A DNA stretch of 64,000 nt, from positions 530,776-594,775 of the forward strand of contig CBFIDD010000001.1 in NCBI GenBank assembly GCA_965661285.1, written 5' to 3'. The position numbers were made by a program, and so were the translations under genes. The DNA comes from Poseidonia sp. (GTDB taxonomy: Archaea; Thermoplasmatota; Poseidoniia; Poseidoniales; Poseidoniaceae). The notes beneath the pieces are model-generated. The model worked only from the letters and a program-made list of their open reading frames with translations, had not been told where the DNA came from and searched no databases. Each line of letters opens with the position of its first letter. The first letter of the stretch is position 1. Of this stretch, positions 1 to 64,000 are shown piece by piece.

Positions 1-849
1 CTCCGACTCAAACTGGACAACTCGCTTGTGGACGGCCCGGGCAAGGTGATTTTCTCAACGGCAGACCTTGACGGACTTGTCCGGTCTCAATCGCTTGAGT
101 TGATGTTCCAGCACGCCCCGACCATGCTCGAAAACCTCACGTTCTCTGAGGCCACTCCGGGCCTTGACCTCTACACCAACCTCACCGTGACTGATTTGGA
201 CGGATTGGACCGCGTGGTCTGTGCGTTCAACCTCTACGATGCCGGCGATGCCTTGCTGACGACATTTGTAACCCAGGCTGGCCCTGAGGGTGTCTTCACG
301 AACGCATTGTCGTACCGTTATCCATTGACGGCCGGCCTGGCCAACATGACGTTGGAAGCGAACATCACCTGCCTGGATAGTTTGCAGCAGTCGTTTTTCC
401 TCAACGCCACGGTTGAAATCGGTGAGGCCCCCCAGTGCATCGATTGCAGCGCAACGGAAAATACAACGTCGCTACCGACGACCGAAGGGAGCGCATCAGA
501 CCTCACCTTCGTGCTGCCCTTGGCTCTGCTCGCCTCCATTCTTGCCCTAACAGGTTGGTTTGTGAGGCGACGGGGAGGCGTGCATGAGGATGCGGTTTGG
601 AGCATGGGCGAAACCGAACCGATCGTCAACACCGAGATGTTGTTTGACAGCATGGAAACCGAAGGGCTGTTGGAAGCGACCGTTGAGGACGAACGTCCCG
701 ATATCGTACCCGAAGGTTGGTCCGTTGAGGATTTCAAGCGTTGGTTGGACGGCCCGGTTCCGGACGGTTGGTCGGAGGAACAGTGGGTTCAGTACGTCAA
801 GGCGTCAACCTCGGCCTTGGAAACGCACGCATCCAAAGCGGAAGGGTGA
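1..849 (+). CDS. C-terminal part of a membrane-anchored surface protein (5' end outside window)
   Basis: Frame is open from base 1. Contains a single TM helix (FVLPLALLASILALTGWFV-RRR) and an acidic tail with a duplicated P-[ED]-G-W-S motif. Confidence 0.75.
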   Translation, partial: LRLKLDNSLVDGPGKVIFSTADLDGLVRSQSLELMFQHAPTMLENLTFSEATPGLDLYTNLTVTDLDGLDRVVCAFNLYDAGDALLTTFVTQAGPEGVFTNALSYRYPLTAGLANMTLEANITCLDSLQQSFFLNATVEIGEAPQCIDCSATENTTSLPTTEGSASDLTFVLPLALLASILALTGWFVRRRGGVHEDAVWSMGETEPIVNTEMLFDSMETEGLLEATVEDERPDIVPEGWSVEDFKRWLDGPVPDGWSEEQWVQYVKASTSALETHASKAEG

Positions 850-882
850 TGTGCTAGCACCGCCTGTGGGCGACTGAGCAAG

Positions 883-1119
883 ATGGCGATTGGATACGTT
901 CTCATCAATGTGCAACCGGGTATGGAACAACGCGTGTACGAGGGGGTCAAAGCGCTCCCGCACGTAACCGATGCTACCGTGTTGTTTGGCGACCACGATC
1001 TCATTGTCAAGTTGGAAGCCGATGATTTGGCTACCATCGCAAAAGCCGTCGTGGAACATATTCGTTCTGTGGATGGCGTGGTCAACACCAAAACCCTCGC
1101 GGGCGCAGATCTCGATTAA
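883..1119 (+). CDS. Stand-alone Lrp/AsnC ligand-binding (RAM) domain protein
   Basis: 78 aa, pattern GYVLINV..G.E..V...FGDHDLIVKLEA..L......IRSVDGVVNTKTL, no HTH. Confidence 0.9.
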   Translation: MAIGYVLINVQPGMEQRVYEGVKALPHVTDATVLFGDHDLIVKLEADDLATIAKAVVEHIRSVDGVVNTKTLAGADLD

Positions 1120-1217
1120 GCCTGTCAAAACCGGGCCACTGAGTAGATATCCGTTCAAAATACGCTCTCGGAATGGGGTACTGAGCGGCATATGTGGCGC
1201 AGTAATGCCTTTTTTCG

Positions 1218-1234
1218 GGGAAATCATTATATGC
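1218..1234 (+). promoter_or_regulatory. Putative archaeal BRE/TATA promoter of the MC1 gene
   Basis: gggaaatcaTTATATG about 35-40 nt upstream of ATG 1268; GGAGGT SD at 1256-1261. Confidence 0.55.
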
Positions 1235-1267
1235 TCAACGGTACAAGGCGTACTCGGAGGTAATCCA

Positions 1268-1534
1268 ATGTCAGACGGAAAGAAATACTTCGTTCTCATG
1301 GAGAACGGAAAAGACACGAGCCAGGTATTTGCGAGCAAACAACCCCGCGGTGCAGCCTTGAAGGCCGCAACCCGCGGACATGAGACCATCCGCCTACGAG
1401 AACGTGGCACCAAGCGTGTCCACGTCTTCAAGGGCAGCATCACGATGGTCCCAAAGCCTGCTGGCGGACCTGACTGGCTGCCAGATATGATCAAGAAGGC
1501 CAACGTCAAGAAGCAAGGCATCGAGCACCTTTGA
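1268..1534 (+). CDS. Non-histone chromosomal protein MC1 family
   Basis: 88 aa with VF..KQPRGAALKAATRG...IRLRERGTKRVHVFKG...PDWLP; SD GGAGGT upstream. Confidence 0.93.
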   Translation: MSDGKKYFVLMENGKDTSQVFASKQPRGAALKAATRGHETIRLRERGTKRVHVFKGSITMVPKPAGGPDWLPDMIKKANVKKQGIEHL

Positions 1535-1745
1535 GTGCAGCCTGCTGCTGACCCTTCTTCCAGCTCTCTGAGTTGTACAACGGCCTCTCCCGTGCCAAGG
1601 CATGGAAAAGGCCCCACCCCTTTCTTCACCCACCTCGTTAACGATGAGTTCATAAACACGGCCACACACTTCCAACCGTCCTCCGGGACATGGGATGCAC
1701 ACCCGCTTCGGCGGGGGGCGGTGACGCCGAATGAACAGACGAGAG

Positions 1746-2816
1746 ATGCGAACGCCACAACCAAAGGCGCGTAAGCCAAGTCAAATGCGGCTGGCTGAAG
1801 AGAAACTCTCACTTCCTGCACGACTCACCCATCTTCGCCATCTTCCTTGGTTGTCATGCTATCAACGTCAACTCCAAACCGAAAACAAATCGGAAAACAC
1901 ACAAAAATCCTACTTTTACGGCCTGCGCCCGCTGATCGAGACCGTGCTGCCAGGCGAAGATGTGTTGAGTGAAGAGGCCTACAAACAACTGTCCATCGAA
2001 GCCCTCGCCGAACGCATGGAGCCGATGAAGGGACGATTGGACCTCTGGGCGCACAGCATCGCTGGCCTTCGGCCGACGACCTACAATGCTCGTCTGGCTG
2101 CGGCGCGACACCTCATCAAGTGGCTTGGTTTGCTCTGGCCCGACCATTTACAGCGCGCTCGTACTGGAAAACGACTCCCTCGCACCCTAACCCGAAGAGA
2201 ATTGACGACCGTGCTGGAGACCGCCGACGTGAGCGAGAATCCGGCTGCTTCCCTCGTGGTCACCATGATGCTTGACACCGGTTTGCGGGTGAGCGAAGTG
2301 TGCGAGTTGAACATCGAAGACATTGATTTTGACGATGGTTCTGCGCGCGTTCTTGGCGGCAAAGGTGACAAAGACCGTTTGGTCTTGTTTACCGCACGAA
2401 CCTTGGCTCGCTTGCAAGCATGGATGCCGATACGCACACGATTGGCGCCAGCGGAGGAACAAGCCTGTTTTGTCAATCGTCACGGTCGACGGTTGCAACC
2501 CCGAGGGGTGCAACGCATGATGGATGCACTCGGCCAAGAAGCGGGTTTGCCCAAAGGAAAACTCACACCGCACGTGCTGCGCCACAATTTCGCCACCGGC
2601 TTGTTGGAGCGAGGGGCCGACTTGGTCACGATTCAACGGCTGATGGGGCACGCCACCATTGCCACCACTCGCGTCTATCTCGAAATCTCTGACCAAACCC
2701 TCCGTGAGGTCTACCATCGGGCGCAATCCATGCGTGAAGACATGGACGATTCGCCCATTGAAACCATCCCCGTCGAAGAGACCACCCCGTCAACGAGCAC
2801 CCACGGCGTGGTGTGA
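1746..2816 (+). CDS. xerA: Tyrosine recombinase XerA/XerC-like
   Basis: Complete catalytic set: TGLRVSE (R), GKGDKDR (K), PHVLRHNFAT (HxxR), MGH, TTRVY (Y). Start uncertain (1746 or 1785). Confidence 0.88.
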   Translation: MRTPQPKARKPSQMRLAEEKLSLPARLTHLRHLPWLSCYQRQLQTENKSENTQKSYFYGLRPLIETVLPGEDVLSEEAYKQLSIEALAERMEPMKGRLDLWAHSIAGLRPTTYNARLAAARHLIKWLGLLWPDHLQRARTGKRLPRTLTRRELTTVLETADVSENPAASLVVTMMLDTGLRVSEVCELNIEDIDFDDGSARVLGGKGDKDRLVLFTARTLARLQAWMPIRTRLAPAEEQACFVNRHGRRLQPRGVQRMMDALGQEAGLPKGKLTPHVLRHNFATGLLERGADLVTIQRLMGHATIATTRVYLEISDQTLREVYHRAQSMREDMDDSPIETIPVEETTPSTSTHGVV

Positions 2817-2999
2817 TCAGGTGTTGGATTTCTTTCGTTTTGACACCTGTTCTGGCCCCGTCCACGCCCGATGGGGATGGACCTTGTTACCTTGATGGTC
2901 CTCAATGGGGCAGTGCTTGCCGGAGCGGCAACGGGAACAGTTTCCTTTCGGTGGTCTTTCGACCGTTTTGCGAAGGCGTCCATATTTCCGCCTTGGCAT
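2817..2999 (-). CDS. Small basic protein with a putative C-x2-C-x5-C-x4-H zinc-binding motif
   Basis: 60 aa, ATG start, K/R-rich, CSRCRSGKHCPIEDH. Fills the intergenic gap and its stop abuts the xerA stop. Confidence 0.55.
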   Translation of the reverse strand: MPRRKYGRLRKTVERPPKGNCSRCRSGKHCPIEDHQGNKVHPHRAWTGPEQVSKRKKSNT

Positions 3000-3041
3000 G
3001 AACCGTGTTTGAAACGACGGTCTTCAAAGATAGCGCTGGTT

Positions 3042-3545
3042 TCATCCTTTTTTGAACCAAGGCATGTCCTTGACGGACTTGGGGACCTTGATGGTGGTGC
3101 CTTTTCGGTCTTTGTCCTTGGACGTTTTGAGACTGGTGCCTGCCGACTTGGTTTTCTCGACGATTTTTTCTGCCACCTTCTGACCCTTTACGACGGCCTT
3201 TTTCGTGGCTTCTTTGGATGCTTTGCTGGCTTTCGCCGAGGCTTTGGATGCCTTCTCGCTCGCCTTTTTCGAAGCGGCTTTGGCTTTTGAGGTGGCTTTT
3301 TTGGCTGATTCTGAGGCATTCTTTGTTGCCTTTTTTGCGGTGGTTTTCGTGGCACTTGCCGCCTTGGCAGCTGCGTGAACTTTCTTGGCAACAGCGAGCG
3401 ATAAGCCGGCCTTTTTCAGGTCGCCGACGCTGGCTTTCGCAATGGTTGCCACGGTCGCTAATTTTGCCGCTTGCAATTTCTTTGCCGTAGCCGCACCGAC
3501 TCCGGGAAGCGATGTGAGGCCCGAATCCTTCTGTTTACCTGCCAT
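3042..3545 (-). CDS. Helix-hairpin-helix protein with a Lys/Ala-rich histone-H1-like tail
   Basis: LTSLPGVGAATAKKL (HhH) followed by about 80 aa of K/A/S repeats (AKKATSKAKAASKKASEKASK). Confidence 0.85.
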   Translation of the reverse strand: MAGKQKDSGLTSLPGVGAATAKKLQAAKLATVATIAKASVGDLKKAGLSLAVAKKVHAAAKAASATKTTAKKATKNASESAKKATSKAKAASKKASEKASKASAKASKASKEATKKAVVKGQKVAEKIVEKTKSAGTSLKTSKDKDRKGTTIKVPKSVKDMPWFKKG

Positions 3546-3652
3546 GGTTTCACCGGTTGGAGAATAAAAGTGACCTAACTTGAACCTTCCCTTATCAGAA
3601 CGATGGTGCCTCTGGCGGTTGTTTCTTGTGCGACGATGCCATAGGGTTCACG

Positions 3653-4540
3653 ATGGAGGACCTTCTTGACGCTGCCGTTTCGGTGCTGGTCGCCCAGGTG
3701 CGTCAAGCCGACGCTTCGCACAAGATTGACACGGCCCATCAACTGCTTCGTGGACGCCACTTCAACGGGCCCAGCAAGGTGGTCTACCTCGGCGATGTCG
3801 CCAAAGCCCTTCTCGCACAATTGGACCACCCCGAGACGCCGGTGTTTACCGAAGCGCCTGGATACAACGAGCAGCGGTGGGTGCTACGAACGACGAGCGG
3901 GGACCTCAGCGTGAGCATCGCTTCTCGCCCTTATTGGGGATGGGGGTTGCTCACCACGGGGTATCTCAACATGATTCGATTGGAGGGGCCTGTTTCAGCG
4001 CGTGCACGGCTGGTGCTTGACGTCGTCAGTTCGCTGGGTCAATCGCCATGGGAGATGGCATACCAGCGTTCGGCGCAGCGGTGGCTCAACCGGCACCAAA
4101 AAGGAAGGCCATTGAAAGAGAACGAGCGGCAATGGCGGGCTCTCTTTCGGCGAGGACGAGACGACTTAAACGAGTTGATTGAAGCGATGAAGTTGAGGTG
4201 CACGGATGTCCTTGAACGGCACGGGGAAGACATCGACCATGCAACGTGGCAGGGGCTCATCGACGAAGACCTGCACATGGCTCAACGCGCCCTTGGCGAA
4301 GACAACGCTCCCGGTGTTGAGCGGGCCTTGGCCAGACTCGAGGCAAGTCTCATTCAGTTGAACAATGCGGCAGACGATGATGTGGCCACGGCCCCGAAAA
4401 CCGTGGTCTCCGATGGCTCAGACGTGATGCAGCCAGCCGTTGACGAGGAAGCCCCATCGTTTATCATCAACGCGGCAAACGAGGCGGACGACATTCCCTT
4501 TGTTGACATGGTCAGCATGACGGGCGCTGAAGAAGAATGA
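3653..4540 (+). CDS. Hypothetical protein
   Basis: Long ORF filling the gap, helical C-terminal half, acidic tail. Confidence 0.75.
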   Translation: MEDLLDAAVSVLVAQVRQADASHKIDTAHQLLRGRHFNGPSKVVYLGDVAKALLAQLDHPETPVFTEAPGYNEQRWVLRTTSGDLSVSIASRPYWGWGLLTTGYLNMIRLEGPVSARARLVLDVVSSLGQSPWEMAYQRSAQRWLNRHQKGRPLKENERQWRALFRRGRDDLNELIEAMKLRCTDVLERHGEDIDHATWQGLIDEDLHMAQRALGEDNAPGVERALARLEASLIQLNNAADDDVATAPKTVVSDGSDVMQPAVDEEAPSFIINAANEADDIPFVDMVSMTGAEEE

Positions 4541-4590
4541 ACCGCGCGTCGCGTTCATAAGGGGGAGGGCGCTGGCCAAGACCGGTCCAC

Positions 4591-4782
4591 ATGGCAACGA
4601 AGAAGAAAAACGACGGCAGCGGCATTCAGCAAGCTGCAGGTTTGATTCGCTATTTCGATGAGGAATCCGAGGAATCTTGGAAGATCACGCCTGCGCAAGT
4701 CTACCTTGCCTGCATCCTTTTGGGTGGTTTCTTTTACCTCGTGAACCAAGGTGTGGTTCAAGCGATTTGGAACCTCTTCTGA
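4591..4782 (+). CDS. secG: Preprotein translocase subunit Sec61beta
   Basis: AAGLIRYFDEE...KITP followed by a C-terminal TM helix; TATA-like ttcataag about 30 nt upstream. Confidence 0.9.
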   Translation: MATKKKNDGSGIQQAAGLIRYFDEESEESWKITPAQVYLACILLGGFFYLVNQGVVQAIWNLF

Positions 4783-4784
4783 AC

Positions 4785-5141
4785 TCAGAGCGCCTGAATC
4801 AACACCACTCGCTGGTCGTTTTCAGCCATGCAGCGAGCCACTTCCAACGCCGTTGAGAAATCCTCGGTGACGCCCAGCACTTCTTCCCCCTCGCTTGTTT
4901 GAAGCACCAAGCGATGGGTCAATTCGTGAAGCGTTGAGGCTTCGATACGCTCAAAAATCCAATGTTCATTCTCAATTCGAACCAAGGCAGGGACTTCGGT
5001 CATGGGGCCCATTTGTTGACCCACACGTTCGGCCCGCGAGGTCAGTGATGCCAAGTCTCGCACCGGGCGCCACAAGCGTTGTCGCAACGGCATTCTCAAT
5101 TTTCGATGTGGTTCAACGCCTGCGCGGAAAGCTCGTGCCAT
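4785..5141 (-). CDS. Hypothetical protein
   Basis: 118 aa ATG-started ORF converging on Sec61beta. Confidence 0.65.
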   Translation of the reverse strand: MARAFRAGVEPHRKLRMPLRQRLWRPVRDLASLTSRAERVGQQMGPMTEVPALVRIENEHWIFERIEASTLHELTHRLVLQTSEGEEVLGVTEDFSTALEVARCMAENDQRVVLIQAL

Positions 5142-5230
5142 AAGGGTCCCATCCCTGAAATCCGAAGATTTCAGTTGCCGCTCCTTCGATTCACACTTAA
5201 AGGACGCGACGCCAAGGCGGCCTCATCGGC

Positions 5231-6577
5231 CTATTTTTGTGCCACGGTGAGGTTTTGACGGCGCAACCACACGGCTCCAAAACCGCTCACCGACGCAACG
5301 GCGAGAAGCGCGAATTGCAACATATGGCGTGGATTGTTGGACGTGAGAAGAAGAGAAAAGCACACCAACCAAGCCACCATTCCAAGGAGCAGGAACCGTC
5401 GTTCACGCAGGGTAGTCCGGTCCTGCAAGTCGATGGAAACAAGGATGACACTCCCCCCCGCCAACAGAACTGCGGGATAGAGGAGCCATGCAGCATCCGA
5501 CATCAAGACCCCAAGGGGGGGACCCAGTAACAATGTGGCCCGAAACCACCAGGCTTCTGGATGGTGGGCTGCATCAAAACCAACGGTGGGAAGCAGCATG
5601 GAAAGCGCACCAAAGAACAGCAACAGGGCCACGCCCTTCCAACCTGCAATGAACGCTTCCGATCCTTCTCCGTAGACGTGAAGGGCGTCGGCCGTCATCC
5701 CAGCGACGATCAGCAACACCATCGCAACGAAAGAGAAACACCAACCCAAGTTCACCGCTTGAGACGACCCCTGTGTTTTGAGGCTCTCTGCCACCGTGGA
5801 GAAGGCGTGCGGGAGGGCGACCCATGTGCCGTAGGTTGCGATCATGAGGCCAACGGCGAGCCGCTCATCGCGCAACGGACGGTCCCACCAGATCGAGGTG
5901 AACACCTCCGTTTGAAACAAGCACGCCCAAGCCACAACGCCTGCAACCAGCATCTTGAAAATGGCCCGTTGAAACAAGAGCGATGTCTCGCCACTCGTTG
6001 CCAAGTGAGCCGTTGCGGTGAGAATCTCACCCGACATCATCAAGAGAAGCGTGAAGAGGACGACGAGGAAAAAGGCCGACAAGTTCGCAATGTCTACGGT
6101 TGGTCGTTGAGGAAGGGTCTCAGGCGAGGCATACATGTCCTGCTGAAACAACAACATGAGCAGCATGACGGCCCAAACACCGGCGTGTGTCATCATCCGA
6201 GAGCGCACAAAGTCCGAGGTCTCAGGCGAACAGCCGCGCAGACTCGGAAGATTGGGTGCGAACAGCGCAAACCCAAGGAAAGCGAACAACGCCCCTTCCA
6301 ATGCACCTTGACCGGTGAACAACAGACGTATTTTCTCTGAAATGGAGGCGCCTTGGTCAAGCGTGAGCGCCACCTCGGGGTTGAGCGACGAGAGGCTGAG
6401 GATGTCAAACGCCCTCGAAACCACCAACCCTGCGACCATGAGCGGTGGCGTCCATCGGTAGAGCCGTAGAACGAAGCGGCGCTCTCGGAGGGCGCCTTCG
6501 AGGGAGAATGCAAACGCCCAGGCAAGACACGACAAGAAGAGAACTGGCAGATACCACGACACCGAGGAGGCCAGCAT
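5231..6577 (-). CDS. Multi-pass membrane protein of unknown function
   Basis: A dozen or more hydrophobic segments; ATG at 6577 preferred as start. Confidence 0.8.
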   Translation of the reverse strand: MLASSVSWYLPVLFLSCLAWAFAFSLEGALRERRFVLRLYRWTPPLMVAGLVVSRAFDILSLSSLNPEVALTLDQGASISEKIRLLFTGQGALEGALFAFLGFALFAPNLPSLRGCSPETSDFVRSRMMTHAGVWAVMLLMLLFQQDMYASPETLPQRPTVDIANLSAFFLVVLFTLLLMMSGEILTATAHLATSGETSLLFQRAIFKMLVAGVVAWACLFQTEVFTSIWWDRPLRDERLAVGLMIATYGTWVALPHAFSTVAESLKTQGSSQAVNLGWCFSFVAMVLLIVAGMTADALHVYGEGSEAFIAGWKGVALLLFFGALSMLLPTVGFDAAHHPEAWWFRATLLLGPPLGVLMSDAAWLLYPAVLLAGGSVILVSIDLQDRTTLRERRFLLLGMVAWLVCFSLLLTSNNPRHMLQFALLAVASVSGFGAVWLRRQNLTVAQK

Positions 6578-6648
6578 GGAGGGTATCACAGCGAGCCACC
6601 TTTTGATGATGGCGGAAGACCCAAAGACAAGACGCACGAGCACACAGC

Positions 6649-8409
6649 GTGCGAGGCCCGACCGACGCCGAAGAGGAACGGCGCGCCTACGCCGAACAAT
6701 CGTCGCTGACGGCGTTGGTTCGACACCTTGGCCGAGACGTGGAAGCGTGGCTCGAAAAAGCCCTCGAACCGCTCCCCGAGACCTTTCGAATTTCCCTCCA
6801 CCGAAACGATCGCCAGTGGACCGTCGCCCAAGTCAAGACCCTCGGTGCGGAGCCGATTCCTTGGATGCCTGATGAAACCGCGTTTACGATGCCGTTTGCA
6901 CGTGGTAGAGCACCCGAGGGGTTGGCCAAACGACTGATGGCGTTGTTGCACGAAACCGGCCGCATCACTCGTCAAGAGGCTGCGAGCATGCTCCCCGTTC
7001 GTTTGTTGAAGCATGAACAGGGCATGTTGGCGCTGGACATGTGCGCCGCTCCGGGGTCAAAGACCACACAACTCGGTGAAGTACTCCATCCCAACGGCGT
7101 GGTGGTGGCCAACGAACCGGTTTCGGGACGGCTCAACATGTTGGTGAGCAACCGAAGCCGTTTGGGCCTGACCAACATTGTGGTCACCCAACACGACGGT
7201 CGCCATTTCGCCCGACTCCCCCCTCCTGGTTTTGATGCCGTCATCGCAGATGTCCCCTGTACCGGAACAGCCACGACCCGAAAAAACCGAGATGTGTGGT
7301 GGGATTGGACCCCAAAGGAAAGCCGAAGGATGTTCAAGATGCAAGTTGACATCACGATGAGGGGGGCCTCCCTCTTGGTACCGGGCGGGCACATGGTGTA
7401 CTCCACCTGCAGCATTGACCCGGTGGAAAACGAAGCCGTGGTCGCCGAAATCTTGCGCCGTTGCCCTCACCTTGAACTCGTTCCAATGAGCCTTGAGGGC
7501 GTAACGCTCCACCCTGGTTTGACCCAGTGGCCACTTCTGGATGAAGAAGGAGCGCGCGTTGACGCAAAGGGGGCTGAGCAATTACCGTTTTTTGATGCCG
7601 CCCACCTCGCTCCCTCAACGCGCATTGAGCAAGGTGTGGGCGAGGAAGGCATCGAAAACGTCATCCTTGAACAACTCCCAAGATGTATGAGATTGTGGCA
7701 CGACGACAACGACACGGGTGGATTTTTTGTCGCCCAATTTCGACACAAAACCGAGTCATCTCCCGAAGGCGTGGCACAAGCCTTCCGATCGAGGCGAGCG
7801 ACCCGGAGGGCCGAAGGCTGGACACCTACCGTAAAAACGCCCCCAAAAGCCACGGCGAATTCGGTGGTCGTCGCCGATGATGAGGTGGTGGGCCATCTGG
7901 AACAACTGTACGGTATGGCATTGAACGACTATTCACTTTGGCAGCGAGGGAAGCGGTTCAACCTCGCTCCGCCGCTGGTCTACGAACGCCTCTACAAACC
8001 CCCTTCGCCGACCAACAAAGGCGACGTTTGGGGCGGTGATTCCTTCCACCCCATGCGCGTGGTTCACGCGGGGCTTCCAGCCTTTACGTTGAAGAAGAAT
8101 TCATGGCGCAGTCGACAAGAAGCCCTGTATGCCTTTGGCGAAGGGTTTGAACGCAACGTTTTGGTCGTTGAGCCTTCGCAGTTCATTCGCATTTTGCGCG
8201 GTTGGGCGCCGCTGCTTGAGGAATTTTACGACGAGGTTGAGACCGAAGCGTTGCCGAAGGGGGCCTTCCTTCTCCGAAGCGATTTACCGTGGGGGCAAGA
8301 GACCATTTCGGTATGGATTGGGGCGCGTATCACGTTGATGATTGATACCAACGAGCAGAATATTTTGCGCCACAAATTGGATTTGCCATGGCGTGATGAG
8401 GAGGAGTGA
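6649..8409 (+). CDS. RsmB/NOP2/NSUN-family RNA m5C methyltransferase
   Basis: QEAASMLP, DMCAAPGSKT, DVPCTG, YSTCS and ENEAVV motifs. Confidence 0.93.
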   Translation: MRGPTDAEEERRAYAEQSSLTALVRHLGRDVEAWLEKALEPLPETFRISLHRNDRQWTVAQVKTLGAEPIPWMPDETAFTMPFARGRAPEGLAKRLMALLHETGRITRQEAASMLPVRLLKHEQGMLALDMCAAPGSKTTQLGEVLHPNGVVVANEPVSGRLNMLVSNRSRLGLTNIVVTQHDGRHFARLPPPGFDAVIADVPCTGTATTRKNRDVWWDWTPKESRRMFKMQVDITMRGASLLVPGGHMVYSTCSIDPVENEAVVAEILRRCPHLELVPMSLEGVTLHPGLTQWPLLDEEGARVDAKGAEQLPFFDAAHLAPSTRIEQGVGEEGIENVILEQLPRCMRLWHDDNDTGGFFVAQFRHKTESSPEGVAQAFRSRRATRRAEGWTPTVKTPPKATANSVVVADDEVVGHLEQLYGMALNDYSLWQRGKRFNLAPPLVYERLYKPPSPTNKGDVWGGDSFHPMRVVHAGLPAFTLKKNSWRSRQEALYAFGEGFERNVLVVEPSQFIRILRGWAPLLEEFYDEVETEALPKGAFLLRSDLPWGQETISVWIGARITLMIDTNEQNILRHKLDLPWRDEEE

Positions 8410-8410
8410 C

Positions 8411-9553
8411 ATGCGACATCTCGTGCTCTGCATCATCGTTGGGTTGCTGCTCGTTCCGTCCCTCTCGGCCGAAGAAGAGGCGTGGGCCATTCACGCCGAA
8501 GACGAAATTTCAACCCGCTTATCGGGTGGACTTTCCGAGGTGTATCTGCCTTCGGGGCTTGGAGGCGAGGCAACCGTGCCCGATGGCTATGTTCAGTGGA
8601 ATTGGTGGTCATGGAGCGACGAAGTCGGGTCGGATTGGCCGGACGACGATGCGATTTACAGGGCTTCGAATCGCAACATCTCACTCAATCAATCCGACAC
8701 GGAAGCTGCGGTTGAGAACCATGCCCTGGCCGGCGACGACATGGTGGAATTGGCCGGTAATGTGAAAGTGGTTTCCGCAGAAGACCGTGTACGAATGGTG
8801 GCGTTTGACCTCTCGCTCACGCCACTTCAAAACCTCAGTAACCACACCATCCTCTATGTGGTGCTGACCGAAAACATCGCCGAGGACCAGCACCGACGTC
8901 AAACCGAACATCTCGTTCGAGAAATGCGACCCGAAGTGGCCTTTTCTGTCAAAGCCAACACCACGACCGATGTCGTGTCCATGCTGCCAGCCGACCATCT
9001 TGCGGCTGCGGGCGTTGACCTCGCCGAGGAGCCGACCGGTTGGTCCTACTCCGTGGCTGTGTTTGGAAGCGAGGTGGAGGAAAACGGGACGGCGCGATTG
9101 TTGGCCTTGGCCCACGGTGATTTGCCGGCGCCTTCACGACACACGGGGATGGGGGAGGCGTGGACACCGTTGTTGCTCACAGCCATCACCGCCGTTGTTG
9201 CGGTGTTCATTGTCCTCGCTGTGCGTCAGCGTGAACAAGCAATTCCAAAACTCCAAGCCACATGGCACAGCGGACAATCGACCACGACCGTCATCAACAT
9301 CCAAGCAGGCCACCACAACTTCCGTATCACAAACTGGCACGTGACGCCGCCTTGGCGTTTCCGAGGTCGGCCACCCAAGTTGAATCTTGATGCTGGCGAA
9401 TCAAAAACCGTCGTGGTCGATTTCCGAGAACCGCATACGGAGGACTGCCATCTCGAAGTGGCCATTGACATCGAGGAATACGGTGCGTGGCGACAACATC
9501 TTTGGTTGAAGGCGAGAGAAGGCCAGGGCTCGTTCCATTCCCAAGAAGAGTAA
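8411..9553 (+). CDS. Signal-peptide-bearing single-pass membrane protein, hypothetical
   Basis: SD GAGGAG, N-terminal signal peptide, Ig-like LYVVLTEN segment, TM helix near aa 250. Confidence 0.8.
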   Translation: MRHLVLCIIVGLLLVPSLSAEEEAWAIHAEDEISTRLSGGLSEVYLPSGLGGEATVPDGYVQWNWWSWSDEVGSDWPDDDAIYRASNRNISLNQSDTEAAVENHALAGDDMVELAGNVKVVSAEDRVRMVAFDLSLTPLQNLSNHTILYVVLTENIAEDQHRRQTEHLVREMRPEVAFSVKANTTTDVVSMLPADHLAAAGVDLAEEPTGWSYSVAVFGSEVEENGTARLLALAHGDLPAPSRHTGMGEAWTPLLLTAITAVVAVFIVLAVRQREQAIPKLQATWHSGQSTTTVINIQAGHHNFRITNWHVTPPWRFRGRPPKLNLDAGESKTVVVDFREPHTEDCHLEVAIDIEEYGAWRQHLWLKAREGQGSFHSQEE

Positions 9554-9584
9554 GGGTTGTAGAGCACCACACACTGGCGAGGCT

Positions 9585-10043
9585 ATGGACCTCGACGAGA
9601 CGGACCAAGCCCTGTTGAAACGGCTTCACGAAGATGCCCGAGTCAGCCATCGACAACTCGCACGTGAACTGGGGATTGCCCAAGGAACGGTCACGAACCG
9701 CATTCGCCGTCTCGAGAACGAGGGCGTGATCGAAGGCTACCGGGTGGCACTCAACACCGGGGCGCTGGGATGGACCATGACGATCATGGCGGGTTTGCGC
9801 ATCCAGAAAGGGCGCATGATCGATGTCCAGCAGAAAATCTCTGCCGACCCGAGGGTGTTCGCTGTGTACGACGTCACGGGTGACTGGGATTCCATCGTCC
9901 TGGCGAAGGTCAAAGACCGCGCAGATTTGGACAATTTGACAAAAACGGTGTTTACACTCGACGGTGTCGCACGCTCGTACACGCACGTCGTCCTCAACAC
10001 CGTCAAAGAAGAGGCGTTTCCGTCGCTCTCACCGGGAGCGTAA
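9585..10043 (+). CDS. Lrp/AsnC family transcriptional regulator
   Basis: LDETDQALL..L..DARVS...LARELG....TVTNRIRRLE..GVI; VYDVTGDWD. Confidence 0.95.
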   Translation: MDLDETDQALLKRLHEDARVSHRQLARELGIAQGTVTNRIRRLENEGVIEGYRVALNTGALGWTMTIMAGLRIQKGRMIDVQQKISADPRVFAVYDVTGDWDSIVLAKVKDRADLDNLTKTVFTLDGVARSYTHVVLNTVKEEAFPSLSPGA

Positions 10044-10523
10044 ACCTTCGTCGTACACGTCGACCAGCGGGCCCAACGCGCCGACAAGACCCGACAAGCC
10101 TTCGACCACACGAGTTTCTGGCTTGAGGCAGCGCATGAGCGTTGAGCGAAGTCGCTCTTCAATACGAACGTCCAGCGATTCCAAATTACGGCGAATCGTG
10201 GTTTGGAGTCGCCCCCCTGTTCGGTCCCAATCCATCAACACGATGATGCTCGGCCCGCCGTCGTGGACGCTCTTTCGACCGTATGTTTCGACCAGATAGA
10301 CCAGCACATCATCCACCGGCCACCCTCGGTTTAACACCTCGATCGGGCCTTGAAACCCGTAGGCTTCGAGTGCTTCTCGGTCTCGCCGACCTTCAACAAA
10401 CACGACGGCGTTGGCCTCCCGGTTTCGTTGGCGTGCTTCAGCCAGCGCCTGCGCTGCTTTGTGCCAGCGCACTTCAGCATTGGACGGGCCGCGCCCGATG
10501 CCGTGATAGGAATCCGAACTCAA
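10029..10523 (-). CDS. Small Toprim-domain protein (RNase M5/UPF0292-like)
   Basis: VFVEGRRDREAL and LMDWDRTG (Toprim E and DxD). Confidence 0.85.
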   Translation of the reverse strand: MSSDSYHGIGRGPSNAEVRWHKAAQALAEARQRNREANAVVFVEGRRDREALEAYGFQGPIEVLNRGWPVDDVLVYLVETYGRKSVHDGGPSIIVLMDWDRTGGRLQTTIRRNLESLDVRIEERLRSTLMRCLKPETRVVEGLSGLVGALGPLVDVYDEGLRSR

Positions 10524-10843
10524 TCCGTCGCCTCCAGATGGTCCTGTATGCGCTGCGCAATGGCAGCCACATCTCGCACCTCGATGCGGACCGATTTCAA
10601 CCTTGAGCGGTGACCTGTCGTGATGGAAAGATGATGCACTGGAATCTCAAACGTGGCGGCGAGGACGTGCAAGACGGCTTGATTGGCTTGGCCTTGCTTG
10701 GCTGCGGCCCTCACGGCAACGGAAAGGCGTTGGCGCCATCGGTTCAATCCCGTGATGCCTTGTATTTTTGAGGAGGGTTGAACTTCAATGTCAAGGCTGA
10801 CCGAGCCGTCAAGGGTCGTGGAAAGACAGGAAATCGGAGCCAT
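10520..10843 (-). CDS. DUF167 (YggU/UPF0235) family protein
   Basis: VQP.S.....I.G; V.A....GQAN; I..G..SRLK.V.I. Confidence 0.88.
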   Translation of the reverse strand: MAPISCLSTTLDGSVSLDIEVQPSSKIQGITGLNRWRQRLSVAVRAAAKQGQANQAVLHVLAATFEIPVHHLSITTGHRSRLKSVRIEVRDVAAIAQRIQDHLEATD

Positions 10844-11057
10844 AAGTTACGCTCTTCGCGGGGGGTTCAAGTAGCATCGCCCGGATAGTAAAAGTGAGGC
10901 ACGGAATGGTGGCGGAATCGTTCAATTTCAAGGCGAAAAAATCGCGAATAAAACGCATAACGGCTCGCCATGTAGCCTTCGAAAAAATCAGAGGTTCTAG
11001 CCCCCACCAAGCAACGCTTAAGGAGGGGCTACACGGCCGGTTCAACAGGGTGGTTGC

Positions 11058-12041
11058 ATGGTAGCAGAAGATACTGTCTTTGCTGTTCTCTATGATAAGT
11101 TCATGTTTTGGTCCATTCTGGTCGGAATTTTTACTTTCGGCTGGTTGTTTTTGGCCATGCTTCGCTATCGAGACGGCGTCGAGCCCGATACCACACAAAT
11201 CGACCACATCGAGGTGGGTTCGTTCCCGGTCGACCGACACAACACCAAACTTGAGGTGTTTTTCTACGTCCTGCCGACGGCCATCGTTGCGTGGCTCATC
11301 GTCCTCGCCCTCTCATCCAACACGGCGGTTTGGGTCATCCCTGAGGAAGCCGAAGCTCACGACATGAAAATCATCGGCAAGCAGTGGTTCTGGGAATACG
11401 AGTATAAAGACGCCCTGACATGGGAAGACGACCCCGCCATCACCTACATCGACGTTGACTGGAGCGGTACGGCCCTGACCGTGTCAAGTACCAACGCTGC
11501 TGCGGTGAATGTTTCCATTCAGAAAGGTGCAGATTCCCTTCCAGGGAAGTCGCTTGACACTGTAACAGGAGATGCACTCATCGAGGAGACCTTTGACCCC
11601 TACAAGCATTCCATCGTTGAGGTAACCGACGCAGACGGAAACGTGCTCCACACCTGGATGCACATCCCTAAGCAACACGTGTTCTCCTCTGCCCTTGGCG
11701 AAGACATGATTCTTCCTTGCGATGAGGCGGTCGTGTTTGAGATGCACTCCGCCCCCTCTGACGACTCTAACCCCAACTACATCGGCGTCCAGCATTCGTT
11801 CTGGCTCCCTGAATGGGGCGTCAAAGAAGACTTGGTGCCCGGCATCGAAGGTGGCACCTACATGACCATCACCGCCGACGACCCCGGCACCTTCCCCATC
11901 CGTTGTGCAGAGTACTGTGGCAACCAGCACTCCATGATGATCGGTCAAGTCAAGATCGTCGCCGCTGAAGGCACCGATTGTTCGGTTGACACCGGCGTCA
12001 AGAAGAGTGGCGAGTCGCCCCCTGCTGGAGGTGCGTACTGA
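11058..12041 (+). CDS. coxB: Heme-copper oxidase subunit II (CuA)
   Basis: Two TM helices, GKQWFWEYEY, VQHSFWLP, CAEYCGNQHSMM. Confidence 0.95.
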   Translation: MVAEDTVFAVLYDKFMFWSILVGIFTFGWLFLAMLRYRDGVEPDTTQIDHIEVGSFPVDRHNTKLEVFFYVLPTAIVAWLIVLALSSNTAVWVIPEEAEAHDMKIIGKQWFWEYEYKDALTWEDDPAITYIDVDWSGTALTVSSTNAAAVNVSIQKGADSLPGKSLDTVTGDALIEETFDPYKHSIVEVTDADGNVLHTWMHIPKQHVFSSALGEDMILPCDEAVVFEMHSAPSDDSNPNYIGVQHSFWLPEWGVKEDLVPGIEGGTYMTITADDPGTFPIRCAEYCGNQHSMMIGQVKIVAAEGTDCSVDTGVKKSGESPPAGGAY

Positions 12042-14362
12042 TGCGAGGTCGTGTCACGCTCCTGCTCGGCGTGCTCTTGGTCGCATTGATGGCCGCACCT
12101 CAATTCACAGCTGCTCCCGGCGGCATTGGCTCTGCCGGCGACCAAGGTTGTACCTGTCACGGCGGTGCCTCCCCCGACACCACGGTTCTCGTGGACGGCC
12201 TCCCTGAAACCTACAACGCCAGCGAGACGTACACCTTCACCGTCACCGTGCAAAACGACGTAATGGAAATCAACGAGGTCGACTGGAACGGACGAGCCGG
12301 TGGATTCCGCATCCTCGCGTCCCACGGCGACATCACCGCCGTGCCCGAATCCTACAGCCAAATGATGGACGGTGGACTCACCCACACGGAAGAAGCCAAC
12401 ACCGTTCGCTCGTGGACCTTCGAATGGACCGCTCCCGCTGCTGACGACCTCAACGTCGAGATGACCATTTACGGCAACGCTGTGAACGGTGGAAACGGTG
12501 CTGGAGGCGACCACTGGAACGTCGCCACCGTCGCCGTCGCAGGGATCAATGCTGGCGCCGTTGCAGCCAGTGCCAGCGCCCTTGTGATTTTCCTGACCTC
12601 CATTGGACTCGCTGCCGGCCTCATCTTTGCGGGTATCTTGTGGGTGTTCTACCGCCGCTCACCCGAGACCTTCACCATGGAACGGTTCTGGAGCTTCCTT
12701 AAGCCGTGGCTGACCACAACCGACCACAAAGAAGTCGGCATCATGTACTTCCTGTTCGGGTTCTTCTTCTTCCTCGTTGGTGGACTGTTGGCCCTGCTCT
12801 TCCGCATTCAGTTGGCGCTGCCTGAGAACGATTTCCTCACCTACGACGAGTACAACTCCTTCTTCACGCTGCACGGAACGACGATGATTTTCCTCGCCGC
12901 CATGCCGATGATTGCTGGATTCATGAACTACATCCTCCCGCTTCAAATCGGCGCCAAAGACCTCGCTTTCCCACGCATCAACGCCATGGGTCTGTGGTTG
13001 CTCGTCTTCTCCGCACCCCTCATTTTCACCGGCGTCTTTTCAGGTGAGGGTGCTGACATCACGTGGGTCATGTACCCGCCCTATTCCTCACTCAACGAGG
13101 CAAACCTCGGGTCAACCCTCGCCGATTACGGTTCGAACCCCGGCACAACGGCGTTCATTTCAGGCATGCTCATGCTCGGTGCTTCCTCGACCTTGGGCGG
13201 TGTGAACTTCATCACCACCGTGTTCACCATGCGTGCGCCCGGTGTGACGTGGATGAAGATGCCGCTGTTCACCTGGTCGGTCTTCATCAGCGTGTTCATG
13301 CTCTTCATGTCCCTGCCCGCACTCATCATCGGTGTGGCCTTCCTTCTGTTTGACCACACCATCGGAACGCAGTTCTTCGTTGCCGGGGGCGACCCGTTGC
13401 TCTTCCAACATCTGTTCTGGTTCTTCGGCCACCCCGAAGTCTACGTCGTCATCGTGCCGGCCTTCGGTATCGTTTCAGAGGTGCTCGCCACCTCCGCACG
13501 CCGCTCCATCTTCGGCTACAAATCGATGGTGTTCGCCATGGCCGGTATTGGTATCGTCGGTTTCATCGTGTGGGGCCACCACATGCTAACCTCCGGTATG
13601 GACCCGTTCTGGCGTGCGCTTTTCATGATCATGACCATGCTCGTCGCCATCCCGACCGGTGCGAAGATCTTCAACTGGCTCGCCACCCTGTGGGGCGGCT
13701 CGCTGGTGATGAAAACCCACACCCTCTGGTCGTTGGGCTTCCTGGTCACCTTCACGCTGGGTGGTATCTCAGGTATGTTCTTTCCCGTGGCTGGTCTTGA
13801 CATCCACTTCCACGATTCCTACTTCGTGGTGGCTCACTTCCACTACGTGTTCATCGGTGGTACCGTCTTTGCCCTGTTCTCTGCTGTCTACTACTGGTTC
13901 CCGAAGGCCACTGGACGCAAACTCAACGAAACCCTCGGACTGTGGCACTTCCTCATCGGCTTTGCCTCTTACAACGCTGCCTTCTGGCCCATGCACGCCC
14001 TAGGTATCATGGGCATGCCTCGACGAACCCACACCTACACCATTGAATCCGGCTTTGCAGAATACAACATGGCCGTCTCGACCTTCGCCTTCATCTTCGG
14101 TATCAGCCAACTTCTGCTTGTCTGGAACATCATATACTCTGCACGACGTGGAGAACCCGTGGGCAAGGACCCATGGGGCGGCTGGTCCCTCGAATGGTCC
14201 ACGACCTCCCCGCCGCCGACGCCTTCTTTCCACGACATTCCTACGCAGTACGATAAGAATGAGGAATTCGGTCATCACAAGGACGAACCGTCCTTGATGG
14301 ACAGGCTGGTGAAAGCAGAACCGAAAGGTATTGTCGTCGGTCATGTGGAGGGAGAAGAATGA
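12041..14362 (+). CDS. coxA: A1-type heme-copper oxidase subunit I with an N-terminal secreted CxCH/Reeler-like domain
   Basis: WLTTTDHKEVG, TLHG, DLAFPRIN, WFFGHPEVY, WGHHM, TGAK, HFHY; about 220 aa N-terminal extension. Confidence 0.97.
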   Translation: MRGRVTLLLGVLLVALMAAPQFTAAPGGIGSAGDQGCTCHGGASPDTTVLVDGLPETYNASETYTFTVTVQNDVMEINEVDWNGRAGGFRILASHGDITAVPESYSQMMDGGLTHTEEANTVRSWTFEWTAPAADDLNVEMTIYGNAVNGGNGAGGDHWNVATVAVAGINAGAVAASASALVIFLTSIGLAAGLIFAGILWVFYRRSPETFTMERFWSFLKPWLTTTDHKEVGIMYFLFGFFFFLVGGLLALLFRIQLALPENDFLTYDEYNSFFTLHGTTMIFLAAMPMIAGFMNYILPLQIGAKDLAFPRINAMGLWLLVFSAPLIFTGVFSGEGADITWVMYPPYSSLNEANLGSTLADYGSNPGTTAFISGMLMLGASSTLGGVNFITTVFTMRAPGVTWMKMPLFTWSVFISVFMLFMSLPALIIGVAFLLFDHTIGTQFFVAGGDPLLFQHLFWFFGHPEVYVVIVPAFGIVSEVLATSARRSIFGYKSMVFAMAGIGIVGFIVWGHHMLTSGMDPFWRALFMIMTMLVAIPTGAKIFNWLATLWGGSLVMKTHTLWSLGFLVTFTLGGISGMFFPVAGLDIHFHDSYFVVAHFHYVFIGGTVFALFSAVYYWFPKATGRKLNETLGLWHFLIGFASYNAAFWPMHALGIMGMPRRTHTYTIESGFAEYNMAVSTFAFIFGISQLLLVWNIIYSARRGEPVGKDPWGGWSLEWSTTSPPPTPSFHDIPTQYDKNEEFGHHKDEPSLMDRLVKAEPKGIVVGHVEGEE

Positions 14363-15714
14363 GTGGCGGAGAAGCTCACGTTGAGAACAGCGTTTGGATG
14401 CGCGCCGTCTTGATCGGTGGCGTCTTCCTCGCCATCGGTATCCTCGCCTTCGCCACCATGGGCGTTGGTGTGGCCAACATCAAACACCACGATTATGACG
14501 TCGCCATTGAGGAGTATGAGGACGCCAAGTACGCTTACGAAGACGCCAAAGCCAACGGTGCCAGCGAATCGGAAATCAAATCCCTTAAGGAAGCCAAGGA
14601 AGAAGCGCACCACCATGAAATAGAAGCCCATCTATCTTACTTAACGTGGCGAACAGCAGGCATTACCATCCTGCTGATGTGCATCACCTATGCAGCCTTC
14701 ATGGGCCTGGGTGGCTTCATGAACTCGATTTATCCCGACGATGCCGGTCATGACGACCACGGCTACGGTGGCGATGACCACGAGCACCACGGTTCAGGCT
14801 CGCCGATCGTGTTCTCGCTGGGTATTCTGCTCTTCTTGATGGGCTTCCCGTCCTTCCAAGGCGTGCTTGGTAACTTGCTTTCCGGCGTGGATGCCAACCT
14901 TAGCGACCTGGGTTTGAGCATGCTCGGCCTGGTGGTTGTCACCGCCGGTGTTGCCAACTGGTGGCGTGAAGACCTGCCGTTTATCGGCAATCACGAGCAA
15001 ATTGCGACCTCCGATCCCTTTGAAGGTCAACACATCCGCAAGGCCGGCCTTTGGGTCTTCATTATGTCCGAAGTGATGGTTTTCGCCACCTTCTTCTCGT
15101 CCTACCTCCGCATGCGCACAGAATGGTGCACAGGCTGGCAGGTCAACGCTGGAAATTGTGAGGAAGTGAACATGCTCACGGCCTCCGATTTCCTTCGACC
15201 CAACGGCGCCATGCTCGACGGACTGGGTGGACAAGGCGACTTCATGACGCTCTTACCCGGTGCCATCAACACCTTTGCGCTCATCATCTCCTCCTACACC
15301 ATCGTGCTGGCCCTCAAGACGGCCAAGGACAAGGAGTGGACGGCCCCCTCAGGATTCATGGGCAAGCTGATGCCAACCCGAAAAGTCGCTGTCCGAAACT
15401 ACCTGCTCGCTACGTTCATTCTGGGTTCGATGTTTATTGTGCTGAAGCTCATTGAATGGAGCCATCTCGTTGCAGAAGGCTTCACCATCGGAACCCAAGC
15501 GGGCTCCATCTTCTACATCTCAACTGGCGCTCACGGCGTGCACGTCTTTGTCGGCTTGCTCGTGATGCTGTACTTGATTTTCAAGGCAGGCTTTGCTGGA
15601 GACGATGTTGAATATGACGAGAGAAACGCTCAGGGCATCGAATACTTCGGTTTGTACTGGCACTTTGTCGACTTGGCTTGGGTGGTTATCTTCCCGGCCT
15701 TCTATCTGTATTGA
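14359..15714 (+). CDS. coxC: Heme-copper oxidase subunit III with an N-terminal extension
   Basis: GLWVFIMSEVMVFATFF, INTFALIISS, TGAHGVHV, GLYWHFVDLAW. Confidence 0.93.
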   Translation: MSGGEAHVENSVWMRAVLIGGVFLAIGILAFATMGVGVANIKHHDYDVAIEEYEDAKYAYEDAKANGASESEIKSLKEAKEEAHHHEIEAHLSYLTWRTAGITILLMCITYAAFMGLGGFMNSIYPDDAGHDDHGYGGDDHEHHGSGSPIVFSLGILLFLMGFPSFQGVLGNLLSGVDANLSDLGLSMLGLVVVTAGVANWWREDLPFIGNHEQIATSDPFEGQHIRKAGLWVFIMSEVMVFATFFSSYLRMRTEWCTGWQVNAGNCEEVNMLTASDFLRPNGAMLDGLGGQGDFMTLLPGAINTFALIISSYTIVLALKTAKDKEWTAPSGFMGKLMPTRKVAVRNYLLATFILGSMFIVLKLIEWSHLVAEGFTIGTQAGSIFYISTGAHGVHVFVGLLVMLYLIFKAGFAGDDVEYDERNAQGIEYFGLYWHFVDLAWVVIFPAFYLY

Positions 15715-15723
15715 GGTGAGATC

Positions 15724-16119
15724 ATGGGAGAACACGAAACAACTGGAATCTTGGAATCAATTGTTGAAAAACTGCCGGGTGGCTACGACATCTACTTTTG
15801 GAACTTCGTCATCTTGATGTTCTTCACGCTGTTCGAAGTCGCCGCCGTTTTCTTTGAGAAGATCCCCGGTACGGACATTGAAATTTCGCTCTACGCTGTT
15901 TGGGCTATCTTGATTGGCGTTGGTGTCATCAAGGGCTACGGCATCGCTGCCTACTTCATGCACTTGAAGGGCGACCCCCGTATCTACACCCGAACAGCGC
16001 TGTTCCCCGTGCTCTTTGTCTTGTTGATGCTTTGGGGTATCGGACTTTCCAACCCGGGTTCTGTCCAAGCGCTTCCCGACTGGTGCACGCCCAACTGGGA
16101 GTTTGCTAGCCAACGCTGA
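15724..16119 (+). CDS. coxD: Heme-copper oxidase subunit IV family
   Basis: Three TM helices, T..EV, K...IAAYFMHLKGD; SD GAGGTGA. Confidence 0.88.
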   Translation: MGEHETTGILESIVEKLPGGYDIYFWNFVILMFFTLFEVAAVFFEKIPGTDIEISLYAVWAILIGVGVIKGYGIAAYFMHLKGDPRIYTRTALFPVLFVLLMLWGIGLSNPGSVQALPDWCTPNWEFASQR

Positions 16120-16128
16120 GGGTCAACC

Positions 16129-17655
16129 ATGCGAGCCAGCCAAAAAGCACTGGCCGTACTGATGCTCTCGGTTCTCCTGATGGCGCCCGCTTCTGCCTAT
16201 CTTGGTAAACAGTTGGCACGCGGTCCGGTAGATGACTTCACGCTCCTCGACCACAAGGGCGAGTCGTACACCTTTGGAACGGACGCTGAAGGCGTGGTCG
16301 TCGTTTCGTTCATCTTCACCCGATGTCCGGATGTTTGTCCGGTGCTGACGCAGAAATTGATTGCAGTGGACGGGGAACTCAGCGATGAGGAGCGGGAGGA
16401 CGTCACCTTCGTTTCCATCAGCGTTGACCCCGACCACGATACGCCAGAGGTGCTCATGGAATACACCGAGCGCATGGGTGCGTCATGGCCGCATCTCACC
16501 GGTTCAACCGAAGAGATGCAACCGATTTGGGACATGTTTGGGGTGGTGGTTCAACAAAACGTCATCGACATGCACGTGATGGAGTACCAGCCCGGTGAAG
16601 CCTCCGTCACCGTGGTGGACACCGGCAACAACAGTTCTCAACACATGTTCGCTTGGTCGGGATGGAGCATCACACAAACGATGGCATCGACGGCCAATTT
16701 GAGCCTCAACACCTCCGTGCACAGCGAATACGGAACCACCGTCCACGGCATCAACGGCGTGGATTCACCGTCCGACTGGTCGTGGTGGTGGGAGCTCAAC
16801 CTTTGGAATGCCACCAACAGCTCCTGGGAACCATCCGATGTTGGCGTGGACAGCGTGGACGGGTTGGACCATCCACACATCGCCTGGTTGCCCTCAAACG
16901 GCAATCGAAGTGCGCTTTCGCCACCCCACGATGACCATGCGACAAGCTTGAGTGTGCAGTGGCCCAACGGTACGCAAGAACAGTTCGGGCAGGAGGCGTT
17001 CAACGCCTACCACATCACGCAAGGTGCGCTCAACGGGGCCGACGTGAACACGTCCATTGAACTCACAACCTACGGACACTACCTCTCAAGCCTCGGTGAC
17101 GAAGACGCCCCTGACGATTATGCGTGGTGGTGGAACCTCTACGGATGGAATGCAACCGACGAAATGTGGGAATCCTCCAGCGTCGGCATGGACGATTTCA
17201 GCGAACCGCTGCACCTCGCTTGGGCACCCTCCTACACCAATGCCTCAACCATACCAGCCCCAACCGTTGAAGCCTCTGATGAAACGGTCTGCAACGGACA
17301 TGGATGGGAAATGGGCAGCGGCGAATCAAAGCACTGCATGTGCGACAGCGGCTACATCTGGGCCGAGGACGACCAGTTGAGTTGCGTGCCCGAAACCACC
17401 GAGGAATACAACGTGGGCCATTCCACCATCACCTACATTCTCAACGATGATCTTGAACCAACCGTGGCATGGACCGGCGATGCTTGGCGCGTCGAAGACT
17501 TCACGGCCGACGTGAGAGAACTCCTTGAGAAGGAACAATTGGGTGGCTACGAAGCCGGTGTGGTGCCCTCAATTTCGTTGTTGATGACCACCATCGCACT
17601 GCTTTCAGCCACTGTTTTCCTTGGCGCACGCCGAGATGAGACGGACGAAGAGTAG
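16129..17655 (+). CDS. Sco/SenC copper chaperone with a large internal insertion and a C-terminal TM anchor
   Basis: FIFTRCPDVCP, ISVDPDHDTPEVL, W.HLTG; the conserved distal His (YNVGHS) lies about 290 aa further downstream than usual. Confidence 0.9.
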   Translation: MRASQKALAVLMLSVLLMAPASAYLGKQLARGPVDDFTLLDHKGESYTFGTDAEGVVVVSFIFTRCPDVCPVLTQKLIAVDGELSDEEREDVTFVSISVDPDHDTPEVLMEYTERMGASWPHLTGSTEEMQPIWDMFGVVVQQNVIDMHVMEYQPGEASVTVVDTGNNSSQHMFAWSGWSITQTMASTANLSLNTSVHSEYGTTVHGINGVDSPSDWSWWWELNLWNATNSSWEPSDVGVDSVDGLDHPHIAWLPSNGNRSALSPPHDDHATSLSVQWPNGTQEQFGQEAFNAYHITQGALNGADVNTSIELTTYGHYLSSLGDEDAPDDYAWWWNLYGWNATDEMWESSSVGMDDFSEPLHLAWAPSYTNASTIPAPTVEASDETVCNGHGWEMGSGESKHCMCDSGYIWAEDDQLSCVPETTEEYNVGHSTITYILNDDLEPTVAWTGDAWRVEDFTADVRELLEKEQLGGYEAGVVPSISLLMTTIALLSATVFLGARRDETDEE

Positions 17656-17698
17656 GGGGCGAAAGAAGAAAAAGTGGCGCCGCTCCGCCACGGATAGA

Positions 17699-17784
17699 GC
17701 AGTCGTCGCATAGCCTGGTATTGCGCCGGATTTGAAATCCGGTGTCCCCGTGACTCGGGAGTTCAAATCTCTCCGACTGCGCCA
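17699..17784 (+). tRNA. tRNA-Ser(TGA)
   Basis: Acceptor GCAGTCG/CGACTGC + G + encoded CCA; anticodon stem CCGGA/TCCGG with loop ttTGAaa; long variable arm; GTTCAAATC T-loop. Confidence 0.95.
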
Positions 17785-17842
17785 CTCCGATATCGACAAA
17801 AATCAGGGAAGACTTCTCAAACTCCACCCGCTCTCTCGGGGT

Positions 17843-19306
17843 ATGCGCAGAGGTACCCTCGCCATCTGTCTCATCGCCAGCATGCTTCTGGCTGGTTGCC
17901 TCGGACCCTCAACAGCCGAATGGGGAACGGGTTCGGGAGCGGTCCAGGTGGACTTCGCCATGGATGGCACCACCGTCAAAAGCACCTTGCTTGGTGAGTC
18001 TCGAACCGTAAGCGACCTGCTCCCGGTCGGTTGCACACCCGGAACAGAAGGCGGCACACTCGAAGCCGGTGCCGGCAGCCCCATCACGTTCACAGGCTAT
18101 CTTGCTGCAAGTCAGTTTTACGACGCGCACGACAGCGTGATGGGCGCCCGGGGTCTTGACGTTGGTGTCACAACTGCGGTTGCGATACAGTCCATGCCCT
18201 TTGATGCGGCCGCCTCGGTGGTTGATGGCGAAGGCGCTCGAATCGATGTCAAGCAATGGGCGCTCCCCCTCCAGCCCGACACGGGTGCGGGAAGCGTTGA
18301 CATCGATGAAGTCGATTCGGAGTCCGAAACCGATTGGTTTGTCCTCGGACTGATTCCAACCACGGAAAATCTCCTTGACGGCATGAAGGCCTTGGGCGAG
18401 TGGCATCAACCCGTGACGGTTCACGGTTACCTCGTATCTGCAGCCAACTCGAGTCAAAACGCCTACGGGTACCAAGCCACATGGCACAAAGCCAGCAACG
18501 AATGCGCATTGACGGTTGGATCGACCAACAAGGAAGACGCCTACGTGCTTGTCTCAAAGATTTCTCTCGACGGCGCCACCGTTTCAGCCAACGGTGAAGC
18601 GGACGACGAATGGGTTCAGGGTGATGTGCCCTTCCTCGGTCGAGGCGGATTCATCATGTTCTTCCTCATTGCTGGCCTTGGCGGTGCCGTCGGCCTGTTC
18701 ATCGTCTCCAAACAGATGATGATGGGGGCAGCCCAGAAGAATATGCGGATCCTCATCGGCGACGAGGGCATGAAGAAGGCGGCCAGTGTCAAAAAGGACG
18801 CCAAGGCTGCCAAGAAGGCAGGTATGGAATCGCCTGAAGATCGTCAACGCCGGCAACAACGCGAACGTCAACAAGTCGAAAAAGAACAGAAGAGAAAACA
18901 ACCCCCAGCAAAGAGCGAACCCAAGAAGAAGGACGAAGACGCCTTGGGTGGATTTGACCTTGACAGCGTGCTGGCATCAACCTCATCGGGCGGACCCGGC
19001 GGTTCTGCCCCCAAAGGCCGAAAGAGTTCGGTGGTCGTCACCGAGGCGGCTCAAGAAATGGAACACATGAATGCACAACAAGAGACGACGACCACAACAT
19101 CATCCCTTCCTGCTTCGTTCTCACAGCAGCGCCGAAGTGCACCGCCAACGCAGACACGGTCCGAGCAACCTACAGAAGCCCCCGCCAAGCCCAAGGTCCG
19201 ACGTCGGAAGGCCGTGAAGAGGTCTGCTTCCGAACCTGCAGAAGAGCGTGCTCCGCCTGCTGAACACTACGATGACGAAGAGGACTTCTCCGACTTCTCG
19301 TTCTAG
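17843..19306 (+). CDS. Putative lipoprotein/membrane protein with a charged low-complexity cytoplasmic tail
   Basis: Lipobox-like LAGC after the signal peptide, TM at about aa 270-290, K/E/S-rich tail. Confidence 0.82.
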   Translation: MRRGTLAICLIASMLLAGCLGPSTAEWGTGSGAVQVDFAMDGTTVKSTLLGESRTVSDLLPVGCTPGTEGGTLEAGAGSPITFTGYLAASQFYDAHDSVMGARGLDVGVTTAVAIQSMPFDAAASVVDGEGARIDVKQWALPLQPDTGAGSVDIDEVDSESETDWFVLGLIPTTENLLDGMKALGEWHQPVTVHGYLVSAANSSQNAYGYQATWHKASNECALTVGSTNKEDAYVLVSKISLDGATVSANGEADDEWVQGDVPFLGRGGFIMFFLIAGLGGAVGLFIVSKQMMMGAAQKNMRILIGDEGMKKAASVKKDAKAAKKAGMESPEDRQRRQQRERQQVEKEQKRKQPPAKSEPKKKDEDALGGFDLDSVLASTSSGGPGGSAPKGRKSSVVVTEAAQEMEHMNAQQETTTTTSSLPASFSQQRRSAPPTQTRSEQPTEAPAKPKVRRRKAVKRSASEPAEERAPPAEHYDDEEDFSDFSF

Positions 19307-20361
19307 TTGGGTCGCATGATGTGAGCGGCGTGCTTGAGCACCGTCATGCTGAGAGGGGTTGAGCCGATGTTTTCTCCATCGATGTTGATGGCGGTCGGCT
19401 CGGCAGTATCGATTTTCAGCGTGGTAAACCGATGATAATCCACCCGTGGATGGAACACATGTCGGCCTTCTTTTTTGAGCATACCAAAGGCTTTGAGCAC
19501 GTCTCGACGGGTCATTTTCTTCAAGATCCCGATGTCCATCAACCCGTCATCGGTGCTCGCACCCGGTGCGAGCGGGAGGAGGGACCCGCCCGTTTGCGTG
19601 TTTTGTACCAGAAACAGGGTGAAGTCATCGGTGATGAAACAGTCGTCCAACGTCAGGGTGGCGGTACGCCTCCGATTTGCCATGATGGCCAGCAGAATCC
19701 CCACATCGTAGCGAACAGGCCCCATCCAACGCATCTTTTCTGCTTGAATCGTTGAATCAACACCCAATCCCCATGTCACGAGATTGTGGCTGTAGCGAAT
19801 CATCGGCTCGCCCGTCGCACCGGGAAGTCCCTCGGTCAACTCAACTTTGGCCAAATCCAGAGCGTGACGCCGCCCGTCCAGAATGGCCTCAATCGCACGG
19901 TCGACTGAAGAAAGGTTGAGGTCGTGCGCATGAGAGTTGCCCGTACCGGCCGGAATAATGGCAAAGGTTTCGCTGACGCCCTTACCGAGGAGCATGCGGC
20001 CGGTGATCGCTTCAGAAAGCGAACCATCACCTCCCACAACGGCGATGACATCGCTCTCTTCCACCACGAGGGCTGAAGCGACTGTGATGAGATGACCGCT
20101 GTAGGCAGAATAGCTGGCATCGACGTCGACACCCGCATCCTTCAGCCTTTCAATGACGTTTGAGGCAATGTCCCGCCCCTTTTTCTTCCCCGAGAAAGGG
20201 TTGACCAAGAGATGAACCTTGGATGGAGGGCCGTGAGAGGCGCCTGCGTGCTGAAACACATCAGCAAACACGGGGCGGTGGGCACCCTTCTTTCGAGGGC
20301 TCGAACCGTCATGGTCGAACGCCATTGGTTCCAATAGACCCTCCACAGGTGCGTTGCCCAT
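19303..20361 (-). CDS. Diacylglycerol kinase family (YegS/DgkB-like) lipid kinase
   Basis: LVNPFSG, GGDGSLSE, IPAGTGN, DDGLMD, IDGE. Confidence 0.92.
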   Translation of the reverse strand: MGNAPVEGLLEPMAFDHDGSSPRKKGAHRPVFADVFQHAGASHGPPSKVHLLVNPFSGKKKGRDIASNVIERLKDAGVDVDASYSAYSGHLITVASALVVEESDVIAVVGGDGSLSEAITGRMLLGKGVSETFAIIPAGTGNSHAHDLNLSSVDRAIEAILDGRRHALDLAKVELTEGLPGATGEPMIRYSHNLVTWGLGVDSTIQAEKMRWMGPVRYDVGILLAIMANRRRTATLTLDDCFITDDFTLFLVQNTQTGGSLLPLAPGASTDDGLMDIGILKKMTRRDVLKAFGMLKKEGRHVFHPRVDYHRFTTLKIDTAEPTAINIDGENIGSTPLSMTVLKHAAHIMRPN

Positions 20362-20528
20362 GGGTTCCTCAAGGTGTTTCAACCCTTGAATGCTTCTCCA
20401 TCGCGTGGTTTTTACAATTATTCAATATGCATTTAATTTACACCGATATGAATAATTTGCGAGATTTTCCTGCATTTTGCGCTGGAGCCAATGCAAGCAG
20501 TCATGAACAAGTGGGGTCTGGACGGTAT

Positions 20529-21563
20529 GTGGCAGAAGCATGGAGTGATGCAGACCGCATGTTCATGGAACATGCGTTGCTGGTCGCTGAACGAGGGCGT
20601 GGCAAGGTCAGCCCCAATCCTCTGGTCGGCTGCGTTCTCGTCAAAGACGGCGTGGTGATCGCCGAAGGCTGGCACGACCACCTGGGGGGCTTGCATGCAG
20701 AGCAGATGGCCATTCACGATGCTGAGGAAAAGGGGCATTCGCCAAACGGCTCCACCGCCTACGTTACCCTTGAGCCCTGCAATCACTTTGGCAGAACACC
20801 GCCCTGCACAGAGGCCTTGATGTGGGCTGGTGTGCGCGAAGTCATCATCGCTGCTCACGACCCAAATCCGACGGTCCGAGGCAACGGCTGCAGTGTGCTG
20901 GAGGAGGCGGGCATCCCCACTCGCGTCGGCCTGTTGAAAGACGAAGCAAACGAACAAATGCGTGCCTTCATGCACTGGTGTTCACACCGGCGTCCGCTTG
21001 TTACGGTCAAGATGGCCCTCGATGCGAACGGATCGGTCGACGACCGAAGCGAGGAGCCGAAACGATTCACGTCGCGAGGTTGTTTAGAGAAGGTGCACGA
21101 ATTGCGGCGGGATTGCGATGCCGTGCTGGTGGGGGTTGAGACCGTGAATCGAGACGATCCTCAGCTTAACGTCCGCTTGGTGCCCTCAACGCGCCAACCG
21201 CTCCGCGTCGTCATCGACCCCAACCAGCGCATCAAAAACGATGCGCAACTCATCACCGACGGAGGAGAAACGTTGCTTATGCAACGTGAATATTCAGGAC
21301 TGTCTTCTCTTCTTCATCAACTGGCCGACCGAGAGATTCAACGCGTCCTCGTTGAAGGCGGACCGACCACCGTTCACCGGTTTTTAGAGGCCGGGCTGGT
21401 GGAGGAGGTCTTCTTGATTCACAGCACGGTGATGCATAAGCAGCCGGTCCCTGCCAATCTTTCGGCACAAAACCTCAGCGATGCCGGCCTCGCCTTGGCT
21501 CATGAATACGTGTGGGGCGAAGAGCGAGTGGAACATTATCTTCGCACGCCTACTTCAGCGTGA
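20529..21563 (+). CDS. ribD: Bifunctional pyrimidine deaminase/reductase RibD
   Basis: SPNPLVGCV, HAE, VTLEPCNHFGRTPPC, DDPQLNVR, VLVEGG. Start uncertain. Confidence 0.93.
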   Translation: MAEAWSDADRMFMEHALLVAERGRGKVSPNPLVGCVLVKDGVVIAEGWHDHLGGLHAEQMAIHDAEEKGHSPNGSTAYVTLEPCNHFGRTPPCTEALMWAGVREVIIAAHDPNPTVRGNGCSVLEEAGIPTRVGLLKDEANEQMRAFMHWCSHRRPLVTVKMALDANGSVDDRSEEPKRFTSRGCLEKVHELRRDCDAVLVGVETVNRDDPQLNVRLVPSTRQPLRVVIDPNQRIKNDAQLITDGGETLLMQREYSGLSSLLHQLADREIQRVLVEGGPTTVHRFLEAGLVEEVFLIHSTVMHKQPVPANLSAQNLSDAGLALAHEYVWGEERVEHYLRTPTSA

Positions 21564-22362
21564 GAATCTCGTTCCATCGATGTGAGGAACCTTTGCGAAA
21601 CAGGCCTTCGTGAAAGGCTCGCTGCTGCATGTGGACGCACCGTGCGATGCGACCACGATGGTTGTAGCATCCTTGACGCGTGTGAACCACCACGAGAAGC
21701 TCATCCAGTGAGATGGCGGGCCCGGTCGGTGATGGAGGCGGGGTCGAGACCCGCTCGGTTGCCCCATCCCATTCAACATCGCCGGTGGTTGGAGGGGAAA
21801 GTTCCCCGTGCTCAAATCGAACGCCACCTTCGGCGAGTTTCACGGGGCGCCAGGTTGAACGGACGCCGTTGTCCAACCAGTCCCTGATGCGTTTCAGTTG
21901 CTCCTTGGTCGCCAAACCGATGTGAGAGCGCTCCCACCACCCCGGTGTTCGAGCAAGGGTCACGTGGTGAATTCCGGGATAGGCGTCGCGAGGGTCCAAG
22001 CCGTCAGCCCACGTTCTGCAGATGCCTTCCAAACGAACGGTAAGGAGCGGAAGCGGTCCGAGATTGATGTCTTGGAGCCGATAGGGATTGGCCAATTCCC
22101 CTTGGAGCAGGATGGGGCGCCGTTCTTCGAGAGGCGGGGCCTGTTCATCCGCAAGCAAGGTCTCGAGGGATGCGGTTTTGGTTCCAAATCGCTTGAAGTA
22201 TGCAAGAAGTTCCGAGCCTTCGAGAACCTCGTCACCCGCTTCGCCTTCAAAGCCATCCAAGACAAGAAGTGCGTTCTGCGTGAACAGAAGCGATGCCTCC
22301 GGCAGGGCCAACGGAGAATTGTTCGCAGCGTATGGCCAACGTCGTGGCGAGGTCCCGTTCAT
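21550..22362 (-). CDS. Hypothetical protein
   Basis: 270 aa ATG ORF filling the gap. Confidence 0.75.
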   Translation of the reverse strand: MNGTSPRRWPYAANNSPLALPEASLLFTQNALLVLDGFEGEAGDEVLEGSELLAYFKRFGTKTASLETLLADEQAPPLEERRPILLQGELANPYRLQDINLGPLPLLTVRLEGICRTWADGLDPRDAYPGIHHVTLARTPGWWERSHIGLATKEQLKRIRDWLDNGVRSTWRPVKLAEGGVRFEHGELSPPTTGDVEWDGATERVSTPPPSPTGPAISLDELLVVVHTRQGCYNHRGRIARCVHMQQRAFHEGLFRKGSSHRWNEILTLK

Positions 22363-22400
22363 GTGGTGGGCTGCTCAACACCCGTACATGAAACCGTCCT

Positions 22401-22823
22401 TCAATCGGTGTAGGTCGCCTCGAAGAGGCACGCGGGACATGTCACCTTGATCGGGCGTATATCGGGTATCCCGAGCGCAACACCGCAGGCTGAACACAAA
22501 ATAGCCTGCTTGACCTGCTCGCGCCGTTCTTCCGCATCTCGTGTTGGGTCGTATTCAAATCGAAACTGCCGCTTGTCAAGGAGATTGGGGGCTGTCGAGG
22601 AGGGTGTTGACGGCAAATCCGGAACCCCTTTGTGCGATGTATCCCAGGACGGTGCGGGTTGATCGACCGCTGGTGGTGCGGGGGTTGGCATGGTTTGCAG
22701 GGCCGCACGAATCGTTGCCTCGTCCACACCGTAGGCTTTGCACAACCGGTCAATTTCGAGAATTTGGTCGTAGCCGGATAAACCTCTGACCTTTTCCAGC
22801 GCTTGTGCGGGAATGGTAGCCAT
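22401..22823 (-). CDS. Hypothetical protein with a C-terminal zinc ribbon
   Basis: CSACG-x13-CPAC after a Pro-rich linker. Confidence 0.78.
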   Translation of the reverse strand: MATIPAQALEKVRGLSGYDQILEIDRLCKAYGVDEATIRAALQTMPTPAPPAVDQPAPSWDTSHKGVPDLPSTPSSTAPNLLDKRQFRFEYDPTRDAEERREQVKQAILCSACGVALGIPDIRPIKVTCPACLFEATYTD

Positions 22824-22929
22824 GCATCATCGGTGCGGTTTTCTCGCTATATTTGTTGAGGGCGTTCGTGTGTTCAAACTCAAAGTTCCGTGCCGGTGGC
22901 AGGGACGGGATTGAGCGAGGAGAACGAGG

Positions 22930-24051
22930 TTAGATTCCCCAGTAGCGGTCGGCCTGCGCCTGGCGGGTTTGCAGGGTACGGACAACGGTGGTGACCGTCC
23001 ACAGGACAGCGACCCAAATCAAGGGGGTTGTGAGGTCGTTGAGGATCATCTCAACGCTGAACTCATACGACGTTCCACTGAGCACACGAATCGCAATGTC
23101 AAGGGCGGCGTTCAAGAAGGAATACACCACCATACCGAACACGCTCAGCACGATCAAACTGCCCGAAAACGACCCGCGTTTCAAACGGAGAAGCATGAAT
23201 CCGGCCGTCGACGTCAAGAAAGCGATGACGGTCCATGCCAGGGAGGAATGAATGACGCTCAGCCACAACACCGATTGGGAGTCGGCGGTGGCTTCCGTAA
23301 GGCCGAACGCTCGCCATCCTTCCGCTACGGCAAAAATAGCGCTGAACAGGGTCGCCGTCCACAACAACGAGGAGAACATGGCAGCATCGGCGTTTTCACG
23401 CATTTCTTGGATGACTCGGTTCACGGTGGATTCGATGCCTGCGCCCTTGCTGAAGATGTAGAGCCCAAGAACCAGCGGCAGGCCACCGATGACCACGCCG
23501 CCAATTTCGTTTGGCAGCATAATGCCAAGGCCCAAAATTGCCAACACAGCTCCAAATGGAATCATGATTTTTGAACGCCATTTGGGGTCTTCAAGGGCCT
23601 TTATGATGTAATAATAGGTGCTTTCGATGCCTTTGGATTGTTTCACGATGATTTTCTCGACGTGGTCAATGCGAACTTGTGAGGTGATGATGGGGAGGAC
23701 GCTTTCGTCTTCTGCGCCGTCCGTCACCAAAATGGCCTGGTCGGGTTGGAAGGCGGACACCACTTCATCCAACTGAGCGGCGATGGCTCGGTCAGAGCGA
23801 ACCCCTACCTTTTCGTCACCGGTCAAAATGGCGATTTCAACATCGTCTTCCTCGGTCTTGCTGTCCGCCAGTTTATCGTGTTGGGAAAGCGCACCAAGAA
23901 TAGCGTTGGTATCGCTTTCTTCTGGGTCAGCGATGCCCAGTTTCAACGCCGCGGTGAGGACTTGACGGCGCCCGACAACAGGCCCGCGGATGGAGGTCTT
24001 CAGCCCGAGGTCGTTGTCTCGGTCAACCGTAATCACCAGCGTTCTCGTCAT
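22930..24051 (-). CDS. DUF373 family membrane protein
   Basis: LVITVDRDNDLG, DPEESDTN, VTDGAEDE, VKQS..IESTYY. Confidence 0.92.
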   Translation of the reverse strand: MTRTLVITVDRDNDLGLKTSIRGPVVGRRQVLTAALKLGIADPEESDTNAILGALSQHDKLADSKTEEDDVEIAILTGDEKVGVRSDRAIAAQLDEVVSAFQPDQAILVTDGAEDESVLPIITSQVRIDHVEKIIVKQSKGIESTYYYIIKALEDPKWRSKIMIPFGAVLAILGLGIMLPNEIGGVVIGGLPLVLGLYIFSKGAGIESTVNRVIQEMRENADAAMFSSLLWTATLFSAIFAVAEGWRAFGLTEATADSQSVLWLSVIHSSLAWTVIAFLTSTAGFMLLRLKRGSFSGSLIVLSVFGMVVYSFLNAALDIAIRVLSGTSYEFSVEMILNDLTTPLIWVAVLWTVTTVVRTLQTRQAQADRYWGI

Positions 24052-24131
24052 TCGAGCATCCCCGTTTGGTTGACCCACCATCGTCCTTTCATTCAAAACC
24101 TTGTGCGAAAAGCCACACCGACCTACCGGAT

Positions 24132-25733
24132 TTACGAGCCCACCGTTGATGCACGACGGCGCACAACGGAAACGTCGTCGTGGCCCGGTGGTGGGTCTTC
24201 CCAGTCCTGATCGCCGGGCAACACCAACTCGGCACCGAGGTTGACCAGTTCACTGGCTAAACGTCGCTGCTCCTCAACGAGGAGGTCCCATTCTTTCGTA
24301 TCGTCCTTCCACACCTCCCACCGCTGAAGGTTTCGCCATCCGCGAATAAATCGAGCGTAGAGTTTGAGATGGAGTTTCGCAGACACGGGCCACCAAAACA
24401 AAAACACGAGTAACACAGCCACCGACGGCAACTGAGTGATTTCAACCAGCAGCCAGTGTTTCAGAAGCAGTTCGTTGAGCGGGCTAGACGCACTGAGCAG
24501 CGACCACGTGATGAACATGGATGCCATGAACCACCAGAGCGGGAAAAACACCACCGCCGAGAAAACCTTCGCCGTACCGACCACCGAAGAATCCAGGGAA
24601 CGGCGCTTGAGAAACCAACTGAGGAGTCCGTTGACCTTGTAGGGAACGTAATTGCCCGCAATGGCACTCCACGTGACCAATCCGAACATCCAGACCAGCG
24701 CCCATATCCACTGTGCGAAATATTTGGCGTAACCCGCAAGAGAGAGTTTCTCCGGGCGGGCATCCACATCAAACGGCGTGATGCCTCGTTGTTCGAGGGT
24801 GGAAAAATGCCGTCCGCAATCATCGGCGAGGGTTTGGGTCTCCACGGGTTGCTCCCTCCCCATGTACTCCCACCCTGCCCGGAGGCGGCGAGCGGCAAGT
24901 ACGGACTCGGCGTAGGTCGGTTTCACAAGGGTTTCACCAGAGAGGCGTTGCTTTTCAGCGTAAACCAGACTCCGTCCCTTCCAAATCATCGTTCGCTCTT
25001 TCCACGTCAAATTGGAGTGATTGGCCCGTTCAAGCTCGACGGCAATTTGGTCGGTGACGGTCTTGACCCAAGCGCGGTCGAGGCGGTCTTGTTCCTCCTC
25101 ATCATCTACGAGGGAGGGGGCCTCTGGCAGGGGCATCGTTCGCTCGATGACCACAGCTGCTCGTTCGCGAAACCGTTGAGATTCTGAGTAGTGCAGGCCG
25201 ACGGGAACGAGACTGGGAGGGGGAAGTCCCTGCTCCCTTGCTCGCCTGAGCGCTGGTAGTAAGATACGAGCGGCCCCTGAGCGAACCGTTCGAACGCCCG
25301 AATCGGCGTGCGTCACGCCCTCAGGAAAAATCAAGACGCTGCCACCTTGGGCAAGAAGGGAAGAAAGCGATTGAAGGCGTTGAGTATTCCGGATTCGAGA
25401 CGCATCAAGGTCCTTGGAATCCGAAGGTCGTTCAATGGGCACCACGCTCGAGGCCTTCAGTAACCGCCCGAGCACCGGGATGCGAAACAAGGTGTGTTTG
25501 GCGACGGTGGTGAGTTGACCGGGGAGCACCGACGTCATGAGCATCGGGTCGATCAGTCCACTTGGGTGCCACGTGATGTAGAGCCGGCCCCCTTCTTCGG
25601 GAAGGTTTTGGTCGTCAACGATGTTGATCTCACGAAACCAAACGTTCGTCAAAAACCGATAGAACCGACGACATAAACGATAGGAGAGCGGAGGCTTTTG
25701 CAAGGTGATGATACCCTCTGCTTCACTCACCAT
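24132..25733 (-). CDS. Glycerolipid acyltransferase (PlsC/LPLAT superfamily)
   Basis: WHPSGLIDP (HX5D), AKHTLF, IFPEG.TH, PVGL.Y; C-terminal TM helices. Confidence 0.88.
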   Translation of the reverse strand: MVSEAEGIITLQKPPLSYRLCRRFYRFLTNVWFREINIVDDQNLPEEGGRLYITWHPSGLIDPMLMTSVLPGQLTTVAKHTLFRIPVLGRLLKASSVVPIERPSDSKDLDASRIRNTQRLQSLSSLLAQGGSVLIFPEGVTHADSGVRTVRSGAARILLPALRRAREQGLPPPSLVPVGLHYSESQRFRERAAVVIERTMPLPEAPSLVDDEEEQDRLDRAWVKTVTDQIAVELERANHSNLTWKERTMIWKGRSLVYAEKQRLSGETLVKPTYAESVLAARRLRAGWEYMGREQPVETQTLADDCGRHFSTLEQRGITPFDVDARPEKLSLAGYAKYFAQWIWALVWMFGLVTWSAIAGNYVPYKVNGLLSWFLKRRSLDSSVVGTAKVFSAVVFFPLWWFMASMFITWSLLSASSPLNELLLKHWLLVEITQLPSVAVLLVFLFWWPVSAKLHLKLYARFIRGWRNLQRWEVWKDDTKEWDLLVEEQRRLASELVNLGAELVLPGDQDWEDPPPGHDDVSVVRRRASTVGS

Positions 25734-25783
25734 GGCCCCACCTCGACGGCCTCGCATTTAGAGAAAACGCCTGCGTTTCCCCA

Positions 25784-27001
25784 TCACTCCGAGGTTTCTG
25801 TCGTTTCTGGTGCCGGCGCAGACGGCGGCGGCGTGTTGGAACGGTCGGTGAGGCGCTTCCAACGCTGCGTGGCCCGGATGTACTTGAGCGGGTGGTCCAT
25901 CCACGGTTGGTCACACGTTCGGTTATCGCCCGGTAAGACCGGACAGTTGTGGTTGACCTTGAGTTTTCCACATCCAGCAGGCGTGTATTCGTGCTGATAG
26001 ACGTGCTGAACCTGATATGATGTTGTCGCCTCGCTGAAATCGGGTGCGCCACGGAAGAAACTGACGCAGGATTCCTGCGGTAGCGCCAGCGTGGCGGACA
26101 TCGACGCCAGGAACAATCGACCAAAATGATTCACGTTGACGCCACCTGCCAAATCGGCGATGATCTTTTGCATGCACGGCGGCCAGTCGCTCTCTTCGGC
26201 TCCAACCAAAGCGATGGCTTCGCTGGCCTTGTTCGCCATCAGATTTCGCACCATGCCCACGGGTTCAGCGAGGCGAACGGCAAGGTCGGTGGTGACCTCG
26301 GCCATTTTTTCGAGGGCTTCGGCCTCAATCCCTGCTTTTATCCGCTCTCGGAGAAGGCGGGCAAGTTTGGCTGATGAAGCGTATTGGCGCTCACCGTGCA
26401 GTTTCACCCAGCCCTTTTCCACATCGACGTTGGGTAAGCGCCATCGAGTTCCGGTGATTTTCGGACAAATTTCGATGAAGTCGGCCAGCCCAACCCGCCA
26501 TTCTGAAGAAGACGTTTGGCGAAGTTGTCGCATGCTCATACCAGCACTGGCAACGGACGAAGCGGGGCTTCCAAGCGTCTGTTCAACCTCGGAGAGGTAG
26601 GTGCGGGCTACGGCCGGAAGGTTAGCAGAATCTTGGATCAGGAGTTGTTCCGCTCGGGCCGCTTCGGCCTGAGCCCACCGTGCGATGAGGCGTTCGTCTT
26701 CGCTGGCACACATGACCAGCCTGGCGTAGTAAAACGAAAACGCTTCGATCAATCGGCCCTCTTCGGTGTGAATATCGCCGCCTACGACTTGAACGCCTTC
26801 TTTTGATTGCACGGAATCGATCAAACGGATTCGCGCCCGCTGGCGGGCTTGTTCCATCCACGTGCCGTCAAGCAATTCGTTCAAGTCGATGCTGTGGCGA
26901 ACAGCCATGTTGCGAATCCAGTCCGAGGCTTGAGGGAGGAACGGGTAACGCGCCAGCGTGACCTCATCCGCAAGCGGAGGCGGCGTGGTGGGCACGGGCA
27001 T
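25784..27001 (-). CDS. priL: DNA primase large subunit
   Basis: LARYPFL, WPPCM, HFGRLFL, APDF....T.YQV.H, YTPAGC..L....CP....C (Fe-S Cys). Confidence 0.9.
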   Translation of the reverse strand: MPVPTTPPPLADEVTLARYPFLPQASDWIRNMAVRHSIDLNELLDGTWMEQARQRARIRLIDSVQSKEGVQVVGGDIHTEEGRLIEAFSFYYARLVMCASEDERLIARWAQAEAARAEQLLIQDSANLPAVARTYLSEVEQTLGSPASSVASAGMSMRQLRQTSSSEWRVGLADFIEICPKITGTRWRLPNVDVEKGWVKLHGERQYASSAKLARLLRERIKAGIEAEALEKMAEVTTDLAVRLAEPVGMVRNLMANKASEAIALVGAEESDWPPCMQKIIADLAGGVNVNHFGRLFLASMSATLALPQESCVSFFRGAPDFSEATTSYQVQHVYQHEYTPAGCGKLKVNHNCPVLPGDNRTCDQPWMDHPLKYIRATQRWKRLTDRSNTPPPSAPAPETTETSE

Positions 27002-27079
27002 GGTCGGAGGAGAAGGCCACGGATTATGAAGTTCAACCTTAGGGTCGCTTTCTTGACCTCGGCCACCTCCGATGACACC

Positions 27080-27817
27080 ATGCGGCACCTGCCTGAGGAC
27101 GCAGCGGTCGCCATCCAGCACGACGTTCGCGCCCATTATGGCTGGTCATACGCCAGCGACCTGACCAGCGCTCAAGGACTACGTGAGACCTGCAATCACC
27201 ATCCGATGGCCGAAGCCCTGGGTTGGTCGAAAGGTGCTCGGGAACGAACACTGGAGCGGTTGGCAACGCGTATCGCAGAAGCGGACCACGTGGTGTTGGT
27301 CGGAGCGGCCGTCTCGGTCAGCGACCTCGAGCACACCTGGCAGAAGAACACGGTCTTCATCGCGGCTGACGGGGCGGTTGGCGCTTGTTTTGACCGCGTG
27401 GAGGTGCTGTGCGTGGTGACCGACCTCGACGGGGGAGAACACCTTGACGAAGCCGTTCGCCGAGGGATTCCACTCATCGTCCATGCACACGGCGACAACC
27501 AAGCTCTTTGGGAACGGCACACCGAGGCGTGGGCGCAACGAGGTGGCGGGCCCCTGGTCTTGACGCATCAGACCGATGAGGCGTTTCCAGACATGCACAA
27601 TGTCGGTGGTTTCACCGACGGCGACCGTGCGGCATGTTTTCTGGTTGCCCTCGGCGTTTCGCCGGAACGCGTTCGCTTTGTCGGGTACGCCGTGGACCAT
27701 GTTGGACCTTGGTCAGGCACGACCGACCCGGTGCGAAAACTGGACAAATTGAAGTGGATGGAACGCGTTCTTGACCTGCTCAAGTTCAGGTGGCGAGACC
27801 ATCCCGAGGCCTCGTAA
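27080..27817 (+). CDS. mptE: 6-hydroxymethyl-7,8-dihydropterin pyrophosphokinase MptE-like (DUF115)
   Basis: IAADGA, VVTDLDG, VHAHGDN, NVGGFTDGDRA, KL.W. Start 27026 or 27080. Confidence 0.88.
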   Translation: MRHLPEDAAVAIQHDVRAHYGWSYASDLTSAQGLRETCNHHPMAEALGWSKGARERTLERLATRIAEADHVVLVGAAVSVSDLEHTWQKNTVFIAADGAVGACFDRVEVLCVVTDLDGGEHLDEAVRRGIPLIVHAHGDNQALWERHTEAWAQRGGGPLVLTHQTDEAFPDMHNVGGFTDGDRAACFLVALGVSPERVRFVGYAVDHVGPWSGTTDPVRKLDKLKWMERVLDLLKFRWRDHPEAS

Positions 27818-27869
27818 GGTGCAGTGAAAGGGAACATAATCCTTAGAAGAACCCGCAGGAGTGGAAACC

Positions 27870-28493
27870 ATGGAAAAGCGCCGTTCCGTGCAAAGCATTT
27901 TGCTTTGGGTGGTCGCGCTGGTGCTCATCAATACGCTGTGGTTGAATGTGGCGGACCAAACTGCGCCAAACGAAATCAACAACCCCAACCAGTTTCAAAC
28001 CTACCGGGAAGTGGAAATATCGCCCGTTTTTGGATCCTCTTCACCCATTCCAGCCGAATTGAGCACGGTGTTTGAAAGCAACAGCCTTGACAATGCCAAC
28101 GTGAGTTTTTCCATCAAAAAAGACAACCAAAGCACGGTGTTCTCGTGGTCGGGAACGCTCACCGATGAGCCCCCTGTTTGGTCGGATGAACTCGCGCCTG
28201 GGCAGTACACCATCACCACGCTGGTCGAGGAGGGCGTTGATGTCCAACAGCGCTTGAATCTCAAACCCCTCGCAGCCGTCCAGACGCTCGGTCATGTGGT
28301 CCTATCGATATTGTTGGTTGCACTTGCATGGGGAGAACAAGGCGTACGAGCGCTCTACGACCGACGAAAGAAATCCGAGACGGCCCAGCTTGCGGCGGAA
28401 AAGGCACCGTTCAAGACGAAAAAATTTGACACCAACGACGACCAGGTGATGTGGGATGAGTCGGATTCTCCATGGAGAGACCCCGTGCGTTGA
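27870..28493 (+). CDS. Hypothetical membrane protein
   Basis: Two TM segments flanking a small extracellular domain. Confidence 0.75.
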   Translation: MEKRRSVQSILLWVVALVLINTLWLNVADQTAPNEINNPNQFQTYREVEISPVFGSSSPIPAELSTVFESNSLDNANVSFSIKKDNQSTVFSWSGTLTDEPPVWSDELAPGQYTITTLVEEGVDVQQRLNLKPLAAVQTLGHVVLSILLVALAWGEQGVRALYDRRKKSETAQLAAEKAPFKTKKFDTNDDQVMWDESDSPWRDPVR

Positions 28494-28494
28494 G

Positions 28495-31400
28495 TCACAA
28501 AAAGTCCGAGAGCGAGAGTTGTTTTGCACGGTCATTGTTGAACAGGGAATCAGCGCTTGAAGCCAGCCAGTCTGCGTTCTGTCGCGTGTACAAATCCACG
28601 CCGTAATGGTCCATAACAAACGACATGACCTTGATGTATTTGCGTACGGCTCCCTCCGATACCGTCAGCGCAAGATTGCCGTTGCACAATCCACCCTCGG
28701 CTTTGGCAACGCCCATCCTTGAGAGCCCCCGCCCGGTTTCTTTCTTCGGCTGAATGCATTTTCCGGAGAGTGGCATTCGGCGATAGGAATGAGCGCATTT
28801 CAAACATCGGACCTTTTGCCGCCCATAAGCGTTCAAATTCCCGCGCAAATCCGGCAAAAAGTGCGAACGCACCACGCTTGAAGCCACCTGACGGACATTG
28901 ACACCTCGAAGACGATGTCCGAGAGCGAGTTGCCCGTTCATTTTATCGATCATGGTTTCCAAGGTCTTGTAGGCAGAAAGGGCAGGACCCCGGTCGAGCG
29001 CGTGGCAGTCGTGGGTAAATCCGTATCCACGAACCGCAGCGACACTGCCCAGCCGTCGTTCAACGAAATCCATCCGAGACTGGATGTCCTTCGGGTGCGG
29101 TTGTTGCAGGGTGGCTTCGTAGAAATCCCGCTCGTAAAACCACGCCGAATCGACGTTGAGGGCTTCTTTGTCGACCTCGGTGGGATTGAGTCTGGTGGTC
29201 AGCACCAGCGGGGCGTCCATCTGGCCGCCGCGGTTTGCAGGTAAAATCTCACGACTAAAGTTCAACAGACCGTCCATCAAGAGCATGATGGCGTCTTCAT
29301 CGCCGTCGCAGTTTCGTCGTTTTGCGGCGTGGAAGAGAGGGTGAGCGTAGCCGCCCGAACAATCCGCCCAACCGATGATTCGGGAGAGCACCCCGCCGCT
29401 GGTGTGCGGTGCAAGTGCGCACATGAGATGACCGATGAGGTCGTCGGGTTTGTCGGCGTTGTAGTAGGGTTCCATCTTGTAGTACCTCACCAATAATTCA
29501 TCGATGTACTTCGCCGTCCGGAGCAGGAAATCAGCTGCTCCTTTGGCCACGATGAAGTCTTGGGGGAAAATTTCCAGCGTTTGTTCGTCGTCCTGCAAAG
29601 GCCGACCCCTGTAGTCGTGCGTGTAGCCCAACCCGTGAAGCGTTTTCCAAGGAACGCCTATTTCTCGGGGGCGGAAATGCGTAATGGGCACATCGCTCAT
29701 GTCGTAGCGAACCGTCCCGTCCCGGAAGACGGGAAGTTGGTGTTTGGCCCGGAGGATGCCTTTTTCGATGGCCTCAGGCGTCTGGTCTCGGCTGTTCAGT
29801 TTCTTGGTGCACTTGACCTGAGCGGGCAGACGGTCGATGCCCAGACGAATACGGGCGTCTTCCACCATCTCGTCCATGCGAACGGATTGGACTTCGCCTC
29901 GGCGGTAGGCATTGGATTTGGATTCCTTGGCTTGTGTGCGCCCGCCACACGTCTCTCCCGCTTTCGACTCGCCGTGGGCGTCCAATGCGCGATGGTGACA
30001 GCGAAGGAACGGGGATTCGCGTTCGCAAACCGTGCACGTACGACGGCCCAATTGCACCCGAATCGTCCGCTTGTCAAGGGCGTTGTTCAGCAAGCGTTGA
30101 TTTCCACCGTTCAGTTCGATGGGGAACAACGAGTGGGTCATCGGATTCATGATTCGCGGGGCGGCCTTTTCGGGACGTCCCATTCGGCAGCCGACGCGAA
30201 CGGGTGCGCTGTGTTCCCAGCGAAGGTCGGAAAGTTGCCGCACGAGAACCATGATGCCCTCAATGGCATGTTCGTCCTCCAAACGTTGAGCGGCGAGGTA
30301 AGCGGCAGGATCTTTGGGGCCCTCATCGGGAACAGAAGCTGCAGCATCGCGTCCCACGCGGTCGGTTTCGGCGATCCCCAGGCCGCGCTGTCGGGCGCCT
30401 GTTTCGGCAGCGATACGAATTGTGGCGCGCTCCTTTTCCAGTTCGCCTTTACGAGCGCGCTCCTCATCGAGCACGTGCTTGGCACGACGCAGGGCTGCGA
30501 GGCGGTCGTTGGTGACCTTCGCGGCGTTCTTTTGTCGGACAGGCGTTGCACCTTCCGCCGAGAAACCGAGTCCCTCAAGCAAGGATTCCCAGCCCGAGGT
30601 CACCACGATATCTGAACCGTCGTGGTGGTGAGCAAGGCCGAGCAACATCATCGCACCCTTGACGAGCCCGTGTTGTTTCAAGGCCCACCATTCAGGCAGG
30701 TCCCGGGTCATGACCGGTTGCTCGAGGTCAAACGACGGCCCAGCATGAGATGCGGTGGCCTCATCCGGTCGCTCGGGTTGCAATTGGTCCATCATATCCG
30801 CGGACCAATCCTTGGCCCCGTTTGGTAGACGGAGTTGCCGTGTGCTTGGGGCGGGCTGCGCACCACTCGGCGCATCTGCGACGTCCATCGCCTCTATCTG
30901 TGCCCCTTCGACCACCTTGAGAACGGCGGGGAGCCATTCGATGGGGAGGTCCTTGAACCAGGGATTGTGAGGCGGGGGAAGGGAGGTCGCGAATCGCTTT
31001 GAGCACGCCACGGCTTGGGGCCAGGTCAACGCCAGCGAGCGGAGTTGTTCGTGCCATTCGCAACGAATCCAAAACTGCGTGTTGGGGTCCTCGCATTCCT
31101 CCGGGCGAAGACCGGGGGTGCCGTCAGGCCAGTCTCCTCGGTCGGCGTTCAAGGTCTCGAGGAAATAGCCCACATCAGCGTCGGTCGTGAGGCTGTCGAG
31201 CATGTCGCTGGCCCACCAGTCCATCGTGTAACCTGCGGGCACCAAGCGCTTGTTGTTCTCCATAAATTCTCCGTAGCCGATGACGAGCTCTCCGTTGTCC
31301 CATACCTGCTTGACGCGATGGCGGAGTTCCGCGTAGGCGGCTGGGTCATCGACGCGCAGGAAACGCCCGTCCTCCAAGACCACCCAAGGACCCTCGGATT

Positions 31401-32586
31401 CGTCGCAGGGCGTGATGGCGCAGGCTTTCCCGGGTCGTTCAATCTTCATCTGCGTCCCAATGGTGATGAAATCGTCGAGGGCGAGCATCGATGCGGTGTT
31501 GGTCGATGCAGCAGCAAGGCCTGAGGGGCGAGCGCGCCCGTAGCGGAGGCGAAAACCACCGGGTTGCAGCGGCCCACCAAATACCGGCCGGCCGGCGATG
31601 ATGTCCTTCATGAATTTGGTAATGGGGGGGATTTGTTGGCTCTTGAAGGTTGATTTGTCCGCGGTTTCCGACTCCTTTCCGCGGCTTGCAAACTTCGTGA
31701 TGAAGTCCCAACCTGGCAGGTTCAACCGCTCGGTGTGCTTCTGGATTTTCGGTGCCTTCAAACACATGCCTTCACCGATGACTAAGAGGACGCCACCGCG
31801 AATCCGTGCCTCGTCGATGTTGCGCACGTTGCCGTATCCGGCACATTCGATTCGTTCGGTCGATTCACCGTTCACCATCACCGGGCATGCCCGAACAATC
31901 TCGTCAATTTCTTCTGGCGAAGGACGGTATTGGAGGTTCCCGCGATACAACCCGAATTCCTCCTTGACCCGCTCGACCTCAGGGTCGGTGGGCTGGTAAT
32001 GTCCAATGTTCAATTCACGGCGAATCATGTCGGCGATGAGCACCGCCAGCGCTTGGGCGGTTCCACCCGCAGCACGGATGGGGCCCGCAAAGTGAACCGA
32101 GACAAATTGAGAACCGTCGATGTTGTTGAGCAGTCGCACCTCGCTGATCCCTTCCAGCGGGGCGACAAGAACCGCCTCGGTCAAGACCGCCAATCCCACG
32201 CGAAGACCGACATCAATTGATTTCTCGAGGTCGAAGCCCTGTTCGCGAAAACCGCGGGCGACCGACTGTGCGATGATGATGGACGTGGTCTCACGGTCGT
32301 GTTCGTCAAGCAAGGCCCGAATGTCATCTGCGACTTCGTAGCCTTCGAGGTGCTCGATGAGAAGTTTCTCCGTTCGGCCGGCGAGGTCTGAGGCCCGAGG
32401 AATCTCCACTCGGTCTTTGTGGTCAAGACCGAGTTGGCGAGCCTGCTCGGCGAGGCGGTAGGCGTCATCAGCGCGCTCATCGAGCCATTGGTGGTACGCC
32501 ACCATCTCTCGGTCTAGACGGTCCACGTCCACACCGATGAGGGGGTTGCTTTCCCCCACAACTGCGCCCTGGTCGGATTCGAACAT
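28495..32586 (-). CDS. polC: DNA polymerase D large subunit DP2
   Basis: AGPIRAAGGTAQA, GGFRLRYGR, RMGRPEKA, AAKRRNCDGDEDAIMLLMDGLLNFS, C-terminal PIP-like QLSLSDFL. Confidence 0.98.
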   Translation of the reverse strand: MFESDQGAVVGESNPLIGVDVDRLDREMVAYHQWLDERADDAYRLAEQARQLGLDHKDRVEIPRASDLAGRTEKLLIEHLEGYEVADDIRALLDEHDRETTSIIIAQSVARGFREQGFDLEKSIDVGLRVGLAVLTEAVLVAPLEGISEVRLLNNIDGSQFVSVHFAGPIRAAGGTAQALAVLIADMIRRELNIGHYQPTDPEVERVKEEFGLYRGNLQYRPSPEEIDEIVRACPVMVNGESTERIECAGYGNVRNIDEARIRGGVLLVIGEGMCLKAPKIQKHTERLNLPGWDFITKFASRGKESETADKSTFKSQQIPPITKFMKDIIAGRPVFGGPLQPGGFRLRYGRARPSGLAAASTNTASMLALDDFITIGTQMKIERPGKACAITPCDESEGPWVVLEDGRFLRVDDPAAYAELRHRVKQVWDNGELVIGYGEFMENNKRLVPAGYTMDWWASDMLDSLTTDADVGYFLETLNADRGDWPDGTPGLRPEECEDPNTQFWIRCEWHEQLRSLALTWPQAVACSKRFATSLPPPHNPWFKDLPIEWLPAVLKVVEGAQIEAMDVADAPSGAQPAPSTRQLRLPNGAKDWSADMMDQLQPERPDEATASHAGPSFDLEQPVMTRDLPEWWALKQHGLVKGAMMLLGLAHHHDGSDIVVTSGWESLLEGLGFSAEGATPVRQKNAAKVTNDRLAALRRAKHVLDEERARKGELEKERATIRIAAETGARQRGLGIAETDRVGRDAAASVPDEGPKDPAAYLAAQRLEDEHAIEGIMVLVRQLSDLRWEHSAPVRVGCRMGRPEKAAPRIMNPMTHSLFPIELNGGNQRLLNNALDKRTIRVQLGRRTCTVCERESPFLRCHHRALDAHGESKAGETCGGRTQAKESKSNAYRRGEVQSVRMDEMVEDARIRLGIDRLPAQVKCTKKLNSRDQTPEAIEKGILRAKHQLPVFRDGTVRYDMSDVPITHFRPREIGVPWKTLHGLGYTHDYRGRPLQDDEQTLEIFPQDFIVAKGAADFLLRTAKYIDELLVRYYKMEPYYNADKPDDLIGHLMCALAPHTSGGVLSRIIGWADCSGGYAHPLFHAAKRRNCDGDEDAIMLLMDGLLNFSREILPANRGGQMDAPLVLTTRLNPTEVDKEALNVDSAWFYERDFYEATLQQPHPKDIQSRMDFVERRLGSVAAVRGYGFTHDCHALDRGPALSAYKTLETMIDKMNGQLALGHRLRGVNVRQVASSVVRSHFLPDLRGNLNAYGRQKVRCLKCAHSYRRMPLSGKCIQPKKETGRGLSRMGVAKAEGGLCNGNLALTVSEGAVRKYIKVMSFVMDHYGVDLYTRQNADWLASSADSLFNNDRAKQLSLSDFL

Positions 32587-32706
32587 GTTCACTCATTCCC
32601 TCTTTCCCACGACCCTTTATCATCAACACGGTTCGCTTGAATGAAACCATCCTGCCAACAGGACTCCAAAGGAAAGTTCATGTCATGACGGCCAAGAAAG
32701 GTGTTC

Positions 32707-33306
32707 ATGGCCGTCCACGATACCGTTCGAACACATCCCGACTGGCCAACCCTCGCCCGTCTGGTCCACGAGTTGGCGTTCCTCGACGGAGGCGACGACA
32801 CGGCCTTCACCCTTGCGAGCGGTCGGCAATCTCGGTGGTTTTTCGACACCAAGCCCGTCATGATGCACCCGCAAGCGGCGAGCATCATGGGCCGCCTGCT
32901 CAACATCCGCATCAAGGCGCTGGGCGCCAACCTTGTGGGTGGTCTTGAGTTGGGCGCCGTACCGCTCACCGCCTTGGTGGTCGCCTCACCCGATGCCTCC
33001 GAGGAACTCCGCGGTTTCATGGTCAGGAAATCGCCCAAAGGCCGAGGAGGACGGAAAACCAACAACCCCCCGGGCATTGAAGGCACGTCCCTCGAAGGCG
33101 GTGGCGATGTGGTCATCGTTGAGGATGTCACCACGACGGGTGGGTCCTCCATCGTCGCCGTGGAGCGAATTCACAATGACACCGACTGCAAGGTGGTCGC
33201 CGTCATCAGCATCCTTGACCGCGAAGAAGGAGCCGAGCAAGCGTTCGCAGAAGCTGGGATTCCCTTCGAGTCCCTCTTGACACGCTCAGACATCGTCGCC
33301 CTTTGA
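32707..33306 (+). CDS. pyrE: Orotate phosphoribosyltransferase
   Basis: FTLASG.QS..FFD, GLELGAVP, VEDVTTTGGS, DREEG. Confidence 0.93.
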   Translation: MAVHDTVRTHPDWPTLARLVHELAFLDGGDDTAFTLASGRQSRWFFDTKPVMMHPQAASIMGRLLNIRIKALGANLVGGLELGAVPLTALVVASPDASEELRGFMVRKSPKGRGGRKTNNPPGIEGTSLEGGGDVVIVEDVTTTGGSSIVAVERIHNDTDCKVVAVISILDREEGAEQAFAEAGIPFESLLTRSDIVAL

Positions 33307-33315
33307 GGTGAAGTT

Positions 33316-34608
33316 GTGTATCGAGTCTTCAAACCAGCAACCGTCTCTTCAGAGGGGCTGGTGGAACATGCGCAAGACGCTACAGCTCCTGAAGGACTGA
33401 TGTTCTTCCACGCCAAGGAAGGTCGGCCCTTAGCCACACCTTGGCAGGTGGCCGCGCTGCGTGCCCAAACGGTGAACAAACATACCCTACCGGCCGGCGT
33501 GGTGGTGGATTGTGCCTGCGGCAGTGGCATTCAGCTCGCCGCTTACGCTACGGTTCTGCAACGTCCTGTCCTCGGCGTGGAACTCGTGGAAGACCGAGCC
33601 AGAGCGAGCGCCGTCAACCTGCAAACCGTCGCCGACCACACCCAAGCGAATGGACGTGATTGGTTCGTGCAAAGTTCCGTCTTGGCCGGCGATGGGACTG
33701 CGGCAGAAGACGTGCTTGCGGGAGTTGAAGGCATCGATGCTGGTGTGGCCTTTCTCCACCTCGACCCTGCTCGACCACGAAACAGTCGCAACCACGCGCT
33801 TGAGGAGATGCAACCACCGCTCCATACCGTGATTGAAGCATGGGTGCCGCAGTTTACCGCCTCGCCCGAAGGCCCCGCACTTCTGCTCGACCTCTCACCT
33901 CGGCTGTCCGCTTCTCAACGAGATGAGGTGGAGGCCATTGTGGACCGTATCCGCCCCGGTCTTGCAAGAACCTGGGAGTGGACCTCCCGGGGCCGAGGAC
34001 GCGTGGACCGCCTTGCGCTCTGGCTTGGTGGTGTAGCGCAGCCCGGTGTAGCACGCAGATTTGTACGCGTCCCCTCCTCCCTTGCGTCTGCGCCTCTGGT
34101 GCTCGAAACGAGTGACACCCAAACCTCGCTAACGTGCAGACATCATCCCCCCAAACGCGGCGAACAGGTCAGCATCCTCGATGCTGCGCTCGTCGAAAGC
34201 GGTCTGGTTGAAACATGGCTGGATCGCGTCGCAGCCGGCGACCAGGTGCGTTGGGGATTGACCGAGGGAAGACGACCGCAACTCCACCATGACCGGCCGC
34301 TTGCCCTTCATGGCGACGATTCGTGGTTGGTCCAAGCCACGGGCAAAGTGGTTGAACTTCTGAAGTTTAACCTCGACGAGACCACCGTCGACCGGTTGGT
34401 TGAAATCGCGCTCGAACACCGACTGGCTTCGGTCAAACTCCGGTTCGACCTTGACCCTTCGCAACAACCTATTTTGCAGGGCTCGCTGGACCGGCAACTG
34501 CGAAGACGGCACGGGGTGCGCGAGGGTTTTGTGGCGCGACATCCCGGAGCCAATGTCTTGCTGCTCTGCGTTTCTCCCGAGAATGACGATGCTTCTGGTC
34601 CAATCTGA
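33316..34608 (+). CDS. Class I SAM-dependent methyltransferase (THUMP-like/TGS-related)
   Basis: VVVDCACGSG, GVE, LDPAR, LSP; SD GAGGTGA before GTG. Confidence 0.75.
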   Translation: MYRVFKPATVSSEGLVEHAQDATAPEGLMFFHAKEGRPLATPWQVAALRAQTVNKHTLPAGVVVDCACGSGIQLAAYATVLQRPVLGVELVEDRARASAVNLQTVADHTQANGRDWFVQSSVLAGDGTAAEDVLAGVEGIDAGVAFLHLDPARPRNSRNHALEEMQPPLHTVIEAWVPQFTASPEGPALLLDLSPRLSASQRDEVEAIVDRIRPGLARTWEWTSRGRGRVDRLALWLGGVAQPGVARRFVRVPSSLASAPLVLETSDTQTSLTCRHHPPKRGEQVSILDAALVESGLVETWLDRVAAGDQVRWGLTEGRRPQLHHDRPLALHGDDSWLVQATGKVVELLKFNLDETTVDRLVEIALEHRLASVKLRFDLDPSQQPILQGSLDRQLRRRHGVREGFVARHPGANVLLLCVSPENDDASGPI

Positions 34609-34717
34609 TGGCGGTTTCGCGGCTCAGTGGCGCGAATCTCATCATCGCGGTCTTGATATATGGGAGGTTGGTCGGAGGGATGCTTGACACTGTGGTGTTA
34701 ACGTAGAGGGAAACCAT

Positions 34718-35185
34718 ATGGCACGACCGAAGGATGAGGACCTTGGTGATGATTTTTCATACATTTTGCGTATGGCAGATACGGACATGGACGGCTTGAA
34801 GCCGCTCGCCACTGCCTTGACGTCCGTCAAGGGCGTCGGCGCCCGTACCGCCATCCAAATCTGCAAAAACACTGGATTTGACCCCTACAAGCTCGCTGGT
34901 TTCCTCGACCCCGAACAGCAGGAACAACTCCGTCTTGCCATTGAATCCTATGCTGAGAACGTCCCTCTGTGGATGCTCAACCGACAGCGAGACCTCGAAA
35001 CCGGCAACGAAATTCATCTGACCGGCCAACAGGTTCGTTTCACGCTGAAAGACGACATTGACCGTCTTCGAACCATGAAGTGCTACCGCGGTGTTCGCCA
35101 CGCATCTGGCAACAAAGTCCGTGGTCAGCGCGGTCGTTCCAACGGCCGTGGTGGCCTGACGTTGGGTGTCAGCCGAACCAAGTGA
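34718..35185 (+). CDS. rps13: 30S ribosomal protein uS13
   Basis: ALTSVKGVG, WMLNRQRD, YRGVRH..G.KVRGQR.RSNGR. Confidence 0.98.
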   Translation: MARPKDEDLGDDFSYILRMADTDMDGLKPLATALTSVKGVGARTAIQICKNTGFDPYKLAGFLDPEQQEQLRLAIESYAENVPLWMLNRQRDLETGNEIHLTGQQVRFTLKDDIDRLRTMKCYRGVRHASGNKVRGQRGRSNGRGGLTLGVSRTK

Positions 35186-35200
35186 TGAGGAGGAATTGAG

Positions 35201-35851
35201 ATGGGAGAACCAAAGTTTTCACGACCCAAGTACGACACGCCTTCTCACCCTTGGAAGGCGGACAGAATCGAGGAAGAACACGCCATCAAGGAAAATCACG
35301 GCCTCAAGAACATGAAGGAGATTTGGAAGGCCAAATCCCAACTTCGCCGACATCGACGCCAAGCCATGCGTTTGATCGGAAACGTCGACACCACCGAAGG
35401 GCACGGCAAGCGAGAGCAAGAAGACCTGCTCCGTTCGCTTCATCACAAGGGTCTGATCGAATCCGACGCTGTTCTCGGTGATGTCCTTTCGCTGGGTACC
35501 GAAGATGTGCTGAACCGCCGTCTCCAAGCTCAGGTTTACTACAAAGGGTTCGCATGCACCATGAAGCAGGCTCGCCAACTCATCACACACGGCCAAATCT
35601 GCATCGGAGACCAAAAGATCACCATCCCATCCTACGCCGTGAGCCGAGACGAAGAAGCCGAACTCCGCTACCATCCAGCCTCCCCCCTTAACGACCCGAA
35701 CCACCCCATCCGCAAGGCCATCGAGGGTGTTCGTGATGCCGCCAACTACGAGGACGGCGAAGTCGACCCGGAAGCGACGCCCGAATTCGCTGAAGAAGTT
35801 CGCGAGGCCGGAGAAGCCTCCACAGCAGCCATTGAAGGAGGCGATGAGTGA
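35201..35851 (+). CDS. rps4: 30S ribosomal protein uS4
   Basis: YDTPSHPW, GLKN..EIWK, RRLQ.QV, ARQLITHG. Confidence 0.98.
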   Translation: MGEPKFSRPKYDTPSHPWKADRIEEEHAIKENHGLKNMKEIWKAKSQLRRHRRQAMRLIGNVDTTEGHGKREQEDLLRSLHHKGLIESDAVLGDVLSLGTEDVLNRRLQAQVYYKGFACTMKQARQLITHGQICIGDQKITIPSYAVSRDEEAELRYHPASPLNDPNHPIRKAIEGVRDAANYEDGEVDPEATPEFAEEVREAGEASTAAIEGGDE

Positions 35852-36234
35852 TGTCCCGCAAAGCCATCGTCAACATCTTCAGTTCGTACAACAACATTCT
35901 GATGACGGCCACGGATTTGACCGGCGCCGAAACCATCACCACCTGCAACGGCGGCGAAGTCGTCAAAGCCGGCAAGGACAAAGGCGGGCAATTCGCTGCC
36001 ACCCGAGCCGCCGAGCGCATGGCTGACGCCCTCAAGGACAAGGAGTTCAACGAACTTATCGTCAAGTACCGTGCTCCAGGTGGAAACCTCTCCAACAACA
36101 CCGGACCCGGCGCCCAAGCCGCCATTCGTGCACTCACCCGTGCGGGCATGACCATCACTCGAATCGAAGACGTCACCCCCCTTGCCCACGATGGTACCAA
36201 GAAAAAGGGTGGCCGACGCGGCCGACGTGTCTGA
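35851..36234 (+). CDS. rps11: 30S ribosomal protein uS11
   Basis: TDLTGAET, GPGAQAAIRAL.R.G, RIEDVTP..HDG...KGGRRGRRV; TGATG coupling to uS4. Confidence 0.98.
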   Translation: MSRKAIVNIFSSYNNILMTATDLTGAETITTCNGGEVVKAGKDKGGQFAATRAAERMADALKDKEFNELIVKYRAPGGNLSNNTGPGAQAAIRALTRAGMTITRIEDVTPLAHDGTKKKGGRRGRRV

Positions 36235-36249
36235 TGAATAGGTGATAAA

Positions 36250-37182
36250 ATGAAGACCGAAGTCGTTCAAGGCTGGCCACAGGGCCACGAAATCCGCATC
36301 CTGATCAGCGAAACCGACGCTTCTCAGGTGAACGCTATTCGACGAGCACTCATCGCCGATGTTCCCAAGTTGGCCATCACCCGTGTTGACTTCTCCCAAG
36401 GCGTCACGCAGGACAACAAGGGCGAAGTCGTTGAATCCGTCAACGTGCTTCCCGACGAAGTGCTCGCCCACCGACTGGCCATGATCCCCATTCCAACCAA
36501 CCTCGACGAAGGTTTGGTCTTCCCCGACCAGTGTCAAAACTGTGCGGATGTAGTTGAAAAGGACAAGGGCTGCCCCATGTGTCAAGTCCTCTACACCCTT
36601 TCCGCTCGCGGTCCAGCCTCCGATGCTGAAGAGGATTTCAAAACCGTTTACGCAGGCGACATCACCACCATTTCAGACCCGGTTTTTGACATTCGTGATG
36701 AACACAAGCAAATCCCGCTGACCGTTCTGGCCAAGGGGCAATTCCTTGAATTCTATGCATTCGCTGTTCTTGGACGAGGTCGCGACCACGCCAAGTGGTC
36801 GCCGGTCGCAGCCGTGGGCTTCCGACCTCAGCATGTCGCCGTTCTCAACAAGCCAAAGAAGGCCAGCGTGTTGTTTGACCTTGGTTTGACCACCACCGAT
36901 GGCACGCCCATTAACGCCAAACTCTTCGGCAAGGACAAGAAATTGACCGACATTAACCACGTGATGGACCTTGAGAAGGCCCTTCACCAAATTGGGCCGG
37001 GTACGGGTCGGGAAGATGACTTCGACGACGCCATCACGCTCGAGCCGGTTGATGGCGCCTACATCTTCTCCTACGAAACCGACGGCAGTCATGACCCGGT
37101 CACGGTGTTCAACATGGCGCTTGACGAGTTGAAGAATCGCTTCGACAACCTCGGTGAAGACCTGGCATCTGCCCTCGCCTGA
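36250..37182 (+). CDS. rpoD: DNA-directed RNA polymerase subunit D (Rpo3)
   Basis: NAIRRALIADVP.LAI, DEVLAHRLAMIP, G.GRDHAKWSP, ETDGS. Confidence 0.96.
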   Translation: MKTEVVQGWPQGHEIRILISETDASQVNAIRRALIADVPKLAITRVDFSQGVTQDNKGEVVESVNVLPDEVLAHRLAMIPIPTNLDEGLVFPDQCQNCADVVEKDKGCPMCQVLYTLSARGPASDAEEDFKTVYAGDITTISDPVFDIRDEHKQIPLTVLAKGQFLEFYAFAVLGRGRDHAKWSPVAAVGFRPQHVAVLNKPKKASVLFDLGLTTTDGTPINAKLFGKDKKLTDINHVMDLEKALHQIGPGTGREDDFDDAITLEPVDGAYIFSYETDGSHDPVTVFNMALDELKNRFDNLGEDLASALA

Positions 37183-37229
37183 AGACTCCAACGCGGGGTT
37201 CATCAGCCATCGCTGCCTCGCTTGATGCG

Positions 37230-38264
37230 ATGACGTCCACAACCGTTCAACGATGCGGCGGACACATCACGCTTCTGTTTAGCATCGACAAATCCAGTGC
37301 GTTGATGCGGAGCCAAGGAAGCCGAGGTGCTGGCTTTTCGATTCACCACGGCGTTGAGGTGGAGGCTTCGCTTCAGCGAACCGCCCCCGATGAGTCGGGA
37401 AAAATGTACGGCATTGACCCCGACCGACCCCCATCTGCCACCCCACCGAAACCGTCCTCCATCTCCGTGATCAACATGCACGGAGAGCATTTGGAAAGCG
37501 CCGGACTGTACCTTGATTTTCTTGAAGCCTGCCGCCAGGCCACGCTGCTTCGTTCCGAAGAAGGGTTGGACATCAAGGTACGATTAGAATGCCCCACCAG
37601 CCAAGGGTTTGGCATGTCTGCAGCAGGACTCATTGCGCTTGGAAAGGCTGTTCACCATTTGACCGGCCGTGGACGATTGGTCCAGTACCTGAAGATCGCT
37701 CATCGTATCGAGCGTACCCACGGGGCCGGTCTTGGCGACGTGCTCGGCGCCTCCGTTGGTGGTGTCGAACTTCGCGTTTCGCCGGGTGCACCCGGATGGC
37801 CGGGGGAAGCGCTGAGTTTTTCTTGCGATGCGCCGGTGTTGTTGATTTGGAATCCACACGAGCAACGCCACACGGCCACCTACATCGACGACCCTGTTTG
37901 GCAGCGGTCCATTACCGATGCCGGCAACGCCTGCGTTGACGCCTTGGCATCATCGCCGTGGGATATTGGGCGCTGGCCCGAGGTTTTGACCCAGTCGCGT
38001 GCGTTTGCCGCTGCGTCTGGGATGCTGGAGGAAGAGGACCGAGCTCGTCTCTACCGAAGCGTGCTTGAAGCGGTCCAGTTCGCTGAAGCACAAGCACATC
38101 TTGCTGTGCGTTTGTGCATGTTGGGAAGTTCGGCCGTGGTCGTGCCTCGCCAACTGGACGGTTCAACGGATGTGGACGCCCTCCAAGCCGTGGCTGCAGC
38201 GGCCGAGAACCACGGTTACAGAACCATGATGACATCGATATCAGCGGTCAATCCTCAGCCGTGA
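37230..38264 (+). CDS. Pantoate kinase (GHMP family)
   Basis: GHITLLF, GSRGAGF, GFGMSAAG, AH..E....GLGDV, R..PGAPG, CMLG.S. Confidence 0.85.
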   Translation: MTSTTVQRCGGHITLLFSIDKSSALMRSQGSRGAGFSIHHGVEVEASLQRTAPDESGKMYGIDPDRPPSATPPKPSSISVINMHGEHLESAGLYLDFLEACRQATLLRSEEGLDIKVRLECPTSQGFGMSAAGLIALGKAVHHLTGRGRLVQYLKIAHRIERTHGAGLGDVLGASVGGVELRVSPGAPGWPGEALSFSCDAPVLLIWNPHEQRHTATYIDDPVWQRSITDAGNACVDALASSPWDIGRWPEVLTQSRAFAAASGMLEEEDRARLYRSVLEAVQFAEAQAHLAVRLCMLGSSAVVVPRQLDGSTDVDALQAVAAAAENHGYRTMMTSISAVNPQP

Positions 38265-39297
38265 GGGCTGACAGGTCAATGGGGGCCGCATCCAACATCA
38301 AGACGCCAGGGAGAAACAGGTTCTCACAGAATCCATGTCGGAACATGATAGCTCCGCTGCCCCATTCCTCAATGTAGCGATTCATCTGTTTCTTCATCTT
38401 CTTGCGCTGAAATTCCACGTCTGCGCCGTAGAAATGTTTGGCATCAATCCACGCCACGGGCTGGTCGTTGATGTACACATGGTCGAGAAAGAGTAAATCG
38501 GGCGTACGTACCGGACGACCCAAAAGTTCGGATTGTTCCTTCACCATCTCAGGTTGGCGCCGAAGGCGAATACCCTGAGCTTCAAACCAATCCGCAAGAA
38601 GGTCTTCAAACAGGTCAGCCTTGACCTGAGTTTCGGACTGGTCAACGCTTGAAACACGGTCAGCAGCCTCGGCGGCTTCGAACTCATCGCGCTCTCGCTG
38701 CTTCATTGAGGACGGGTTGCGCAGGCTATCCTTGATGCGTTTTTTTGACCAACCCATGGCTTCCAACACGACCCTGAAGATGTTCATCGGAGGAAAATCG
38801 TATTTTTTTGTCAACGCCAAAATGGACGTCCCCGAGCGGTAATGCCGTGCAAGTTCTCGCGACTTGGATTTCAATTTATGATGCGAATAAACCGTCTTTT
38901 GTTGAAGCAGTGCGGAACGCAACGAAAGGGCTTGGTCAAGGGTCATCGCCTCGCCTTCCAACTTCGCGGCGATGGCGTCCACGCCCTCATCGCTCAACCA
39001 TCCAAATTCACCTCTGTTGACGACAAACGAAGCCACGCGCTCTTCTTCCTTGAGGGGGACGGGTTCGGGCTTCCAGGACAGGTGAAAGGTACGCGGTTCG
39101 TCCATGTCTTTGGGAAATGCCATGGGCAGCGGTTCTCGCTCAAACCGCTCCTCCGCCGCCAAATTCATCGAGGCGATTTCCGAGGCAAACCGTTCGGTTT
39201 GCGTCGCTCGCTTTGGACCACCGTACCGGCGTTTTGAGGCACCGCCTCGGCGTTGAGAAGAGCCGCGGTGCTGCCGAGGTCGTTCACCCATGGCCAT
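38248..39297 (-). CDS. TPD-domain (CDIN1/C15orf41-like) PD-(D/E)XK nuclease-fold protein
   Basis: FE..L..W.....I, RTPDLLF, WIDAK.FYG, Q..RY...WG.GA..F..GF. Confidence 0.8.
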   Translation of the reverse strand: MAMGERPRQHRGSSQRRGGASKRRYGGPKRATQTERFASEIASMNLAAEERFEREPLPMAFPKDMDEPRTFHLSWKPEPVPLKEEERVASFVVNRGEFGWLSDEGVDAIAAKLEGEAMTLDQALSLRSALLQQKTVYSHHKLKSKSRELARHYRSGTSILALTKKYDFPPMNIFRVVLEAMGWSKKRIKDSLRNPSSMKQRERDEFEAAEAADRVSSVDQSETQVKADLFEDLLADWFEAQGIRLRRQPEMVKEQSELLGRPVRTPDLLFLDHVYINDQPVAWIDAKHFYGADVEFQRKKMKKQMNRYIEEWGSGAIMFRHGFCENLFLPGVLMLDAAPIDLSALTAED

Positions 39298-39380
39298 CTG
39301 TTTTTGGCGACACTCAATGAAGGCTCCCCCGGGAAGCGCACACACGACGGGTTCTTATGCAAGAGAGCGATGGTGAAACC

Positions 39381-42056
39381 ATGCGTTTGAAAGTTACACT
39401 CTCGGTGTTGGTCGTTTCCATGTTGATCGCATTCCCCCTCTCGTGTACGGACGCACAACCTCGACCCGTGGTTGAAGATGCTTCCCTGCAGGCGTTCAGT
39501 TCTGCCGAAAATCAAAGCGGATGGTTGGCCACTGCAGGGGGTTCAAACCTTGAGCGCATCACCAGCATCCTTCCGCTTTCAAACGGAAGCACCATTGTTG
39601 GGGGTGATTTTCAACAAACGATCGATTTCAACGGAGACGTGATTGGTTTCGCAAGCGAGGACTCTGATTTTGGCGTTGATTTTTTCCTTGCATGGCTGGA
39701 TGAAAACGGGACGTGGACCAACACGATGACCGGTTTCAGCGTCGGTCTGGACAGTGTTGATGCCCTCGCACAACTGAGCGATGGTACCGTTTTGGTGGCG
39801 GGCAGTTATTGTGGAATCACAAAAGAAGACGCCTGCAACATGACATTGGGTGCTTTAGAACCGCTTGAAAAAGCGGATGATAATCACGAGAATGCAGTGT
39901 TTTTGGCAGCCATGACACCGCTTGGAGAGTGGATGTGGGGCACTTCGTACTCTACCGAGTACGAAATATCCGTTCTGGACATGATGGTTGATCAAAACGA
40001 CGAAATCCATCTTGTTTTGAAACACAGTGGCATGTTGGACCTCGGAGATGATGTATTCCTCGGATCCGGGGTTGAAAGTACGCTTTCGCTCCTCGTGCTG
40101 GATCATCTCGGCGACCGTCTGTATTTCAACGAGGTCATCTCGAGCTACGACATTGAGTCATGGGGCTCTCTTTGTCTTGACGGAACCGGACAAACCTATC
40201 TCGCCTCCACGTTTGTTGATTTGGTAAGATTTGGCACGCACGAAGTTTTCAGTCAAGGCGGCTCGAACATCGCCATCGCTCAGTACAACTCTGGTGGCTG
40301 GTTGTGGGCGTCGGGTGCTGGAGGCGCCGGTGATTCAACGGTGGTCGATTGTGCGGGGCGCCCGGACGGAGGTGTGGCCGTCGTGGGTGATTTCCTACAA
40401 AACATGACCTTTGGAGATATCGAACTCGACCCTGCCGTGTGGGTGGACTTCTACGAAGCGCACCTCTCGCAAAACGGGACGTGGTTGCACGCTTCTGGTT
40501 TTGGAGGGAATGGAGCAGACCACGCTGCTGCGCTCAAGGTAACCGAGCAGGGAGATTCCATCATCACCGGAAAAACCACCGGTTCAGTTACCCTTGGGGA
40601 ATTCCTCTTGAACGACATTGACGGGGTCAATGACGGAAATCACTACGATGTTTTCCTCGGTTTACGGCAAGCGAACAGCGATTGGGATTGGGCCATCGTC
40701 GTCGGTGGTCAAGGTAATGATCTCCCCCATGAGTTAGAGATGAGTTCGTCCGGGTCGCCAGTGATATCGTTCAGCTCAAATCAAGACGGTGAATTTGGCA
40801 CCCACCTGTTCGATCAGCGGGATCAATACGATGTCGGTGTGTGGTTGTACGAGACCGATTTGGATTTTGACGGGGTGCTCGACGGTGTTGATAACTGTCC
40901 AAAAACAGTCAATAGCGACCAGGCCAACTTGGACAACGACGCTTTCGGTGATGTCTGTGATGACGACATCGACGGTGATGGTGTGTCAAACACCGACGAC
41001 GACTGTCCCACAGGCGACATGGGTTGGGCGGCAAACAGCATCTCCGACCACGACAGCGACGGTTGCAGGGATTTGACCGAAGATTTGGACGATGATGAAG
41101 ACGGCATCTTCGACGAGCAGGATCTTTGTCCAAAAGGCCCCGTTGGATGGGTTTCGACCGAAGAAACCGACATTGAATCCGATGGTTGTTCGGACGAAGA
41201 CAACGATAACGATGGGTTCGTCGACCAAGCCGATAACTGTCCGGCCATGGCCAACCCAACACAAGCGGACCTTGACAACGATGGTGTCGGCGACGTATGC
41301 GATTTGGATAAAGACGGTGATGGCATTACCATTCCCAATGATAATTGCCCGAACGATATCAATTCATGGATTTCGTTCAGTTGGAACGATTACGACAGCG
41401 ATGGGTGCTTGGATGACGGGGCCGATGAAGACGATGATGATGATGGTGTTCTCGACACGAACGATGATTGCCCACTCGGTGAGAAAAATTGGGGCGACAA
41501 CGCCTCAACCCTCGACCACGACGGCGATGGGTGTCATGACGATCTTGAGGACGAAGACGACGACCAGGACGGTATCAAAGACCCCATTGACCGGTGCCCA
41601 CGAGGCCTCATTGGGTTGGCGCAAACCGGACAAGACAACGACGGCGACGGGTGCATCGATGCGGTTGAGGATGACGATGACGACCAAGACGGTGTGCTTG
41701 ACCCGCTCGACCGATGTGCAAACACCGACCCTTCCCAGCAAGTCTCCTCAAACGGGTGCAGTCAATACCAGTTGGACGATGATAACGACGGCGTGGTGAA
41801 CGCCTACGACTTCTGTTTGGATTCACCTGTTGGAGCGGTGGTCGACGAACGCGGATGCGGTGATCGGGCGGTCGAGCCTGCGGGCGAAACCGACAGCAGT
41901 GGTTTCGGTTTGGCAGGCGCTTTCTTCCTTCTCACAGGCATCATCATCGTCTATGCCGTCTACCTCAACAACAAGCGACCAGGCCCCCCACTTCCAAAAC
42001 AACCGGTTGGTTTTGAGGCGCCGCCCGAGCGTCCTGCGATGGACGAAGAAGCGTAA
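39381..42056 (+). CDS. Surface protein: beta-propeller-like N-terminus, thrombospondin type-3 repeats and a C-terminal TM
   Basis: Signal peptide, W...GG...D repeats, many DxDxDG/DxCP repeats, C-terminal TM helix. Confidence 0.92.
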   Translation: MRLKVTLSVLVVSMLIAFPLSCTDAQPRPVVEDASLQAFSSAENQSGWLATAGGSNLERITSILPLSNGSTIVGGDFQQTIDFNGDVIGFASEDSDFGVDFFLAWLDENGTWTNTMTGFSVGLDSVDALAQLSDGTVLVAGSYCGITKEDACNMTLGALEPLEKADDNHENAVFLAAMTPLGEWMWGTSYSTEYEISVLDMMVDQNDEIHLVLKHSGMLDLGDDVFLGSGVESTLSLLVLDHLGDRLYFNEVISSYDIESWGSLCLDGTGQTYLASTFVDLVRFGTHEVFSQGGSNIAIAQYNSGGWLWASGAGGAGDSTVVDCAGRPDGGVAVVGDFLQNMTFGDIELDPAVWVDFYEAHLSQNGTWLHASGFGGNGADHAAALKVTEQGDSIITGKTTGSVTLGEFLLNDIDGVNDGNHYDVFLGLRQANSDWDWAIVVGGQGNDLPHELEMSSSGSPVISFSSNQDGEFGTHLFDQRDQYDVGVWLYETDLDFDGVLDGVDNCPKTVNSDQANLDNDAFGDVCDDDIDGDGVSNTDDDCPTGDMGWAANSISDHDSDGCRDLTEDLDDDEDGIFDEQDLCPKGPVGWVSTEETDIESDGCSDEDNDNDGFVDQADNCPAMANPTQADLDNDGVGDVCDLDKDGDGITIPNDNCPNDINSWISFSWNDYDSDGCLDDGADEDDDDDGVLDTNDDCPLGEKNWGDNASTLDHDGDGCHDDLEDEDDDQDGIKDPIDRCPRGLIGLAQTGQDNDGDGCIDAVEDDDDDQDGVLDPLDRCANTDPSQQVSSNGCSQYQLDDDNDGVVNAYDFCLDSPVGAVVDERGCGDRAVEPAGETDSSGFGLAGAFFLLTGIIIVYAVYLNNKRPGPPLPKQPVGFEAPPERPAMDEEA

Positions 42057-44882
42057 TCACGCATAGACAACGGCCGGTGAGAGCGGCATGGCTGAGCCTG
42101 CTCGTCCGGTATCGTCAACATCGCTTTCCCCCACCACGACCTTGACCTCGTTCAGTTGAAGTTCATCCGCGATGAACGATGCGGCCGCGATGAGAACCGC
42201 TTCCTCGTCCAAAGCCGAAGCGATGACGCTGCGAGATGCATCGTCCCACTTGAAGATCTGTGGAAGCATTTTCTTGCCCCAGAAGCCCATCATCTCACCC
42301 TTCCGTTCGCCTTGGGCCATTGGCATGGCTTGAAGCACTGGGATGAATTGTTTGGGATGACCGCCCTCGCCAATAAAGGAGAGGGCTGCGGTCGCCATTT
42401 CCCGCTTCCATTCGGGTGAAACCACGAACGTGGCAGCGGTGGCAGGACCGCCCAAATGACGCTCAGCGACAACGCGAACTTTTCGTGCTTGATCGAGGAT
42501 ATCTCGGATGTATTGCTCGCCGGAAAGCAGCAAATGTTGTGCTTCGGACACCGGTTCGGGAAGCGTCATGATGCTCCCTGCAGCCAAGCCAGAAGTTGAT
42601 GAGAACGTAGCCCACCACTCTTCGGCGAGGTGAGGCGTGGAGACGGAGACCATCTGTGCCCACAACGGCAGCCATTTTTCAGCAACCGCGACATGACCAC
42701 CGCCTCGGCGTACGTACCAGTTGATGTCCTTGATGACCTCATAATGAGACAGTTCAACCGCTCGGCGAAGGTCGTAGGTGTTCATGGCCTCGTTGAACTC
42801 ATGGAGACGCTGGGTAAACCGTGCCTCGAGCCAGTCGTCCATATCCGAAGGGCCGTTTGTCCACGCCATGAGTTGCTCGGGCATCCCACGCATTTGCAAC
42901 ATGACGCGATGATTGGCGTCGAGCGCAGCGTCCGACCAATCCATACTTGCTGTAGGGTTGGCGGCGAAGAGAATGAACAGCCGTACGGTATCTGCACCGT
43001 AGCGTTCAATCATCTCTTCGGGTGATACGGTGTTGCCAAGCGACTTGCTCATCTTGGCGGAGCGCGAGCCCAACTCACCATCGCAGTGAGGGCACGGCGA
43101 ACCCCTGTGGGCCGTTGAGAGGGTGACACCGCAGGATGCGCAGAAGGGCGCCGATTTGTTGACCATGCCCTGGCAAAGGAGTTCGTTAAACGGCTCGTCG
43201 ACGGTGGTAAGGCCGAGGTCTCTCAGGGCTTTGGTCATGAAGCGAGCGTAGATGAGGTGCATTTGCGCATGCTCAATACCGCCGCAATAAAAGTCGACTT
43301 GCATCCAGTGGTCAGCCACGTGCTTCGCAAAGGGTTGGTCGTCGTTGAGGGCGTCGGTGTAGCGCAGGAAATACCAGGACGAATCCATGAACGTGTCCAT
43401 GGTATCGGTTTCCCGTCGGGCATCATCGCCGCAGGTCGGACAAGCCACATTGAGGAAGGTTTCCGATGTCTCCAACGGATTGCCGTGGCCGAACACAACG
43501 TCGCGAGGGAGTTCAACGGGCAAATCCTTCTCCGGTACGGGCACCACGCCGCACGAGGGACAGTGAATGGCTGGAATGGGGGTTCCCCAGTACCGCTGAC
43601 GAGAGATCAGCCACGGCCGAATCTTCCAGTTGATGGTTTGCTGCCCACGTCCTTTGGCTTCAAGGGCTTGGCAGACGGCAACCTTCGCTTCTGCACCGTA
43701 GAGCCCGTCAAAGCCTTCCATTGGACTGTTGACCATCCAGCCGAGGTCAACTTCGGCCTTCTTCATCGGAGCAGCTGCATCCCCTCCTTCAGCCATCACC
43801 AGGACGCGTTGAATGGGAATATCGTACTGTTGAGCGAAATCAAAATCTCGCTCGTCGTGCGCAGGAACGGCCATCACAGCGCCTGTTCCGTAGGTTGCGA
43901 TGACGAAATTGCCAAACCAAATCGGGACCTGCTCGCCGGTCAGAGGATGAACGGCGTAGCGTCCGGAGAACACGCCTTTCTTCTTGTTCATGTTCTTGAT
44001 GCGGTCAAACTCCGAGGCGACCGCCACTTCGTCGTGCAGTGCACGCCAAGCCGCTTCGTGCTCCGTGCCCTTGACCAAGGATTCGGCGAGGGGGTGTTCG
44101 GGGGCGAGCGTGACGAAGGTCGCTCCGAACAGCGTGTCCGGGCGCGTGGTGAAGACTTCGATGTCAGCCTCATCATCGACGATGCCAAACAGAATGTTGG
44201 CACCCTCTGACCGACCAAGCCAGTCCTGCTGGAGTGATTTGACGTTCTCGGGGAACTCGATGGCTTCGAGGCCGTCCTGAAGTTCTTGAGCGTAGGCTGG
44301 AAGATTGAGGAACCACTGGCTCATTTCCTTTTGCAAGACCGGGCCGTTGCATCGCCAGCAGCGTCCCGCTTTCACCTGCTCGTTGGCCAGTACGGTGACG
44401 CAGGAGGTGCACCAGTTCACCGGCGCATGTTGGCGTGTGGCAAGGCCGCTTTCCATGAATTTCGTGAAGAACCACTGGTTCCACTTGTAGTACCTGGGGT
44501 CGTGGCTCTTGAGGGTTCGACGCCAATCATAGGAGAACCCCATGCGCTTGATTTGGGAGGTGATGGATTCCATGTTCCGCTCGGTGATGTCGTGGGGGTG
44601 GCCACCTTCGGAAATGGCTGCATTTTCTGCAGGCATTCCAAAAGAATCGAAACCCATCGGGTAGAGAACATCATAGCCCATCAAGCGCTTATGGCGCGCA
44701 ACGGCATCGCCGATGGAATAGTTTCGCACGTGGCCCATGTGCATTTTTCCCGACGGGTAGGGATACATTTCGAGACAGTAGAATTTGGGCCGGTCACTGC
44801 GAATGTCAGCATGAAAGAGACCGGCATCGTCCCATTGTTTCTGCCAACCAACCTCGTCTACTGGGGCCGTTTCGGTTGGCAT
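42057..44882 (-). CDS. leuS: Leucine--tRNA ligase
   Basis: MYPYPSG.MHMGH, GFDSFGMPAENAA, VFTTRPDT, GTGAVMAVPAHD.RD, SRQRYWG.PIP, KMSKS. Confidence 0.97.
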   Translation of the reverse strand: MPTETAPVDEVGWQKQWDDAGLFHADIRSDRPKFYCLEMYPYPSGKMHMGHVRNYSIGDAVARHKRLMGYDVLYPMGFDSFGMPAENAAISEGGHPHDITERNMESITSQIKRMGFSYDWRRTLKSHDPRYYKWNQWFFTKFMESGLATRQHAPVNWCTSCVTVLANEQVKAGRCWRCNGPVLQKEMSQWFLNLPAYAQELQDGLEAIEFPENVKSLQQDWLGRSEGANILFGIVDDEADIEVFTTRPDTLFGATFVTLAPEHPLAESLVKGTEHEAAWRALHDEVAVASEFDRIKNMNKKKGVFSGRYAVHPLTGEQVPIWFGNFVIATYGTGAVMAVPAHDERDFDFAQQYDIPIQRVLVMAEGGDAAAPMKKAEVDLGWMVNSPMEGFDGLYGAEAKVAVCQALEAKGRGQQTINWKIRPWLISRQRYWGTPIPAIHCPSCGVVPVPEKDLPVELPRDVVFGHGNPLETSETFLNVACPTCGDDARRETDTMDTFMDSSWYFLRYTDALNDDQPFAKHVADHWMQVDFYCGGIEHAQMHLIYARFMTKALRDLGLTTVDEPFNELLCQGMVNKSAPFCASCGVTLSTAHRGSPCPHCDGELGSRSAKMSKSLGNTVSPEEMIERYGADTVRLFILFAANPTASMDWSDAALDANHRVMLQMRGMPEQLMAWTNGPSDMDDWLEARFTQRLHEFNEAMNTYDLRRAVELSHYEVIKDINWYVRRGGGHVAVAEKWLPLWAQMVSVSTPHLAEEWWATFSSTSGLAAGSIMTLPEPVSEAQHLLLSGEQYIRDILDQARKVRVVAERHLGGPATAATFVVSPEWKREMATAALSFIGEGGHPKQFIPVLQAMPMAQGERKGEMMGFWGKKMLPQIFKWDDASRSVIASALDEEAVLIAAASFIADELQLNEVKVVVGESDVDDTGRAGSAMPLSPAVVYA

Positions 44883-44967
44883 AGGGAGTCACCGTCCACT
44901 GGACATGCCTTCCGAATCGCCAACACGCTATGAAATCCACGCTTGATTTCGGCCCCAAAGCCGCACA

Positions 44968-47526
44968 TCAACGGGCATCGTCGTGGGCGAAATCCGCACT
45001 GGTTTCCAATAAGAAAATCGCTTCTCGCGTGAGTTTGTACCGGTTCTTCACGCCCATTTTTCGGCGTTCGACCAGGCCGAACTTCTGGAGCGTTCGCAGG
45101 TGGTGAGAAATCAATTGCTGGCTCTTTTCCAAGCGCTTGGCGAGTTCAGCTTGTGTCGGGAATTGACCCATGCCTCCGTCCTCGTCCAAGAGGTTGAGGA
45201 TTTTCCCTTGCAGGCTGTTTGGATCTGGCGAAAGTGGAGGGACGGGGAGGTCTGCTTCCTTGGTGCTGGGATTGAGTTGATTCGTGAGCGGGTAGAAACG
45301 AACGAGCCGCCCGTCGTTCCTGCGCCAAACGTGTTCTTCGGCTTCGAGTATTCGCAAGTGGTGTGTGATCTGCCCGTTGCTCATCTCAAGTGCGCTCATG
45401 AGGGCCCGGAAATGGCAACCGGGGTTAGCCGTCAAGTAGCCCATCAAGCGTCCGCGCTGATAGCGCCCATCGGTGGTTTCGTGTGTTTTTCCTAGAAGAC
45501 CAAGGAACCACAAGCCGGCCACCGTCGCCGGAAGCCGTAGCGCTTCGTTGGTGGTGGCAGCCACGACAAAAAGTGAAAGGATGGAAGCGGTGATGACAAC
45601 GGAAACAACCGCAACCGCAGGGCTTGATTGGACCAAAGGTGTTTCTTCTGCAATCGGTGCTGCAACCACCGGCTTCTCCTCCGTGGCAAGCGATTCTTCC
45701 ATGCGAACCTCAACCACTTCCACGGAAGGAGCGATGAAGCCCGCACAAGCAGGTGATGGGTCGGCGAGAACGACCAGGTAGAGGCCTTGGGTTTGGGCGT
45801 TTGGCGACCACGCAGGAAGGGTCTTTGCGTTGGAGAGCAGATGGGTCGCTTCGCCGTCATCCATGACAAAACACGTGCCCTGTTCGGTGGAGATTTCAGC
45901 CCATGTGCCAAGGAGTTCAAACTCCTCATTCACAAGCGGGGCATCTGCGGTTGTTGTCGCATCATCCTGGTGGTCTTGCGGCCAAGAAAATGGAAGCGAT
46001 GTCGTGGATTTTCCCGTTGCCAAAATATTCACTTGAACGGTGTAAACCCCCTCAGGAATGATCGCTGTGCCGTCTTGGACCAAATCGATCACAGGCGAAT
46101 CAAAAACCAAGCCATCGGGGGACGGCGGGACCAAGATTTTCCGACCTTGGTTGAACGTACAAAACATCGGGAGAGCGTGAGCAATGTCACCTTCTGCGTC
46201 AAAGAAGATGGCCTCAAAGGTACAGGGTTCGGTGAGACGCACATATTCACTTGTTTCACCCGATAACCCAACGGAGAGGTTGATGGTGCTTTCATCAAGC
46301 CATGTCAATGATGCGTCAATACTGGCTGTAATCGCTTCAGCACATGTACCAATATTTTGGGAAAGATAGTGAATGGATTGGCTTGCAACCAGTCCGTGTT
46401 CAGGTACCTCAGCGACGACGATGTAGGTACCAGAAGGCGCAGCGCACCCATCGTCAAGGTAGAAGTTCCACTGGGGCAGCGATAGCCGTGCTGGCTCTTC
46501 GCTGAGGGCAAGTTCCAATTCAATAGCGGCGCAGGTCTTGGATTCCCTTGAATCAAACACGATGTTCCCCACGTCGTCGAGAACCCACATTTCGGCCTTG
46601 CATGACGTTGTAAATTCAACCACCACGGGATCGACATCTGTCGAGACGAGGAGGACCTCGCTTCGCAACTGGTCCCCCTGCTCAAAGATGGAGTCTGTAT
46701 TTCCGCTTACTTCAACCGACATCGCAATGGACGGACTCGGTGAAGACGTTGTTGAGGTTTCCTCGGCGGAGGTGTAGGTAAACTCTGCACCGGGCGTGGA
46801 GATTGTAACCGCTTCGTCGGGGAAGGCGAGGACCTGCTCGACAAGAATCGATTCCCCGGGTATCAACGTTGCTCCGCTGTTAAAACACGATGAGCCAAGA
46901 CGGTAATGCTGACCCCTTTGAATCTCGAAAAAGCATGTTGGAGTTGTTGACAAATTGACGGTCGAGGAGGTAGGATTGTACAAACTGACGAGGTGGGCAC
47001 GCGGCCCTTCAGCATCCGGTCGCTCCGTTGTGATGACTGAGAACGCCAATCCATCTGGAACAGCGACTGGTGTTTGCACGACGACGTCCTGCGTGAAGGT
47101 CAGGCCACTTGAGTGGTAGAGTTCAACGGTGTACTGGCTGCTTTCCAACCACTGACCTTCGGTGTCTTTCATGGACCACGCAACGGGGTGAAACGATACC
47201 CTTTCTCCGGCGAAGACGTCCATGCCTTGCTCACGGACCGGACAGGCATCCATGCCGTTCACCACCTGAGCGCCCGAGGTGTCGTACACGTTGTAAACAA
47301 ATGGACAAACGGGGTTCACGGTCAGGGAAGCATCAGGTCCGTTGTTGACCAGAGTTGGTGTCAAAATGAGGGGGTGCTGTGGCGAATACCACGCTGTCTC
47401 CGGCGGTGTATCCTCGCTGACTTCAAGCGTGAGTTCACCCGAATCAGCCGACGCCATGCCGATGAAGAGCGAGGCGAACAACAGCCCCACCAACACCAAC
47501 ATTCGGCCTGCCGGCTTCTCGCCCAT
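44968..47526 (-). CDS. Membrane-tethered transcriptional regulator: extracellular Ig-like repeats, TM and tandem winged-HTH
   Basis: Signal peptide, repeated Cys-paired beta domains, TM, then RG...Y...NPG.HF..L......NG...HHL and TQAELA..L..SQQLISHHL..L...GLV. Confidence 0.85.
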   Translation of the reverse strand: MGEKPAGRMLVLVGLLFASLFIGMASADSGELTLEVSEDTPPETAWYSPQHPLILTPTLVNNGPDASLTVNPVCPFVYNVYDTSGAQVVNGMDACPVREQGMDVFAGERVSFHPVAWSMKDTEGQWLESSQYTVELYHSSGLTFTQDVVVQTPVAVPDGLAFSVITTERPDAEGPRAHLVSLYNPTSSTVNLSTTPTCFFEIQRGQHYRLGSSCFNSGATLIPGESILVEQVLAFPDEAVTISTPGAEFTYTSAEETSTTSSPSPSIAMSVEVSGNTDSIFEQGDQLRSEVLLVSTDVDPVVVEFTTSCKAEMWVLDDVGNIVFDSRESKTCAAIELELALSEEPARLSLPQWNFYLDDGCAAPSGTYIVVAEVPEHGLVASQSIHYLSQNIGTCAEAITASIDASLTWLDESTINLSVGLSGETSEYVRLTEPCTFEAIFFDAEGDIAHALPMFCTFNQGRKILVPPSPDGLVFDSPVIDLVQDGTAIIPEGVYTVQVNILATGKSTTSLPFSWPQDHQDDATTTADAPLVNEEFELLGTWAEISTEQGTCFVMDDGEATHLLSNAKTLPAWSPNAQTQGLYLVVLADPSPACAGFIAPSVEVVEVRMEESLATEEKPVVAAPIAEETPLVQSSPAVAVVSVVITASILSLFVVAATTNEALRLPATVAGLWFLGLLGKTHETTDGRYQRGRLMGYLTANPGCHFRALMSALEMSNGQITHHLRILEAEEHVWRRNDGRLVRFYPLTNQLNPSTKEADLPVPPLSPDPNSLQGKILNLLDEDGGMGQFPTQAELAKRLEKSQQLISHHLRTLQKFGLVERRKMGVKNRYKLTREAIFLLETSADFAHDDAR

Positions 47527-47585
47527 GTGAAAACATGGCCCGTTCTCCTTTGAAAGGTCAGCGGTGCAAACGATGCGTGAAGCAC

Positions 47586-50500
47586 TCAGAGGTCTTCGAG
47601 GTTCAACATGGTTGGAATTGCAGCCTCTTGCGCAGCTTGCTGTTGCATCTCGTGTTGCTTCCACTCCGGAAGACCTTCGGTGCCCTCCCAGCCCAGTGCT
47701 CGTGCTTCAGCATAATTGCCCTCAGCGATGTAGTGTTGAATCCAAGCCTGACGACGTTCTTCTTCTTCGGCAAAAGAGGCTTGCACCATTTGTTCATCTC
47801 GCTTCGCTGCCATCGCTTTCCGCTTTCCAGCGGCACGAGCGACCTGGGCTACGACGATCAATGCGAGCAGGAAGATGATCACCCCGCCCATCAACTGGAC
47901 CGTGCTGTTATCGCCACCCAAAAGGGAACCGCCGCCCTCTCCGTCGTTGGTTTGCAAACTTGGGTCGGAGGTGATGGCGCAATTGGCGGTGCTTCGAGCG
48001 CCTTCGGAGACCGCTGGGTCCCAGGGACACGGGTCGGCATCGTCCGATACACCGTCGTTATCGGCATCGGGACAGCCGTACTCGTCATTGGCGGTTGAGG
48101 TCCCAGGAACCTTTGGGCAGGCATCGGGTTGGTAGGCACCTGCGACGGCGTTATCCCCGAAGCCGTCGCCGTCGAAGTCATTCCACTGCGTAGCACGGAG
48201 CGGGAAGTTGTCCACGCGATTGGAACTGCTCTGATTGTCGCCCCAGCCATCGCCGTCAATGTCCGACCACTGGGTCGCAATCTCAGGGAATGCATCCCCG
48301 CGTTGTTCTCTCAAGGTGATGAACAAGCCAATGTTTTCTGAATCGGCTTCGGTGATGTTTTCCCAGTAGTAATTGTCGCCCCAGCCATCACCGTCAAAGT
48401 CGGACCACTGCTCGAAATCCTCAGGGAAGGCGTCGTCAACATCAGCGTACCCGTCAAGGTCGGCGTCGGGGCAACCTTGGCGACCTTCTTCGTAGGACTT
48501 CCCAAACACGTCCACGCAATCGTCTCCGTTGGGGACGTTCGTGTTGTCGCCATAGCCGTCGCCATCAGCATCGGCCCACTGGAAGGGGTCGTCTGGGAAA
48601 GCATCGAGCGGGTCGGTCACGCCGTCAAGGTCAGAATCGGGGCAGCCTCGGCTGGCAGGTTCTTGGGACTCACCGTATTCAAGCGGACAGACATCGCCCT
48701 TGGTGCCGTCGGCGTTGTCGCCGTAGCCATCGCCGTCCTCATCGCTCCACTGCGTGGGGTCGCTGGGGAAGGCATCGCCGTTGTTGCCACCGGGGTTGTC
48801 CCCGTAGCCGTCACCGTCGCTGTCCTTCCACTGACTGGTATCATCGGGGAACGCATCGGGGTTGTTTCCGCTGGCGTTATCGCCACGGTTATCGCCGTCT
48901 CGGTCCGACCATTGTGTGGCATCATCGGGGAAGGGGTCGCCTGCGTTGGAGTACCCGTCCCCGTCTCTGTCGGCACAACCAATGCGGTCGATGGTGGATG
49001 AGCCGGCGCTGTTCGGGCACACGTCCGGGTCGTTTCCGTCGGGATTGCTACCGAAACCATCACCGTCTTCGTCGCACCACTGTGTCGGGTCGTTTGGGAA
49101 GGCATCGGCGCCGTAGCAGTCGGGTGTGGTGGGCCAATTCGCCGTCGGGTCAGAATAGCCGTCGCCGTCGGTGTCCGGGCAGCCGAGACGGTCGTATTGG
49201 GAGTCTCCCCAAGCGTCGGGGCAGGCATCCGCACGGTCGCTGTTCTGGTTGTCCCCAATCCAATCACCGTCGCTGTCCATGTGTTGCGTTCGGTCAAGGG
49301 GGAAGGCGTCCGGCATGTTTGCAGCGGGCAAAAGCAGGCCTGGCCATGTCGGTGGCCGGTACGAGGTCCACGATGTGTTTTCGTAGTTATCGCCGAAGCC
49401 GTCACCGTCGGTATCGTTCCATTGGGTTGGATCGTTCGGGAAGGCATCACCGGTTTGGTTCACGTGGTACTGGTATTCGTCCACATCGAACAGGTAATTA
49501 TCGCCGTAGCCGTCTTCATCCGCATCGACCCACTGGTCCGGGTTGAGCGGGTCCCAATCGCCTGCATCGGACCAACCGTCGCCGTCGCTATCGGGGCAGC
49601 CAAACCGGTCTTCTGCCGAAGCACCGGGGGTGTTGGGGCAGGCATCAGGTTCGTTGGCCGGTGCGGGATTGTCGCCGAAACCATCGGCGTCCGTGTCGTT
49701 CCATTGCGTGCCGTCGGACGGGAAGGCGTCCACGATGCCATCGCCTTGGTCGGTGGTGTTGTAGCCGTCGTTGTCTTCATCGATATCGGCGTACCAGTAG
49801 TAAACGCCCTCATCGTTTCGGCCGTGAGCCGTGACGATGTGCGTGCTGTCCGGGCTCCATGCAACACCGTAGATCGTCCCGCACTGGTTGTTGTTTCCAG
49901 AAGTGCATCCACCGGGGCGAGGGCCGCTGAACGAATCCACTTGGACGCCGGTGTTGGAATGGTAGACCCTGGCCGTGGCGCCGTCGGTTTGGTACCAATA
50001 CATCCCCGAAATCACCTGCGAGCTGTCAGCGGAGAAGGTGGTTGATCCGCAAGAGGTGGAGGTTGTCTTTTGCCAGATGCGGTTCCATGCTCCGTTGGCA
50101 AACTGGTACATGTCAAAACTCGCCGATTGGCCTTCCCAACCGCCGCACATCGAGATGTAGTTCCCGTCGGGTGACCATGCGACCGCATTAACGGCGGCTG
50201 GAGGGTTGGTGAACGTCCACGTGGTCGCTCGTGAGGTCGTGTTGACGATGTAGATGTCGCCGTTGCCGGCCATGGCAATGTATTGGCCGTCGGGTGAATG
50301 TGCAAGGTCGTAGAAGCGGTCCTCACCGTTTGGATTGACAGCGTAAAGTTCCGTTCCCGTTTGCACGTCGATGACGGTCACTTCGCCGTTGGTTCCGCCG
50401 TTTCCTGAGCGGCCGATGGCCACGGCGACCGACGAACTGTCGGGTGAGAACTCAATCGCATTCACTTGGTCGCCACCACCAACGTCAACGCTGATGCTGC

Positions 50501-51011
50501 CGTGCAAAGAAGAGAGATTGTTGCTGTGGAAAATTTCAATGCTGTCGTCGTTGCGGGTGGCAGCAACATAATTTCCGTCGGGCGACCAATCCACGCCGAA
50601 AACGTCGGTTCCCGTGTTCGCCGACCGAAGGTTGGTCCACGTGCTGGCGTTCCAGATGCGAACGAAGTCGTCTTCCGAGCCGGTGACAATGAATTCGCCG
50701 TCGGGGGAATAATCCACGCTGTAGTAATCGTTGCTTGAACTGGTGGTGAATTCGTTTTGATAGTTCGGATTGCTGATGGCCCAAGCATCGTTGAAATCCG
50801 AGGTGCCGTCAGCGTCGCGGTCAGGGCATCCGTCCTTGTCGACCGTCGAAGTGCCCGAGGACCACGGACAATCATCAGCGCTGTCAAGGACGCCATCGCC
50901 GTCTGAATCAGCGGCTTGAGCGGCGAGGCTGACGACGGAAATCAAAAAGAAGAAGGCGAGCAGGAGGGAGGTGGATTTTGAAGACCGCTTGGCCGCGCCT
51001 GATTGTGCCAT
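47586..51011 (-). CDS. Surface protein: WD40 beta-propeller, thrombospondin type-3 repeats and a C-terminal TM
   Basis: About 7 [YWFH]SPDG blades, many DAFP.D..QW.D.DGDG.GDN repeats, signal peptide and TM. Confidence 0.93.
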   Translation of the reverse strand: MAQSGAAKRSSKSTSLLLAFFFLISVVSLAAQAADSDGDGVLDSADDCPWSSGTSTVDKDGCPDRDADGTSDFNDAWAISNPNYQNEFTTSSSNDYYSVDYSPDGEFIVTGSEDDFVRIWNASTWTNLRSANTGTDVFGVDWSPDGNYVAATRNDDSIEIFHSNNLSSLHGSISVDVGGGDQVNAIEFSPDSSSVAVAIGRSGNGGTNGEVTVIDVQTGTELYAVNPNGEDRFYDLAHSPDGQYIAMAGNGDIYIVNTTSRATTWTFTNPPAAVNAVAWSPDGNYISMCGGWEGQSASFDMYQFANGAWNRIWQKTTSTSCGSTTFSADSSQVISGMYWYQTDGATARVYHSNTGVQVDSFSGPRPGGCTSGNNNQCGTIYGVAWSPDSTHIVTAHGRNDEGVYYWYADIDEDNDGYNTTDQGDGIVDAFPSDGTQWNDTDADGFGDNPAPANEPDACPNTPGASAEDRFGCPDSDGDGWSDAGDWDPLNPDQWVDADEDGYGDNYLFDVDEYQYHVNQTGDAFPNDPTQWNDTDGDGFGDNYENTSWTSYRPPTWPGLLLPAANMPDAFPLDRTQHMDSDGDWIGDNQNSDRADACPDAWGDSQYDRLGCPDTDGDGYSDPTANWPTTPDCYGADAFPNDPTQWCDEDGDGFGSNPDGNDPDVCPNSAGSSTIDRIGCADRDGDGYSNAGDPFPDDATQWSDRDGDNRGDNASGNNPDAFPDDTSQWKDSDGDGYGDNPGGNNGDAFPSDPTQWSDEDGDGYGDNADGTKGDVCPLEYGESQEPASRGCPDSDLDGVTDPLDAFPDDPFQWADADGDGYGDNTNVPNGDDCVDVFGKSYEEGRQGCPDADLDGYADVDDAFPEDFEQWSDFDGDGWGDNYYWENITEADSENIGLFITLREQRGDAFPEIATQWSDIDGDGWGDNQSSSNRVDNFPLRATQWNDFDGDGFGDNAVAGAYQPDACPKVPGTSTANDEYGCPDADNDGVSDDADPCPWDPAVSEGARSTANCAITSDPSLQTNDGEGGGSLLGGDNSTVQLMGGVIIFLLALIVVAQVARAAGKRKAMAAKRDEQMVQASFAEEEERRQAWIQHYIAEGNYAEARALGWEGTEGLPEWKQHEMQQQAAQEAAIPTMLNLEDL

Positions 51012-51029
51012 ACATTTCCGTGTCTTGTC

Positions 51030-51047
51030 ATTATAAAGGGGTTTTTG
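51030..51047 (-). promoter_or_regulatory. Putative BRE/TATA for a leaderless WD40/TSP3 transcript
   Basis: Minus strand reads aaaaaccccTTTATAAT, about 20-28 nt upstream of ATG 51011. Confidence 0.55.
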
Positions 51048-51116
51048 TGAAAATGCTCAAACACACATACCAATCCAACACGAAGTTTTGAACGGACGAA
51101 AAGATTCCCTAGCGGC

Positions 51117-52670
51117 ATGGCGGGGGACATACCCAAGGTGAATGTCGCCGCTAAAGACCGGGTGCTTCTCCATCTCTTGGCCAACGATGCGTGGGCCGAC
51201 CGCTACATGGTGCCCCCTGCGATGACGCGCCCCGGCATTGCCGAGGCATGCGCTCAACACCCACCCAACGTCAGCCGAACCATGCGTGATTTACTCAAAT
51301 CCCTGCTGGTGGAGGAACACACACGGGCCGTTCAAGGCGATGAACGGCGCCAAAAAACATGGCAACTCACCGAGGAAGGACGCCTCCAAGCCACCCAGCG
51401 AAAGGGCGTTCTTGAAGCCACCAAGGTGCTGCTTCGCAACAGCGAAGGTGAACTGCTTGAGGTCAAAGCCTCCGAAGCACCGTCGCTTTTGGAATCCGAC
51501 CTTAGCCTGCTCCAAATCTTGCTCCACGCCCAACACGAGGGCGTCCTCACCTACGGCGACATTCGATTTGGCAGCATTCGAAAAGCCGCTGAACCCGACG
51601 GCCTTCCAAAACCTGGCCGCCTGACGCCGCTGGTCGGAGTCCACGCCACGTACGCCAATCAGCCCCCCGTGACGCGCCCTGTCTACGGGCGAGATGTGGA
51701 ATTGCAGACGCTCCATGATTGGTTTTCCGACCGTCATCCGTGCATGGTTGTTCACGGCATCGCTGGCATTGGAAAATCGACCCTTGTCGCTCACTGGCTT
51801 CGCCAACACATGGAAGATGACCCGCACCTCTCGGTGTGCTGGTACACCTGTCAACCATGGGACCGCGCCCTTGGTTTAGCCACCAGTCTGCTTCATCGCT
51901 TCGGCATTGATGAGTCCCATGACCCCTACCGCATCATCGAAACCTTGCCCTTGACCCCGGGTGCCGACATGGACGTGGACGCTTGGCGTCGTCGATTGAT
52001 GGCGTACATGACGGACGCCAACACCATTCGAGAACGTTTCAAAGACAGCGTGGGTGGCCCGCCACCTTATTGGCTCATCGTGCTGGACGATGTTCACTAC
52101 ATCAGCGAGAAGGCACAACACCTGCTGGGCTCCCTGCTCCAGTTGGCACAAAAGGGGCCGCTGCGCGTCCTGCTCATCTCGAGGACCGAGCTCAATGTGT
52201 ACGACCGCAGGGACGTTCACATCCGAGACAACGTGCGCGAACTTCCGCTCAAAGGGTTGAGCCTCGAAGCAACAGCGGCATGGCTCACCTCCATCGAAGG
52301 CGATGATTCGCCCCCGGCAAAAGAAGTGCACGAAGCAACCGGCGGCCACCCGCTCGCCATGGAATTGCTCGAGCTCTACGGCCAGCCCACCCACAAAGAT
52401 TGGTTGCGGTTCTTGGACGAGGAGATCTTGCTTCGACTCCCCGAACAAGAAAAGGAGATGTTAGCAACCTTGGCCGTGGCCGAAGCACCCGTTGCTTGGA
52501 CGACATTGGCGGACGCGGTCGGATGGAACGGGACGCCGCCAGAAAACCTCCTCAAGCACGGTCTACTGTTAGAGCTTGAGGAAGGCATGTGGCTCCACGA
52601 GGCGCTACGTGAGCGTCTACGAAGGGATGTTGGCCAAGCCAGTGAGGCTCGGAAACAACGTCTGGGTTGA
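51117..52670 (+). CDS. STAND-class (MalT/NB-ARC-like) ATPase with an N-terminal winged-HTH
   Basis: N-terminal wHTH, YGRD.EL, HGIAGIGKST (Walker A), LIVLDDVH (Walker B), LISR, TGGHPLA, LHEALRE. Confidence 0.87.
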   Translation: MAGDIPKVNVAAKDRVLLHLLANDAWADRYMVPPAMTRPGIAEACAQHPPNVSRTMRDLLKSLLVEEHTRAVQGDERRQKTWQLTEEGRLQATQRKGVLEATKVLLRNSEGELLEVKASEAPSLLESDLSLLQILLHAQHEGVLTYGDIRFGSIRKAAEPDGLPKPGRLTPLVGVHATYANQPPVTRPVYGRDVELQTLHDWFSDRHPCMVVHGIAGIGKSTLVAHWLRQHMEDDPHLSVCWYTCQPWDRALGLATSLLHRFGIDESHDPYRIIETLPLTPGADMDVDAWRRRLMAYMTDANTIRERFKDSVGGPPPYWLIVLDDVHYISEKAQHLLGSLLQLAQKGPLRVLLISRTELNVYDRRDVHIRDNVRELPLKGLSLEATAAWLTSIEGDDSPPAKEVHEATGGHPLAMELLELYGQPTHKDWLRFLDEEILLRLPEQEKEMLATLAVAEAPVAWTTLADAVGWNGTPPENLLKHGLLLELEEGMWLHEALRERLRRDVGQASEARKQRLG

Positions 52671-52671
52671 A

Positions 52672-53001
52672 TCAAAAATCGTCGGCCGTCATGACCTCGT
52701 CAATCCACGACAGCAACTTGGCCTTGGGCATGCTGCCCGTCTTTTGGGAGACGACCGTGCCGTTTCGATACATGAACAAGGCAGGGATGCTGCGTACGCC
52801 AAGTTGAGCGGCAGTGGACGTGTTTTGCTCGGTGTCGACCTTCGCGACGAGAATCTCTCGCTCTTCTGCTACTGCAGCCAAGACCGGAGCGATGGCCTTG
52901 CAAGGCGCACACCATGGCGCCCAAAAGTCAACGATGACCCACTCGGTTTCGTTCACGGTATCGTTGAATTCACTGTCGCTGACGTCCCTTACTTCGCCCA
53001 T
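52672..53001 (-). CDS. trxA: Thioredoxin
   Basis: VDFWAPWCAPCK, VRSIP. Confidence 0.95.
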   Translation of the reverse strand: MGEVRDVSDSEFNDTVNETEWVIVDFWAPWCAPCKAIAPVLAAVAEEREILVAKVDTEQNTSTAAQLGVRSIPALFMYRNGTVVSQKTGSMPKAKLLSWIDEVMTADDF

Positions 53002-53119
53002 AGGTTCACCAATTCCCCGGGCGGGAGGACGCATTATAGGCGTTTGCGCCCGATTTCTTGGCTTGGTCACATGGCAAGTCTCATCATATGGCGGCCACTG
53101 GGACGGGTTGAGGGATGAC

Positions 53120-53791
53120 ATGATCATTGCACCCAGCGTCCTGACAGCCAACCTCGCCGACCTTTCAACCGACTGCAAGGAAGCGTTGGATGCCGGCCTT
53201 GATTGGCTTCACCTCGACGTGATGGACGGAAACTTCGTGCCCAATCTGACCTTTGGTCCTCCCGTCATCCGGAGCCTCCGCAACGCCCTCGGGCCCGATG
53301 CTGTGTTTGACGCTCACCTGATGATTGAAAACGCCGAAGCCTGTTTCCAGGACTACATCGACGCCGGCTGCAACCATCTTTCGGTTCATGTCGAGGCCGT
53401 CAAGCATCTTCACCGCCTTTTGGGTGCCATTCGTGAAGGCGGCGCCACCGCTGGCATCGTACTCAACCCTGCCACACCGGTTGAAGCGGCGCTTGAGGTC
53501 TTGAGCGAAGTGGACCTGGTGCTCATCATGAGCGTGAACCCCGGCTTTGGTGGGCAATCCTTCATACCACACGTTGAGAACAAGATTCGTCGCCTTGCTC
53601 AGGCCATTGAAGCCCAAGTTGCGGCCGGAGGCCGCCCGGTGCAAATCCAAGTCGACGGTGGCGTGAAGGCCCACAACATCGCCATGCTACGAGACTGGGG
53701 CGTCACCAATTGCGTGGTCGGCTCTGGTCTGTTCAACGACCGAGCCGACGTTGCTCACAACCTCGCTGAAATTCACGAAGCGCTCAATTGA
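53120..53791 (+). CDS. rpe: Ribulose-phosphate 3-epimerase
   Basis: IAPSVL, HLDVMDGNFVPNLTFG, DAHLM, MSVNPGFGGQ, VDGG. Confidence 0.97.
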   Translation: MIIAPSVLTANLADLSTDCKEALDAGLDWLHLDVMDGNFVPNLTFGPPVIRSLRNALGPDAVFDAHLMIENAEACFQDYIDAGCNHLSVHVEAVKHLHRLLGAIREGGATAGIVLNPATPVEAALEVLSEVDLVLIMSVNPGFGGQSFIPHVENKIRRLAQAIEAQVAAGGRPVQIQVDGGVKAHNIAMLRDWGVTNCVVGSGLFNDRADVAHNLAEIHEALN

Positions 53792-53803
53792 GGAGGGATC
53801 CCC

Positions 53804-54898
53804 ATCCAAATCCTCGTCGTGAGTTTGCTCTATCCCGTCCCGCTCAACCCCACGCGCGGGGTCTTCGTCGAGGACCATGTGCGATTGCTCAGCGAAATGG
53901 GCCACGAGGTCAAGGTGGTCAACCCGCTTCCTCGGATGCCAAAATACGCTGAGACTCGGCGCTCGACCATGATGGGTGTCTCAAAAGCCCCCCGAAGATG
54001 GACCCATCAAGACGTGGACATCTTGGTGCCCCGTTTCTTCGCCCTGCCCGACCACCCGTATCCGAGACTGACCGCCAGCAGCATTTCCCGTCGTGCAGGC
54101 TGGGTGGAAAAGAACCTCGGCTCATGGCGCCCCGACATCATCGTCTGCCACACCCTTTGGCCAGTCGCCGAACTGGCTGAACGCCTTGCACAGCGGTGGG
54201 GTTGCCCCTGGGTGGGCGTGGTTCACGGCTACGATGTTGACGTCGGCCTCACCCTCAAGGGCGTCGGTGAGCGAATCAAGACCGCCGCAAGGTCCTGCTC
54301 GGCCTTGGTTTGCGCCTCCCAGCGACTTGCCGAGCGAACGAATGAGATCACCCCGGCGCCACGCCGAGTGGAAACCATTCCGTGCGTCACGAACATCGAA
54401 CGGGAATGGCGACGTCAGGTAAGGCCGATGAAAAAGGCCTGGAAAAAAGAGCCCATTGACATCCTGTTTCCCGCAGACCCACGACGCCCGGAAAAGCGGC
54501 ATCTCTTGGCCCTGCAAACCGGCGAGGTCTTGGAAGCACGCGGTTGGGTCGTCGGCATCACTTCGCTACGCCACCAGCCCAGAAACATCGTGTATGACCG
54601 GATGTTGACCGCAGACGTGACCCTCATCACGTCAAAGCGAGAAGCGGGACCTCTGGTGGCCAGAGAATCGCTTCTCTGCGGCACGCCCGTGGTCAGCGTG
54701 GACGTGGGCGAAGTGGCCACCTACCTGCCCGACGCGTGGGTATGCGATGAAGACCCTGAGAAACTGGCCGACGGCATCGAATCGGCTCTGCGAACGGGTT
54801 GGAAGGAAGAAGAACCGGTGGAGGACCGCCTGGGCTTTGCATCGACCGAAACGGTCACGCAAGCGTGGACCGAACTGCTCGCCAGCCTTGTTTCGTGA
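53804..54898 (+). CDS. Glycosyltransferase family 4 (GT-B); probable ATC start
   Basis: [I]QILVVSLLYP...GVFV, PDIIVCH, VVHG.D, S..E..PLV..E...CGTPVVS.DVG. Confidence 0.85.
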   Translation: MQILVVSLLYPVPLNPTRGVFVEDHVRLLSEMGHEVKVVNPLPRMPKYAETRRSTMMGVSKAPRRWTHQDVDILVPRFFALPDHPYPRLTASSISRRAGWVEKNLGSWRPDIIVCHTLWPVAELAERLAQRWGCPWVGVVHGYDVDVGLTLKGVGERIKTAARSCSALVCASQRLAERTNEITPAPRRVETIPCVTNIEREWRRQVRPMKKAWKKEPIDILFPADPRRPEKRHLLALQTGEVLEARGWVVGITSLRHQPRNIVYDRMLTADVTLITSKREAGPLVARESLLCGTPVVSVDVGEVATYLPDAWVCDEDPEKLADGIESALRTGWKEEEPVEDRLGFASTETVTQAWTELLASLVS

Positions 54899-56309
54899 AC
54901 AAGAACAGGGGCAAACCCAGCAACCACCAGAAGGTCTGCGTGGCCAATCCGGCAACGATCAATCCCGTGCAAAGAAGAACCAGCGCCCACTCATCTTGGC
55001 GGGCACGAACCGTTGGTAATTCGCTGCTCATCCACCATGAAAGCACCAAAAGCACGCCCGCCGAAAGGCTGCTTGCGACGGCTGCTGCATACAATTTCGC
55101 ACCGTTCTCCTCCGGTCCGTTCAACACCAGCCCTGCACCCAAAACAACAGCGGCAAGCAGAACCAGGAGGATGAAGAGCGTAAAACGCCAAGGCCGGTGG
55201 CCGGCCATCAAACTGGCATAGGTCGGCGTGGCCAACAAGGTGAAGCCCCATCCTGCCAACAAGACGGTGAAGAGGTCGACCGCAGAAGCGCCGTGGGTGC
55301 CATCAAGGTAAGCGGCAGGGAAGGCGATGGGGGCAAGAACACGCACAACGAGGTAGCCACCAAACAAACCGTAAGGCAGCAATCCAAAGCACATGTCAGT
55401 GGCGTGATGAAGCTCTCTGCGATGCTCGGCGGGGTTATTTCGTGCCCGACCGAACACCGGGAGGAGAGCGGAACGGATAGCGGCCGGTACCACAAGCCCC
55501 GCCAACCAAACGAGTTGCGCCACGTGAAACACGGCTCCGAGCGTCGCTCCCCCCGAGGCGGCGACCATGAATTTCTCAATACGCACCACGTAGGGAAGAA
55601 TCCCCAAGGTGATGGCGAAGGGCAACGCTGAGAGCAACAGCGCCTTCGAGGACGACCAACTTACCCCCAAATCGCTCCACGAACCGGAGGCGGGGCGTTT
55701 GGGAGCGGTGCGCACCAACCAAAAGAGCGCCAAGAGCCAGCCCGCTGTGGCCCCCAGAAGAAACGCTGCCGTGTAAGCCGTTGGGGAGGTCGCTCCTTGC
55801 GAGGCCAGCACGGCATAAGCGGCCACCGTCAAGCCGCGCTCAACCACCTTCGTCATCGCCTCAAGGCGGGCCTCGCCCAACACCCGAAGCCCCGAACGAG
55901 GGGCGTAGGAGGCGACGTGAACCAGCGCCACCAACCCTGCCAATGTCAGCAGCATGGTTGGCGCACCGATGTTGAGCCAGTCCTCCGGACGAGCGAGAAC
56001 CGCGAGCGAAACGAAGGGAACGGCTGCGATCGCCTGCCACCGATAGGTACGCCAAACGGCCGGTCTGACCATGCCGGGGGCTTTCGTGCCGTCCCGCGCA
56101 ATGAGGGTCGGTAAACCGAGGTCAACGATCAAGAACAACGAGGCATAGAGGTCGATGGCGAGCACCATCCACCCGTATTGTTCCTCCAAGAGGGCGTGGG
56201 TCAGGAAAATTTGGCCGATGAAGGCCAGAGCGACCGCCAACAGGTCGGCGCCAACCAACCACGAAGCGTCCCGCCCGCTGGAAGGGGTGCGGTGGGCTTG
56301 CTCGCTCAT
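54855..56309 (-). CDS. Oligosaccharide flippase (Wzx/MOP superfamily)
   Basis: E.YG, DLGLPTL.AR, LPF, roughly 12-14 TM helices. Confidence 0.85.
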   Translation of the reverse strand: MSEQAHRTPSSGRDASWLVGADLLAVALAFIGQIFLTHALLEEQYGWMVLAIDLYASLFLIVDLGLPTLIARDGTKAPGMVRPAVWRTYRWQAIAAVPFVSLAVLARPEDWLNIGAPTMLLTLAGLVALVHVASYAPRSGLRVLGEARLEAMTKVVERGLTVAAYAVLASQGATSPTAYTAAFLLGATAGWLLALFWLVRTAPKRPASGSWSDLGVSWSSSKALLLSALPFAITLGILPYVVRIEKFMVAASGGATLGAVFHVAQLVWLAGLVVPAAIRSALLPVFGRARNNPAEHRRELHHATDMCFGLLPYGLFGGYLVVRVLAPIAFPAAYLDGTHGASAVDLFTVLLAGWGFTLLATPTYASLMAGHRPWRFTLFILLVLLAAVVLGAGLVLNGPEENGAKLYAAAVASSLSAGVLLVLSWWMSSELPTVRARQDEWALVLLCTGLIVAGLATQTFWWLLGLPLFLFTKQGWRAVRSTLA

Positions 56310-56352
56310 GGGACAGGGAGGTGAACCGGACTTTCAAGCACTTCCGCCCGTC

Positions 56353-56619
56353 TCAAGCGAAGTCGTCCTCTTCCACGCCCCACGCCCATAAGCTCACCGT
56401 GCCCTTCTGGCCCGGTTCGGTGCCAATTCGATGAACAAAAGGAGACTTGCGGAGGGCTCGCTGCAGAATGTGGGCGCGAACATCCCGACCCGCCGCCTCC
56501 AAAGCTTCGATGATTTGTGGTGTGGTGGCCGGACCGTTGGTTCGCAACCATCCGACGATCCATTCGGCCTGTTCGCGGTTGGCTTTCCGCTCATCGCTCC
56601 AACGTGAAGGGCGGCCCAT
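56353..56619 (-). CDS. Small winged-helix-like hypothetical protein
   Basis: 88 aa, WIVGWLRTNGPATTPQII..L pattern followed by a beta-wing. Confidence 0.7.
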   Translation of the reverse strand: MGRPSRWSDERKANREQAEWIVGWLRTNGPATTPQIIEALEAAGRDVRAHILQRALRKSPFVHRIGTEPGQKGTVSLWAWGVEEDDFA

Positions 56620-56667
56620 GAGGCACCATCTCGCCAGGCGGGTATCAATGCTTGTTGCCCGCGAGAC

Positions 56668-57270
56668 TCATGAATCGTCGTCGATCTTGAGTTCTCGCGC
56701 CCGGTGCATGGCGTCGTCGGTGGTAAACCAAAATGTCGGTGTTTCTCCCAATTCAGCGTCCCAATGTTGGACTGCACGGGCAAACATTTCGCCCTCTGTG
56801 TTGGCTTTTGCCCATTCGAGCATCCACGCCATGTGCGCCTGAAGCTCTGGGTCATCGTCTGACTGCCGTTTCAAAATTTCAGCGGAAAGCGAGATGATAG
56901 CGACCCAAATGGGCGTTAGGGAATGTGTCACATAGGGGTTTCGCTCCATAGCAACGGTGCTGTACTCGTTCCATAGAGAGAAGACCTGGTCGTACAGGAA
57001 ACCAACGGTCAGGACGCCAAGCATCACGCTGCAGAAAATCGTGATCAAACCGAGGTATGTGGCCGGGATGCCCAAAAGTTCCTGTTCAAAACAAATAGTA
57101 GAGCTTCCGCAGCCGGGCTCAAACCGCCAACGAACGTACGGCCAAACCAGAAGGGTGATGGTTGTGCCCCAGAGAAGCAGGCTGACAACGGCTTGGGATT
57201 GCTGCATGCGCCAGTATTGGCGCATCGCCCATTTTTTGAAAAATGACTCCGATTCCGACGACTCCGCCAT
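56668..57270 (-). CDS. Hypothetical membrane protein
   Basis: 200 aa, 2-3 TM helices. Confidence 0.78.
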   Translation of the reverse strand: MAESSESESFFKKWAMRQYWRMQQSQAVVSLLLWGTTITLLVWPYVRWRFEPGCGSSTICFEQELLGIPATYLGLITIFCSVMLGVLTVGFLYDQVFSLWNEYSTVAMERNPYVTHSLTPIWVAIISLSAEILKRQSDDDPELQAHMAWMLEWAKANTEGEMFARAVQHWDAELGETPTFWFTTDDAMHRARELKIDDDS

Positions 57271-57321
57271 GACGGTTGTTCATAACCTTCGTTAATGAAC
57301 GAATCCCTTCAAAGACTCCAA

Positions 57322-58155
57322 TCAAACGTTCCATCCGCGCTGACGAAGGTCGTCCACGAAGCGTTCTTTGTTATTCGGTTGAACCTCGATTTGAAGATAG
57401 AGTGCGACGTCGTCGTAGCCTCCAAGAATGACATTGGGCAGGTCGAGATATTCAAGCTTCCAGCCCAACATATGGTCAGCGATGTAGGACAACCAAATAT
57501 CTTCGATAAACAGCGCATCAGGTGGATGGTCAAAGAGCACATCGTTGGAAAAGAGGCTGAGGTCCACCATACTCACGCCCGTTCCGCAATAGTCTACCCG
57601 TTCACCACGGTTCAGGACCCGTGTACGATCTTCGGGGAGTTTGTACGGTTTCCCGTTGAGGCGCCAGGCCCACCAAGATTTGTAGGTGTTCGGTTCGTAT
57701 TGTCTCAAGGCCGTTTCAACGTGCTGAGCAGAAAAATGAACATCGTCATCAAGGAACAAAATGACATCGTACCCCTCTTCGTGAAGGCGACGACTGAGGT
57801 CAAAGCGGCGGAATCCCATTCGGTCATTGGACGTGTGAAGGACGCGTATATCCATGGCCTCTTGGTACGGTTTGACCGTAGAATCGATGAAGGAAGACAT
57901 TTCTGGATTTGAATTTGAAATAAAGAGGGTGAAATCAGAGCAGGTTTGCACCGAAAGGGCAGCCATTGAAGTTTCAAACATGGCTTGGCGTTTCCAAGTC
58001 AACAGGAGCACGGCGACCTTGAGACCACCCTCCGGACGGTAACGGGGAAGAGTATGTGCGCGCTTGTTGATGCCACGTAGATGTTTGAACTCACGATTCC
58101 GGCGGTAGGTTCCGATGAGGTTTTTGACAAACTGAAGGGGATGGCGCTTCTTGAT
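57322..58155 (-). CDS. GT-A fold glycosyltransferase (GT2-like); probable ATC start
   Basis: KVAVLLLTWKR, FLDDD (DxD), CGTG, EDIWLS. Frame stays open upstream of the tracked GTG to a stop at 58168-58170. Confidence 0.8.
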   Translation of the reverse strand: MKKRHPLQFVKNLIGTYRRNREFKHLRGINKRAHTLPRYRPEGGLKVAVLLLTWKRQAMFETSMAALSVQTCSDFTLFISNSNPEMSSFIDSTVKPYQEAMDIRVLHTSNDRMGFRRFDLSRRLHEEGYDVILFLDDDVHFSAQHVETALRQYEPNTYKSWWAWRLNGKPYKLPEDRTRVLNRGERVDYCGTGVSMVDLSLFSNDVLFDHPPDALFIEDIWLSYIADHMLGWKLEYLDLPNVILGGYDDVALYLQIEVQPNNKERFVDDLRQRGWNV

Positions 58156-58272
58156 GACTCTCCCTCCTCAACGGCTCTACGAAGACCTTTCAGTTCAAAT
58201 CATCATCGTCTCAGCGGGGATGTCCGGATGCACTGGCCCCGTTCCAGGGGGCTTCGGAGGCAAAATGGCCGG

Positions 58273-58602
58273 TTAGGATTGACGTCCGGCGTCAAACATC
58301 TCACGCAGGCTGCCGTCTTGCAGCATCTCGAGCGCGATGTCCGACCCGCCGATGAGCTCGCCGTGGACAAAGACTTGAGGCATGGTGGGGAAATCCGACC
58401 ACGCACAGATGGACGGAATGGCGCGAGCGTCGCTGAGGACGTTCACGGAAGCGAACTCTTCGCCCAGCGATTGGAGCACCTGGGCGGCACGGTTGGAGAA
58501 ACCGCACTGTGGCTGGTTGGGGCTGCCCTTCATGAAAAGGACAAGCGGGTGTTCGTCGACGAGGCTTTGCAGTTCTTCTGGGGTCCAGTTCATGGGGTTC
58601 AC
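58273..58602 (-). CDS. grxD: Monothiol glutaredoxin (Grx4)
   Basis: LFMKG.P..PQCGFS, PT.PQVF..GELIGG.DI. Confidence 0.95.
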   Translation of the reverse strand: MNPMNWTPEELQSLVDEHPLVLFMKGSPNQPQCGFSNRAAQVLQSLGEEFASVNVLSDARAIPSICAWSDFPTMPQVFVHGELIGGSDIALEMLQDGSLREMFDAGRQS

Positions 58603-58916
58603 TCCTTGTTTCTCTGTATGCGGCGGATGTGGACGCCTTGCCCGCCGCCGTGCGGGTCAAAGGCCGTGTCGCCGGCCGTTTCGGCCTGAGCGGGGGTCAT
58701 GCACTTGAGGTCAAGTGCGTGAATTGGATGGGGAATGTGCTGCTTCATGACCGCCAAGACTTGCTTCTGGCGCTGAAGCGGACGGACGCCCTCGAAGGTT
58801 TCGGAGATGATGCGGACGTGGAAATGGTCGCCTGAACCGTGAAGGTCGATGACTTCAACCGTGGCTTCAGGCACAGCCTTGAGGACCTCGGCTTCTATCC
58901 ACGCTGCCTCCACCAT
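58599..58916 (-). CDS. bolA: BolA family protein
   Basis: G.GDHF...IIS..FEG...LQRQ, IHAL.LK..TP; adjacent to grxD. Confidence 0.93.
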   Translation of the reverse strand: MVEAAWIEAEVLKAVPEATVEVIDLHGSGDHFHVRIISETFEGVRPLQRQKQVLAVMKQHIPHPIHALDLKCMTPAQAETAGDTAFDPHGGGQGVHIRRIQRNKE

Positions 58917-58978
58917 GCTCACGCCTCAACATAGCGTACCTTCGCACCTTCTTTGAACCTGCGCCCGAACATCCCGGC

Positions 58979-60226
58979 TTACTCGCTTGCAAGTTTTGCA
59001 AGAATCGTCTCCACGCCGGTGGCTTTCTTCACGCGCAACCAGGGTTCAAGCGTGCGGGTTTCCATGTCCTGTTTGAGCCGTTTCGTGCCGCCGCCACTGA
59101 TGTTGAGCAGAATGCAGTCGTCCTTGTCGACCTCACCCGATTCAATCGCCTGCAGAAGACTGGCGGCCGCAACGGCGCTCGAGGTCATCACGTCAATGCC
59201 CTCGATGGATTCGATCGTCTCACGGGCGGCGATGGCATCGGCTCGCTCAACGACGTAGGTTTGACCCTTCGACGCCTTGAGGATGTCGTGAACGGCGCCA
59301 ACCTGGCCGTAGGCCGGGCCTTTGTTCATCAGATAGTCCGAATAGACCTCCACGTCATGTGGAGGGAAATCCTCGTCCACCAAATGGTCTCGCCCGGCTT
59401 GCCATGCACGGTGGATGGGGTGGTGTTCGATGTTCTGAGACAGGTGCTGTCGAGGAGCGGGGCCCTCAAACAATCCCGCCTCGATGAGGCGTTCGGCCAT
59501 TTCATGGATGCCGATGGGGCCCGGGCCGCCACCGATGCCTTGGAAATAGTGGTCGGGTAGGCGACCGATGGTGTAGGCGGCGTCGATGATCAGGCTGCCA
59601 ATGCCGTCGCGACGGGCGACGTTGTGGACGCTTCCTTCCATTTGCCATCCTGGCAGTTGAGCACCGATACCTTTGGCCACCGTCTTGGCGTCGTAGTAGT
59701 CGCCGTCCTCAACGACCACCAAGCGGACGCTCTGTGCGGGGTTTTCCGGGCGCGCCCAGACGCGGTCGCCGTGGTCCTTGCCCACGACCACGATGAGCGG
59801 GGTATCGTCGAGCCCACAGAAATGCGTGAAGCCGCGCGCCGTGTTGCCCGCACTGGCCACGATGAGGCCCTTGACGCCGTGGTCGTGCATGCGCTGGATG
59901 GTGGGAACCGCTTCCATGTCCTTGAAACTCCCCGTGGGGCAAGCGCCGCCTTTTTCCGGCCAGTAACCGTTGAAGGACACCCAGAGATTGGACAGGCCCA
60001 TCGCCTCGCCCAGGGCTTCGGCTCGGTAGGTCACCGTGCCGGCGACGTAGTCGTTGGCTTTGGAGGTCGGGAGCCAAGAAAGGAAGTTCCAAACGCCTAT
60101 GGCCTCGGATTGGAGTACGAAGGGTTCGTTGTACACCGCGCGGAGCAGGGCGTTGTCCGTGTAGTGAAGCGTGTAGTTGTCGTTGAGAAGGTCGCCTGTC
60201 TTCAGGCACTTGAGTTGATATTTCAT
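58979..60226 (-). CDS. Cysteate synthase (PLP-dependent, threonine-synthase family)
   Basis: FNGYWPEKG, TGSFKDMEA, ASAGNTAR, NVARRDG, G.LPDHYFQ, LLNISGGG. Confidence 0.85.
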   Translation of the reverse strand: MKYQLKCLKTGDLLNDNYTLHYTDNALLRAVYNEPFVLQSEAIGVWNFLSWLPTSKANDYVAGTVTYRAEALGEAMGLSNLWVSFNGYWPEKGGACPTGSFKDMEAVPTIQRMHDHGVKGLIVASAGNTARGFTHFCGLDDTPLIVVVGKDHGDRVWARPENPAQSVRLVVVEDGDYYDAKTVAKGIGAQLPGWQMEGSVHNVARRDGIGSLIIDAAYTIGRLPDHYFQGIGGGPGPIGIHEMAERLIEAGLFEGPAPRQHLSQNIEHHPIHRAWQAGRDHLVDEDFPPHDVEVYSDYLMNKGPAYGQVGAVHDILKASKGQTYVVERADAIAARETIESIEGIDVMTSSAVAAASLLQAIESGEVDKDDCILLNISGGGTKRLKQDMETRTLEPWLRVKKATGVETILAKLASE

Positions 60227-60344
60227 TCTTTCACCATGCCAAAGAACTTGGCGATGGCTCTCCGTCCGGGGGCTGTGGTATAACTCTTGGTCAATAGAAC
60301 AGGGAAAGTGGTGCAAACGGTTGAGCGCTTGGGCCTGTCAATCT

Positions 60345-61799
60345 TCAGAATCTGAAATAGATGAAGTCGATGGTTTCTGCCGGCCGAAGATAGAACGCTA
60401 AGCACAACATGGTGCCGCACGCTGCCCCCCATACAACCGGATGTTGTCGAGCAAGCCATGCTTTGCCCCCACCAATTTTTCCGCTCAATCCATGAAGAAG
60501 AATGAAACACGCTGCAAGGGCGAAGGTGAGGAACTTGATCTCAGGGAGAAACTCGTACCCTTCTTTCCAATCAAAGTGCCCGCCCCAGCCCACGAAGGTC
60601 TTCATCGACGGGATGAGCACGGCCGTGTCTTCGACTCTGAAAATCAGCCACGTAAAGAACACGAAGAACTGGGTGACCACCCATGAGATGAGCATCCCGA
60701 CACGCCCCGATGCTCCAAAGAAGCGCTTGATAAAGGAAATGTCCTTGCCGAATCGATGAACGATGAGCAGCAAACCGTGAACAAAACCCCAGAGGACGAA
60801 ATTCCACGAGGCTCCGTGCCACAAACCGCCCAGAAGCATCGTCATCATCAGTGCGAAAATCATGCGATTTCGGCCGTTCCTCGAACCTCCCAACGGAATG
60901 TAGAGATAATCACGCAACCAAGTGGACAGCGAAATGTGCCAGCGCCGCCAGAAATCTTGTGGAGATGTGGCGCCGTAGGGCGTTTTGAAGTTCTCAGGAA
61001 GTTCCACCCCGATGAGGTGGGCTGAGCCGATGGCGATGTCGGTGTAGGCGGAGAAATCACAGTAAATTTGGATCCCGAAGCAAAGGGTGGCCCACCAAAT
61101 CAAGCCGATATTGGCGAGATGTTCGCCCTCAACGAACACCTCGTTGGCATGAACCGCGACATTGTCTGCAATGACCAATTTCTTGGCGATGCCGTAGATG
61201 ATGAGGGTCAAGCCCAATCTGAAACGATAGGCGGAAGGGGCTAACGGCTCCTTGATTTGCGCTCGGAAATGGTCGGCTCGGACGATCGGGCCTGCCACGA
61301 GTTGAGGGAAGAAGGCTGCATAACAGGCAAAATCAAGGAAGGAATCGTAAGGGGACTGTTTCTTTCGATAGATGTCGATGGTGTACGACATCGTTTGGAA
61401 GGTGTAGAAGGAAATCCCCACCGGCAGGGCCAGTCCCAATGTTCCAACATCCAAGCCATCCGTGAAACGCAAGGAGACGAGGTTCCAACTTTCAATGAGG
61501 AAATCGAGGTACTTGAACACCCCAAGCAAGGACAGGTTGGTCACCAAACTGATGCGAAGCCATCGTTTCCGGTGAGCAGCGTCCTCGGACTCGTGCATTT
61601 TCCGTCCTGCCGTCCAGTCAATGCACGTTGAGATCAACAGCAAAATCAGGTGCCAGCCCGAAGCCAGCCAAAAGAACACATAGCTCATGACCAGAAGGAT
61701 GAGCACCTGTCGGCGACGATGCCTGGAAGCGATGCCGAACGTGATAAGAAACACCAGCGGAAGGAAAGAGAGATAATACGACGGCGTTACAAAATCCAA
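60345..61799 (-). CDS. MBOAT family O-acyltransferase (AlgI/DltB-like)
   Basis: LPVGISFYTFQTMSY, FFPQLVAGPI, QIYCDFSAY, FWRRWHISLSTWLRDYLYIPLGG, GLWHGA.WNFVLWG, FIYFRF. Confidence 0.95.
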   Translation of the reverse strand: MDFVTPSYYLSFLPLVFLITFGIASRHRRRQVLILLVMSYVFFWLASGWHLILLLISTCIDWTAGRKMHESEDAAHRKRWLRISLVTNLSLLGVFKYLDFLIESWNLVSLRFTDGLDVGTLGLALPVGISFYTFQTMSYTIDIYRKKQSPYDSFLDFACYAAFFPQLVAGPIVRADHFRAQIKEPLAPSAYRFRLGLTLIIYGIAKKLVIADNVAVHANEVFVEGEHLANIGLIWWATLCFGIQIYCDFSAYTDIAIGSAHLIGVELPENFKTPYGATSPQDFWRRWHISLSTWLRDYLYIPLGGSRNGRNRMIFALMMTMLLGGLWHGASWNFVLWGFVHGLLLIVHRFGKDISFIKRFFGASGRVGMLISWVVTQFFVFFTWLIFRVEDTAVLIPSMKTFVGWGGHFDWKEGYEFLPEIKFLTFALAACFILLHGLSGKIGGGKAWLARQHPVVWGAACGTMLCLAFYLRPAETIDFIYFRF

Positions 61800-61803
61800 G
61801 CCA

Positions 61804-62919
61804 TCACCTCAGTTGTTCGTTCAGTACGTTTGCTATTCGCTCGCAGGCATAGATTCGACCCGTATCTCCGAGGTGATTTCGGTCACGAAACATCCCCTGC
61901 TCCCATGATTCCCAAAACCAGTTAACGGGTGTTGCACCGTACATTTCGTTGAGGTGGGCCAATGTTGTGTTGTGTCCGTCGATTTGCCCAGGTGAAAGGT
62001 AGTTGTACACGAGTGGATGATGAGGAGTTGCGAGCATGAAGACTTGGATGCCTGCTTCGGTCAGCGCATGAACGGTGTATTCCAACGCTGCGTGGTTGAG
62101 TGTTCCGTTATGATGAGGGTTATACACCCCGTATTTCACGCGCTTCGGCATGTTCTCAGAGAACCATGCATCCACCTCGGTTTGATTTTTCAACTCGAAC
62201 AGCGGGGGCAAATAGCCGGGGGTTTGCAGGTAATCCAACCAACCTTCGTCACCAACTCCGGGCATGTCTCTGTCAATGTATGTCACGCCCAATTCATCGT
62301 GGAATTCTGCGGCCAAGGCATTGTCGAGTGCGACCTGGGAATACGAAGCAGTGAGCTGAATTCGTTCTTCCAAACTCGAAGCGATGTAAGGCTTGTCTCT
62401 GTCGCGTATCAAATGACTCCAACCTTCTTCATTCCCCAACCCAAGCGTCAGACTCAAGATGGTAAATCGAAATTCTATGTATTCATCAAGGCTGTCGGAT
62501 TCGTAAAAATCCCAGAGTGAATTTGGACCAACATCAACAATCACAGCCTTTGGTTTTGCTTTGATCAGTGATGGAACCTGAATCATTTCTGTGTACGGGT
62601 TCGCACCGCCGATGGCCAAATTGTACACCTTGGTTTTGTCATCGTCAAGGTGTTCACCGATGCATGTGCCGTGCGTGGCGTATTGGAGGATGGAGGATCC
62701 AATCACAACAACAGCGTCACTTTCCTCACCTGCAATGGATTCCAAGGCTGGGTGAGTCACTGCATAACGGCCACTGCGTATGAAATTCCCTTCAATAAGG
62801 CCGTCGTTGACCACGGTTGGCACCACTGAGCCTGAAAGGAACAGAAACACGACGAGTAGGGACCCCATACTCACCGCAAACTGTCCGGTGGACAACATAG
62901 GAGACTCCATTCTCTGCAT
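61804..62919 (-). CDS. Membrane-anchored SGNH-like protein (AlgJ/DltD-like MBOAT partner)
   Basis: N-terminal TM, VVIGSS, YNLAIGG, C-terminal FRDRNHL (DxxH). Confidence 0.75.
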   Translation of the reverse strand: MQRMESPMLSTGQFAVSMGSLLVVFLFLSGSVVPTVVNDGLIEGNFIRSGRYAVTHPALESIAGEESDAVVVIGSSILQYATHGTCIGEHLDDDKTKVYNLAIGGANPYTEMIQVPSLIKAKPKAVIVDVGPNSLWDFYESDSLDEYIEFRFTILSLTLGLGNEEGWSHLIRDRDKPYIASSLEERIQLTASYSQVALDNALAAEFHDELGVTYIDRDMPGVGDEGWLDYLQTPGYLPPLFELKNQTEVDAWFSENMPKRVKYGVYNPHHNGTLNHAALEYTVHALTEAGIQVFMLATPHHPLVYNYLSPGQIDGHNTTLAHLNEMYGATPVNWFWESWEQGMFRDRNHLGDTGRIYACERIANVLNEQLR

Positions 62920-63003
62920 CTACCGTGGTTTCCGGTGGCCCGTCGGTGTTTAACGTTCCTCACCGATTGAGGCTGAAGGACGGAAAAACGAGACCGAGAG
63001 CAA

Positions 63004-64000
63004 TCACGAGAAGAGGGGGCGGCCGACGGCAAAACACTGCCACCCTATTCTCTCAAGCGCTTCCAAGTCAAGGACGCGGCGGCCGTCATAGATGCGTGGT
63101 GTCTCCATTTGCTGGGCGAGCGCCTCCCAGTCCAACTCAACGCAGGCCTTGTGCGCCGTGACGAGAACGGTGAGATGATGGCCCTGGGCCTGAGATAAAT
63201 CGGTGATGGCGTCCACCGATTCGGGGAAGGTTTCGGGGTCGATGTGCGGGTCGTAAACGCTGACGTCAATACCGCGTTGCTGAAGCGCTTCTGCCAGCGG
63301 TTCCGCAGGCGTTTCACGAGGGTCGCCCACTTCGGCTTTGTAGGACCATCCGAGGAAGAGCACCTTGGTGGACTCGGCCGACAATCCGGCCTTCCACAAA
63401 ATGTCCACGAGCACTTGTGCGACGTGGTTGGGCATGGAACGGTTGACGGCTCGAGCGGCGGTGATGAGGCCGGCAGGTACGCCGACATCGGCCGCTCGCT
63501 GAATCATGTAGTACGGGTCCACGGGAATGCAGTGGCCGCCCACACCAACACCGGGCGTGTAGCGATGGAAGTTCCACTTTGTCGCCGCTGCCGATAGCAC
63601 GTCCTCCACGTCCACGTCCATGGCGGGGAAGATACGAGCAAGTTCGTTGACCAGCGCGATGTTGATGTCACGCTGGACGTTTTCGATGACCTTGGCGGCC
63701 TCAGCGACTTCGAGCTTGCCGACGTAGCGCACGTCTTCGCTCGTCAGCATGCTGTAGAGTTCCACCAATGCGTGACCGACGTCTTCGTTTGAACAGCCGA
63801 TGACGCGAGCCACGGAACGAACACCGTGGGCAGCATCGCCGGGGTTGAACCGCTCAGGGCAGTAAGCAATGGACACGTCCTCGCCGATAACCAAGCCGAG
63901 TTCCTCAACAATGGGCAGCCATGTTTGAGCCGTCACGCCGGGATAGACGGTGGATTCGAGCACCACGATGGTGTTCGAGCCCTTTGGAATCGCCTCGAAC
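63004..64000 (-). CDS. Nucleotide-sugar dehydrogenase (WecC/TviB-like), 5' end outside window
   Basis: ESTVYPG.T, PER.NPG, AEAAK..EN..RD.NIAL.NE, PGVGVGGHCIPVDPYY, D.RETP. Confidence 0.93.
   Translation of the reverse strand, partial: FEAIPKGSNTIVVLESTVYPGVTAQTWLPIVEELGLVIGEDVSIAYCPERFNPGDAAHGVRSVARVIGCSNEDVGHALVELYSMLTSEDVRYVGKLEVAEAAKVIENVQRDINIALVNELARIFPAMDVDVEDVLSAAATKWNFHRYTPGVGVGGHCIPVDPYYMIQRAADVGVPAGLITAARAVNRSMPNHVAQVLVDILWKAGLSAESTKVLFLGWSYKAEVGDPRETPAEPLAEALQQRGIDVSVYDPHIDPETFPESVDAITDLSQAQGHHLTVLVTAHKACVELDWEALAQQMETPRIYDGRRVLDLEALERIGWQCFAVGRPLFS

Follow-up and report, generated by a model that had tools for sequence, protein, structure and literature searches.

The oxidase locus described here raises the question why subunit I of a haem-copper oxidase should begin with an exported domain that has no place in the canonical enzyme, and whether this domain hands electrons or metal to it. 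In these abundant marine archaea, subunit I carries a conserved ectodomain whose invariant Cys-x-Cys-His could represent a novel type of electron or metal site integrated into the enzyme. The locus is contained in a stretch of 64,000 nucleotides from Poseidonia sp. (GCA_965661285.1, CBFIDD010000001.1:530776-594775), which is referred to as the window and on which all coordinates are based.

The genes of the operon that contains coxA are all encoded on the plus strand, as are the features within coxA itself. The coxB gene (11058..12041) codes for a subunit II of 327 aa with a Pfam COX2 domain and the CuA motif CAEYCGNQHSMM at aa 283-294, and the CuA ligand columns show no variation across 33 orthologs. 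There is no CxxCH in its 327 aa, nor is a cytochrome c domain detected by Pfam, which returns COX2 and one sub-threshold match. The ATG of coxA shares one base with the coxB stop codon (TGATG), and the two genes are a translationally coupled pair. Downstream of coxA (12041..14362, 773 aa) follow coxC (14359..15714), whose product of 451 aa is homologous to subunit III, begins with a long extension and has Pfam COX3 on aa 344-450, and coxD (15724..16119), coding for a prokaryotic subunit IV (Pfam COX4_pro). The position of coxC directly after coxA is also found in related loci. A further gene (16129..17655) codes for a 508 aa homolog of Sco1/SenC-type copper chaperones, with Pfam SCO1-SenC on aa 36-145, CPDVC at aa 66 and a large inserted or extended region. 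A C-terminal hydrophobic stretch, noticed by eye in the translation of this homolog, is a putative membrane anchor.

The coxA reading frame is open from 12041 to 14362, and most of it is devoted to the subunit I core (aa 223-773, 12707..14362). This core matches Pfam COX1 (PF00115) on aa 232-685 with 485 bits, and TIGR02891 with 639.5 bits, slightly below the equivalog cut-off of 670.75. The residues H464, E466, Y468, H513, H514, H599 and H601 (GHPEVY, GHHM and HFHY motifs), which we presume to be those assigned to haem a, haem a3 and CuB, are invariant among 42 sequences. The COX1 profile and these His, Tyr and Glu motifs identify the core as subunit I of an A-type haem-copper oxidase.

The first 222 codons of coxA almost certainly code for a Sec-type signal sequence, a choice-of-anchor V ectodomain of about 150 aa with a Reeler fold, and an additional helix (TM0). 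The elements that the sequence-only reading had picked out in front of the core were all recovered where it had placed them: a signal peptide (hydrophobic aa 1-26), the segment GCTCHGG, the motifs LTHT, WTFEWTAP and NAVNG...GD of a beta-rich domain, one extra TM helix, and the canonical subunit I start WLTTTDHK, with W223 at 12707. The signal sequence (aa 1-25, 12041..12115) is predicted to be of the Sec rather than the Tat type; among 106 full-length fused proteins, 14 have RR within the first 15 aa and none has a Tat-like consensus. It is followed by the beta-sandwich ectodomain (aa 26-168, 12116..12544), in which Cys37-Thr-Cys39-His40 (12149..12160) forms a CX1CH motif and a candidate site of cofactor attachment or ligation. 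His115 of LTHT (12383..12385) is a candidate second ligand, WTFEWTAP corresponds to aa 125-132, and the acidic, nearly invariant Asp157 (12509..12511) belongs to the GNAVNG...GD loop. TM0 (aa 178-204, 12572..12652) is evident from hydropathy and is immediately followed by the positive residues YRR (YRRSPETF), which supports a chain running from outside to the cytoplasm and thus an ectodomain that faces outwards. A conserved cytoplasmic linker (aa 205-222, 12653..12706; RRSPETF...FW..LKP) leads from TM0 to the core.

An unusual fusion of this kind might be an artefact, either of a mis-assembled contig or of a start codon wrongly extended so that an upstream gene is joined to coxA. Database entries of about 200 aa with the same sequence (e.g. 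P0219 and P0222) could indeed be read as separate genes. However, most of these short entries are located on contigs of no more than 0.6-6.5 kb, and forms with the COX1 start are found among the closest of them, so that they read as pieces of the fused gene. All 67 homologous protein clusters, which come from independent sources, carry COX1 in the same uninterrupted layout, and among 80 related loci, taken from a variety of MAGs and single-cell genomes, 60 have the fused form; both results contradict an artefact. Conservation extends to the linker that connects TM0 with the core (of 68 fused proteins, all have P208 and F211, 67 have F216 and 66 have W217), and the overlap of the coxA start with the coxB stop likewise argues against a misplaced start. 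We give virtually no credence to an artefact.

Nearly all of the related loci bear labels of Poseidoniales or of Thermoplasmatota-type archaea, and in 54 of them a coxB with the CuA motif is located directly upstream of the fused coxA. The remaining 20 loci code for a free paralog in which the domain stands between a signal peptide and a tail anchor, a C-terminal TM helix being present in all 20, and at least 5 MAGs contain both forms. TM0 of CoxA corresponds to this tail anchor. The neighbours of the free paralogs are housekeeping genes (isocitrate dehydrogenase, OsmC, FtsZ, RadA) and not respiratory ones. Since free paralogs with this layout occur in the same genomes, coxA would have originated most simply by in-frame fusion of a gene of the tail-anchored type to subunit I. 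The tail anchor crosses the membrane inwards and so ends on the cytoplasmic side, where subunit I has its N-terminus, which would allow a direct junction of the two. The fused form is present in loci labelled Poseidoniaceae as well as Thalassarchaeaceae, and therefore dates to the base of the Poseidoniales or earlier. The evidence thus supports a fusion that is both real and old.

The suggested resemblance of the ectodomain to choice-of-anchor V domains was confirmed by the NCBIfam model NF041895, which matches aa 17-163 (12089-12529) over profile positions 4-148 of 150 with 94.5 bits (E=6.3e-27), far above the curated cut-off of 42 bits. This cut-off is also passed by all 17 tested members spanning the CX1, CX2 and CX4 spacings. 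The ectodomain shows the combination of C-Xn-C-H, signal peptide and surface or membrane anchor that is typical for the family, a trait that we derived from the family members and not from the NCBI family description. Some Poseidoniales fragments are already named choice-of-anchor V in NCBI; the phrase is absent from the searched literature, in which no function has been published for the family. The likeness to Reeler domains, also suggested earlier, holds for fold and sequence profile but not for Pfam. An AlphaFold2 model of the ectodomain (pLDDT 94.6, pTM 0.89) has its top Foldseek matches in the F-spondin reeler structures 3coo, 2zot and 2zou (E 1.9e-5 to 1.2e-4, TM 0.46-0.54; 3coo_B with E 1.9e-5 and TMq 0.54). 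When the sequence profile is compared with PDB sequences, only these Spondin-1 chains are matched (E 0.003-0.0055), and there are no cytochromes among the matches. Pfam Reeler PF02014 (gathering cut-off 21 bits) does not match aa 1-222 at E up to 1. Among the relatives scanned, one passes the PF02014 cut-off (P0113, 24.3 bits) and others are short of it by 1-4 bits (P0310, 20.0; P0295, 19.9; P0216, 17.0). HMM, modelled fold and profile together support an ectodomain that is a member of the choice-of-anchor V family and Reeler-like in structure.

Known Reeler domains are binding modules, and it has to be considered whether this one serves merely as a structural or docking ectodomain that carries no redox cofactor. 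Its outer face might then bind, for example, halocyanin, the Rieske/cytochrome b complex or components of the cell envelope, while a small disulfide loop between Cys37 and Cys39 would stiffen the N-terminal segment, and a structural ion or a set of hydrogen bonds would account for His40, His115 and Asp157. The best fold and profile match, the F-spondin reeler, agrees with such a role, as do the remaining strong Foldseek matches, which are pilins and adhesin domains. Many family members, moreover, belong to surface proteins that resemble adhesins and have SprB repeats, PKD, CARDB, TIG or BACON domains or T9SS tails. What a docking module leaves unexplained is the repeated fusion of the domain to respiratory components: a second small CoxA-fusion group sits elsewhere in the domain tree, and in P0163 the choice-of-anchor V domain is joined to a plastocyanin/halocyanin-like cupredoxin.

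The candidate ligands are strongly conserved, as had been anticipated for the CxCH and for the His of LTHT. When the window protein and 67 fused homologs are aligned, Cys39, His40, His115 and Asp157 are present in 68 of 68 sequences and Cys37 in 67. Chance does not account for the motif, which is also the only C-X(1-4)-C-H in the 54 non-overlapping ORFs of the window. In a sample of 354 near-complete domains, which is skewed towards relatives of the query, 329 have CX1CH, 13 CX2CH, 4 CX4CH and one each CX3CH and CX8CH; the 6 that lack the motif are truncated or contain errors. The statement that bacterial versions carry CxxCH therefore applies to some distant bacterial members, but to a minority of the sample (13 of 354). 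Distant members of the family have CX2CH or CX4CH, yet the spacing also flips between CX1, CX2 and CX4 among close relatives, with at least 5 changes for CX2 on the tree. Asp157 is found in 310 of 329 CX1 domains (16 gaps) and in 17 of 19 domains with wider spacing. Of the 348 motif-classed domains, in which Cys37, Cys39 and His40 are invariant by construction, 321 have His at position 115 and the other 27 have Gln, which rules out bis-His haem as a feature of all family members.

These patterns bear on a structural role in both directions. Gln, the sole replacement of His115, is a substitute capable of hydrogen bonding, and a disulfide loop is at least as tolerant as a haem site of a Cys spacing as labile as CX1, CX2, CX4 and CX8 between close relatives. 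A plain disulfide, however, offers no reason for the His that comes immediately after the second Cys in 348 of 348 motif-classed domains, whether the spacing is 1, 2, 4 or, rarely, more. Haem c motifs show a similar variation in spacing (CX2CH, CX3CH, CX4CH). We consider a structural or docking role possible, if somewhat unlikely. To our knowledge, there is no protein with covalent haem on CX1CH. In the searched literature, CX1CH is mentioned as a haem motif a single time, as a regular expression in a screening pipeline, and with CX1CH the CoxA ectodomain falls outside the motifs by which c-type cytochromes are recognised (CXXCH, CX3CH, CX4CH, CXXCK). CxCH is also described as the box II motif of Rieske proteins in the part of PMC4122944 that concerns it. 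A Rieske [2Fe-2S] protein was rejected, the ectodomain having two Cys only, no CxH box, no match to a Rieske HMM and no Tat consensus.

The reading that we prefer, with a probability of roughly 0.35-0.4, is that the ectodomain is a redox relay, with covalent haem or metal, tethered beside CuA. The ectodomain would be exported unfolded and loaded with its cofactor outside the membrane, at a site made of Cys37-x-Cys39-His40 and completed by His115 and possibly Asp157. The preferred cofactor would be haem, attached covalently by a streamlined archaeal Ccm system. On a tether of about 10 residues at the outer face of the oxidase, the domain might then act as a one-electron relay that is reduced by the Rieske/cytochrome b complex or by halocyanin and in turn reduces CuA, and the free tail-anchored paralog would be a possible mobile form of the same carrier. 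The analysis establishes how the protein is built, its topology signals, its family and fold, its conservation and the age of the fusion; cofactor binding, the identity of the cofactor, nearness to CuA and electron transfer by the ectodomain are what we infer here. The electron-input module proposed by the sequence-only reading is partly supported: it gains from the domain assignment, the topology, the reality and age of the fusion, the conservation and the CX2CH of distant bacterial members, and further from the CcmC and CcmF entries for MGII and the cupredoxin fusion, but is weakened by Gln115, the labile spacing, the adhesin contexts and the halocyanin and plastocyanin genes described below.

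For haem in particular, we counted the conserved Cys and His ligands, the His after the second Cys, a Sec signal as in c-type cytochromes, the CcmC and CcmF listed for the MGII core, the cupredoxin fusion P0163, the second CoxA-fusion group and a weak fold match to cytochrome f. Counted against it were the missing precedent for a CX1CH haem protein, the labile Cys spacing, the members with Gln115, the adhesin-like contexts, the housekeeping setting of the free paralog, the existence of halocyanin and plastocyanin as donors, the lack of a cytochrome among the PDB profile matches, the fact that the Ccm entries rest on GhostKOALA names, and the lack of an ORF with a WWD motif in 1.1 Mb.

As for maturation, the sheet 'MGII Core' in supplementary file 4 of Tully 2019 lists, under KEGG GhostKOALA names, ccmC and ccmF for nearly all MGII genomes: of the 158 genomes in one group, 141 have ccmC and 149 ccmF, and of the 92 in the other, 89 have ccmC and all 92 ccmF. 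This sheet has no entry for a c-type cytochrome. The six occurrences of 'cytochrome c' in the file include the CcmF row and rows for oxidase subunits and assembly. According to the relevant section of PMC9084895, archaeal Ccm functions with CcmABCEF alone, lacking CcmH and CcmI, the bacterial apocytochrome handlers. Within the 1.1 Mb of DNA searched, no ccm-like ORF with a WWD motif was found. A structural or docking role would leave the CcmC and CcmF listed for the MGII core with no candidate substrate, although ordinary CXXCH cytochromes may be present elsewhere in MGII genomes. On the donor side, MGII has cytochrome b and a Rieske protein but no canonical bc1 complex (Tully 2019, main text). 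Halocyanin and plastocyanin are encoded in MGII and highly transcribed in MGIIb, as reported in part of PMC9723583, and so a conventional donor to CuA exists.

A bolder version of the relay would make the choice-of-anchor V proteins of MGII a new class of c-type cytochromes, with Reeler fold, contracted CxCH and maturation by Ccm, in which the copy on CoxA serves as electron entry and the free paralog as a shuttle from Rieske/cytochrome b. We regard this as tentative and rather doubtful. If true, the ectodomain and the free paralog would take over from cytochromes c1 and c in a group that ranks among the most abundant archaea of surface sea water, and the Ccm system of the MGII core, which has no known substrate there, would have one.

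The same residues can also be read as a copper site. Cys37, Cys39 and His40, with or without His115, might take up Cu(I) on the outer side of the membrane and deliver it to CuA or CuB during assembly, in the manner of Sco, PCuAC or Cox11 but with a different fold; in a variant, the ectodomain would supply both the oxidase and halocyanin by scavenging copper, which is scarce. Two Cys and two His are typical copper-ligand chemistry, and both pairs are invariant here. Cox11 combines a CxC motif (CFCF) with an Ig-like fold and a membrane anchor. A Sco1/SenC homolog is encoded in the same operon, both respiratory fusion partners of the domain (haem-copper oxidase and halocyanin-like cupredoxin) are copper proteins, and Sec export is compatible with metal loading outside the membrane. 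However, aa 1-222 match neither Cox11, PCuAC, Sco nor any other copper chaperone (Pfam at E<=1, NCBIfam at E<=10), and a chaperone that is permanently fused 1:1 to its client would be unusual. A fixed Cu(I) site is also hard to reconcile with the variable Cys spacing, many relatives are located on outer-surface proteins of Bacteroidota, far from copper enzymes, and an exposed Cu(I)-thiolate would presumably be unstable in oxygenated sea water. Copper handling is plainly unlikely in our view.

Among known systems, Cox11/CtaG, Sco and PCuAC are membrane-tethered, beta-rich domains at the outer face which have Cys or His as copper ligands and serve the same enzyme; the ectodomain differs in its fold family, in lacking an HMM match to them and in its permanent fusion to the would-be client. 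Free-standing NF041895 proteins share with CoxA the domain, the N-terminal C-Xn-C-H and the order of signal peptide, domain and anchor, but in CoxA the chain runs on from the anchor helix into an oxidase subunit of 12 helices. Although the F-spondin domains (Reeler PF02014) are the best fold match and the sole PDB profile match, their aligned part has neither the CxCH segment nor the His of THT, and we know of no cofactor in animal reeler domains. Cytochrome f is a c-type cytochrome that is likewise a beta-sandwich; its haem motif is close to the N-terminus of the mature protein, and one membrane helix at the C-terminus holds it in place. Its Foldseek matches are weak (1e2z_A at rank 37 with E 7.6e-4 and TMq 0.55; 2jxm_B at rank 45), far more so than those to reeler; it has CXXCH and no sequence-profile relation to the ectodomain. 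In the CYBDOM proteins SDR2, FRRS1 and CG8399, as presented in part of PMC10691727, a reeler is the N-terminal extracellular module of a membrane-spanning haem protein, an arrangement they share with CoxA.

The caa3-type oxidase of Thermus thermophilus (PDB 2yev) resembles the enzyme described here in being an A-type haem-copper oxidase with an outward domain fused to a core subunit, so that the enzyme would contain its own electron donor, and the fold matches obtained for CoxB of the window include 2yev_B. In caa3, a class I cytochrome c, all-alpha and with CXXCH, is located at the C-terminus of subunit II. Here, no CxxCH accompanies the CuA motif of CoxB, and it is the N-terminus of subunit I that carries, via an added helix, a Reeler-fold beta-sandwich with CX1CH as a candidate cofactor site. 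By analogy, a relay on CoxA would functionally resemble the cytochrome c domain of caa3.

The extended coxA gene lies in a plus-strand stretch of oxidase genes for which Pfam identifies coxB (subunit II, 11058-12041, CuA motif present), the fused coxA (12041-14362), coxC (a subunit III homolog, 14359-15714), coxD (15724-16119) and a Sco1/SenC homolog (16129-17655). The stop codon of coxB and the ATG of coxA overlap by one base (TGATG), which fits translational coupling inside an operon. The coxA ORF codes for 773 aa, and Pfam COX1 matches aa 232-685 with 485 bits. All parts that the sequence-only reading had claimed ahead of W223, where the subunit I core starts (nt 12707), are present: a hydrophobic signal segment by hydropathy (aa 1-26), Cys37-Thr-Cys39-His40 in the translation (12149-12160), a beta-rich stretch after it, and a second hydrophobic helix (TM0, aa 178-204), followed by YRRSPETF. 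The positive charges after TM0 place the C-terminal end of this helix in the cytoplasm and thus the ectodomain outside the membrane. This arrangement is what the N-in topology of subunit I demands. Other genes of the window are archaeal, e.g. those for the large subunit of primase and for DP2 DNA polymerase.

Two ORFs without a Pfam family bracket the operon, one at 8342-9553 (403 aa), with three other genes between it and coxB, and one at 17732-19306 (524 aa). Read by eye, both translations start with a hydrophobic segment and contain a membrane helix further on, which points to export or to a membrane location.

When proteins of 425-1353 aa were searched with aa 1-222 as query, 67 clusters matched; PF00115 is found in all of them and the extension is 35-82% identical. 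Loci were scanned with a smaller alignment as query and one genome per GTDB species. In the best 80 of the 217 relatives, the fused gene occurs in 60 loci (one of which, L078, is broken by a contig end), a free protein of 196-229 aa occurs in 20, and a coxB with CuA motif is directly upstream in 54. The titles of these best 80 of 217 are mostly Poseidoniales, Poseidoniaceae, Thalassarchaeaceae and Poseidonia, the others being generic archaeal labels, and the fusion occurs under the Poseidoniaceae as well as the Thalassarchaeaceae label. An artefact would have to produce the same fused architecture across clusters and loci, so that a mis-assembly or wrong start codon is extremely improbable as the source of the fusion. 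We consider its identity and architecture close to certain. One locus, L001 (NZEQ01000060.1), is labelled Verrucomicrobiales and codes for a 773-aa fused CoxA with an ectodomain 96% identical to that from the window; most likely, this is archaeal DNA that ended up in a bacterial MAG during binning.

The 20 free paralogs all consist of a signal peptide, the domain, a linker of about 20 aa, a C-terminal membrane helix and a short charged tail. Both forms occur together in at least five MAGs (contig prefixes JBMSEL01, PBGS01, PAJN01, PAQE01 and CAXGWS01). In a FastTree tree of 224 non-redundant domain sequences, the main fused set is one 52-row group (support 96), in which 47 rows bear the fusion flag and the other 5 are short entries. 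It adjoins a group of 54 free sequences (support 95) that includes the Poseidoniales free paralogs, with low support (64) for the node that joins the two. Further CoxA fusions (protein entries P0108, P0068, P0259 and P0268) make up a smaller set elsewhere in the tree. Two entries flagged as fused by the motif test, P0111 and P0216, are false positives, as Pfam finds no COX1 in either. In the simplest reading, a tail-anchored surface protein was fused in frame to coxA, once or twice, and its anchor became TM0.

The free paralogs of Poseidoniales (196-229 aa) always have the CX1CH spacing. They are located at L039, L047, L048, L053, L056, L058-L065, L068, L072-L074, L076, L077 and L079, with the match at about 7900-8570 in most of these loci. 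Their neighbourhood is conserved, of housekeeping character, and gave no functional lead: the paralog gene and ftsZ converge, and the genes for RadA, isocitrate dehydrogenase, OsmC and a PKD protein are close by.

The ectodomain had been likened to both choice-of-anchor V and Reeler domains, and both labels turned out to be right. The NCBIfam model NF041895 ('choice-of-anchor V') matches CoxA aa 17-163 with 94.5 bits (cut-off 42), and by this curated sequence test the ectodomain is a member of that family. Residues 1-222 had no match to Pfam, Reeler included, at E up to 1, nor to PDB by sequence search at E up to 10. The AlphaFold2 model of aa 20-170, built from an alignment of 102 sequences, is a confident beta-sandwich (pLDDT 94.6, pTM 0.89) for which Foldseek ranks the F-spondin reeler domain first in PDB (3coo_B, E 1.9e-5, TMq 0.54), with 2zot and 2zou next. 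Below these come Ig-like domains of pilins and adhesins, and cytochrome f appears only at rank 37. When a profile of the 102-sequence alignment was compared to all PDB sequences, the matches were these three Spondin-1 chains only (E 0.003-0.0055). The Pfam Reeler cut-off is reached by one family member and missed by 1-4 bits by three others. The ectodomain, itself below that test, is Reeler-like at the level of fold. Atlas searches returned only hypothetical clusters and CoxA fragments, with a Reeler tag on 12-13% of members.

We found no literature on the choice-of-anchor V family, and the papers listed for bacterial reeler domains dealt only with animal immunity. Public databases already contain the fused proteins and the domain family, with NCBI names for pieces of them, and no paper describing either the family or the fusion was found. 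In eukaryotic CYBDOM proteins, according to PMC10691727, a cytochrome b561 that spans the membrane has a reeler domain at its extracellular N-terminus, the role of which is given as unknown.

The Cys-x-Cys-His site and the His of LTHT, the conservation of which had been proposed as a check, are kept: Cys39, His40, His115 and Asp157 are each present in all 68 fused sequences, and Cys37 is present in 67. Among 354 near-complete domains pooled from all searches, a sample biased towards relatives of the query, the spacing is CX1CH in 329, CX2CH in 13, CX4CH in 4, CX3CH in 1 and CX8CH in 1. The motif is absent from the other six, all truncated or erroneous entries. The claim that bacterial versions carry CxxCH thus holds only for a minority of this sample. 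Among the CX2CH and CX4CH members are NCBI-named choice-of-anchor V proteins of Bacteroidia, besides proteins of Acidobacteria and of MYXO-CTERM type, and all 17 members tested, which cover the three main spacings, pass the NF041895 cut-off. The spacings are interleaved on the FastTree tree, where CX2 needs at least five changes. Position 115 is His in 321 of 348 domains and Gln in 27. The signal is of Sec type (RR in 14 of 106 full-length fusions, the Tat consensus in none of the 106), which makes a cofactor inserted in the cytoplasm, e.g. an Fe-S cluster, unlikely. The CxCH string also occurs as Rieske box II (PMC4122944); a Rieske-like [2Fe-2S] site was ruled out, as the domain has no more than two Cys, lacks box I and follows a signal of Sec and not of Tat type.

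For the biological function of the CoxA ectodomain we tentatively prefer a redox relay that bears a cofactor and faces outward, to which we assign a probability of roughly 35-40%. The relay would deliver electrons to CuA, and the preferred cofactor would be a haem bound at Cys37 and Cys39, with His40 as proximal and His115 as second ligand. Five points speak for the relay: a C-Xn-C-H pattern that is strict although n varies, export by the Sec route, an MGII core Ccm system that is apparently without a substrate, a missing cytochrome c1, and the fact that CoxA and a halocyanin-like protein were each fused to the domain independently. The haem relay is made doubtful by the lability of the Cys spacing, by Gln at position 115 in some members, and by CX1CH itself, which to our knowledge has no precedent as a haem attachment site. 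CX1CH fails the motif test that defines c-type cytochromes, and no haem protein with CXCH was found in the literature searched.

The uncultured archaea of marine group II (MGII) rank with the most abundant heterotrophs of surface ocean waters. According to Tully 2019 (PMC6336850), MGII possess low-affinity cytochrome c oxidases in addition to complexes I and II; a cytochrome b and a Rieske protein are present, but a canonical bc1 complex is lacking. In published reconstructions the MGII respiratory chain has a gap, as cytochrome c1 is missing. The 'MGII Core' sheet of that study (supplementary file 4) lists ccmC for 141/158 and 89/92 genomes and ccmF for 149/158 and 92/92, as compared to 136/158 and 81/92 for coxA; the ccmC and ccmF entries are putative assignments by KEGG GhostKOALA name. 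A search by term through 12 supplementary files of PMC6336850 found no ccmA, ccmB, ccmE or ccmH names, and 'cytochrome c' occurs six times in file 4, in passages that include the CcmF row and oxidase subunit and assembly rows. According to PMC9084895, archaea lack CcmD, CcmH and CcmI, and CcmABCEF is enough for maturation in Methanosarcina. Archaeal c-type cytochromes are reported from few orders by Kletzin 2015 (PMC4429474), with system I as the sole maturation system found. Judged by title, no literature on c-type cytochromes of MGII was found. The Rinke 2018 main text does not mention cytochrome, ccm, halocyanin, plastocyanin or heme, and one of its supplements has no ccm, cytochrome c or halocyanin term. 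No WWD-motif ORF (ccm-like) was detected in the window and the 80 loci (1.1 Mb in total), and the other genes of the window include neither a blue copper protein nor a ccm gene. A conventional donor is on hand, which again makes the haem relay doubtful: MGII halocyanin and plastocyanin genes are highly transcribed in Thalassarchaeaceae (Damashek 2021, PMC9723583).

One member of the wider family, P0163 (647 aa), combines the choice-of-anchor V domain with three CARDB repeats, a plastocyanin/halocyanin-like cupredoxin and a C-terminal membrane anchor, and is a second link of the domain to outer-face electron carriers. Others carry SprB repeats, PKD, TIG, BACON or choice-of-anchor D domains, or T9SS sorting tails. 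The domain is thus a general module of the cell surface, which respiratory proteins of the outer face have acquired on at least two occasions. The adhesin-like look of the wider family counts against a haem relay. A structural or docking domain, with a disulfide in CxC and no cofactor, is a possible alternative, somewhat less probable than the relay. Co-folding of the ectodomain with the CoxA core (aa 223-740) and CoxB (aa 1-320) gave an ipSAE of 0.00 in both runs, which were made without controls and speak neither for nor against docking. A module that handles copper at the conserved residues is unlikely, and more so than the structural domain; the ectodomain fails the profile tests for copper chaperones. 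Membership in a Cox11-type family was also ruled out, as there is no profile match.

An abundant family of proteins of about 318 aa (P0275-P0297) has a CX1CH domain and a conserved C-terminal multi-helix membrane part without Pfam match; its single clusters hold up to 179 member sequences.

The ectodomain and the free paralog are both concrete candidates for the missing link from the Rieske/cytochrome b complex to CuA, and either could be the unexplained substrate of the core-listed CcmC and CcmF. In the closest system in function, the caa3 oxidase, the extra domain belongs to another subunit and has a different fold and motif. A haem on CX1CH would widen the range of haem c attachment motifs and would represent a new c-type cytochrome fold, a new class of cytochrome and a new way to build a donor into a haem-copper oxidase. 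Should the site bind copper or nothing, the fusion would still be the first functional context for the widespread surface-domain family NF041895, and would have implications for the reeler domains, themselves puzzling, of cytochrome b561 proteins in eukaryotes.

CoxB has an insertion of about 100 aa (aa 118-215, 11409-11702) inside the cupredoxin domain of MGII subunit II, which is modelled as beta-rich and confident (pLDDT 92-96 for aa 110-220 vs a whole-protein mean of 76.7). Across 33 orthologs, His198, His202, Cys221 and Cys308 show little or no variation. A fold search with the whole CoxB chain returned ordinary subunit II only and no identity for the insertion, which could be a contact partner of the CoxA ectodomain. 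In the 508-aa Sco1/SenC homolog (16129-17655), the Pfam match reaches no further than position 111 of the 134 in the profile. Judged by eye, the last part of the Sco fold seems to return near aa 428, and about 290 aa would thus be an insertion in the domain. To the eye this region has two Trp-rich repeats, one of which was located by a regular expression (aa 217), and a Cys-rich segment, with a hydrophobic stretch at the C-terminus. CoxC (451 aa) has a long N-terminal extension, its best Pfam COX3 stretch being aa 344-450 only, and within this extension an acidic, His-rich segment at aa 127-147 (14737-14799; 7 His in 21 aa) could bind metal.

Near the left end of the window, a tyrosine recombinase gene (1731-2816; Pfam Phage_integrase, 133 bits) has ORFs with no Pfam match on either side, and an integrated element may be present there. 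Further downstream, an 898-aa protein with C-terminal HTH domains is encoded at 44968-47664, and at 47586-52670 a 1141-aa WD40 beta-propeller protein (minus strand) adjoins a 517-aa AAA_16/STAND-type NTPase (plus strand).

What the first reader, a model, noticed from the sequence alone, without database searches (positions are those of the whole stretch)
16129..17655. Sco copper chaperone split by two transcobalamin-C-like (DUF4430) repeats and an EGF-like module
Seen: the Sco CxxxC (CPDVC, about 16324) and its third Cu ligand His (YNVGHS, 17419) are separated by about 290 inserted residues. The insert contains two similar units (YGTTVHGINGVDSPSDWSWWWELNLWN..WEPSDVG.D and YGHYLSSLGDEDAPDDYAWWWNLYGWN..WESSSVG.D) and a Cys module, CNGHG...CMCDSGY......SC. 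Known: YG..V..INGV....W.L matches the DUF4430 beta-grasp fold of cobalamin-binding proteins, and C.GHG..C.C..GY..C is EGF-like. Inference: a ligand-binding (possibly corrinoid) module sits in the Sco loop next to the Cu site and could couple oxidase assembly to a small-molecule signal.
Basis: partly seen in the sequence, partly recalled or inferred. Interest (0 to 1): 0.8.

Follow-up and report, generated by a model that had tools for sequence, protein, structure and literature searches.

The report
Archaeal Sco chaperone with inserted domains
The copper-insertion helper (Sco) of a marine archaeon's respiratory oxidase has three extra small domains spliced into the loop that closes over its copper site, a conserved and apparently undescribed arrangement whose purpose is still unknown.

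Summary
ORF 16129-17655 (+, 508 aa) is the last gene of a coxII-coxI-coxIII-coxIV-sco operon of a Poseidoniales (Marine Group II) archaeon.

- **Split Sco fold.** Residues 24-150 hold CPDVC. Residues 425-470 hold His431 and the closing strand-strand-helix.
- **Insert of about 275 aa in the "Sco loop".** It holds two homologous units (aa 157-261 and 271-373) and a 37-aa four-Cys knot (aa 385-421).
- **The units are DUF4430 / transcobalamin-beta-like.** Support comes from Pfam hits in relatives, coincidence with true DUF4430 repeats, topology, and Foldseek top hits with weak E-values.
- **"EGF-like" is not established.** The knot has four Cys instead of six, and all Pfam hits are below threshold.
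- **Corrinoid sensing is untested, and nothing here points to it.**

New here: the Sco loop is a modular hotspot in this lineage. Among 241 relatives it carries 0-5 units, with or without the knot or His-rich tracts. The knot has invariant Met395, His402 and Met404 and never co-occurs with His-rich tracts (0 of 135 against 68 of 106). The same unit, next to His-rich tracts, is also inserted at the His-rich loop of ZnuA-type zinc-binding proteins.

My best reading, held with moderate confidence, is a copper-capture and hand-off antenna on a CuA assembly factor. I rate it a new variant of a known kind.

The parts
16129..17655 (+). Whole gene: Sco/SenC-type copper chaperone with nested insertion (508 aa plus stop)
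   Evidence: ORF list and translation. Pfam SCO1-SenC E 3.2e-26. 305 relatives, named 'SCO family protein' by NCBI in Poseidonia.
16129..16197 (+). Signal peptide, aa 1-23, ...APASA|YLG (inferred cleavage)
   Evidence: Hydrophobic N-terminal helix aa 3-18 in the model. A23 and G26 are invariant and Y24 nearly so. The cleavage site is an inference.
16198..16578 (+). N-terminal part of the Sco thioredoxin fold, aa 24-150
   Evidence: Pfam aa 36-145 = profile 3-111/134. PDB phmmer: human SCO1 2gqk E 2.1e-12, aa 24-136. Foldseek: 2k6v E 2.6e-8.
16324..16338 (+). CxxxC copper/redox motif CPDVC (C66, C70)
   Evidence: Invariant in 32 of 32. A CxxxC is present in 240 of 241 relatives.
16573..16575 (+). 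His149 ('VIDxH'), nearly invariant, at the start of the opened Sco loop; role unknown
   Evidence: At least 90% conserved in A1. In relatives, His-rich tracts begin at this place.
16597..16911 (+). DUF4430 / transcobalamin-beta-like unit 1, aa 157-261
   Evidence: Unit HMM i-E 2e-40. The Pfam DUF4430 hits in relatives fall on this unit. Predicted topology is beta-beta-alpha-(beta-hairpin)-beta-beta-beta, model pLDDT 90.8.
16939..17247 (+). DUF4430 / transcobalamin-beta-like unit 2, aa 271-373
   Evidence: Unit HMM i-E 8e-38. 38% identical to unit 1. The profile of A2 aligns this unit to PDB 3u7z at E 0.018.
17281..17391 (+). Four-Cys knot, aa 385-421, CNGHGWEMGSGESKHCMCDSGYIWAEDDQLSC, with invariant M395, H402 and M404
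   Evidence: Conservation over 147 copies. Two predicted beta-hairpins. Pfam EGF-type hits are all below threshold.
17401..17538 (+). C-terminal part of the Sco fold, aa 425-470: His431 followed by strand-strand-helix
   Evidence: G430 and H431 are invariant. Strands 434-438 and 444-449, helix 455-468. It is predicted to dock on aa 24-152. Sequence matches to solved Sco chains are colinear but not significant.
17419..17421 (+). His431, inferred third copper ligand
   Evidence: Invariant. A His stands at this place in 241 of 241 relatives. It aligns with the His of SCO1 chains (weak).
17572..17643 (+). C-terminal membrane anchor helix, aa 482-505, then RRDETDEE
   Evidence: Helix in the model. 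Relatives carry PGF-type motifs here; PGF_CTERM is below threshold in P0140, 16 bits against 24.5.
11058..16119 (+). Upstream operon partners: coxII (11058-12041, CuA motif CAEYCGNQHSMM), coxI (12041-14362), coxIII (14359-15714), coxIV (15724-16119)
   Evidence: Pfam COX2, COX1, COX3 and COX4_pro. The same order directly upstream is seen in 78 of 80 loci; the other two contigs start at sco.

Best explanation
This is the CuA-assembly factor (a Sco/SenC thioredoxin-fold copper chaperone and thiol-disulfide oxidoreductase) of the aa3-type oxidase operon of a Poseidoniales archaeon.

It is exported and held on the outer face of the membrane by a C-terminal anchor. Its thioredoxin fold is discontinuous. 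Residues 24-150 carry CPDVC. Residues 425-470 supply His431 and the closing strand-strand-helix.

The mobile 'Sco loop' that normally folds over the copper site has been opened. It now carries two glycosylation-sequon-rich DUF4430 (transcobalamin-beta-like) beta-grasp domains and, directly before His431, a 37-residue disulfide knot with invariant Met395, His402 and Met404.

I infer that this expanded loop is a copper acquisition and hand-off device. The knot plays the role that His-rich tracts play in sister proteins, and that pCuAC plays elsewhere: it captures copper and passes it to the Cys2His site. The DUF4430 pair forms the rigid platform that presents it.

Shown: gene identity, operon context, split fold, domain kinds, conservation, and loop modularity. 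Inferred: copper binding by the knot, disulfide pairing, glycosylation, and any ligand of the DUF4430 units.

My odds are about 0.9 for the architecture and about 0.4 for the copper-capture role.
For: Identity and context:
- Pfam SCO1-SenC E 3e-26. Solved Sco chains match by sequence and by fold.
- The gene is the last of coxII-I-III-IV-sco. That order directly upstream is seen in 78 of 80 loci; the other two contigs start at sco.
- CoxII has a CuA motif.

Split fold:
- The Pfam match stops at profile position 111 of 134.
- C66, C70, G430 and H431 are invariant.
- A two-chain prediction (aa 24-152 plus aa 420-475) scored 0.69, against 0.00 for the best of 3 controls. That mark was reached by 116 of 157 solved complexes and 2 of 215 mismatched pairs. 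The runs agree in at least 80% of contacts, and the partner pLDDT is at least 68.
- In that prediction, strand 434-439 lies antiparallel to strand 56-60, and residues 68-70 are in the interface. This pass may only reflect likeness to solved Sco structures.

Units are DUF4430-like.

Loop as a metal-handling hotspot:
- The 241 complete relatives carry 0-5 units, with or without the knot.
- In 19 relatives the loop holds no recognised unit or knot; 18 of them have a His-rich window, and in the two I read (P0315, P0306) the loop is a pure His/Asp tract.
- A His-rich window occurs in 0 of 135 proteins with the knot, against 68 of 106 without it.
- In the knot, M395 and M404 are conserved in 147 of 147 copies and H402 in 146 of 147, as strictly as the four Cys.
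- P0187 is a 276-aa Sco that has only the knot in its loop.
- The same unit abuts His-rich tracts in 6 of 9 ZnuA-type proteins. In P0190 it lies inside the gap that ends at the His-rich loop of AdcA/ZnuA.

Background: Met/His sites are the known Cu(I) sites of pCuAC, and the Sco loop holds the ligand His (PMC6696091, passages read).
Against: - No metal binding was or could be tested here.
- I had no model coordinates, so the His431-to-Cys distance and the geometry of M395/H402/M404 are unknown.
- The loop region is the least confident part of the full model (aa 423-431 have pLDDT < 50).
- The 0-of-135 against 68-of-106 contrast counts related sequences from two query-centred searches. It could reflect a few lineage splits rather than functional replacement.
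- The window protein itself has no His-rich tract and only 12 His in the 274-aa insert.
- Most conserved residues of the units are Trp, Gly, Pro and Asn-sequons, which look structural.
- Sequence evidence that aa 425-470 is the Sco C-terminus is not significant on its own. The second phmmer domain has i-E 7e3. The A3 profile gives E 0.92 for 6n5u, behind two chance GAPDH hits.
- Absence of pCuAC was checked only among the 49 window ORFs scanned and the six proteins, not in the genome.
Confidence: 0.4

Rival explanations
1. Passive scaffold or docking module. The insert binds no metal or ligand. It is a rigid, glycosylated extracellular module that tolerates insertion in a flexible loop. It either spaces Sco within the cell envelope or docks it onto the lineage-specific extra domains of the oxidase (the CoxI N-terminal choice-of-anchor V domain and the extra stretch in CoxII).
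For: - The unit occurs in many unrelated surface proteins: PQQ beta-propellers, NosD-like, SBP, and CarboxypepD_reg multi-repeat proteins.
- Conserved positions are mainly Trp, Gly and Pro, plus four conserved N-x-S/T sequons.
- All 11 sequons and 18 of the 22 Trp of the protein lie in the insert.
- CoxI carries a fused choice-of-anchor V domain, E 7e-27, and CoxII is longer than its Pfam match.
- Burroughs et al. 2007 list surface-protein fusions of this clade (PMC1796856, passages read).
Against: - It does not explain the strict invariance of M395, H402 and M404 in the knot.
- It does not explain the exclusive alternation of knot and His-rich tracts.
- It does not explain the repeated pairing of the unit with His-rich tracts at metal-site loops of two unrelated metalloprotein families.
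Confidence: 0.3
2. The DUF4430 units bind a corrinoid or another soluble small molecule next to the copper site, and so couple oxidase assembly to that signal.
For: - The units share the fold and family of the transcobalamin and intrinsic factor beta domain. Foldseek top hits are 2pmv, 5no0, 5np4 and 4kki, with probability 0.97-1.00.
- The predicted topology includes the beta-hairpin after the helix. That hairpin marks the transcobalamin-like clade and contributes B12 contacts (PMC1796856; topology).
- The same paper predicts soluble-ligand binding for the clade and notes that archaeal members may bind a different metabolite.
Against: - No alpha/alpha toroid partner domain is present.
- No B12 uptake or synthesis genes are in the 64-kb window.
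- Foldseek E-values are only 7e-3 to 7e-2, with none at or below 1e-3.
- The unit number varies from 0 to 5 among orthologous Sco proteins, which is odd for a tuned sensor.
- Residue-level comparison with the B12 contacts of transcobalamin could not be made.
Confidence: 0.1
3. Artefact. The long ORF is a mis-assembly, a chimera or a decaying gene rather than a working protein.
For: None found. One relative (P0056, 756 aa) with five units could be an assembly artefact of repeats.
Against: - The architecture is full-length and in frame in 80 of 80 loci from different species-level genomes, always with two units.
- Identity across relatives is 43-97%, with invariant functional residues.
- The insert-only model is confident: pLDDT 90.8, pTM 0.78.
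Confidence: 0.01

Closest known systems
Sco1/SenC/PrrC family (PF02630), e.g. human SCO1 (2gqk), Thermus thermophilus Sco (2k6v), Bacillus subtilis Sco (1xzo)
   Same: Thioredoxin fold, CxxxC plus a distal His, an extracytoplasmic membrane-tethered location, and a gene next to cytochrome oxidase genes.
   Different: About 275 residues (three domains) are nested in the Sco loop. In known Sco proteins this loop is a short beta-hairpin (PMC6696091). The Pfam model therefore matches only positions 3-111 of 134.
Transcobalamin / intrinsic factor / haptocorrin beta domain and prokaryotic DUF4430 (PF14478); the transcobalamin-like clade of SLBB beta-grasp domains (Burroughs et al. 2007, PMC1796856)
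   Same: Predicted beta-grasp with the extra hairpin after the helix. The 'YG..(I/L)..(I/L).G' and 'W.W.L' motifs read directly from the sequence. Extracellular location. Foldseek top hits.
   Different: There is no alpha/alpha toroid partner. The units are very Trp-rich and sequon-rich, inserted inside another domain, and paired in relatives with His-rich tracts. B12 binding is untested.
PDB 3u7z, RUMGNA_00854, deposited as 'putative metal binding protein'
   Same: Best sequence-profile match of the insert in the PDB (E 0.018) and second-best fold match (TM 0.55 normalised to the target).
   Different: It is a stand-alone 101-aa bacterial protein. That it belongs to DUF4430 is my recollection and was not checked. 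Its metal site, if any, is unknown to me.
His-rich loop of ZnuA/AdcA zinc-binding proteins
   Same: Both are flexible segments beside a metal site that have been elaborated for metal capture. In relatives the Sco loop carries the same kind of His/Asp tracts. The same DUF4430-like unit is inserted at the ZnuA His-rich loop.
   Different: The fold, the metal and the protein family differ. The window protein has the Cys knot instead of a His-rich tract.
pCuAC / ECuC periplasmic Cu(I) chaperones (H(M)X10MX21HXM site)
   Same: The proposed role is the same: a Met/His Cu(I) site that feeds CuA assembly together with Sco (PMC6696091).
   Different: There is no homology. pCuAC has a separate cupredoxin-like fold. 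Here the candidate site is a 37-aa knot inside Sco. Copper binding is an inference only.
EGF-like domains
   Same: The C-x-C-x2-G-[YF] spacing, and two predicted beta-hairpins.
   Different: It has four Cys, not six. All Pfam EGF-type matches are below threshold. Its invariant Met, His and Met are not EGF features.

Membership tests
Sco1/SenC (PF02630) | Significant match to the family model / thioredoxin-like fold | tested here: met
   E 3.2e-26, 92.3 bits against a cut-off of 22.8. 32 of 32 relatives match. Foldseek hits Sco structures at E 2.6e-8.
Sco1/SenC (PF02630) | CxxxC motif | tested here: met
   CPDVC at aa 66-70. Invariant. Present in 240 of 241 relatives.
Sco1/SenC (PF02630) | Distal His ligand at the head of the strand that closes the fold | tested here: met
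   H431 is invariant and is followed by strand-strand-helix. The segment is predicted to dock antiparallel to strand 56-60 (score 0.69, best control 0.00). Caveats: sequence matches are not significant and no coordinates were available.
Sco1/SenC (PF02630) | Short beta-hairpin Sco loop | tested here: not met
   The loop holds a 275-aa insertion. This is the variant feature.
Sco1/SenC (PF02630) | Copper binding / CuA assembly activity | not testable with these tools
   Only context is available: it is the last gene of the cox operon in the window, and cox genes lie directly upstream in 78 of 80 loci.
DUF4430 (PF14478) / transcobalamin-like SLBB | Pfam model match above the gathering score | tested here: inconclusive
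   The window protein gives no hit even at E <= 10. Nine of 32 relatives hit at E <= 0.1, and P0094 scores 24.3 bits against a cut-off of 23.8. The unit profile coincides with strong DUF4430 repeats, e.g. P0147 at E 3.8e-29.
DUF4430 (PF14478) / transcobalamin-like SLBB | Beta-grasp core with a beta-hairpin inserted after the helix | tested here: met
   Both units are predicted as beta-beta-alpha-(beta-beta)-beta-beta-beta, pLDDT 90.8. The definition comes from PMC1796856.
DUF4430 (PF14478) / transcobalamin-like SLBB | Structural similarity to solved members | tested here: inconclusive
   The top hits are 2pmv, 3u7z, 5no0 and 4kki, with probability 0.97-1.00 and TM 0.51-0.55 per target domain. 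E-values are only 7e-3 or worse, with none at or below 1e-3.
DUF4430 (PF14478) / transcobalamin-like SLBB | Cobalamin (or other soluble ligand) binding | not testable with these tools
   No cobalamin ligand is offered by the tools, and no residue-level alignment to transcobalamin was available.
EGF-like domain | Six Cys forming three disulfides | tested here: not met
   There are four Cys (388, 403, 405, 419), invariant in 147 of 147 copies.
EGF-like domain | Match to an EGF family model above threshold | tested here: not met
   cEGF scores 14.3 bits against 26.6, and EGF_Teneurin 10 against 24.3. EGF_3, cEGF and EGF_Teneurin each hit 1 of 32 relatives at E 0.02-0.06.
PGF-CTERM archaeosortase signal | TIGR04126 match at the extreme C-terminus | tested here: not met
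   No hit for the window protein. Relative P0140 scores 16 bits against 24.5. PGFTF motifs are visible in relatives.

The most novel reading that the evidence does not exclude
The inserted cassette lets Sco take copper from the organically complexed pool of seawater. In this reading the transcobalamin-like units bind a metal-organic complex (a chalkophore-like or tetrapyrrole-like copper ligand). The Met/His knot strips the metal and relays it to the Cys2His site. The same unit, paired with His-rich tracts in ZnuA-type proteins, would do the equivalent for zinc. This would make DUF4430 units a general 'metal-complex receptor' module of planktonic archaea, and would make this Sco a fused stand-in for the missing pCuAC step.
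Probability: 0.1. Interest if true: 0.85.

Novelty: new variant of a known kind. Interest (0 to 1): 0.6.

Why it matters
Poseidoniales are, from recall, among the most abundant planktonic archaea. Their aerobic respiration depends on loading copper into CuA in water where free copper is extremely scarce.

Sco proteins are textbook small single-domain chaperones. Here the loop that gates the copper site has become a modular platform: DUF4430 units, a Met/His-bearing knot, or His-rich tracts. That gives a natural series of variants for asking how copper reaches Sco outside the cell. It also offers a possible function for the poorly understood prokaryotic DUF4430 domain. Finally, it is a clear case of the same module being inserted at the metal-site loops of two unrelated metalloprotein families.

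Public annotation calls these genes only 'SCO family protein'. My literature searches found no description of the architecture:
- 'DUF4430': 8 papers held, 7 listed, none on Sco or archaea by title.
- 'Marine Group II' + 'cytochrome c oxidase' + 'Sco': 21 papers held, 15 listed.
- 'Poseidoniales' + 'SenC': 2 held, 1 listed, unrelated.
- 'Poseidoniales' + 'copper chaperone': 0.
- Sco + copper chaperone + domain insertion + thioredoxin fold, at least 3 of the 4 terms: 20 held, 10 listed.

I judged all of these from listings only. Subscription journals are not covered by the library.

Tried and rejected
- **Pfam on four pieces of the window protein at E <= 10.** No DUF4430 hit, only sub-threshold EGF-type hits.
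- **NCBIfam on the protein.** Nothing.
- **Foldseek with the full-length model.** It found only the N-terminal Sco part and did not bridge the insert, so it could not confirm the discontinuous fold.
- **Model coordinates.** None are exposed, so no Cys-His distance could be measured.
- **Profile of the C-terminal segment (A3) against the PDB.** Not significant: Arabidopsis SCO1 6n5u scores E 0.92 and is aligned at the right place, but two chance GAPDH hits rank higher.
- **A duplicated His strand?** 'SVTVVD...' (aa 159-163), and 'H-x-V-x-V-L-Y-P-D-N' in relatives, resemble the Sco His strand, and Pfam extends its Sco match through them in P0173 and P0140. I rejected this reading. The stretch folds confidently as the first hairpin of unit 1 without the Sco domain. 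The equivalent stretch of unit 2 aligns to the first strands of 3u7z.
- **His149 as the true ligand instead of His431.** I considered this. His431 is favoured because only it heads the closing strand. A role for His149 stays open.
- **Search for short proteins carrying the knot.** Only 9 fragments were found.
- **ESM Atlas look-up of the knot.** No usable hit.
Their organisms remain unknown.
- **Promoter and terminator scan of the operon.** Nothing above the shuffles.
- **Unit HMM over the whole window and over +/-8 kb of the 80 loci.** No further copies outside sco.
Full report
**1. What is in the sequence**

The ORF 16129-17655 (+) encodes 508 residues.

Pfam finds SCO1-SenC at E 3.2e-26. 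The match covers only residues 36-145, which is profile positions 3-111 of 134. Solved Sco chains match the same N-terminal stretch (human SCO1 2gqk, E 2.1e-12).

The four genes upstream, all on the same strand, are coxII, coxI, coxIII and coxIV (Pfam COX2, COX1, COX3, COX4_pro). CoxII carries the CuA motif CAEYCGNQHSMM (sequence). A tRNA-Ser gene follows at 17699-17784. The other genes of the window (MC1, the DP2 large subunit of DNA polymerase II, the primase large subunit) are archaeal.

**2. The repeats are real**

The two units are 38% identical over 92 residues (BLASTP E 1e-20 for the pair). Their Smith-Waterman score is 172, against 37 +/- 7 (maximum 75) in 2000 shuffles.

A profile built from both units across 46 orthologues places them at residues 157-261 and 271-373, and places the Cys module at 385-421. 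It finds no other copy in the window.

**3. Conservation and distribution**

- The protein collection holds 305 relatives at E <= 0.001. The 120 listed are 43-97% identical, about 505-520 residues long, and named 'SCO family protein' from Poseidonia where a name exists.
- A scan of species-representative genomes gave 329 relatives. The 80 best loci bear Poseidoniales-type titles, apart from three contigs binned under bacterial names (L001, L073, L074) that share the same archaeal gene order. I take those three to be mis-binned.
- coxIV lies directly upstream in 78 of 80 loci; the other two contigs begin at sco. The same downstream gene follows in 77 of 80; the other three contigs end first.
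- In 80 of 80 loci the Sco ORF has exactly two units, and no other ORF within +/-8 kb has any.
- In a 32-sequence alignment C66, C70, H431, the four module cysteines and many Trp are invariant.

**4. The fold is discontinuous**

The full-length AlphaFold2 model (pLDDT 81.6, pTM 0.54) predicts strand 434-438, strand 444-449 and helix 455-468 after His431, followed by a C-terminal membrane helix at 482-505. The segment 423-431 has pLDDT below 50.

I therefore folded residues 24-152 and 420-475 as two chains.

- The score was 0.69, against 0.00 for the best of three controls.
- That mark was reached by 116 of 157 solved complexes and by 2 of 215 mismatched pairs.
- The runs agree in at least 80% of contacts, and the partner pLDDT is at least 68.
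- Strand 434-439 pairs antiparallel with strand 56-60, and residues 68-70 are in the interface. That register would bring His431 next to the CxxxC end of the strand.

This pass may simply reflect likeness to solved Sco structures. It shows that the C-terminal piece looks like the missing Sco piece; it does not show binding.

Sequence evidence for the C-terminal piece is colinear but not significant. The second phmmer domain to SCO1 has i-E 7e3. The profile of 34 C-terminal segments gives E 0.92 for 6n5u, behind two chance hits.

**5. The units are DUF4430 / transcobalamin-beta-like**

- The window protein gives no PF14478 hit. Nine of 32 relatives do at E <= 0.1, and the six individually scanned hits that I located all fall on unit 1. 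P0094 passes the gathering score, 24.3 bits against 23.8.
- phmmer of the insert against 1.84 billion representatives found 110 proteins. I scanned 51 of these 110 with Pfam. Among them are multi-repeat proteins with strong DUF4430 matches (P0147, E 3.8e-29, four stretches). In these, my unit profile coincides with the Pfam stretches.
- An insert-only model built from 46 sequences is confident (pLDDT 90.8, pTM 0.78). It gives each unit the order strand-strand-helix-hairpin-strand-strand-strand. That is the topology Burroughs et al. 2007 give for the transcobalamin-like clade of SLBB beta-grasp domains (PMC1796856, passages read).
- The best Foldseek matches are intrinsic factor (2pmv, E 6.7e-3), 3u7z (7.9e-3, TM 0.55 per target), the isolated transcobalamin beta domain (5no0, 7.9e-3, TM 0.51) and haptocorrin. 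None reaches E 1e-3.
- The profile of the insert also finds 3u7z by sequence (E 0.018).

Taken together the assignment is sound, although each single line is modest.

**6. The Cys module is not a demonstrated EGF domain**

It has four Cys. All EGF-type Pfam matches are far below threshold. It is predicted as two beta-hairpins.

Its conservation is what stands out. Over 147 copies:

| Residues | Conserved in |
|---|---|
| C388, G392, M395, G396, C403, M404, C405, C419 | 147 of 147 |
| H402 | 146 |
| Y409 | 144 |
| W393, W411 | 143 each |
| H391 | 122 |

. These copies are related and are not independent.

One 276-residue Sco (P0187) has only this module in its loop. It is 26/43 identical there, and its Pfam Sco match stops at profile position 106.

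**7. The Sco loop is a modular hotspot**

The set comes from three searches, so it is biased.

| Architecture | Number |
|---|---|
| N - unit - unit - knot - C | 126 |
| N - unit - unit - C | 59 |
| N - unit - C | 28 |
| N - C, no recognised unit or knot in the loop | 19 |
| N - unit - knot - C | 8 |
| N - five units - knot - C | 1 |

Of the 241, 240 have a CxxxC and all have the His. Eighteen of the 19 N-C proteins have a His-rich window in the loop, and in the two I read (P0315, P0306) the loop is a pure His/Asp-rich tract.

A His-rich window (at least 5 His in 20 residues) occurs in the loop of 0 of 135 proteins with the knot. It occurs in 68 of 106 proteins without it.

The unit also occurs in nine ZnuA-family proteins.
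- All nine have His-rich windows, and in six of them one abuts the N-terminal side of a unit.
- In P0190 the ZnuA fold is interrupted between residues 113 and 481. It resumes exactly at the His-rich loop of AdcA, and the unit lies inside that gap.

The unit is also found in NosD/MopE-like proteins, SBP-type proteins, PQQ beta-propellers and CarboxypepD_reg surface proteins.

**8. Interpretation**

Established knowledge (review PMC6696091, passages read):
- The 'Sco loop' carries the ligand His and forms a hairpin over bound copper.
- Sco can act as a copper donor or as a thiol reductase.
- pCuAC supplies Cu(I) from a Met2His2 site.

Here the loop is opened just after His149 and closed just before His431. 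The element nearest His431 is either a knot with invariant Met, His and Met, or a His/Met-rich tract. I therefore commit to a copper capture and hand-off role for the expanded loop, with the DUF4430 pair as a presenting platform.

All 11 N-x-S/T sequons and 18 of the 22 Trp of the protein lie in the insert. Four sequon Asn (N194, N227, N259, N341) are conserved. This suggests a glycosylated surface module, which is an inference.

The passive-scaffold rival remains strong. The corrinoid-sensor reading is untested and lacks supporting context.

**9. Novelty**

Public annotation stops at 'SCO family protein'. My searches (listings only) found no description of a Sco with inserted domains or of DUF4430 in Sco or ZnuA. 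Burroughs et al. list several fusions of the clade but none with Sco or ZnuA in the passages I read.

I rate it a new variant of a known kind, interest 0.6.

Noticed in passing
window 12041-12730 (first 230 aa of the coxI ORF 12041-14362): CoxI is fused at its N-terminus to a 'choice-of-anchor V' domain (NCBIfam NF041895, E 7e-27, 94.3 bits against a cut-off of 42). It contains GCTCHGG and is followed by a membrane helix. The Pfam COX1 match begins only at aa 232. An extracellular domain fused to oxidase subunit I is unusual.
   Followed up: partly
window 14737-14793 (aa 127-145 of the coxIII ORF 14359-15714): CoxIII is 451 aa long, and its best Pfam COX3 stretch covers aa 344-450. Its N-terminal extension contains a His/Asp-rich tract, DDAGHDDHGYGGDDHEHHG, of the same kind as those in the loops of sister Sco and ZnuA-type proteins.
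   Followed up: no
window 11058-12041 (coxII): CoxII (327 aa) matches the Pfam COX2 periplasmic domain only at aa 243-296. It seems to carry about 100 or more extra residues between the membrane helices and the cupredoxin domain. This could be a docking partner for the Sco insert.
   Followed up: no
window 17699-17784 and 17732-19306: tRNA-Ser (anticodon TGA) lies directly after sco. The listed TTG start of the next ORF (17732) overlaps it, so the real start is probably the ATG at 17843 (MRRGTLAICLIASMLLAGC, lipobox-like). This protein of about 490 aa has an extracellular domain, one membrane helix and a long Lys/Glu/Arg-rich tail. It matches no family, yet it follows sco in 77 of 80 loci.
   Followed up: partly
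proteins P0131, P0142, P0156, P0157, P0170, P0176, P0183, P0190, P0209: These ZnuA-family metal-binding proteins have a fold split at the His-rich loop by several hundred residues. The inserted stretch contains the same DUF4430-like unit and multiple His/Asp tracts, and in six of the nine (P0142, P0156, P0157, P0176, P0183 and the fragment P0131 less clearly) Pfam also finds EF-hands. Their organisms are unknown.
   Followed up: partly
protein P0187 (276 aa): A Sco protein of a different-looking, Arg-rich lineage carries only the four-Cys knot in its Sco loop, without DUF4430 units. This hints that the knot is an older or independently mobile Sco-loop module.
   Followed up: partly
protein P0056 (756 aa): A relative with five units before the knot. 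It is either a real expansion or an assembly artefact of the repeats.
   Followed up: no
relatives P0155, P0171, P0140, P0178, P0241, P0315 (C-termini): Many relatives end in ...(L/I)PGFTF + hydrophobic helix + basic residues. This looks like a PGF-CTERM archaeosortase signal, although TIGR04126 stays below threshold (16 bits against 24.5 in P0140). The window protein has a degenerate form (VPSISLL...).
   Followed up: partly
loci L001, L073, L074: Three contigs with the full archaeal cox-sco gene order are deposited in MAGs named as bacteria (Verrucomicrobiales, Salipiger bermudensis, Rhodobiaceae). This is probably binning contamination.
   Followed up: no
window 1731-2813 and 39357-42053: A phage-integrase-family gene (E 1e-38) lies near the window start. 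A separate 899-aa protein carries thrombospondin type 3 (calcium-binding) repeats. Neither is related to the finding.
   Followed up: no

Follow-up and report, generated by a model that had tools for sequence, protein, structure and literature searches.

A cysteate synthase within a flexible surface-glycan island of a Poseidoniaceae archaeon suggests a glycan decorated with a sulfonated amino acid

Cysteate synthase is otherwise known from the synthesis of coenzyme M and of sulfonolipids; the enzyme of the Methanosarcinales was reportedly described by Graham et al. in 2009, on the route to coenzyme M. Two-gene systems in which a membrane O-acyltransferase (MBOAT) is paired with an SGNH-like partner include AlgI/AlgJ and DltB/DltD. 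The amine donors used by Campylobacter in capsule amidation derive from phosphorylated precursors with three carbons. In Bacteroidota, a cysteate synthase step belongs to the synthesis of the sulfonolipids capnine and sulfobacin (PMC11211663). In Campylobacter, the C-terminal TupA-like ATP-grasp domain of Cj1438 amidates GlcA at its C6 carboxylate (PMC11800379), and a review describes an N-glycan of Methanococcus voltae in which ManNAcA bears a threonine at position 6 (PMC2952790).

We analysed a cysteate synthase gene (CS) in a window of 64,000 nucleotides, which is the whole stretch of Poseidonia sp. DNA under study (Table 1). As a sequence-only reading of this DNA had claimed, the genes for a nucleotide-sugar dehydrogenase, an SGNH/DltD-like protein, an MBOAT and CS follow one another in that order on the minus strand, and the gap of 118 nt ahead of CS was given correctly. 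The 5' end of the dehydrogenase is missing because the end of the window is the end of the contig, and the island of this genome beyond the dehydrogenase is unassembled. The same reading placed GT2, flippase and GT4 genes downstream; genes are indeed present there, but the 'GT2' matches are weak, the flippase falls just short of its cut-off (its orthologue in locus L077 reaches 43.8 bits against PF01943), and the GT4 gene is on the plus strand. Its gene list omitted BolA and glutaredoxin, which lie directly downstream of CS on the same strand.

Table 1. Features of the cysteate synthase locus, with positions in the window and supporting matches
Feature	Position	Strand	Evidence
Nucleotide-sugar 6-dehydrogenase	63004..64000	-	TIGR03026 276.5 bits (cut-off 189.8); three UDPG_MGDP_dh Pfam domains
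SGNH/DltD-like protein, N-terminal membrane anchor, MBOAT partner	61804..62919	-	Lipase_GDSL_2 22.7 bits, DltD 17.1 bits, each below cut-off
MBOAT-family membrane O-acyltransferase, AlgI/DltB type	60345..61799	-	PF03062 116.2 bits
Spacer between MBOAT and CS, 118 nt	60227..60344	-	BRE/TATA-like element ~60277-60290; 5-bp leader hairpin 60238-60252; GGTGA ribosome-binding site 60231-60235
Cysteate synthase (CS), 415 aa, PLP enzyme	58979..60226 from ATG	-	TIGR03844 416.8 bits (cut-off 324.9)
BolA-like protein, conserved island anchor gene	58599..58922	-	PF01722 53.9 bits
Glutaredoxin, paired with BolA	58273..58602	-	PF00462 52.1 bits; CGFS motif by eye
Small glycosyltransferase-like protein, variable island slot	57322..58011	-	Weak matches only: HpsN E 8.6e-4, GT64 E 0.096
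200-aa conserved membrane protein, no family assigned	56668..57270	-	Pfam/NCBIfam: no match
Wzx-like polysaccharide flippase	54855..56309	-	PF01943 (Polysacc_synt) 26.8 bits, just below cut-off 28.2
GT4-family glycosyltransferase	53819..54898	+	Glyco_transf_4 54.1 bits; Glycos_transf_1 35.5 bits

The CS score passes the cut-off of the TIGR03844 equivalog in NCBIfam, and all threonine synthase (ThrC) models fall far below theirs, the best reaching 82.1 bits against 303. The best solved relative is 9k3c, titled 'Cysteate synthase', which aligns over the full length at 260 bits, while ThrC structures score 43 bits or less. We built a tree rooted on five ThrC-like rows from other Poseidoniales genera, 31 of 81 rows having first been removed as long branches or near-duplicates; in it the 50 CS-family rows group together as a single clade (100*), with the window CS nested inside. 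All 11 columns that are invariant among 46 family sequences are kept in the window CS, and K102 in its FK motif, which from knowledge of the ThrC family we take to be the PLP-binding lysine, is shared by 90% or more of those sequences. Judged from these comparisons, the gene is a true member of the cysteate synthase family rather than a threonine synthase, and its expected product is L-cysteate, from O-phosphoserine and sulfite; score, rooted tree and structure match all bear out the earlier assignment. The window CS resembles the Methanosarcinales enzyme and 9k3c in these three respects, and differs in being only ~40-44% identical and in sharing a long branch with a Rhodothermales clade. A search of the 93%-complete assembly for ComD of sulfopyruvate decarboxylase (TIGR03845) gave no match, which speaks against a coenzyme M route, in agreement with the earlier reading. 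Homoserine kinase was not found in the genome either.

Another difference from the Methanosarcinales is genomic context. For synteny we compared 49 distinct CS loci from Poseidoniaceae. Surface-glycan island genes surround CS in 44 of them, a setting that none of the 67 loci from other lineages showed. Of the 49, 27 contain the dehydrogenase, which lies directly upstream of CS, on the same strand, in 20; in five of these 20 (L033, L076, L162, L175 and L176) the gap between the two genes is just 6-20 nt. Of the six genera that carry CS, five (g1, g15, g20, g22 and g23) have it in the island, and in the only locus from g19, L172, CS lies within a different polysaccharide locus. The proposal that CS stands in a surface-glycan context beside a nucleotide-sugar dehydrogenase is thus supported. 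A full-length orthologue of the dehydrogenase (L036:4185-5606) scores 382 bits against TIGR03026, its nearest equivalogs being archaeal UDP-ManNAc dehydrogenase (259 bits) and TviB (253 bits), each below cut-off; the window enzyme is probably a UDP-N-acetylhexosamine dehydrogenase that forms a uronic acid.

Other parts of the island are conserved to different degrees. Glutaredoxin is kept at 75-98% identity across loci, BolA is found at the same site in relatives both with and without CS, and the 200-aa membrane protein occurs in most genus-g1 loci at 64-72% identity. The slot of the small glycosyltransferase-like gene is occupied in relatives by ATP-grasp and DegT genes, or by LicD, or is empty. 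CS itself comes and goes: genome G023 has dehydrogenase, BolA, glutaredoxin and flippase at the same site without CS, which is likewise absent there in G009 and G006. Such presence and absence is accessory behaviour typical of glycan islands. CS belongs to a flexible cell-surface glycan island of this Poseidoniaceae (marine group IIa) archaeon, and its position there suggests that the archaeon decorates a surface glycan with a sulfonated amino acid.

The reading that we favour, tentatively and at a little under an even chance, is that an amide bond joins cysteate to a uronic acid in the surface glycan, with the MBOAT pair providing a separate option for O-acylation. Going by family membership, CS would supply the cysteate and the adjoining dehydrogenase an (N-acetyl)hexuronic acid; an ATP-dependent amidoligase would then couple cysteate, through its amino group, to the uronic acid at the C6 carboxylate, giving a sulfonate-bearing surface glycan. 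The ligation is the least certain of these steps; the assembled part of the window genome shows no ligase. A TupA-like ATP-grasp enzyme would act where the locus has one, and the PP-loop protein DUF6395 may serve in loci of the window type. In loci of that type CS would be transcribed from its own promoter.

A TupA-like ATP-grasp gene (PF14305) is found in 13 of the 49 CS loci, and this amidoligase is a better candidate for the attachment of cysteate than the MBOAT/SGNH pair. For example, the order in L172 is a giant GT2, ATP-grasp, a gap of 20 nt, CS, DUF6395 and a sugar epimerase/dehydratase, beside an ABC-2 exporter. Between its ATP-grasp and that of the g1 type identity is just 21%, from which we conclude that the association with CS arose twice. 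Two observations weigh against the amide linkage: an ATP-grasp gene is present also in CS-lacking G009, and PF14305 found no match in the window genome, which is 93% complete with the island partly assembled. As in the amidation of the Campylobacter jejuni HS:2 capsule by Cj1438, the protein is of the PF14305 family, and its gene neighbours include glycosyltransferases, an ABC-2 exporter and a dehydrogenase of the uronic-acid-forming kind; unlike Cj1438, the archaeal ATP-grasps stand alone rather than being fused to a GT2, and the proposed amine donor is cysteate, which is not known as a donor for the TupA-like family. The M. voltae N-glycan is likewise an archaeal surface glycan with an amino acid on the carboxylate of an N-acetylhexuronic acid, but that amino acid is threonine, without a sulfonate, and the review names no ligase (PMC2952790).

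It is rather unlikely that CS makes free cysteate, or taurine via decarboxylation, to be used as a solute, to be exported as a metabolite or to trap toxic sulfite, the island being a mere insertion hot spot. Much of the evidence for this also counts against amide-linked cysteate. The BRE/TATA-like element ahead of CS is kept across 13 aligned upstream regions, irrespective of which gene (MBOAT, dehydrogenase or another) precedes CS; in the leader hairpin 87% of cells are paired, with compensatory changes in 5 of 5 pairs, and 0 of 500 shuffles came out as high. With a spacer of ~100 nt carrying a promoter-like element, CS need not be co-transcribed with its neighbours. No gene co-occurs with CS in all 49 loci, and 25 of them have neither ATP-grasp nor MBOAT in the sequence covered. 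In L049, L075, L177 and L178, all of which have 1.2 kb or more of flanking sequence upstream, CS lies outside any recognised glycan context: its neighbours in L075 are a DHA2-type MFS efflux pump and an MscS channel, in L177 it is near a catalase-peroxidase and in L178 beside an integrase. The CS genes of the Rhodothermales sister clade adjoin an amino-acid permease, not glycan genes. Free cysteate or taurine is also favoured by a PLP decarboxylase of group II, which 32 of 36 genus-g1 genomes have but only 3 of 24 others, and by a search for sulfite oxidase, which found none in the 93%-complete genome. However, the decarboxylase is present too in CS-lacking G023, G006 and G009, and the searches turned up no pathway that makes sulfite and so would call for its detoxification. 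The placement of CS within the island in nearly all loci argues for amide-linked cysteate instead, as do the short gaps to the dehydrogenase in five loci and to the ATP-grasp gene in L172, which point to operon coupling.

We also considered whether CS might not act as a cysteate synthase in vivo, and might instead combine phosphoserine with another nucleophile, such as sulfide or thiosulfate, to give cysteine or S-sulfocysteine. CS is the sole PALP-fold enzyme of the genome, which therefore has no CysK, CysM or ThrC. As a source of sulfite, we looked in the 93%-complete genome for ATP sulfurylase, PAPS reductase, NIR_SIR, Xsc, TauD, CDO and a luciferase-like monooxygenase and found none of them, a result that weighs against amide-linked cysteate as well. 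MGIIa genomes are reported to be without sulfate assimilation (PMC6864105). The long branch (1.05) that separates the Poseidoniaceae and Rhodothermales clade from the clades holding Methanosarcina and Bacteroidales points the same way. Despite these points, another nucleophile is improbable: the TIGR03844 score is over a curated equivalog cut-off, the alignment with 9k3c is full-length and every family-invariant column is kept. Moreover, CS is patchy, being absent at the same site in at least three congeners and above cut-off in just 46 of 151 family genomes, which does not fit an essential amino-acid enzyme.

The sequence-only reading had the MBOAT/SGNH pair itself transfer a cysteate-derived acyl group to the polymer, as DltB/DltD do with D-alanine; this now appears very improbable. 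In 11 of the 49 loci, among them the most divergent, L077 (58% CS identity), the gene directly upstream of CS encodes MBOAT; it is present in 13, with none seen in the other 36. Its Pfam score is well over the gathering score of 27, its best solved relative is DltB 6bug (83 bits), and a histidine within a WHISLS stretch, located by eye, is presumably catalytic. Against the DltB equivalog TIGR04091, however, MBOAT scores 160.5 bits where the cut-off is 375, and is therefore not a DltB orthologue. The SGNH-like partner has E-values of 1.5e-4 for Lipase_GDSL_2 and 3.8e-3 for DltD, both matches being below cut-off, and its orthologue in L077 scores 31.8 bits against DltD, above the cut-off of 22.7. 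Its DltD-like motifs, G74-S75-S76 and D346/H349, candidates for the catalytic Ser and Asp-x-x-His, are invariant in six orthologues; a profile search against PDB gave weak matches (E 0.12-1.4), and the AlphaFold model, at pLDDT 55, is too poor for use. The likeness to AlgI/AlgJ and DltB/DltD thus lies in the two-gene architecture, the MBOAT family match, the nearest solved structure and the partner motifs; the differences from DltB/DltD are the sub-cut-off score, a locus without a recognised DltA or DltC, and an archaeal host. The adenylation and carrier proteins that the earlier reading suggested looking for are not among the genes recognised at the CS locus; the only PP-binding domains are in one 2946-aa frame (C1:295104-296009), ~295 kb away. 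The pair is present without CS in G020, G037 and G009, and L149 has dehydrogenase, SGNH and MBOAT followed by 1.8 kb without CS. Because the pair occurs without CS and CS without the pair, the two are independent modules, and the pair is no fixed partner of CS; it is optional, and most likely O-acylates the same polymer.

Least credible of all is that cysteate feeds a capnine-like sulfonolipid. The genome has a single acyltransferase of the BioF/Kbl family, which scores 476.5 bits against TIGR01825 and 347.9 bits against the CFB-type serine palmitoyltransferase model, and in L049 the 3' end of CS faces that of a CDP-alcohol phosphatidyltransferase gene. But the acyltransferase reaches none of the cut-offs, is a core gene shared by 59 of 61 relatives with or without CS (60-97% identity) and is ~550 kb from CS beside unrelated genes, and no such gene was found within 8 kb of CS in the 67 non-Poseidoniaceae loci, so that the sulfonolipid branch of the earlier proposal is left without support. 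What the Bacteroidota route shares with this genome is the same expected first reaction in a non-methanogen and a place for the Bacteroidales CS in the same family tree; it differs in that the window genome has no CS-linked condensing enzyme.

Poseidoniaceae are among the most abundant planktonic archaea in the surface ocean. If cysteate is amide-linked as we favour, their coat may be a glycan with cysteate-amidated uronic acids, that is, a sulfonated surface polymer made via a synthase of the coenzyme M and sulfonolipid type, a possibility that we advance with some reserve. If true, cysteate would have a new use, the particulate organosulfonates of the sea would include a new pool, and having or lacking CS would be among the ways in which strains vary in their surface ('glycotype').

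The product of the gene already named 'cysteate synthase' (CS) in public records scored 416.8 bits against the NCBIfam equivalog TIGR03844 (cut-off 324.9), and all threonine synthase models missed their cut-offs on it widely. Its best solved relative is 9k3c, an entry named 'Cysteate synthase' (260 bits, residues 3-396 aligned), with threonine synthases at 43 bits or less, and all 11 columns that are invariant in a 46-sequence family alignment are kept. Of 81 family rows, 31 with long branches or near-duplicates were set aside; the remaining 50 CS-family proteins went into a tree with 5 ThrC-like proteins of other genera in Poseidoniales as outgroup, and all 81 into a separate tree without outgroup. 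The CS family formed one clade (100*) with the window protein nested inside it, bearing out the sequence-only reading, which had called the enzyme a cysteate synthase. Nearest kin outside Poseidoniaceae form a small Rhodothermales/Bacteroidota clade (51-52% identity), and a long branch (1.05) is common to both; Methanosarcinales proteins are 40-44% identical. On these sequence comparisons we regard the predicted enzyme identity as solid.

In the window's genome, which is 93% complete, a search for PALP-fold proteins (PF00291) brought up CS alone: it showed neither threonine nor cysteine synthase, and no tryptophan synthase beta or threonine dehydratase. Homoserine kinase was not found either. 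A threonine synthase role is therefore unlikely, and the TIGR03844 score, the ThrC-rooted tree, the solved relatives and the lack of a detected homoserine kinase together led us to rule it out.

The dehydrogenase at the head of the gene run is incomplete because the window stops where contig C1 stops. We sought the remainder of the island, a variable surface-glycan gene region, on the genome's other contigs and did not find it; the part past the dehydrogenase is unassembled. The four main genes and the 118-nt gap described in the sequence-only reading were all correct by gene calls and family matches; its 'GT2' gene has only weak matches, and it had overlooked BolA and glutaredoxin (Grx). Elsewhere in the window is a predicted 1141-aa surface protein, strongly variable among relatives (35-82% identity). 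By eye, its N-terminus looks like a signal sequence, acidic repeats of the D-x-D-x-D-G type are numerous, and there is a membrane anchor at the C-terminus.

Features of the CS region in the window, and related features in the same genome (G000) and in loci of relatives (L-numbers)
Feature	Position	Strand	Remark
Nucleotide-sugar dehydrogenase	63004-64000	minus	5' end missing
SGNH/DltD-like protein	61804-62919	minus	
MBOAT	60345-61799	minus	
Spacer between MBOAT and CS		minus	118 nt
BRE/TATA-like element, hairpin and GGTGA site	60231-60290 region	minus	TATA-like element near 60281
Cysteate synthase (CS)	58979-60226	minus	415 aa
BolA protein	58599-58922	minus	
Glutaredoxin	58273-58602	minus	
Small glycosyltransferase-like protein, 200-aa membrane protein, Wzx-like flippase	downstream of glutaredoxin, region 53.8-64 kb	minus	
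GT4 glycosyltransferase, ribulose-phosphate epimerase, STAND ATPase	beyond flippase	plus	
Predicted surface protein	47586-51011	minus	1141 aa
Group II PLP decarboxylase	G000:C6:100066-101481		
Three phosphopantetheine-binding domains	G000:C1:295104-296009		
DUF6395 proteins	L036:225-1376; L172:10475-11755		
TupA-like ATP-grasps	L172:8340-9122; L033:6655-7650		L033: g1 type
Second CS copy	L178:10362-11468		genus g20
Restriction enzyme and methyltransferase	L165:10438-13467		

From 51 rows, 2 of them duplicates, we took 49 distinct loci with CS for comparison, counting flippase, GT4, dehydrogenase, MBOAT, ATP-grasp or DUF6395 as island genes, and saw such genes in 44. The gene immediately upstream on the CS strand was the dehydrogenase in 20 of the 49 loci and MBOAT in 11; 2 loci had a distant SGNH-like gene there and 1 had a TupA-like ATP-grasp. 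The upstream gene was a divergent flippase in 4 and a divergent BolA in 1. No recognised gene preceded CS in 4 loci despite at least 1.2 kb of flank (L049, L075, L177 and L178), and the upstream side was out of sight in 6. The dehydrogenase-CS gap is as short as 6-20 nt in five loci (L033, L076, L162, L175 and L176), and beyond the dehydrogenase an ABC-2 exporter pair is found in relatives, together with multi-domain glycosyltransferases of very large size. Such glycan-type neighbours were seen in none of the 67 CS loci of other lineages. The glycan-island context of CS is strongly conserved, and CS is tied more closely to the dehydrogenase that forms uronic acid than to the MBOAT pair. A functional link to BolA-Grx was ruled out: these genes are present without CS and are inverted relative to it in many loci.

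The sequence-only reading had instead made the SGNH/DltD-like and MBOAT pair the partner of CS, a proposal that the synteny comparison does not sustain, with MBOAT directly upstream in only 11 loci and the pair present in 13 of the 49, including the most divergent (L077, 58% CS identity). The pair also occurs without CS, in two copies in one relative (G020), in genomes of other genera (G037 and G057), and in a further relative (G009) where dehydrogenase-SGNH-MBOAT is followed by 1.8 kb without CS; this makes the pair a module of its own within the island. The nearest solved structure to the MBOAT is DltB, at 83 bits and far under the DltB equivalog cut-off. For the SGNH protein, the structure model has a pLDDT of 55 and a PDB profile search returned nothing significant. 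By analogy, the pair most likely O-acylates the polymer.

A spacer of about 100 nt upstream of CS is kept whether the preceding gene is MBOAT, dehydrogenase or another. A BRE/TATA-like element lies in it some 55 nt ahead of the CS ATG and, just before a GGTGA ribosome-binding site, a 5-bp hairpin with 87% of cells paired, compensatory changes in all five pairs and none of 500 shuffles scoring as high. These conserved elements point to a promoter of its own for CS in the window's locus type, and the earlier caution about co-transcription was justified. Because the BRE/TATA-like element, hairpin and GGTGA travel with CS whatever lies upstream, the gene appears to act as a self-contained expression cassette.

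The TIGR03844 cut-off was passed in 23 of 61 genomes of the order, all 23 in the window's genus (g1); in the 24 genomes of two other families in the order no match exceeded 85 bits, the level of ThrC. Among Poseidoniaceae, 46 of 151 genomes and 6 of 12 genera passed. Some apparent absences are contig breaks beside BolA-Grx; others are real, as in G023, where dehydrogenase, BolA-Grx and flippase follow one another with nothing in between, and CS is also missing at the BolA-Grx site in G009 and G006. This mix of presence and real absence marks CS as an accessory gene of a flexible region. A second, divergent copy (53% identity) in genus g20 adjoins a phage-type integrase, and in another locus (L165) CS is separated from BolA-Grx by an inserted EcoRI-like restriction enzyme and D12 methyltransferase, both signs of an insertion hot spot. 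In the relative G008 (contig C1; L041 / L024), dehydrogenase, SGNH, MBOAT, CS and Grx all lie in several frame pieces with internal stops, which looks like assembly error rather than decay. L067, a contig publicly labelled as belonging to a Verrucomicrobiales bin, has a Poseidoniaceae island whose ATP-grasp and DegT proteins are those of L033; the label is probably wrong.

As the best reading we tentatively propose that cysteate would be joined in amide linkage to a uronic acid of the surface glycan, the MBOAT pair being an independent acylation option. One candidate ligase is a TupA-like ATP-grasp (PF14305) present in 13 of the 49 loci. In genus g1 it lies just past BolA-Grx, along with DegT-type sugar aminotransferases. 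In the differing island of L172 (genus g19) the order is a GT2/TPR giant, the ATP-grasp, a 20-nt gap, CS, a DUF6395 gene and a sugar epimerase/dehydratase, with an ABC-2 exporter adjoining. The L172 type, which recurs in L076, shares no more than 21% identity with that of g1, so the association with CS arose at least twice. In Campylobacter, the TupA-like ATP-grasp at the C-terminus of Cj1438 amidates glucuronate at its C6 carboxylate (PMC11800379), and in Archaea threonine is joined to position 6 of ManNAcA (PMC2952790). PF14305 had no match in the window's genome, with its island past the dehydrogenase unassembled.

DUF6395, a domain of unknown function, recurs in the islands of L036, L172 and six other loci; its SGGxDS PP-loop is invariant, and it has a Cys cluster (CxxCWKC). 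A structure model (mean pLDDT 71) matches QueC, TilS and other PP-loop ATPases, which suggests an adenylating function and makes DUF6395 a second candidate adenylating ligase, including in the MBOAT-type loci nearest the window (L036, L041). Its look-alike clusters in the protein atlas have many viral members.

Several findings count against ligation to a glycan. There is no universal partner, 25 of the 49 loci having no visible ATP-grasp or MBOAT in the available DNA, and the ATP-grasp also occurs in CS-lacking G009. The four loci with no recognised upstream gene lie outside recognised glycan context; in L075 CS neighbours an MFS efflux pump and an MscS channel, and the Rhodothermales sister genes adjoin an amino-acid permease. 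The main rival, production of free cysteate or taurine, we consider less probable than the glycan reading. A group II PLP decarboxylase adjoining glycine-cleavage genes could make taurine from cysteate; its nearest model is DABA decarboxylase (254 bits, under cut-off). Within the window's genus 32 of 36 genomes have it, against only 3 of 24 elsewhere in the order, and it is also present where CS is absent. Dlt-like transfer of cysteate is unlikely, the CS locus having no carrier protein. Far from the window, one 2946-aa open frame has three tandem phosphopantetheine-binding domains, unusual for an archaeon. The sulfonolipid branch of the earlier proposal is likewise unlikely and was rejected: a search for AONS-like condensing enzymes yielded only a BioF/Kbl homologue that is core and unlinked to CS. 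Coenzyme M was ruled out, no ComD being found in the 93%-complete genome.

A SerA-like dehydrogenase in the window's genome could begin phosphoserine synthesis. Sulfite supply is a further point against the glycan proposal: targeted searches of this 93%-complete genome for a sulfite source did not find ATP sulfurylase, PAPS reductase, sulfite reductase, Xsc, TauD, cysteine dioxygenase or luciferase-like monooxygenases. Sulfite oxidase was not found either. Of the models for sulfite sources and sinks, PF01747, TIGR03457, PF00174, PF05995, PF02668, PF01077 and PF00296 had no match, and PF01507 matched a GuaA-type protein only; no persulfide dioxygenase-rhodanese fusion was seen among the metallo-beta-lactamase proteins screened. 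The lack of detected sulfate assimilation genes agrees with the literature, in which MGIIa genomes are reported to be without that pathway (PMC6864105). In any case it is a puzzle that a lineage without any of the searched sulfite routes keeps an enzyme expected to need sulfite.

No discussion of cysteate synthase in marine group II/Poseidoniales came up in the literature searched, though supplements of MGII genome papers may list the gene; nor did taurine- or cysteate-amidated uronic acids come up, a looser search returning general archaeal glycosylation only. The proposed use would be new, as a variation on the known amidation of uronic acids with amino acids. Marine group II archaea are abundant and uncultured, and we know of no account of their cell-surface chemistry; a cysteate synthase in a glycan island is a concrete, testable handle on it. 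If amidation with cysteate is confirmed, coenzyme M and sulfonolipids would be joined by a third fate of cysteate in biology, the archaeal envelope would bear a negatively charged sulfonate, and an archaeal source would be added to the marine sulfonate cycle.
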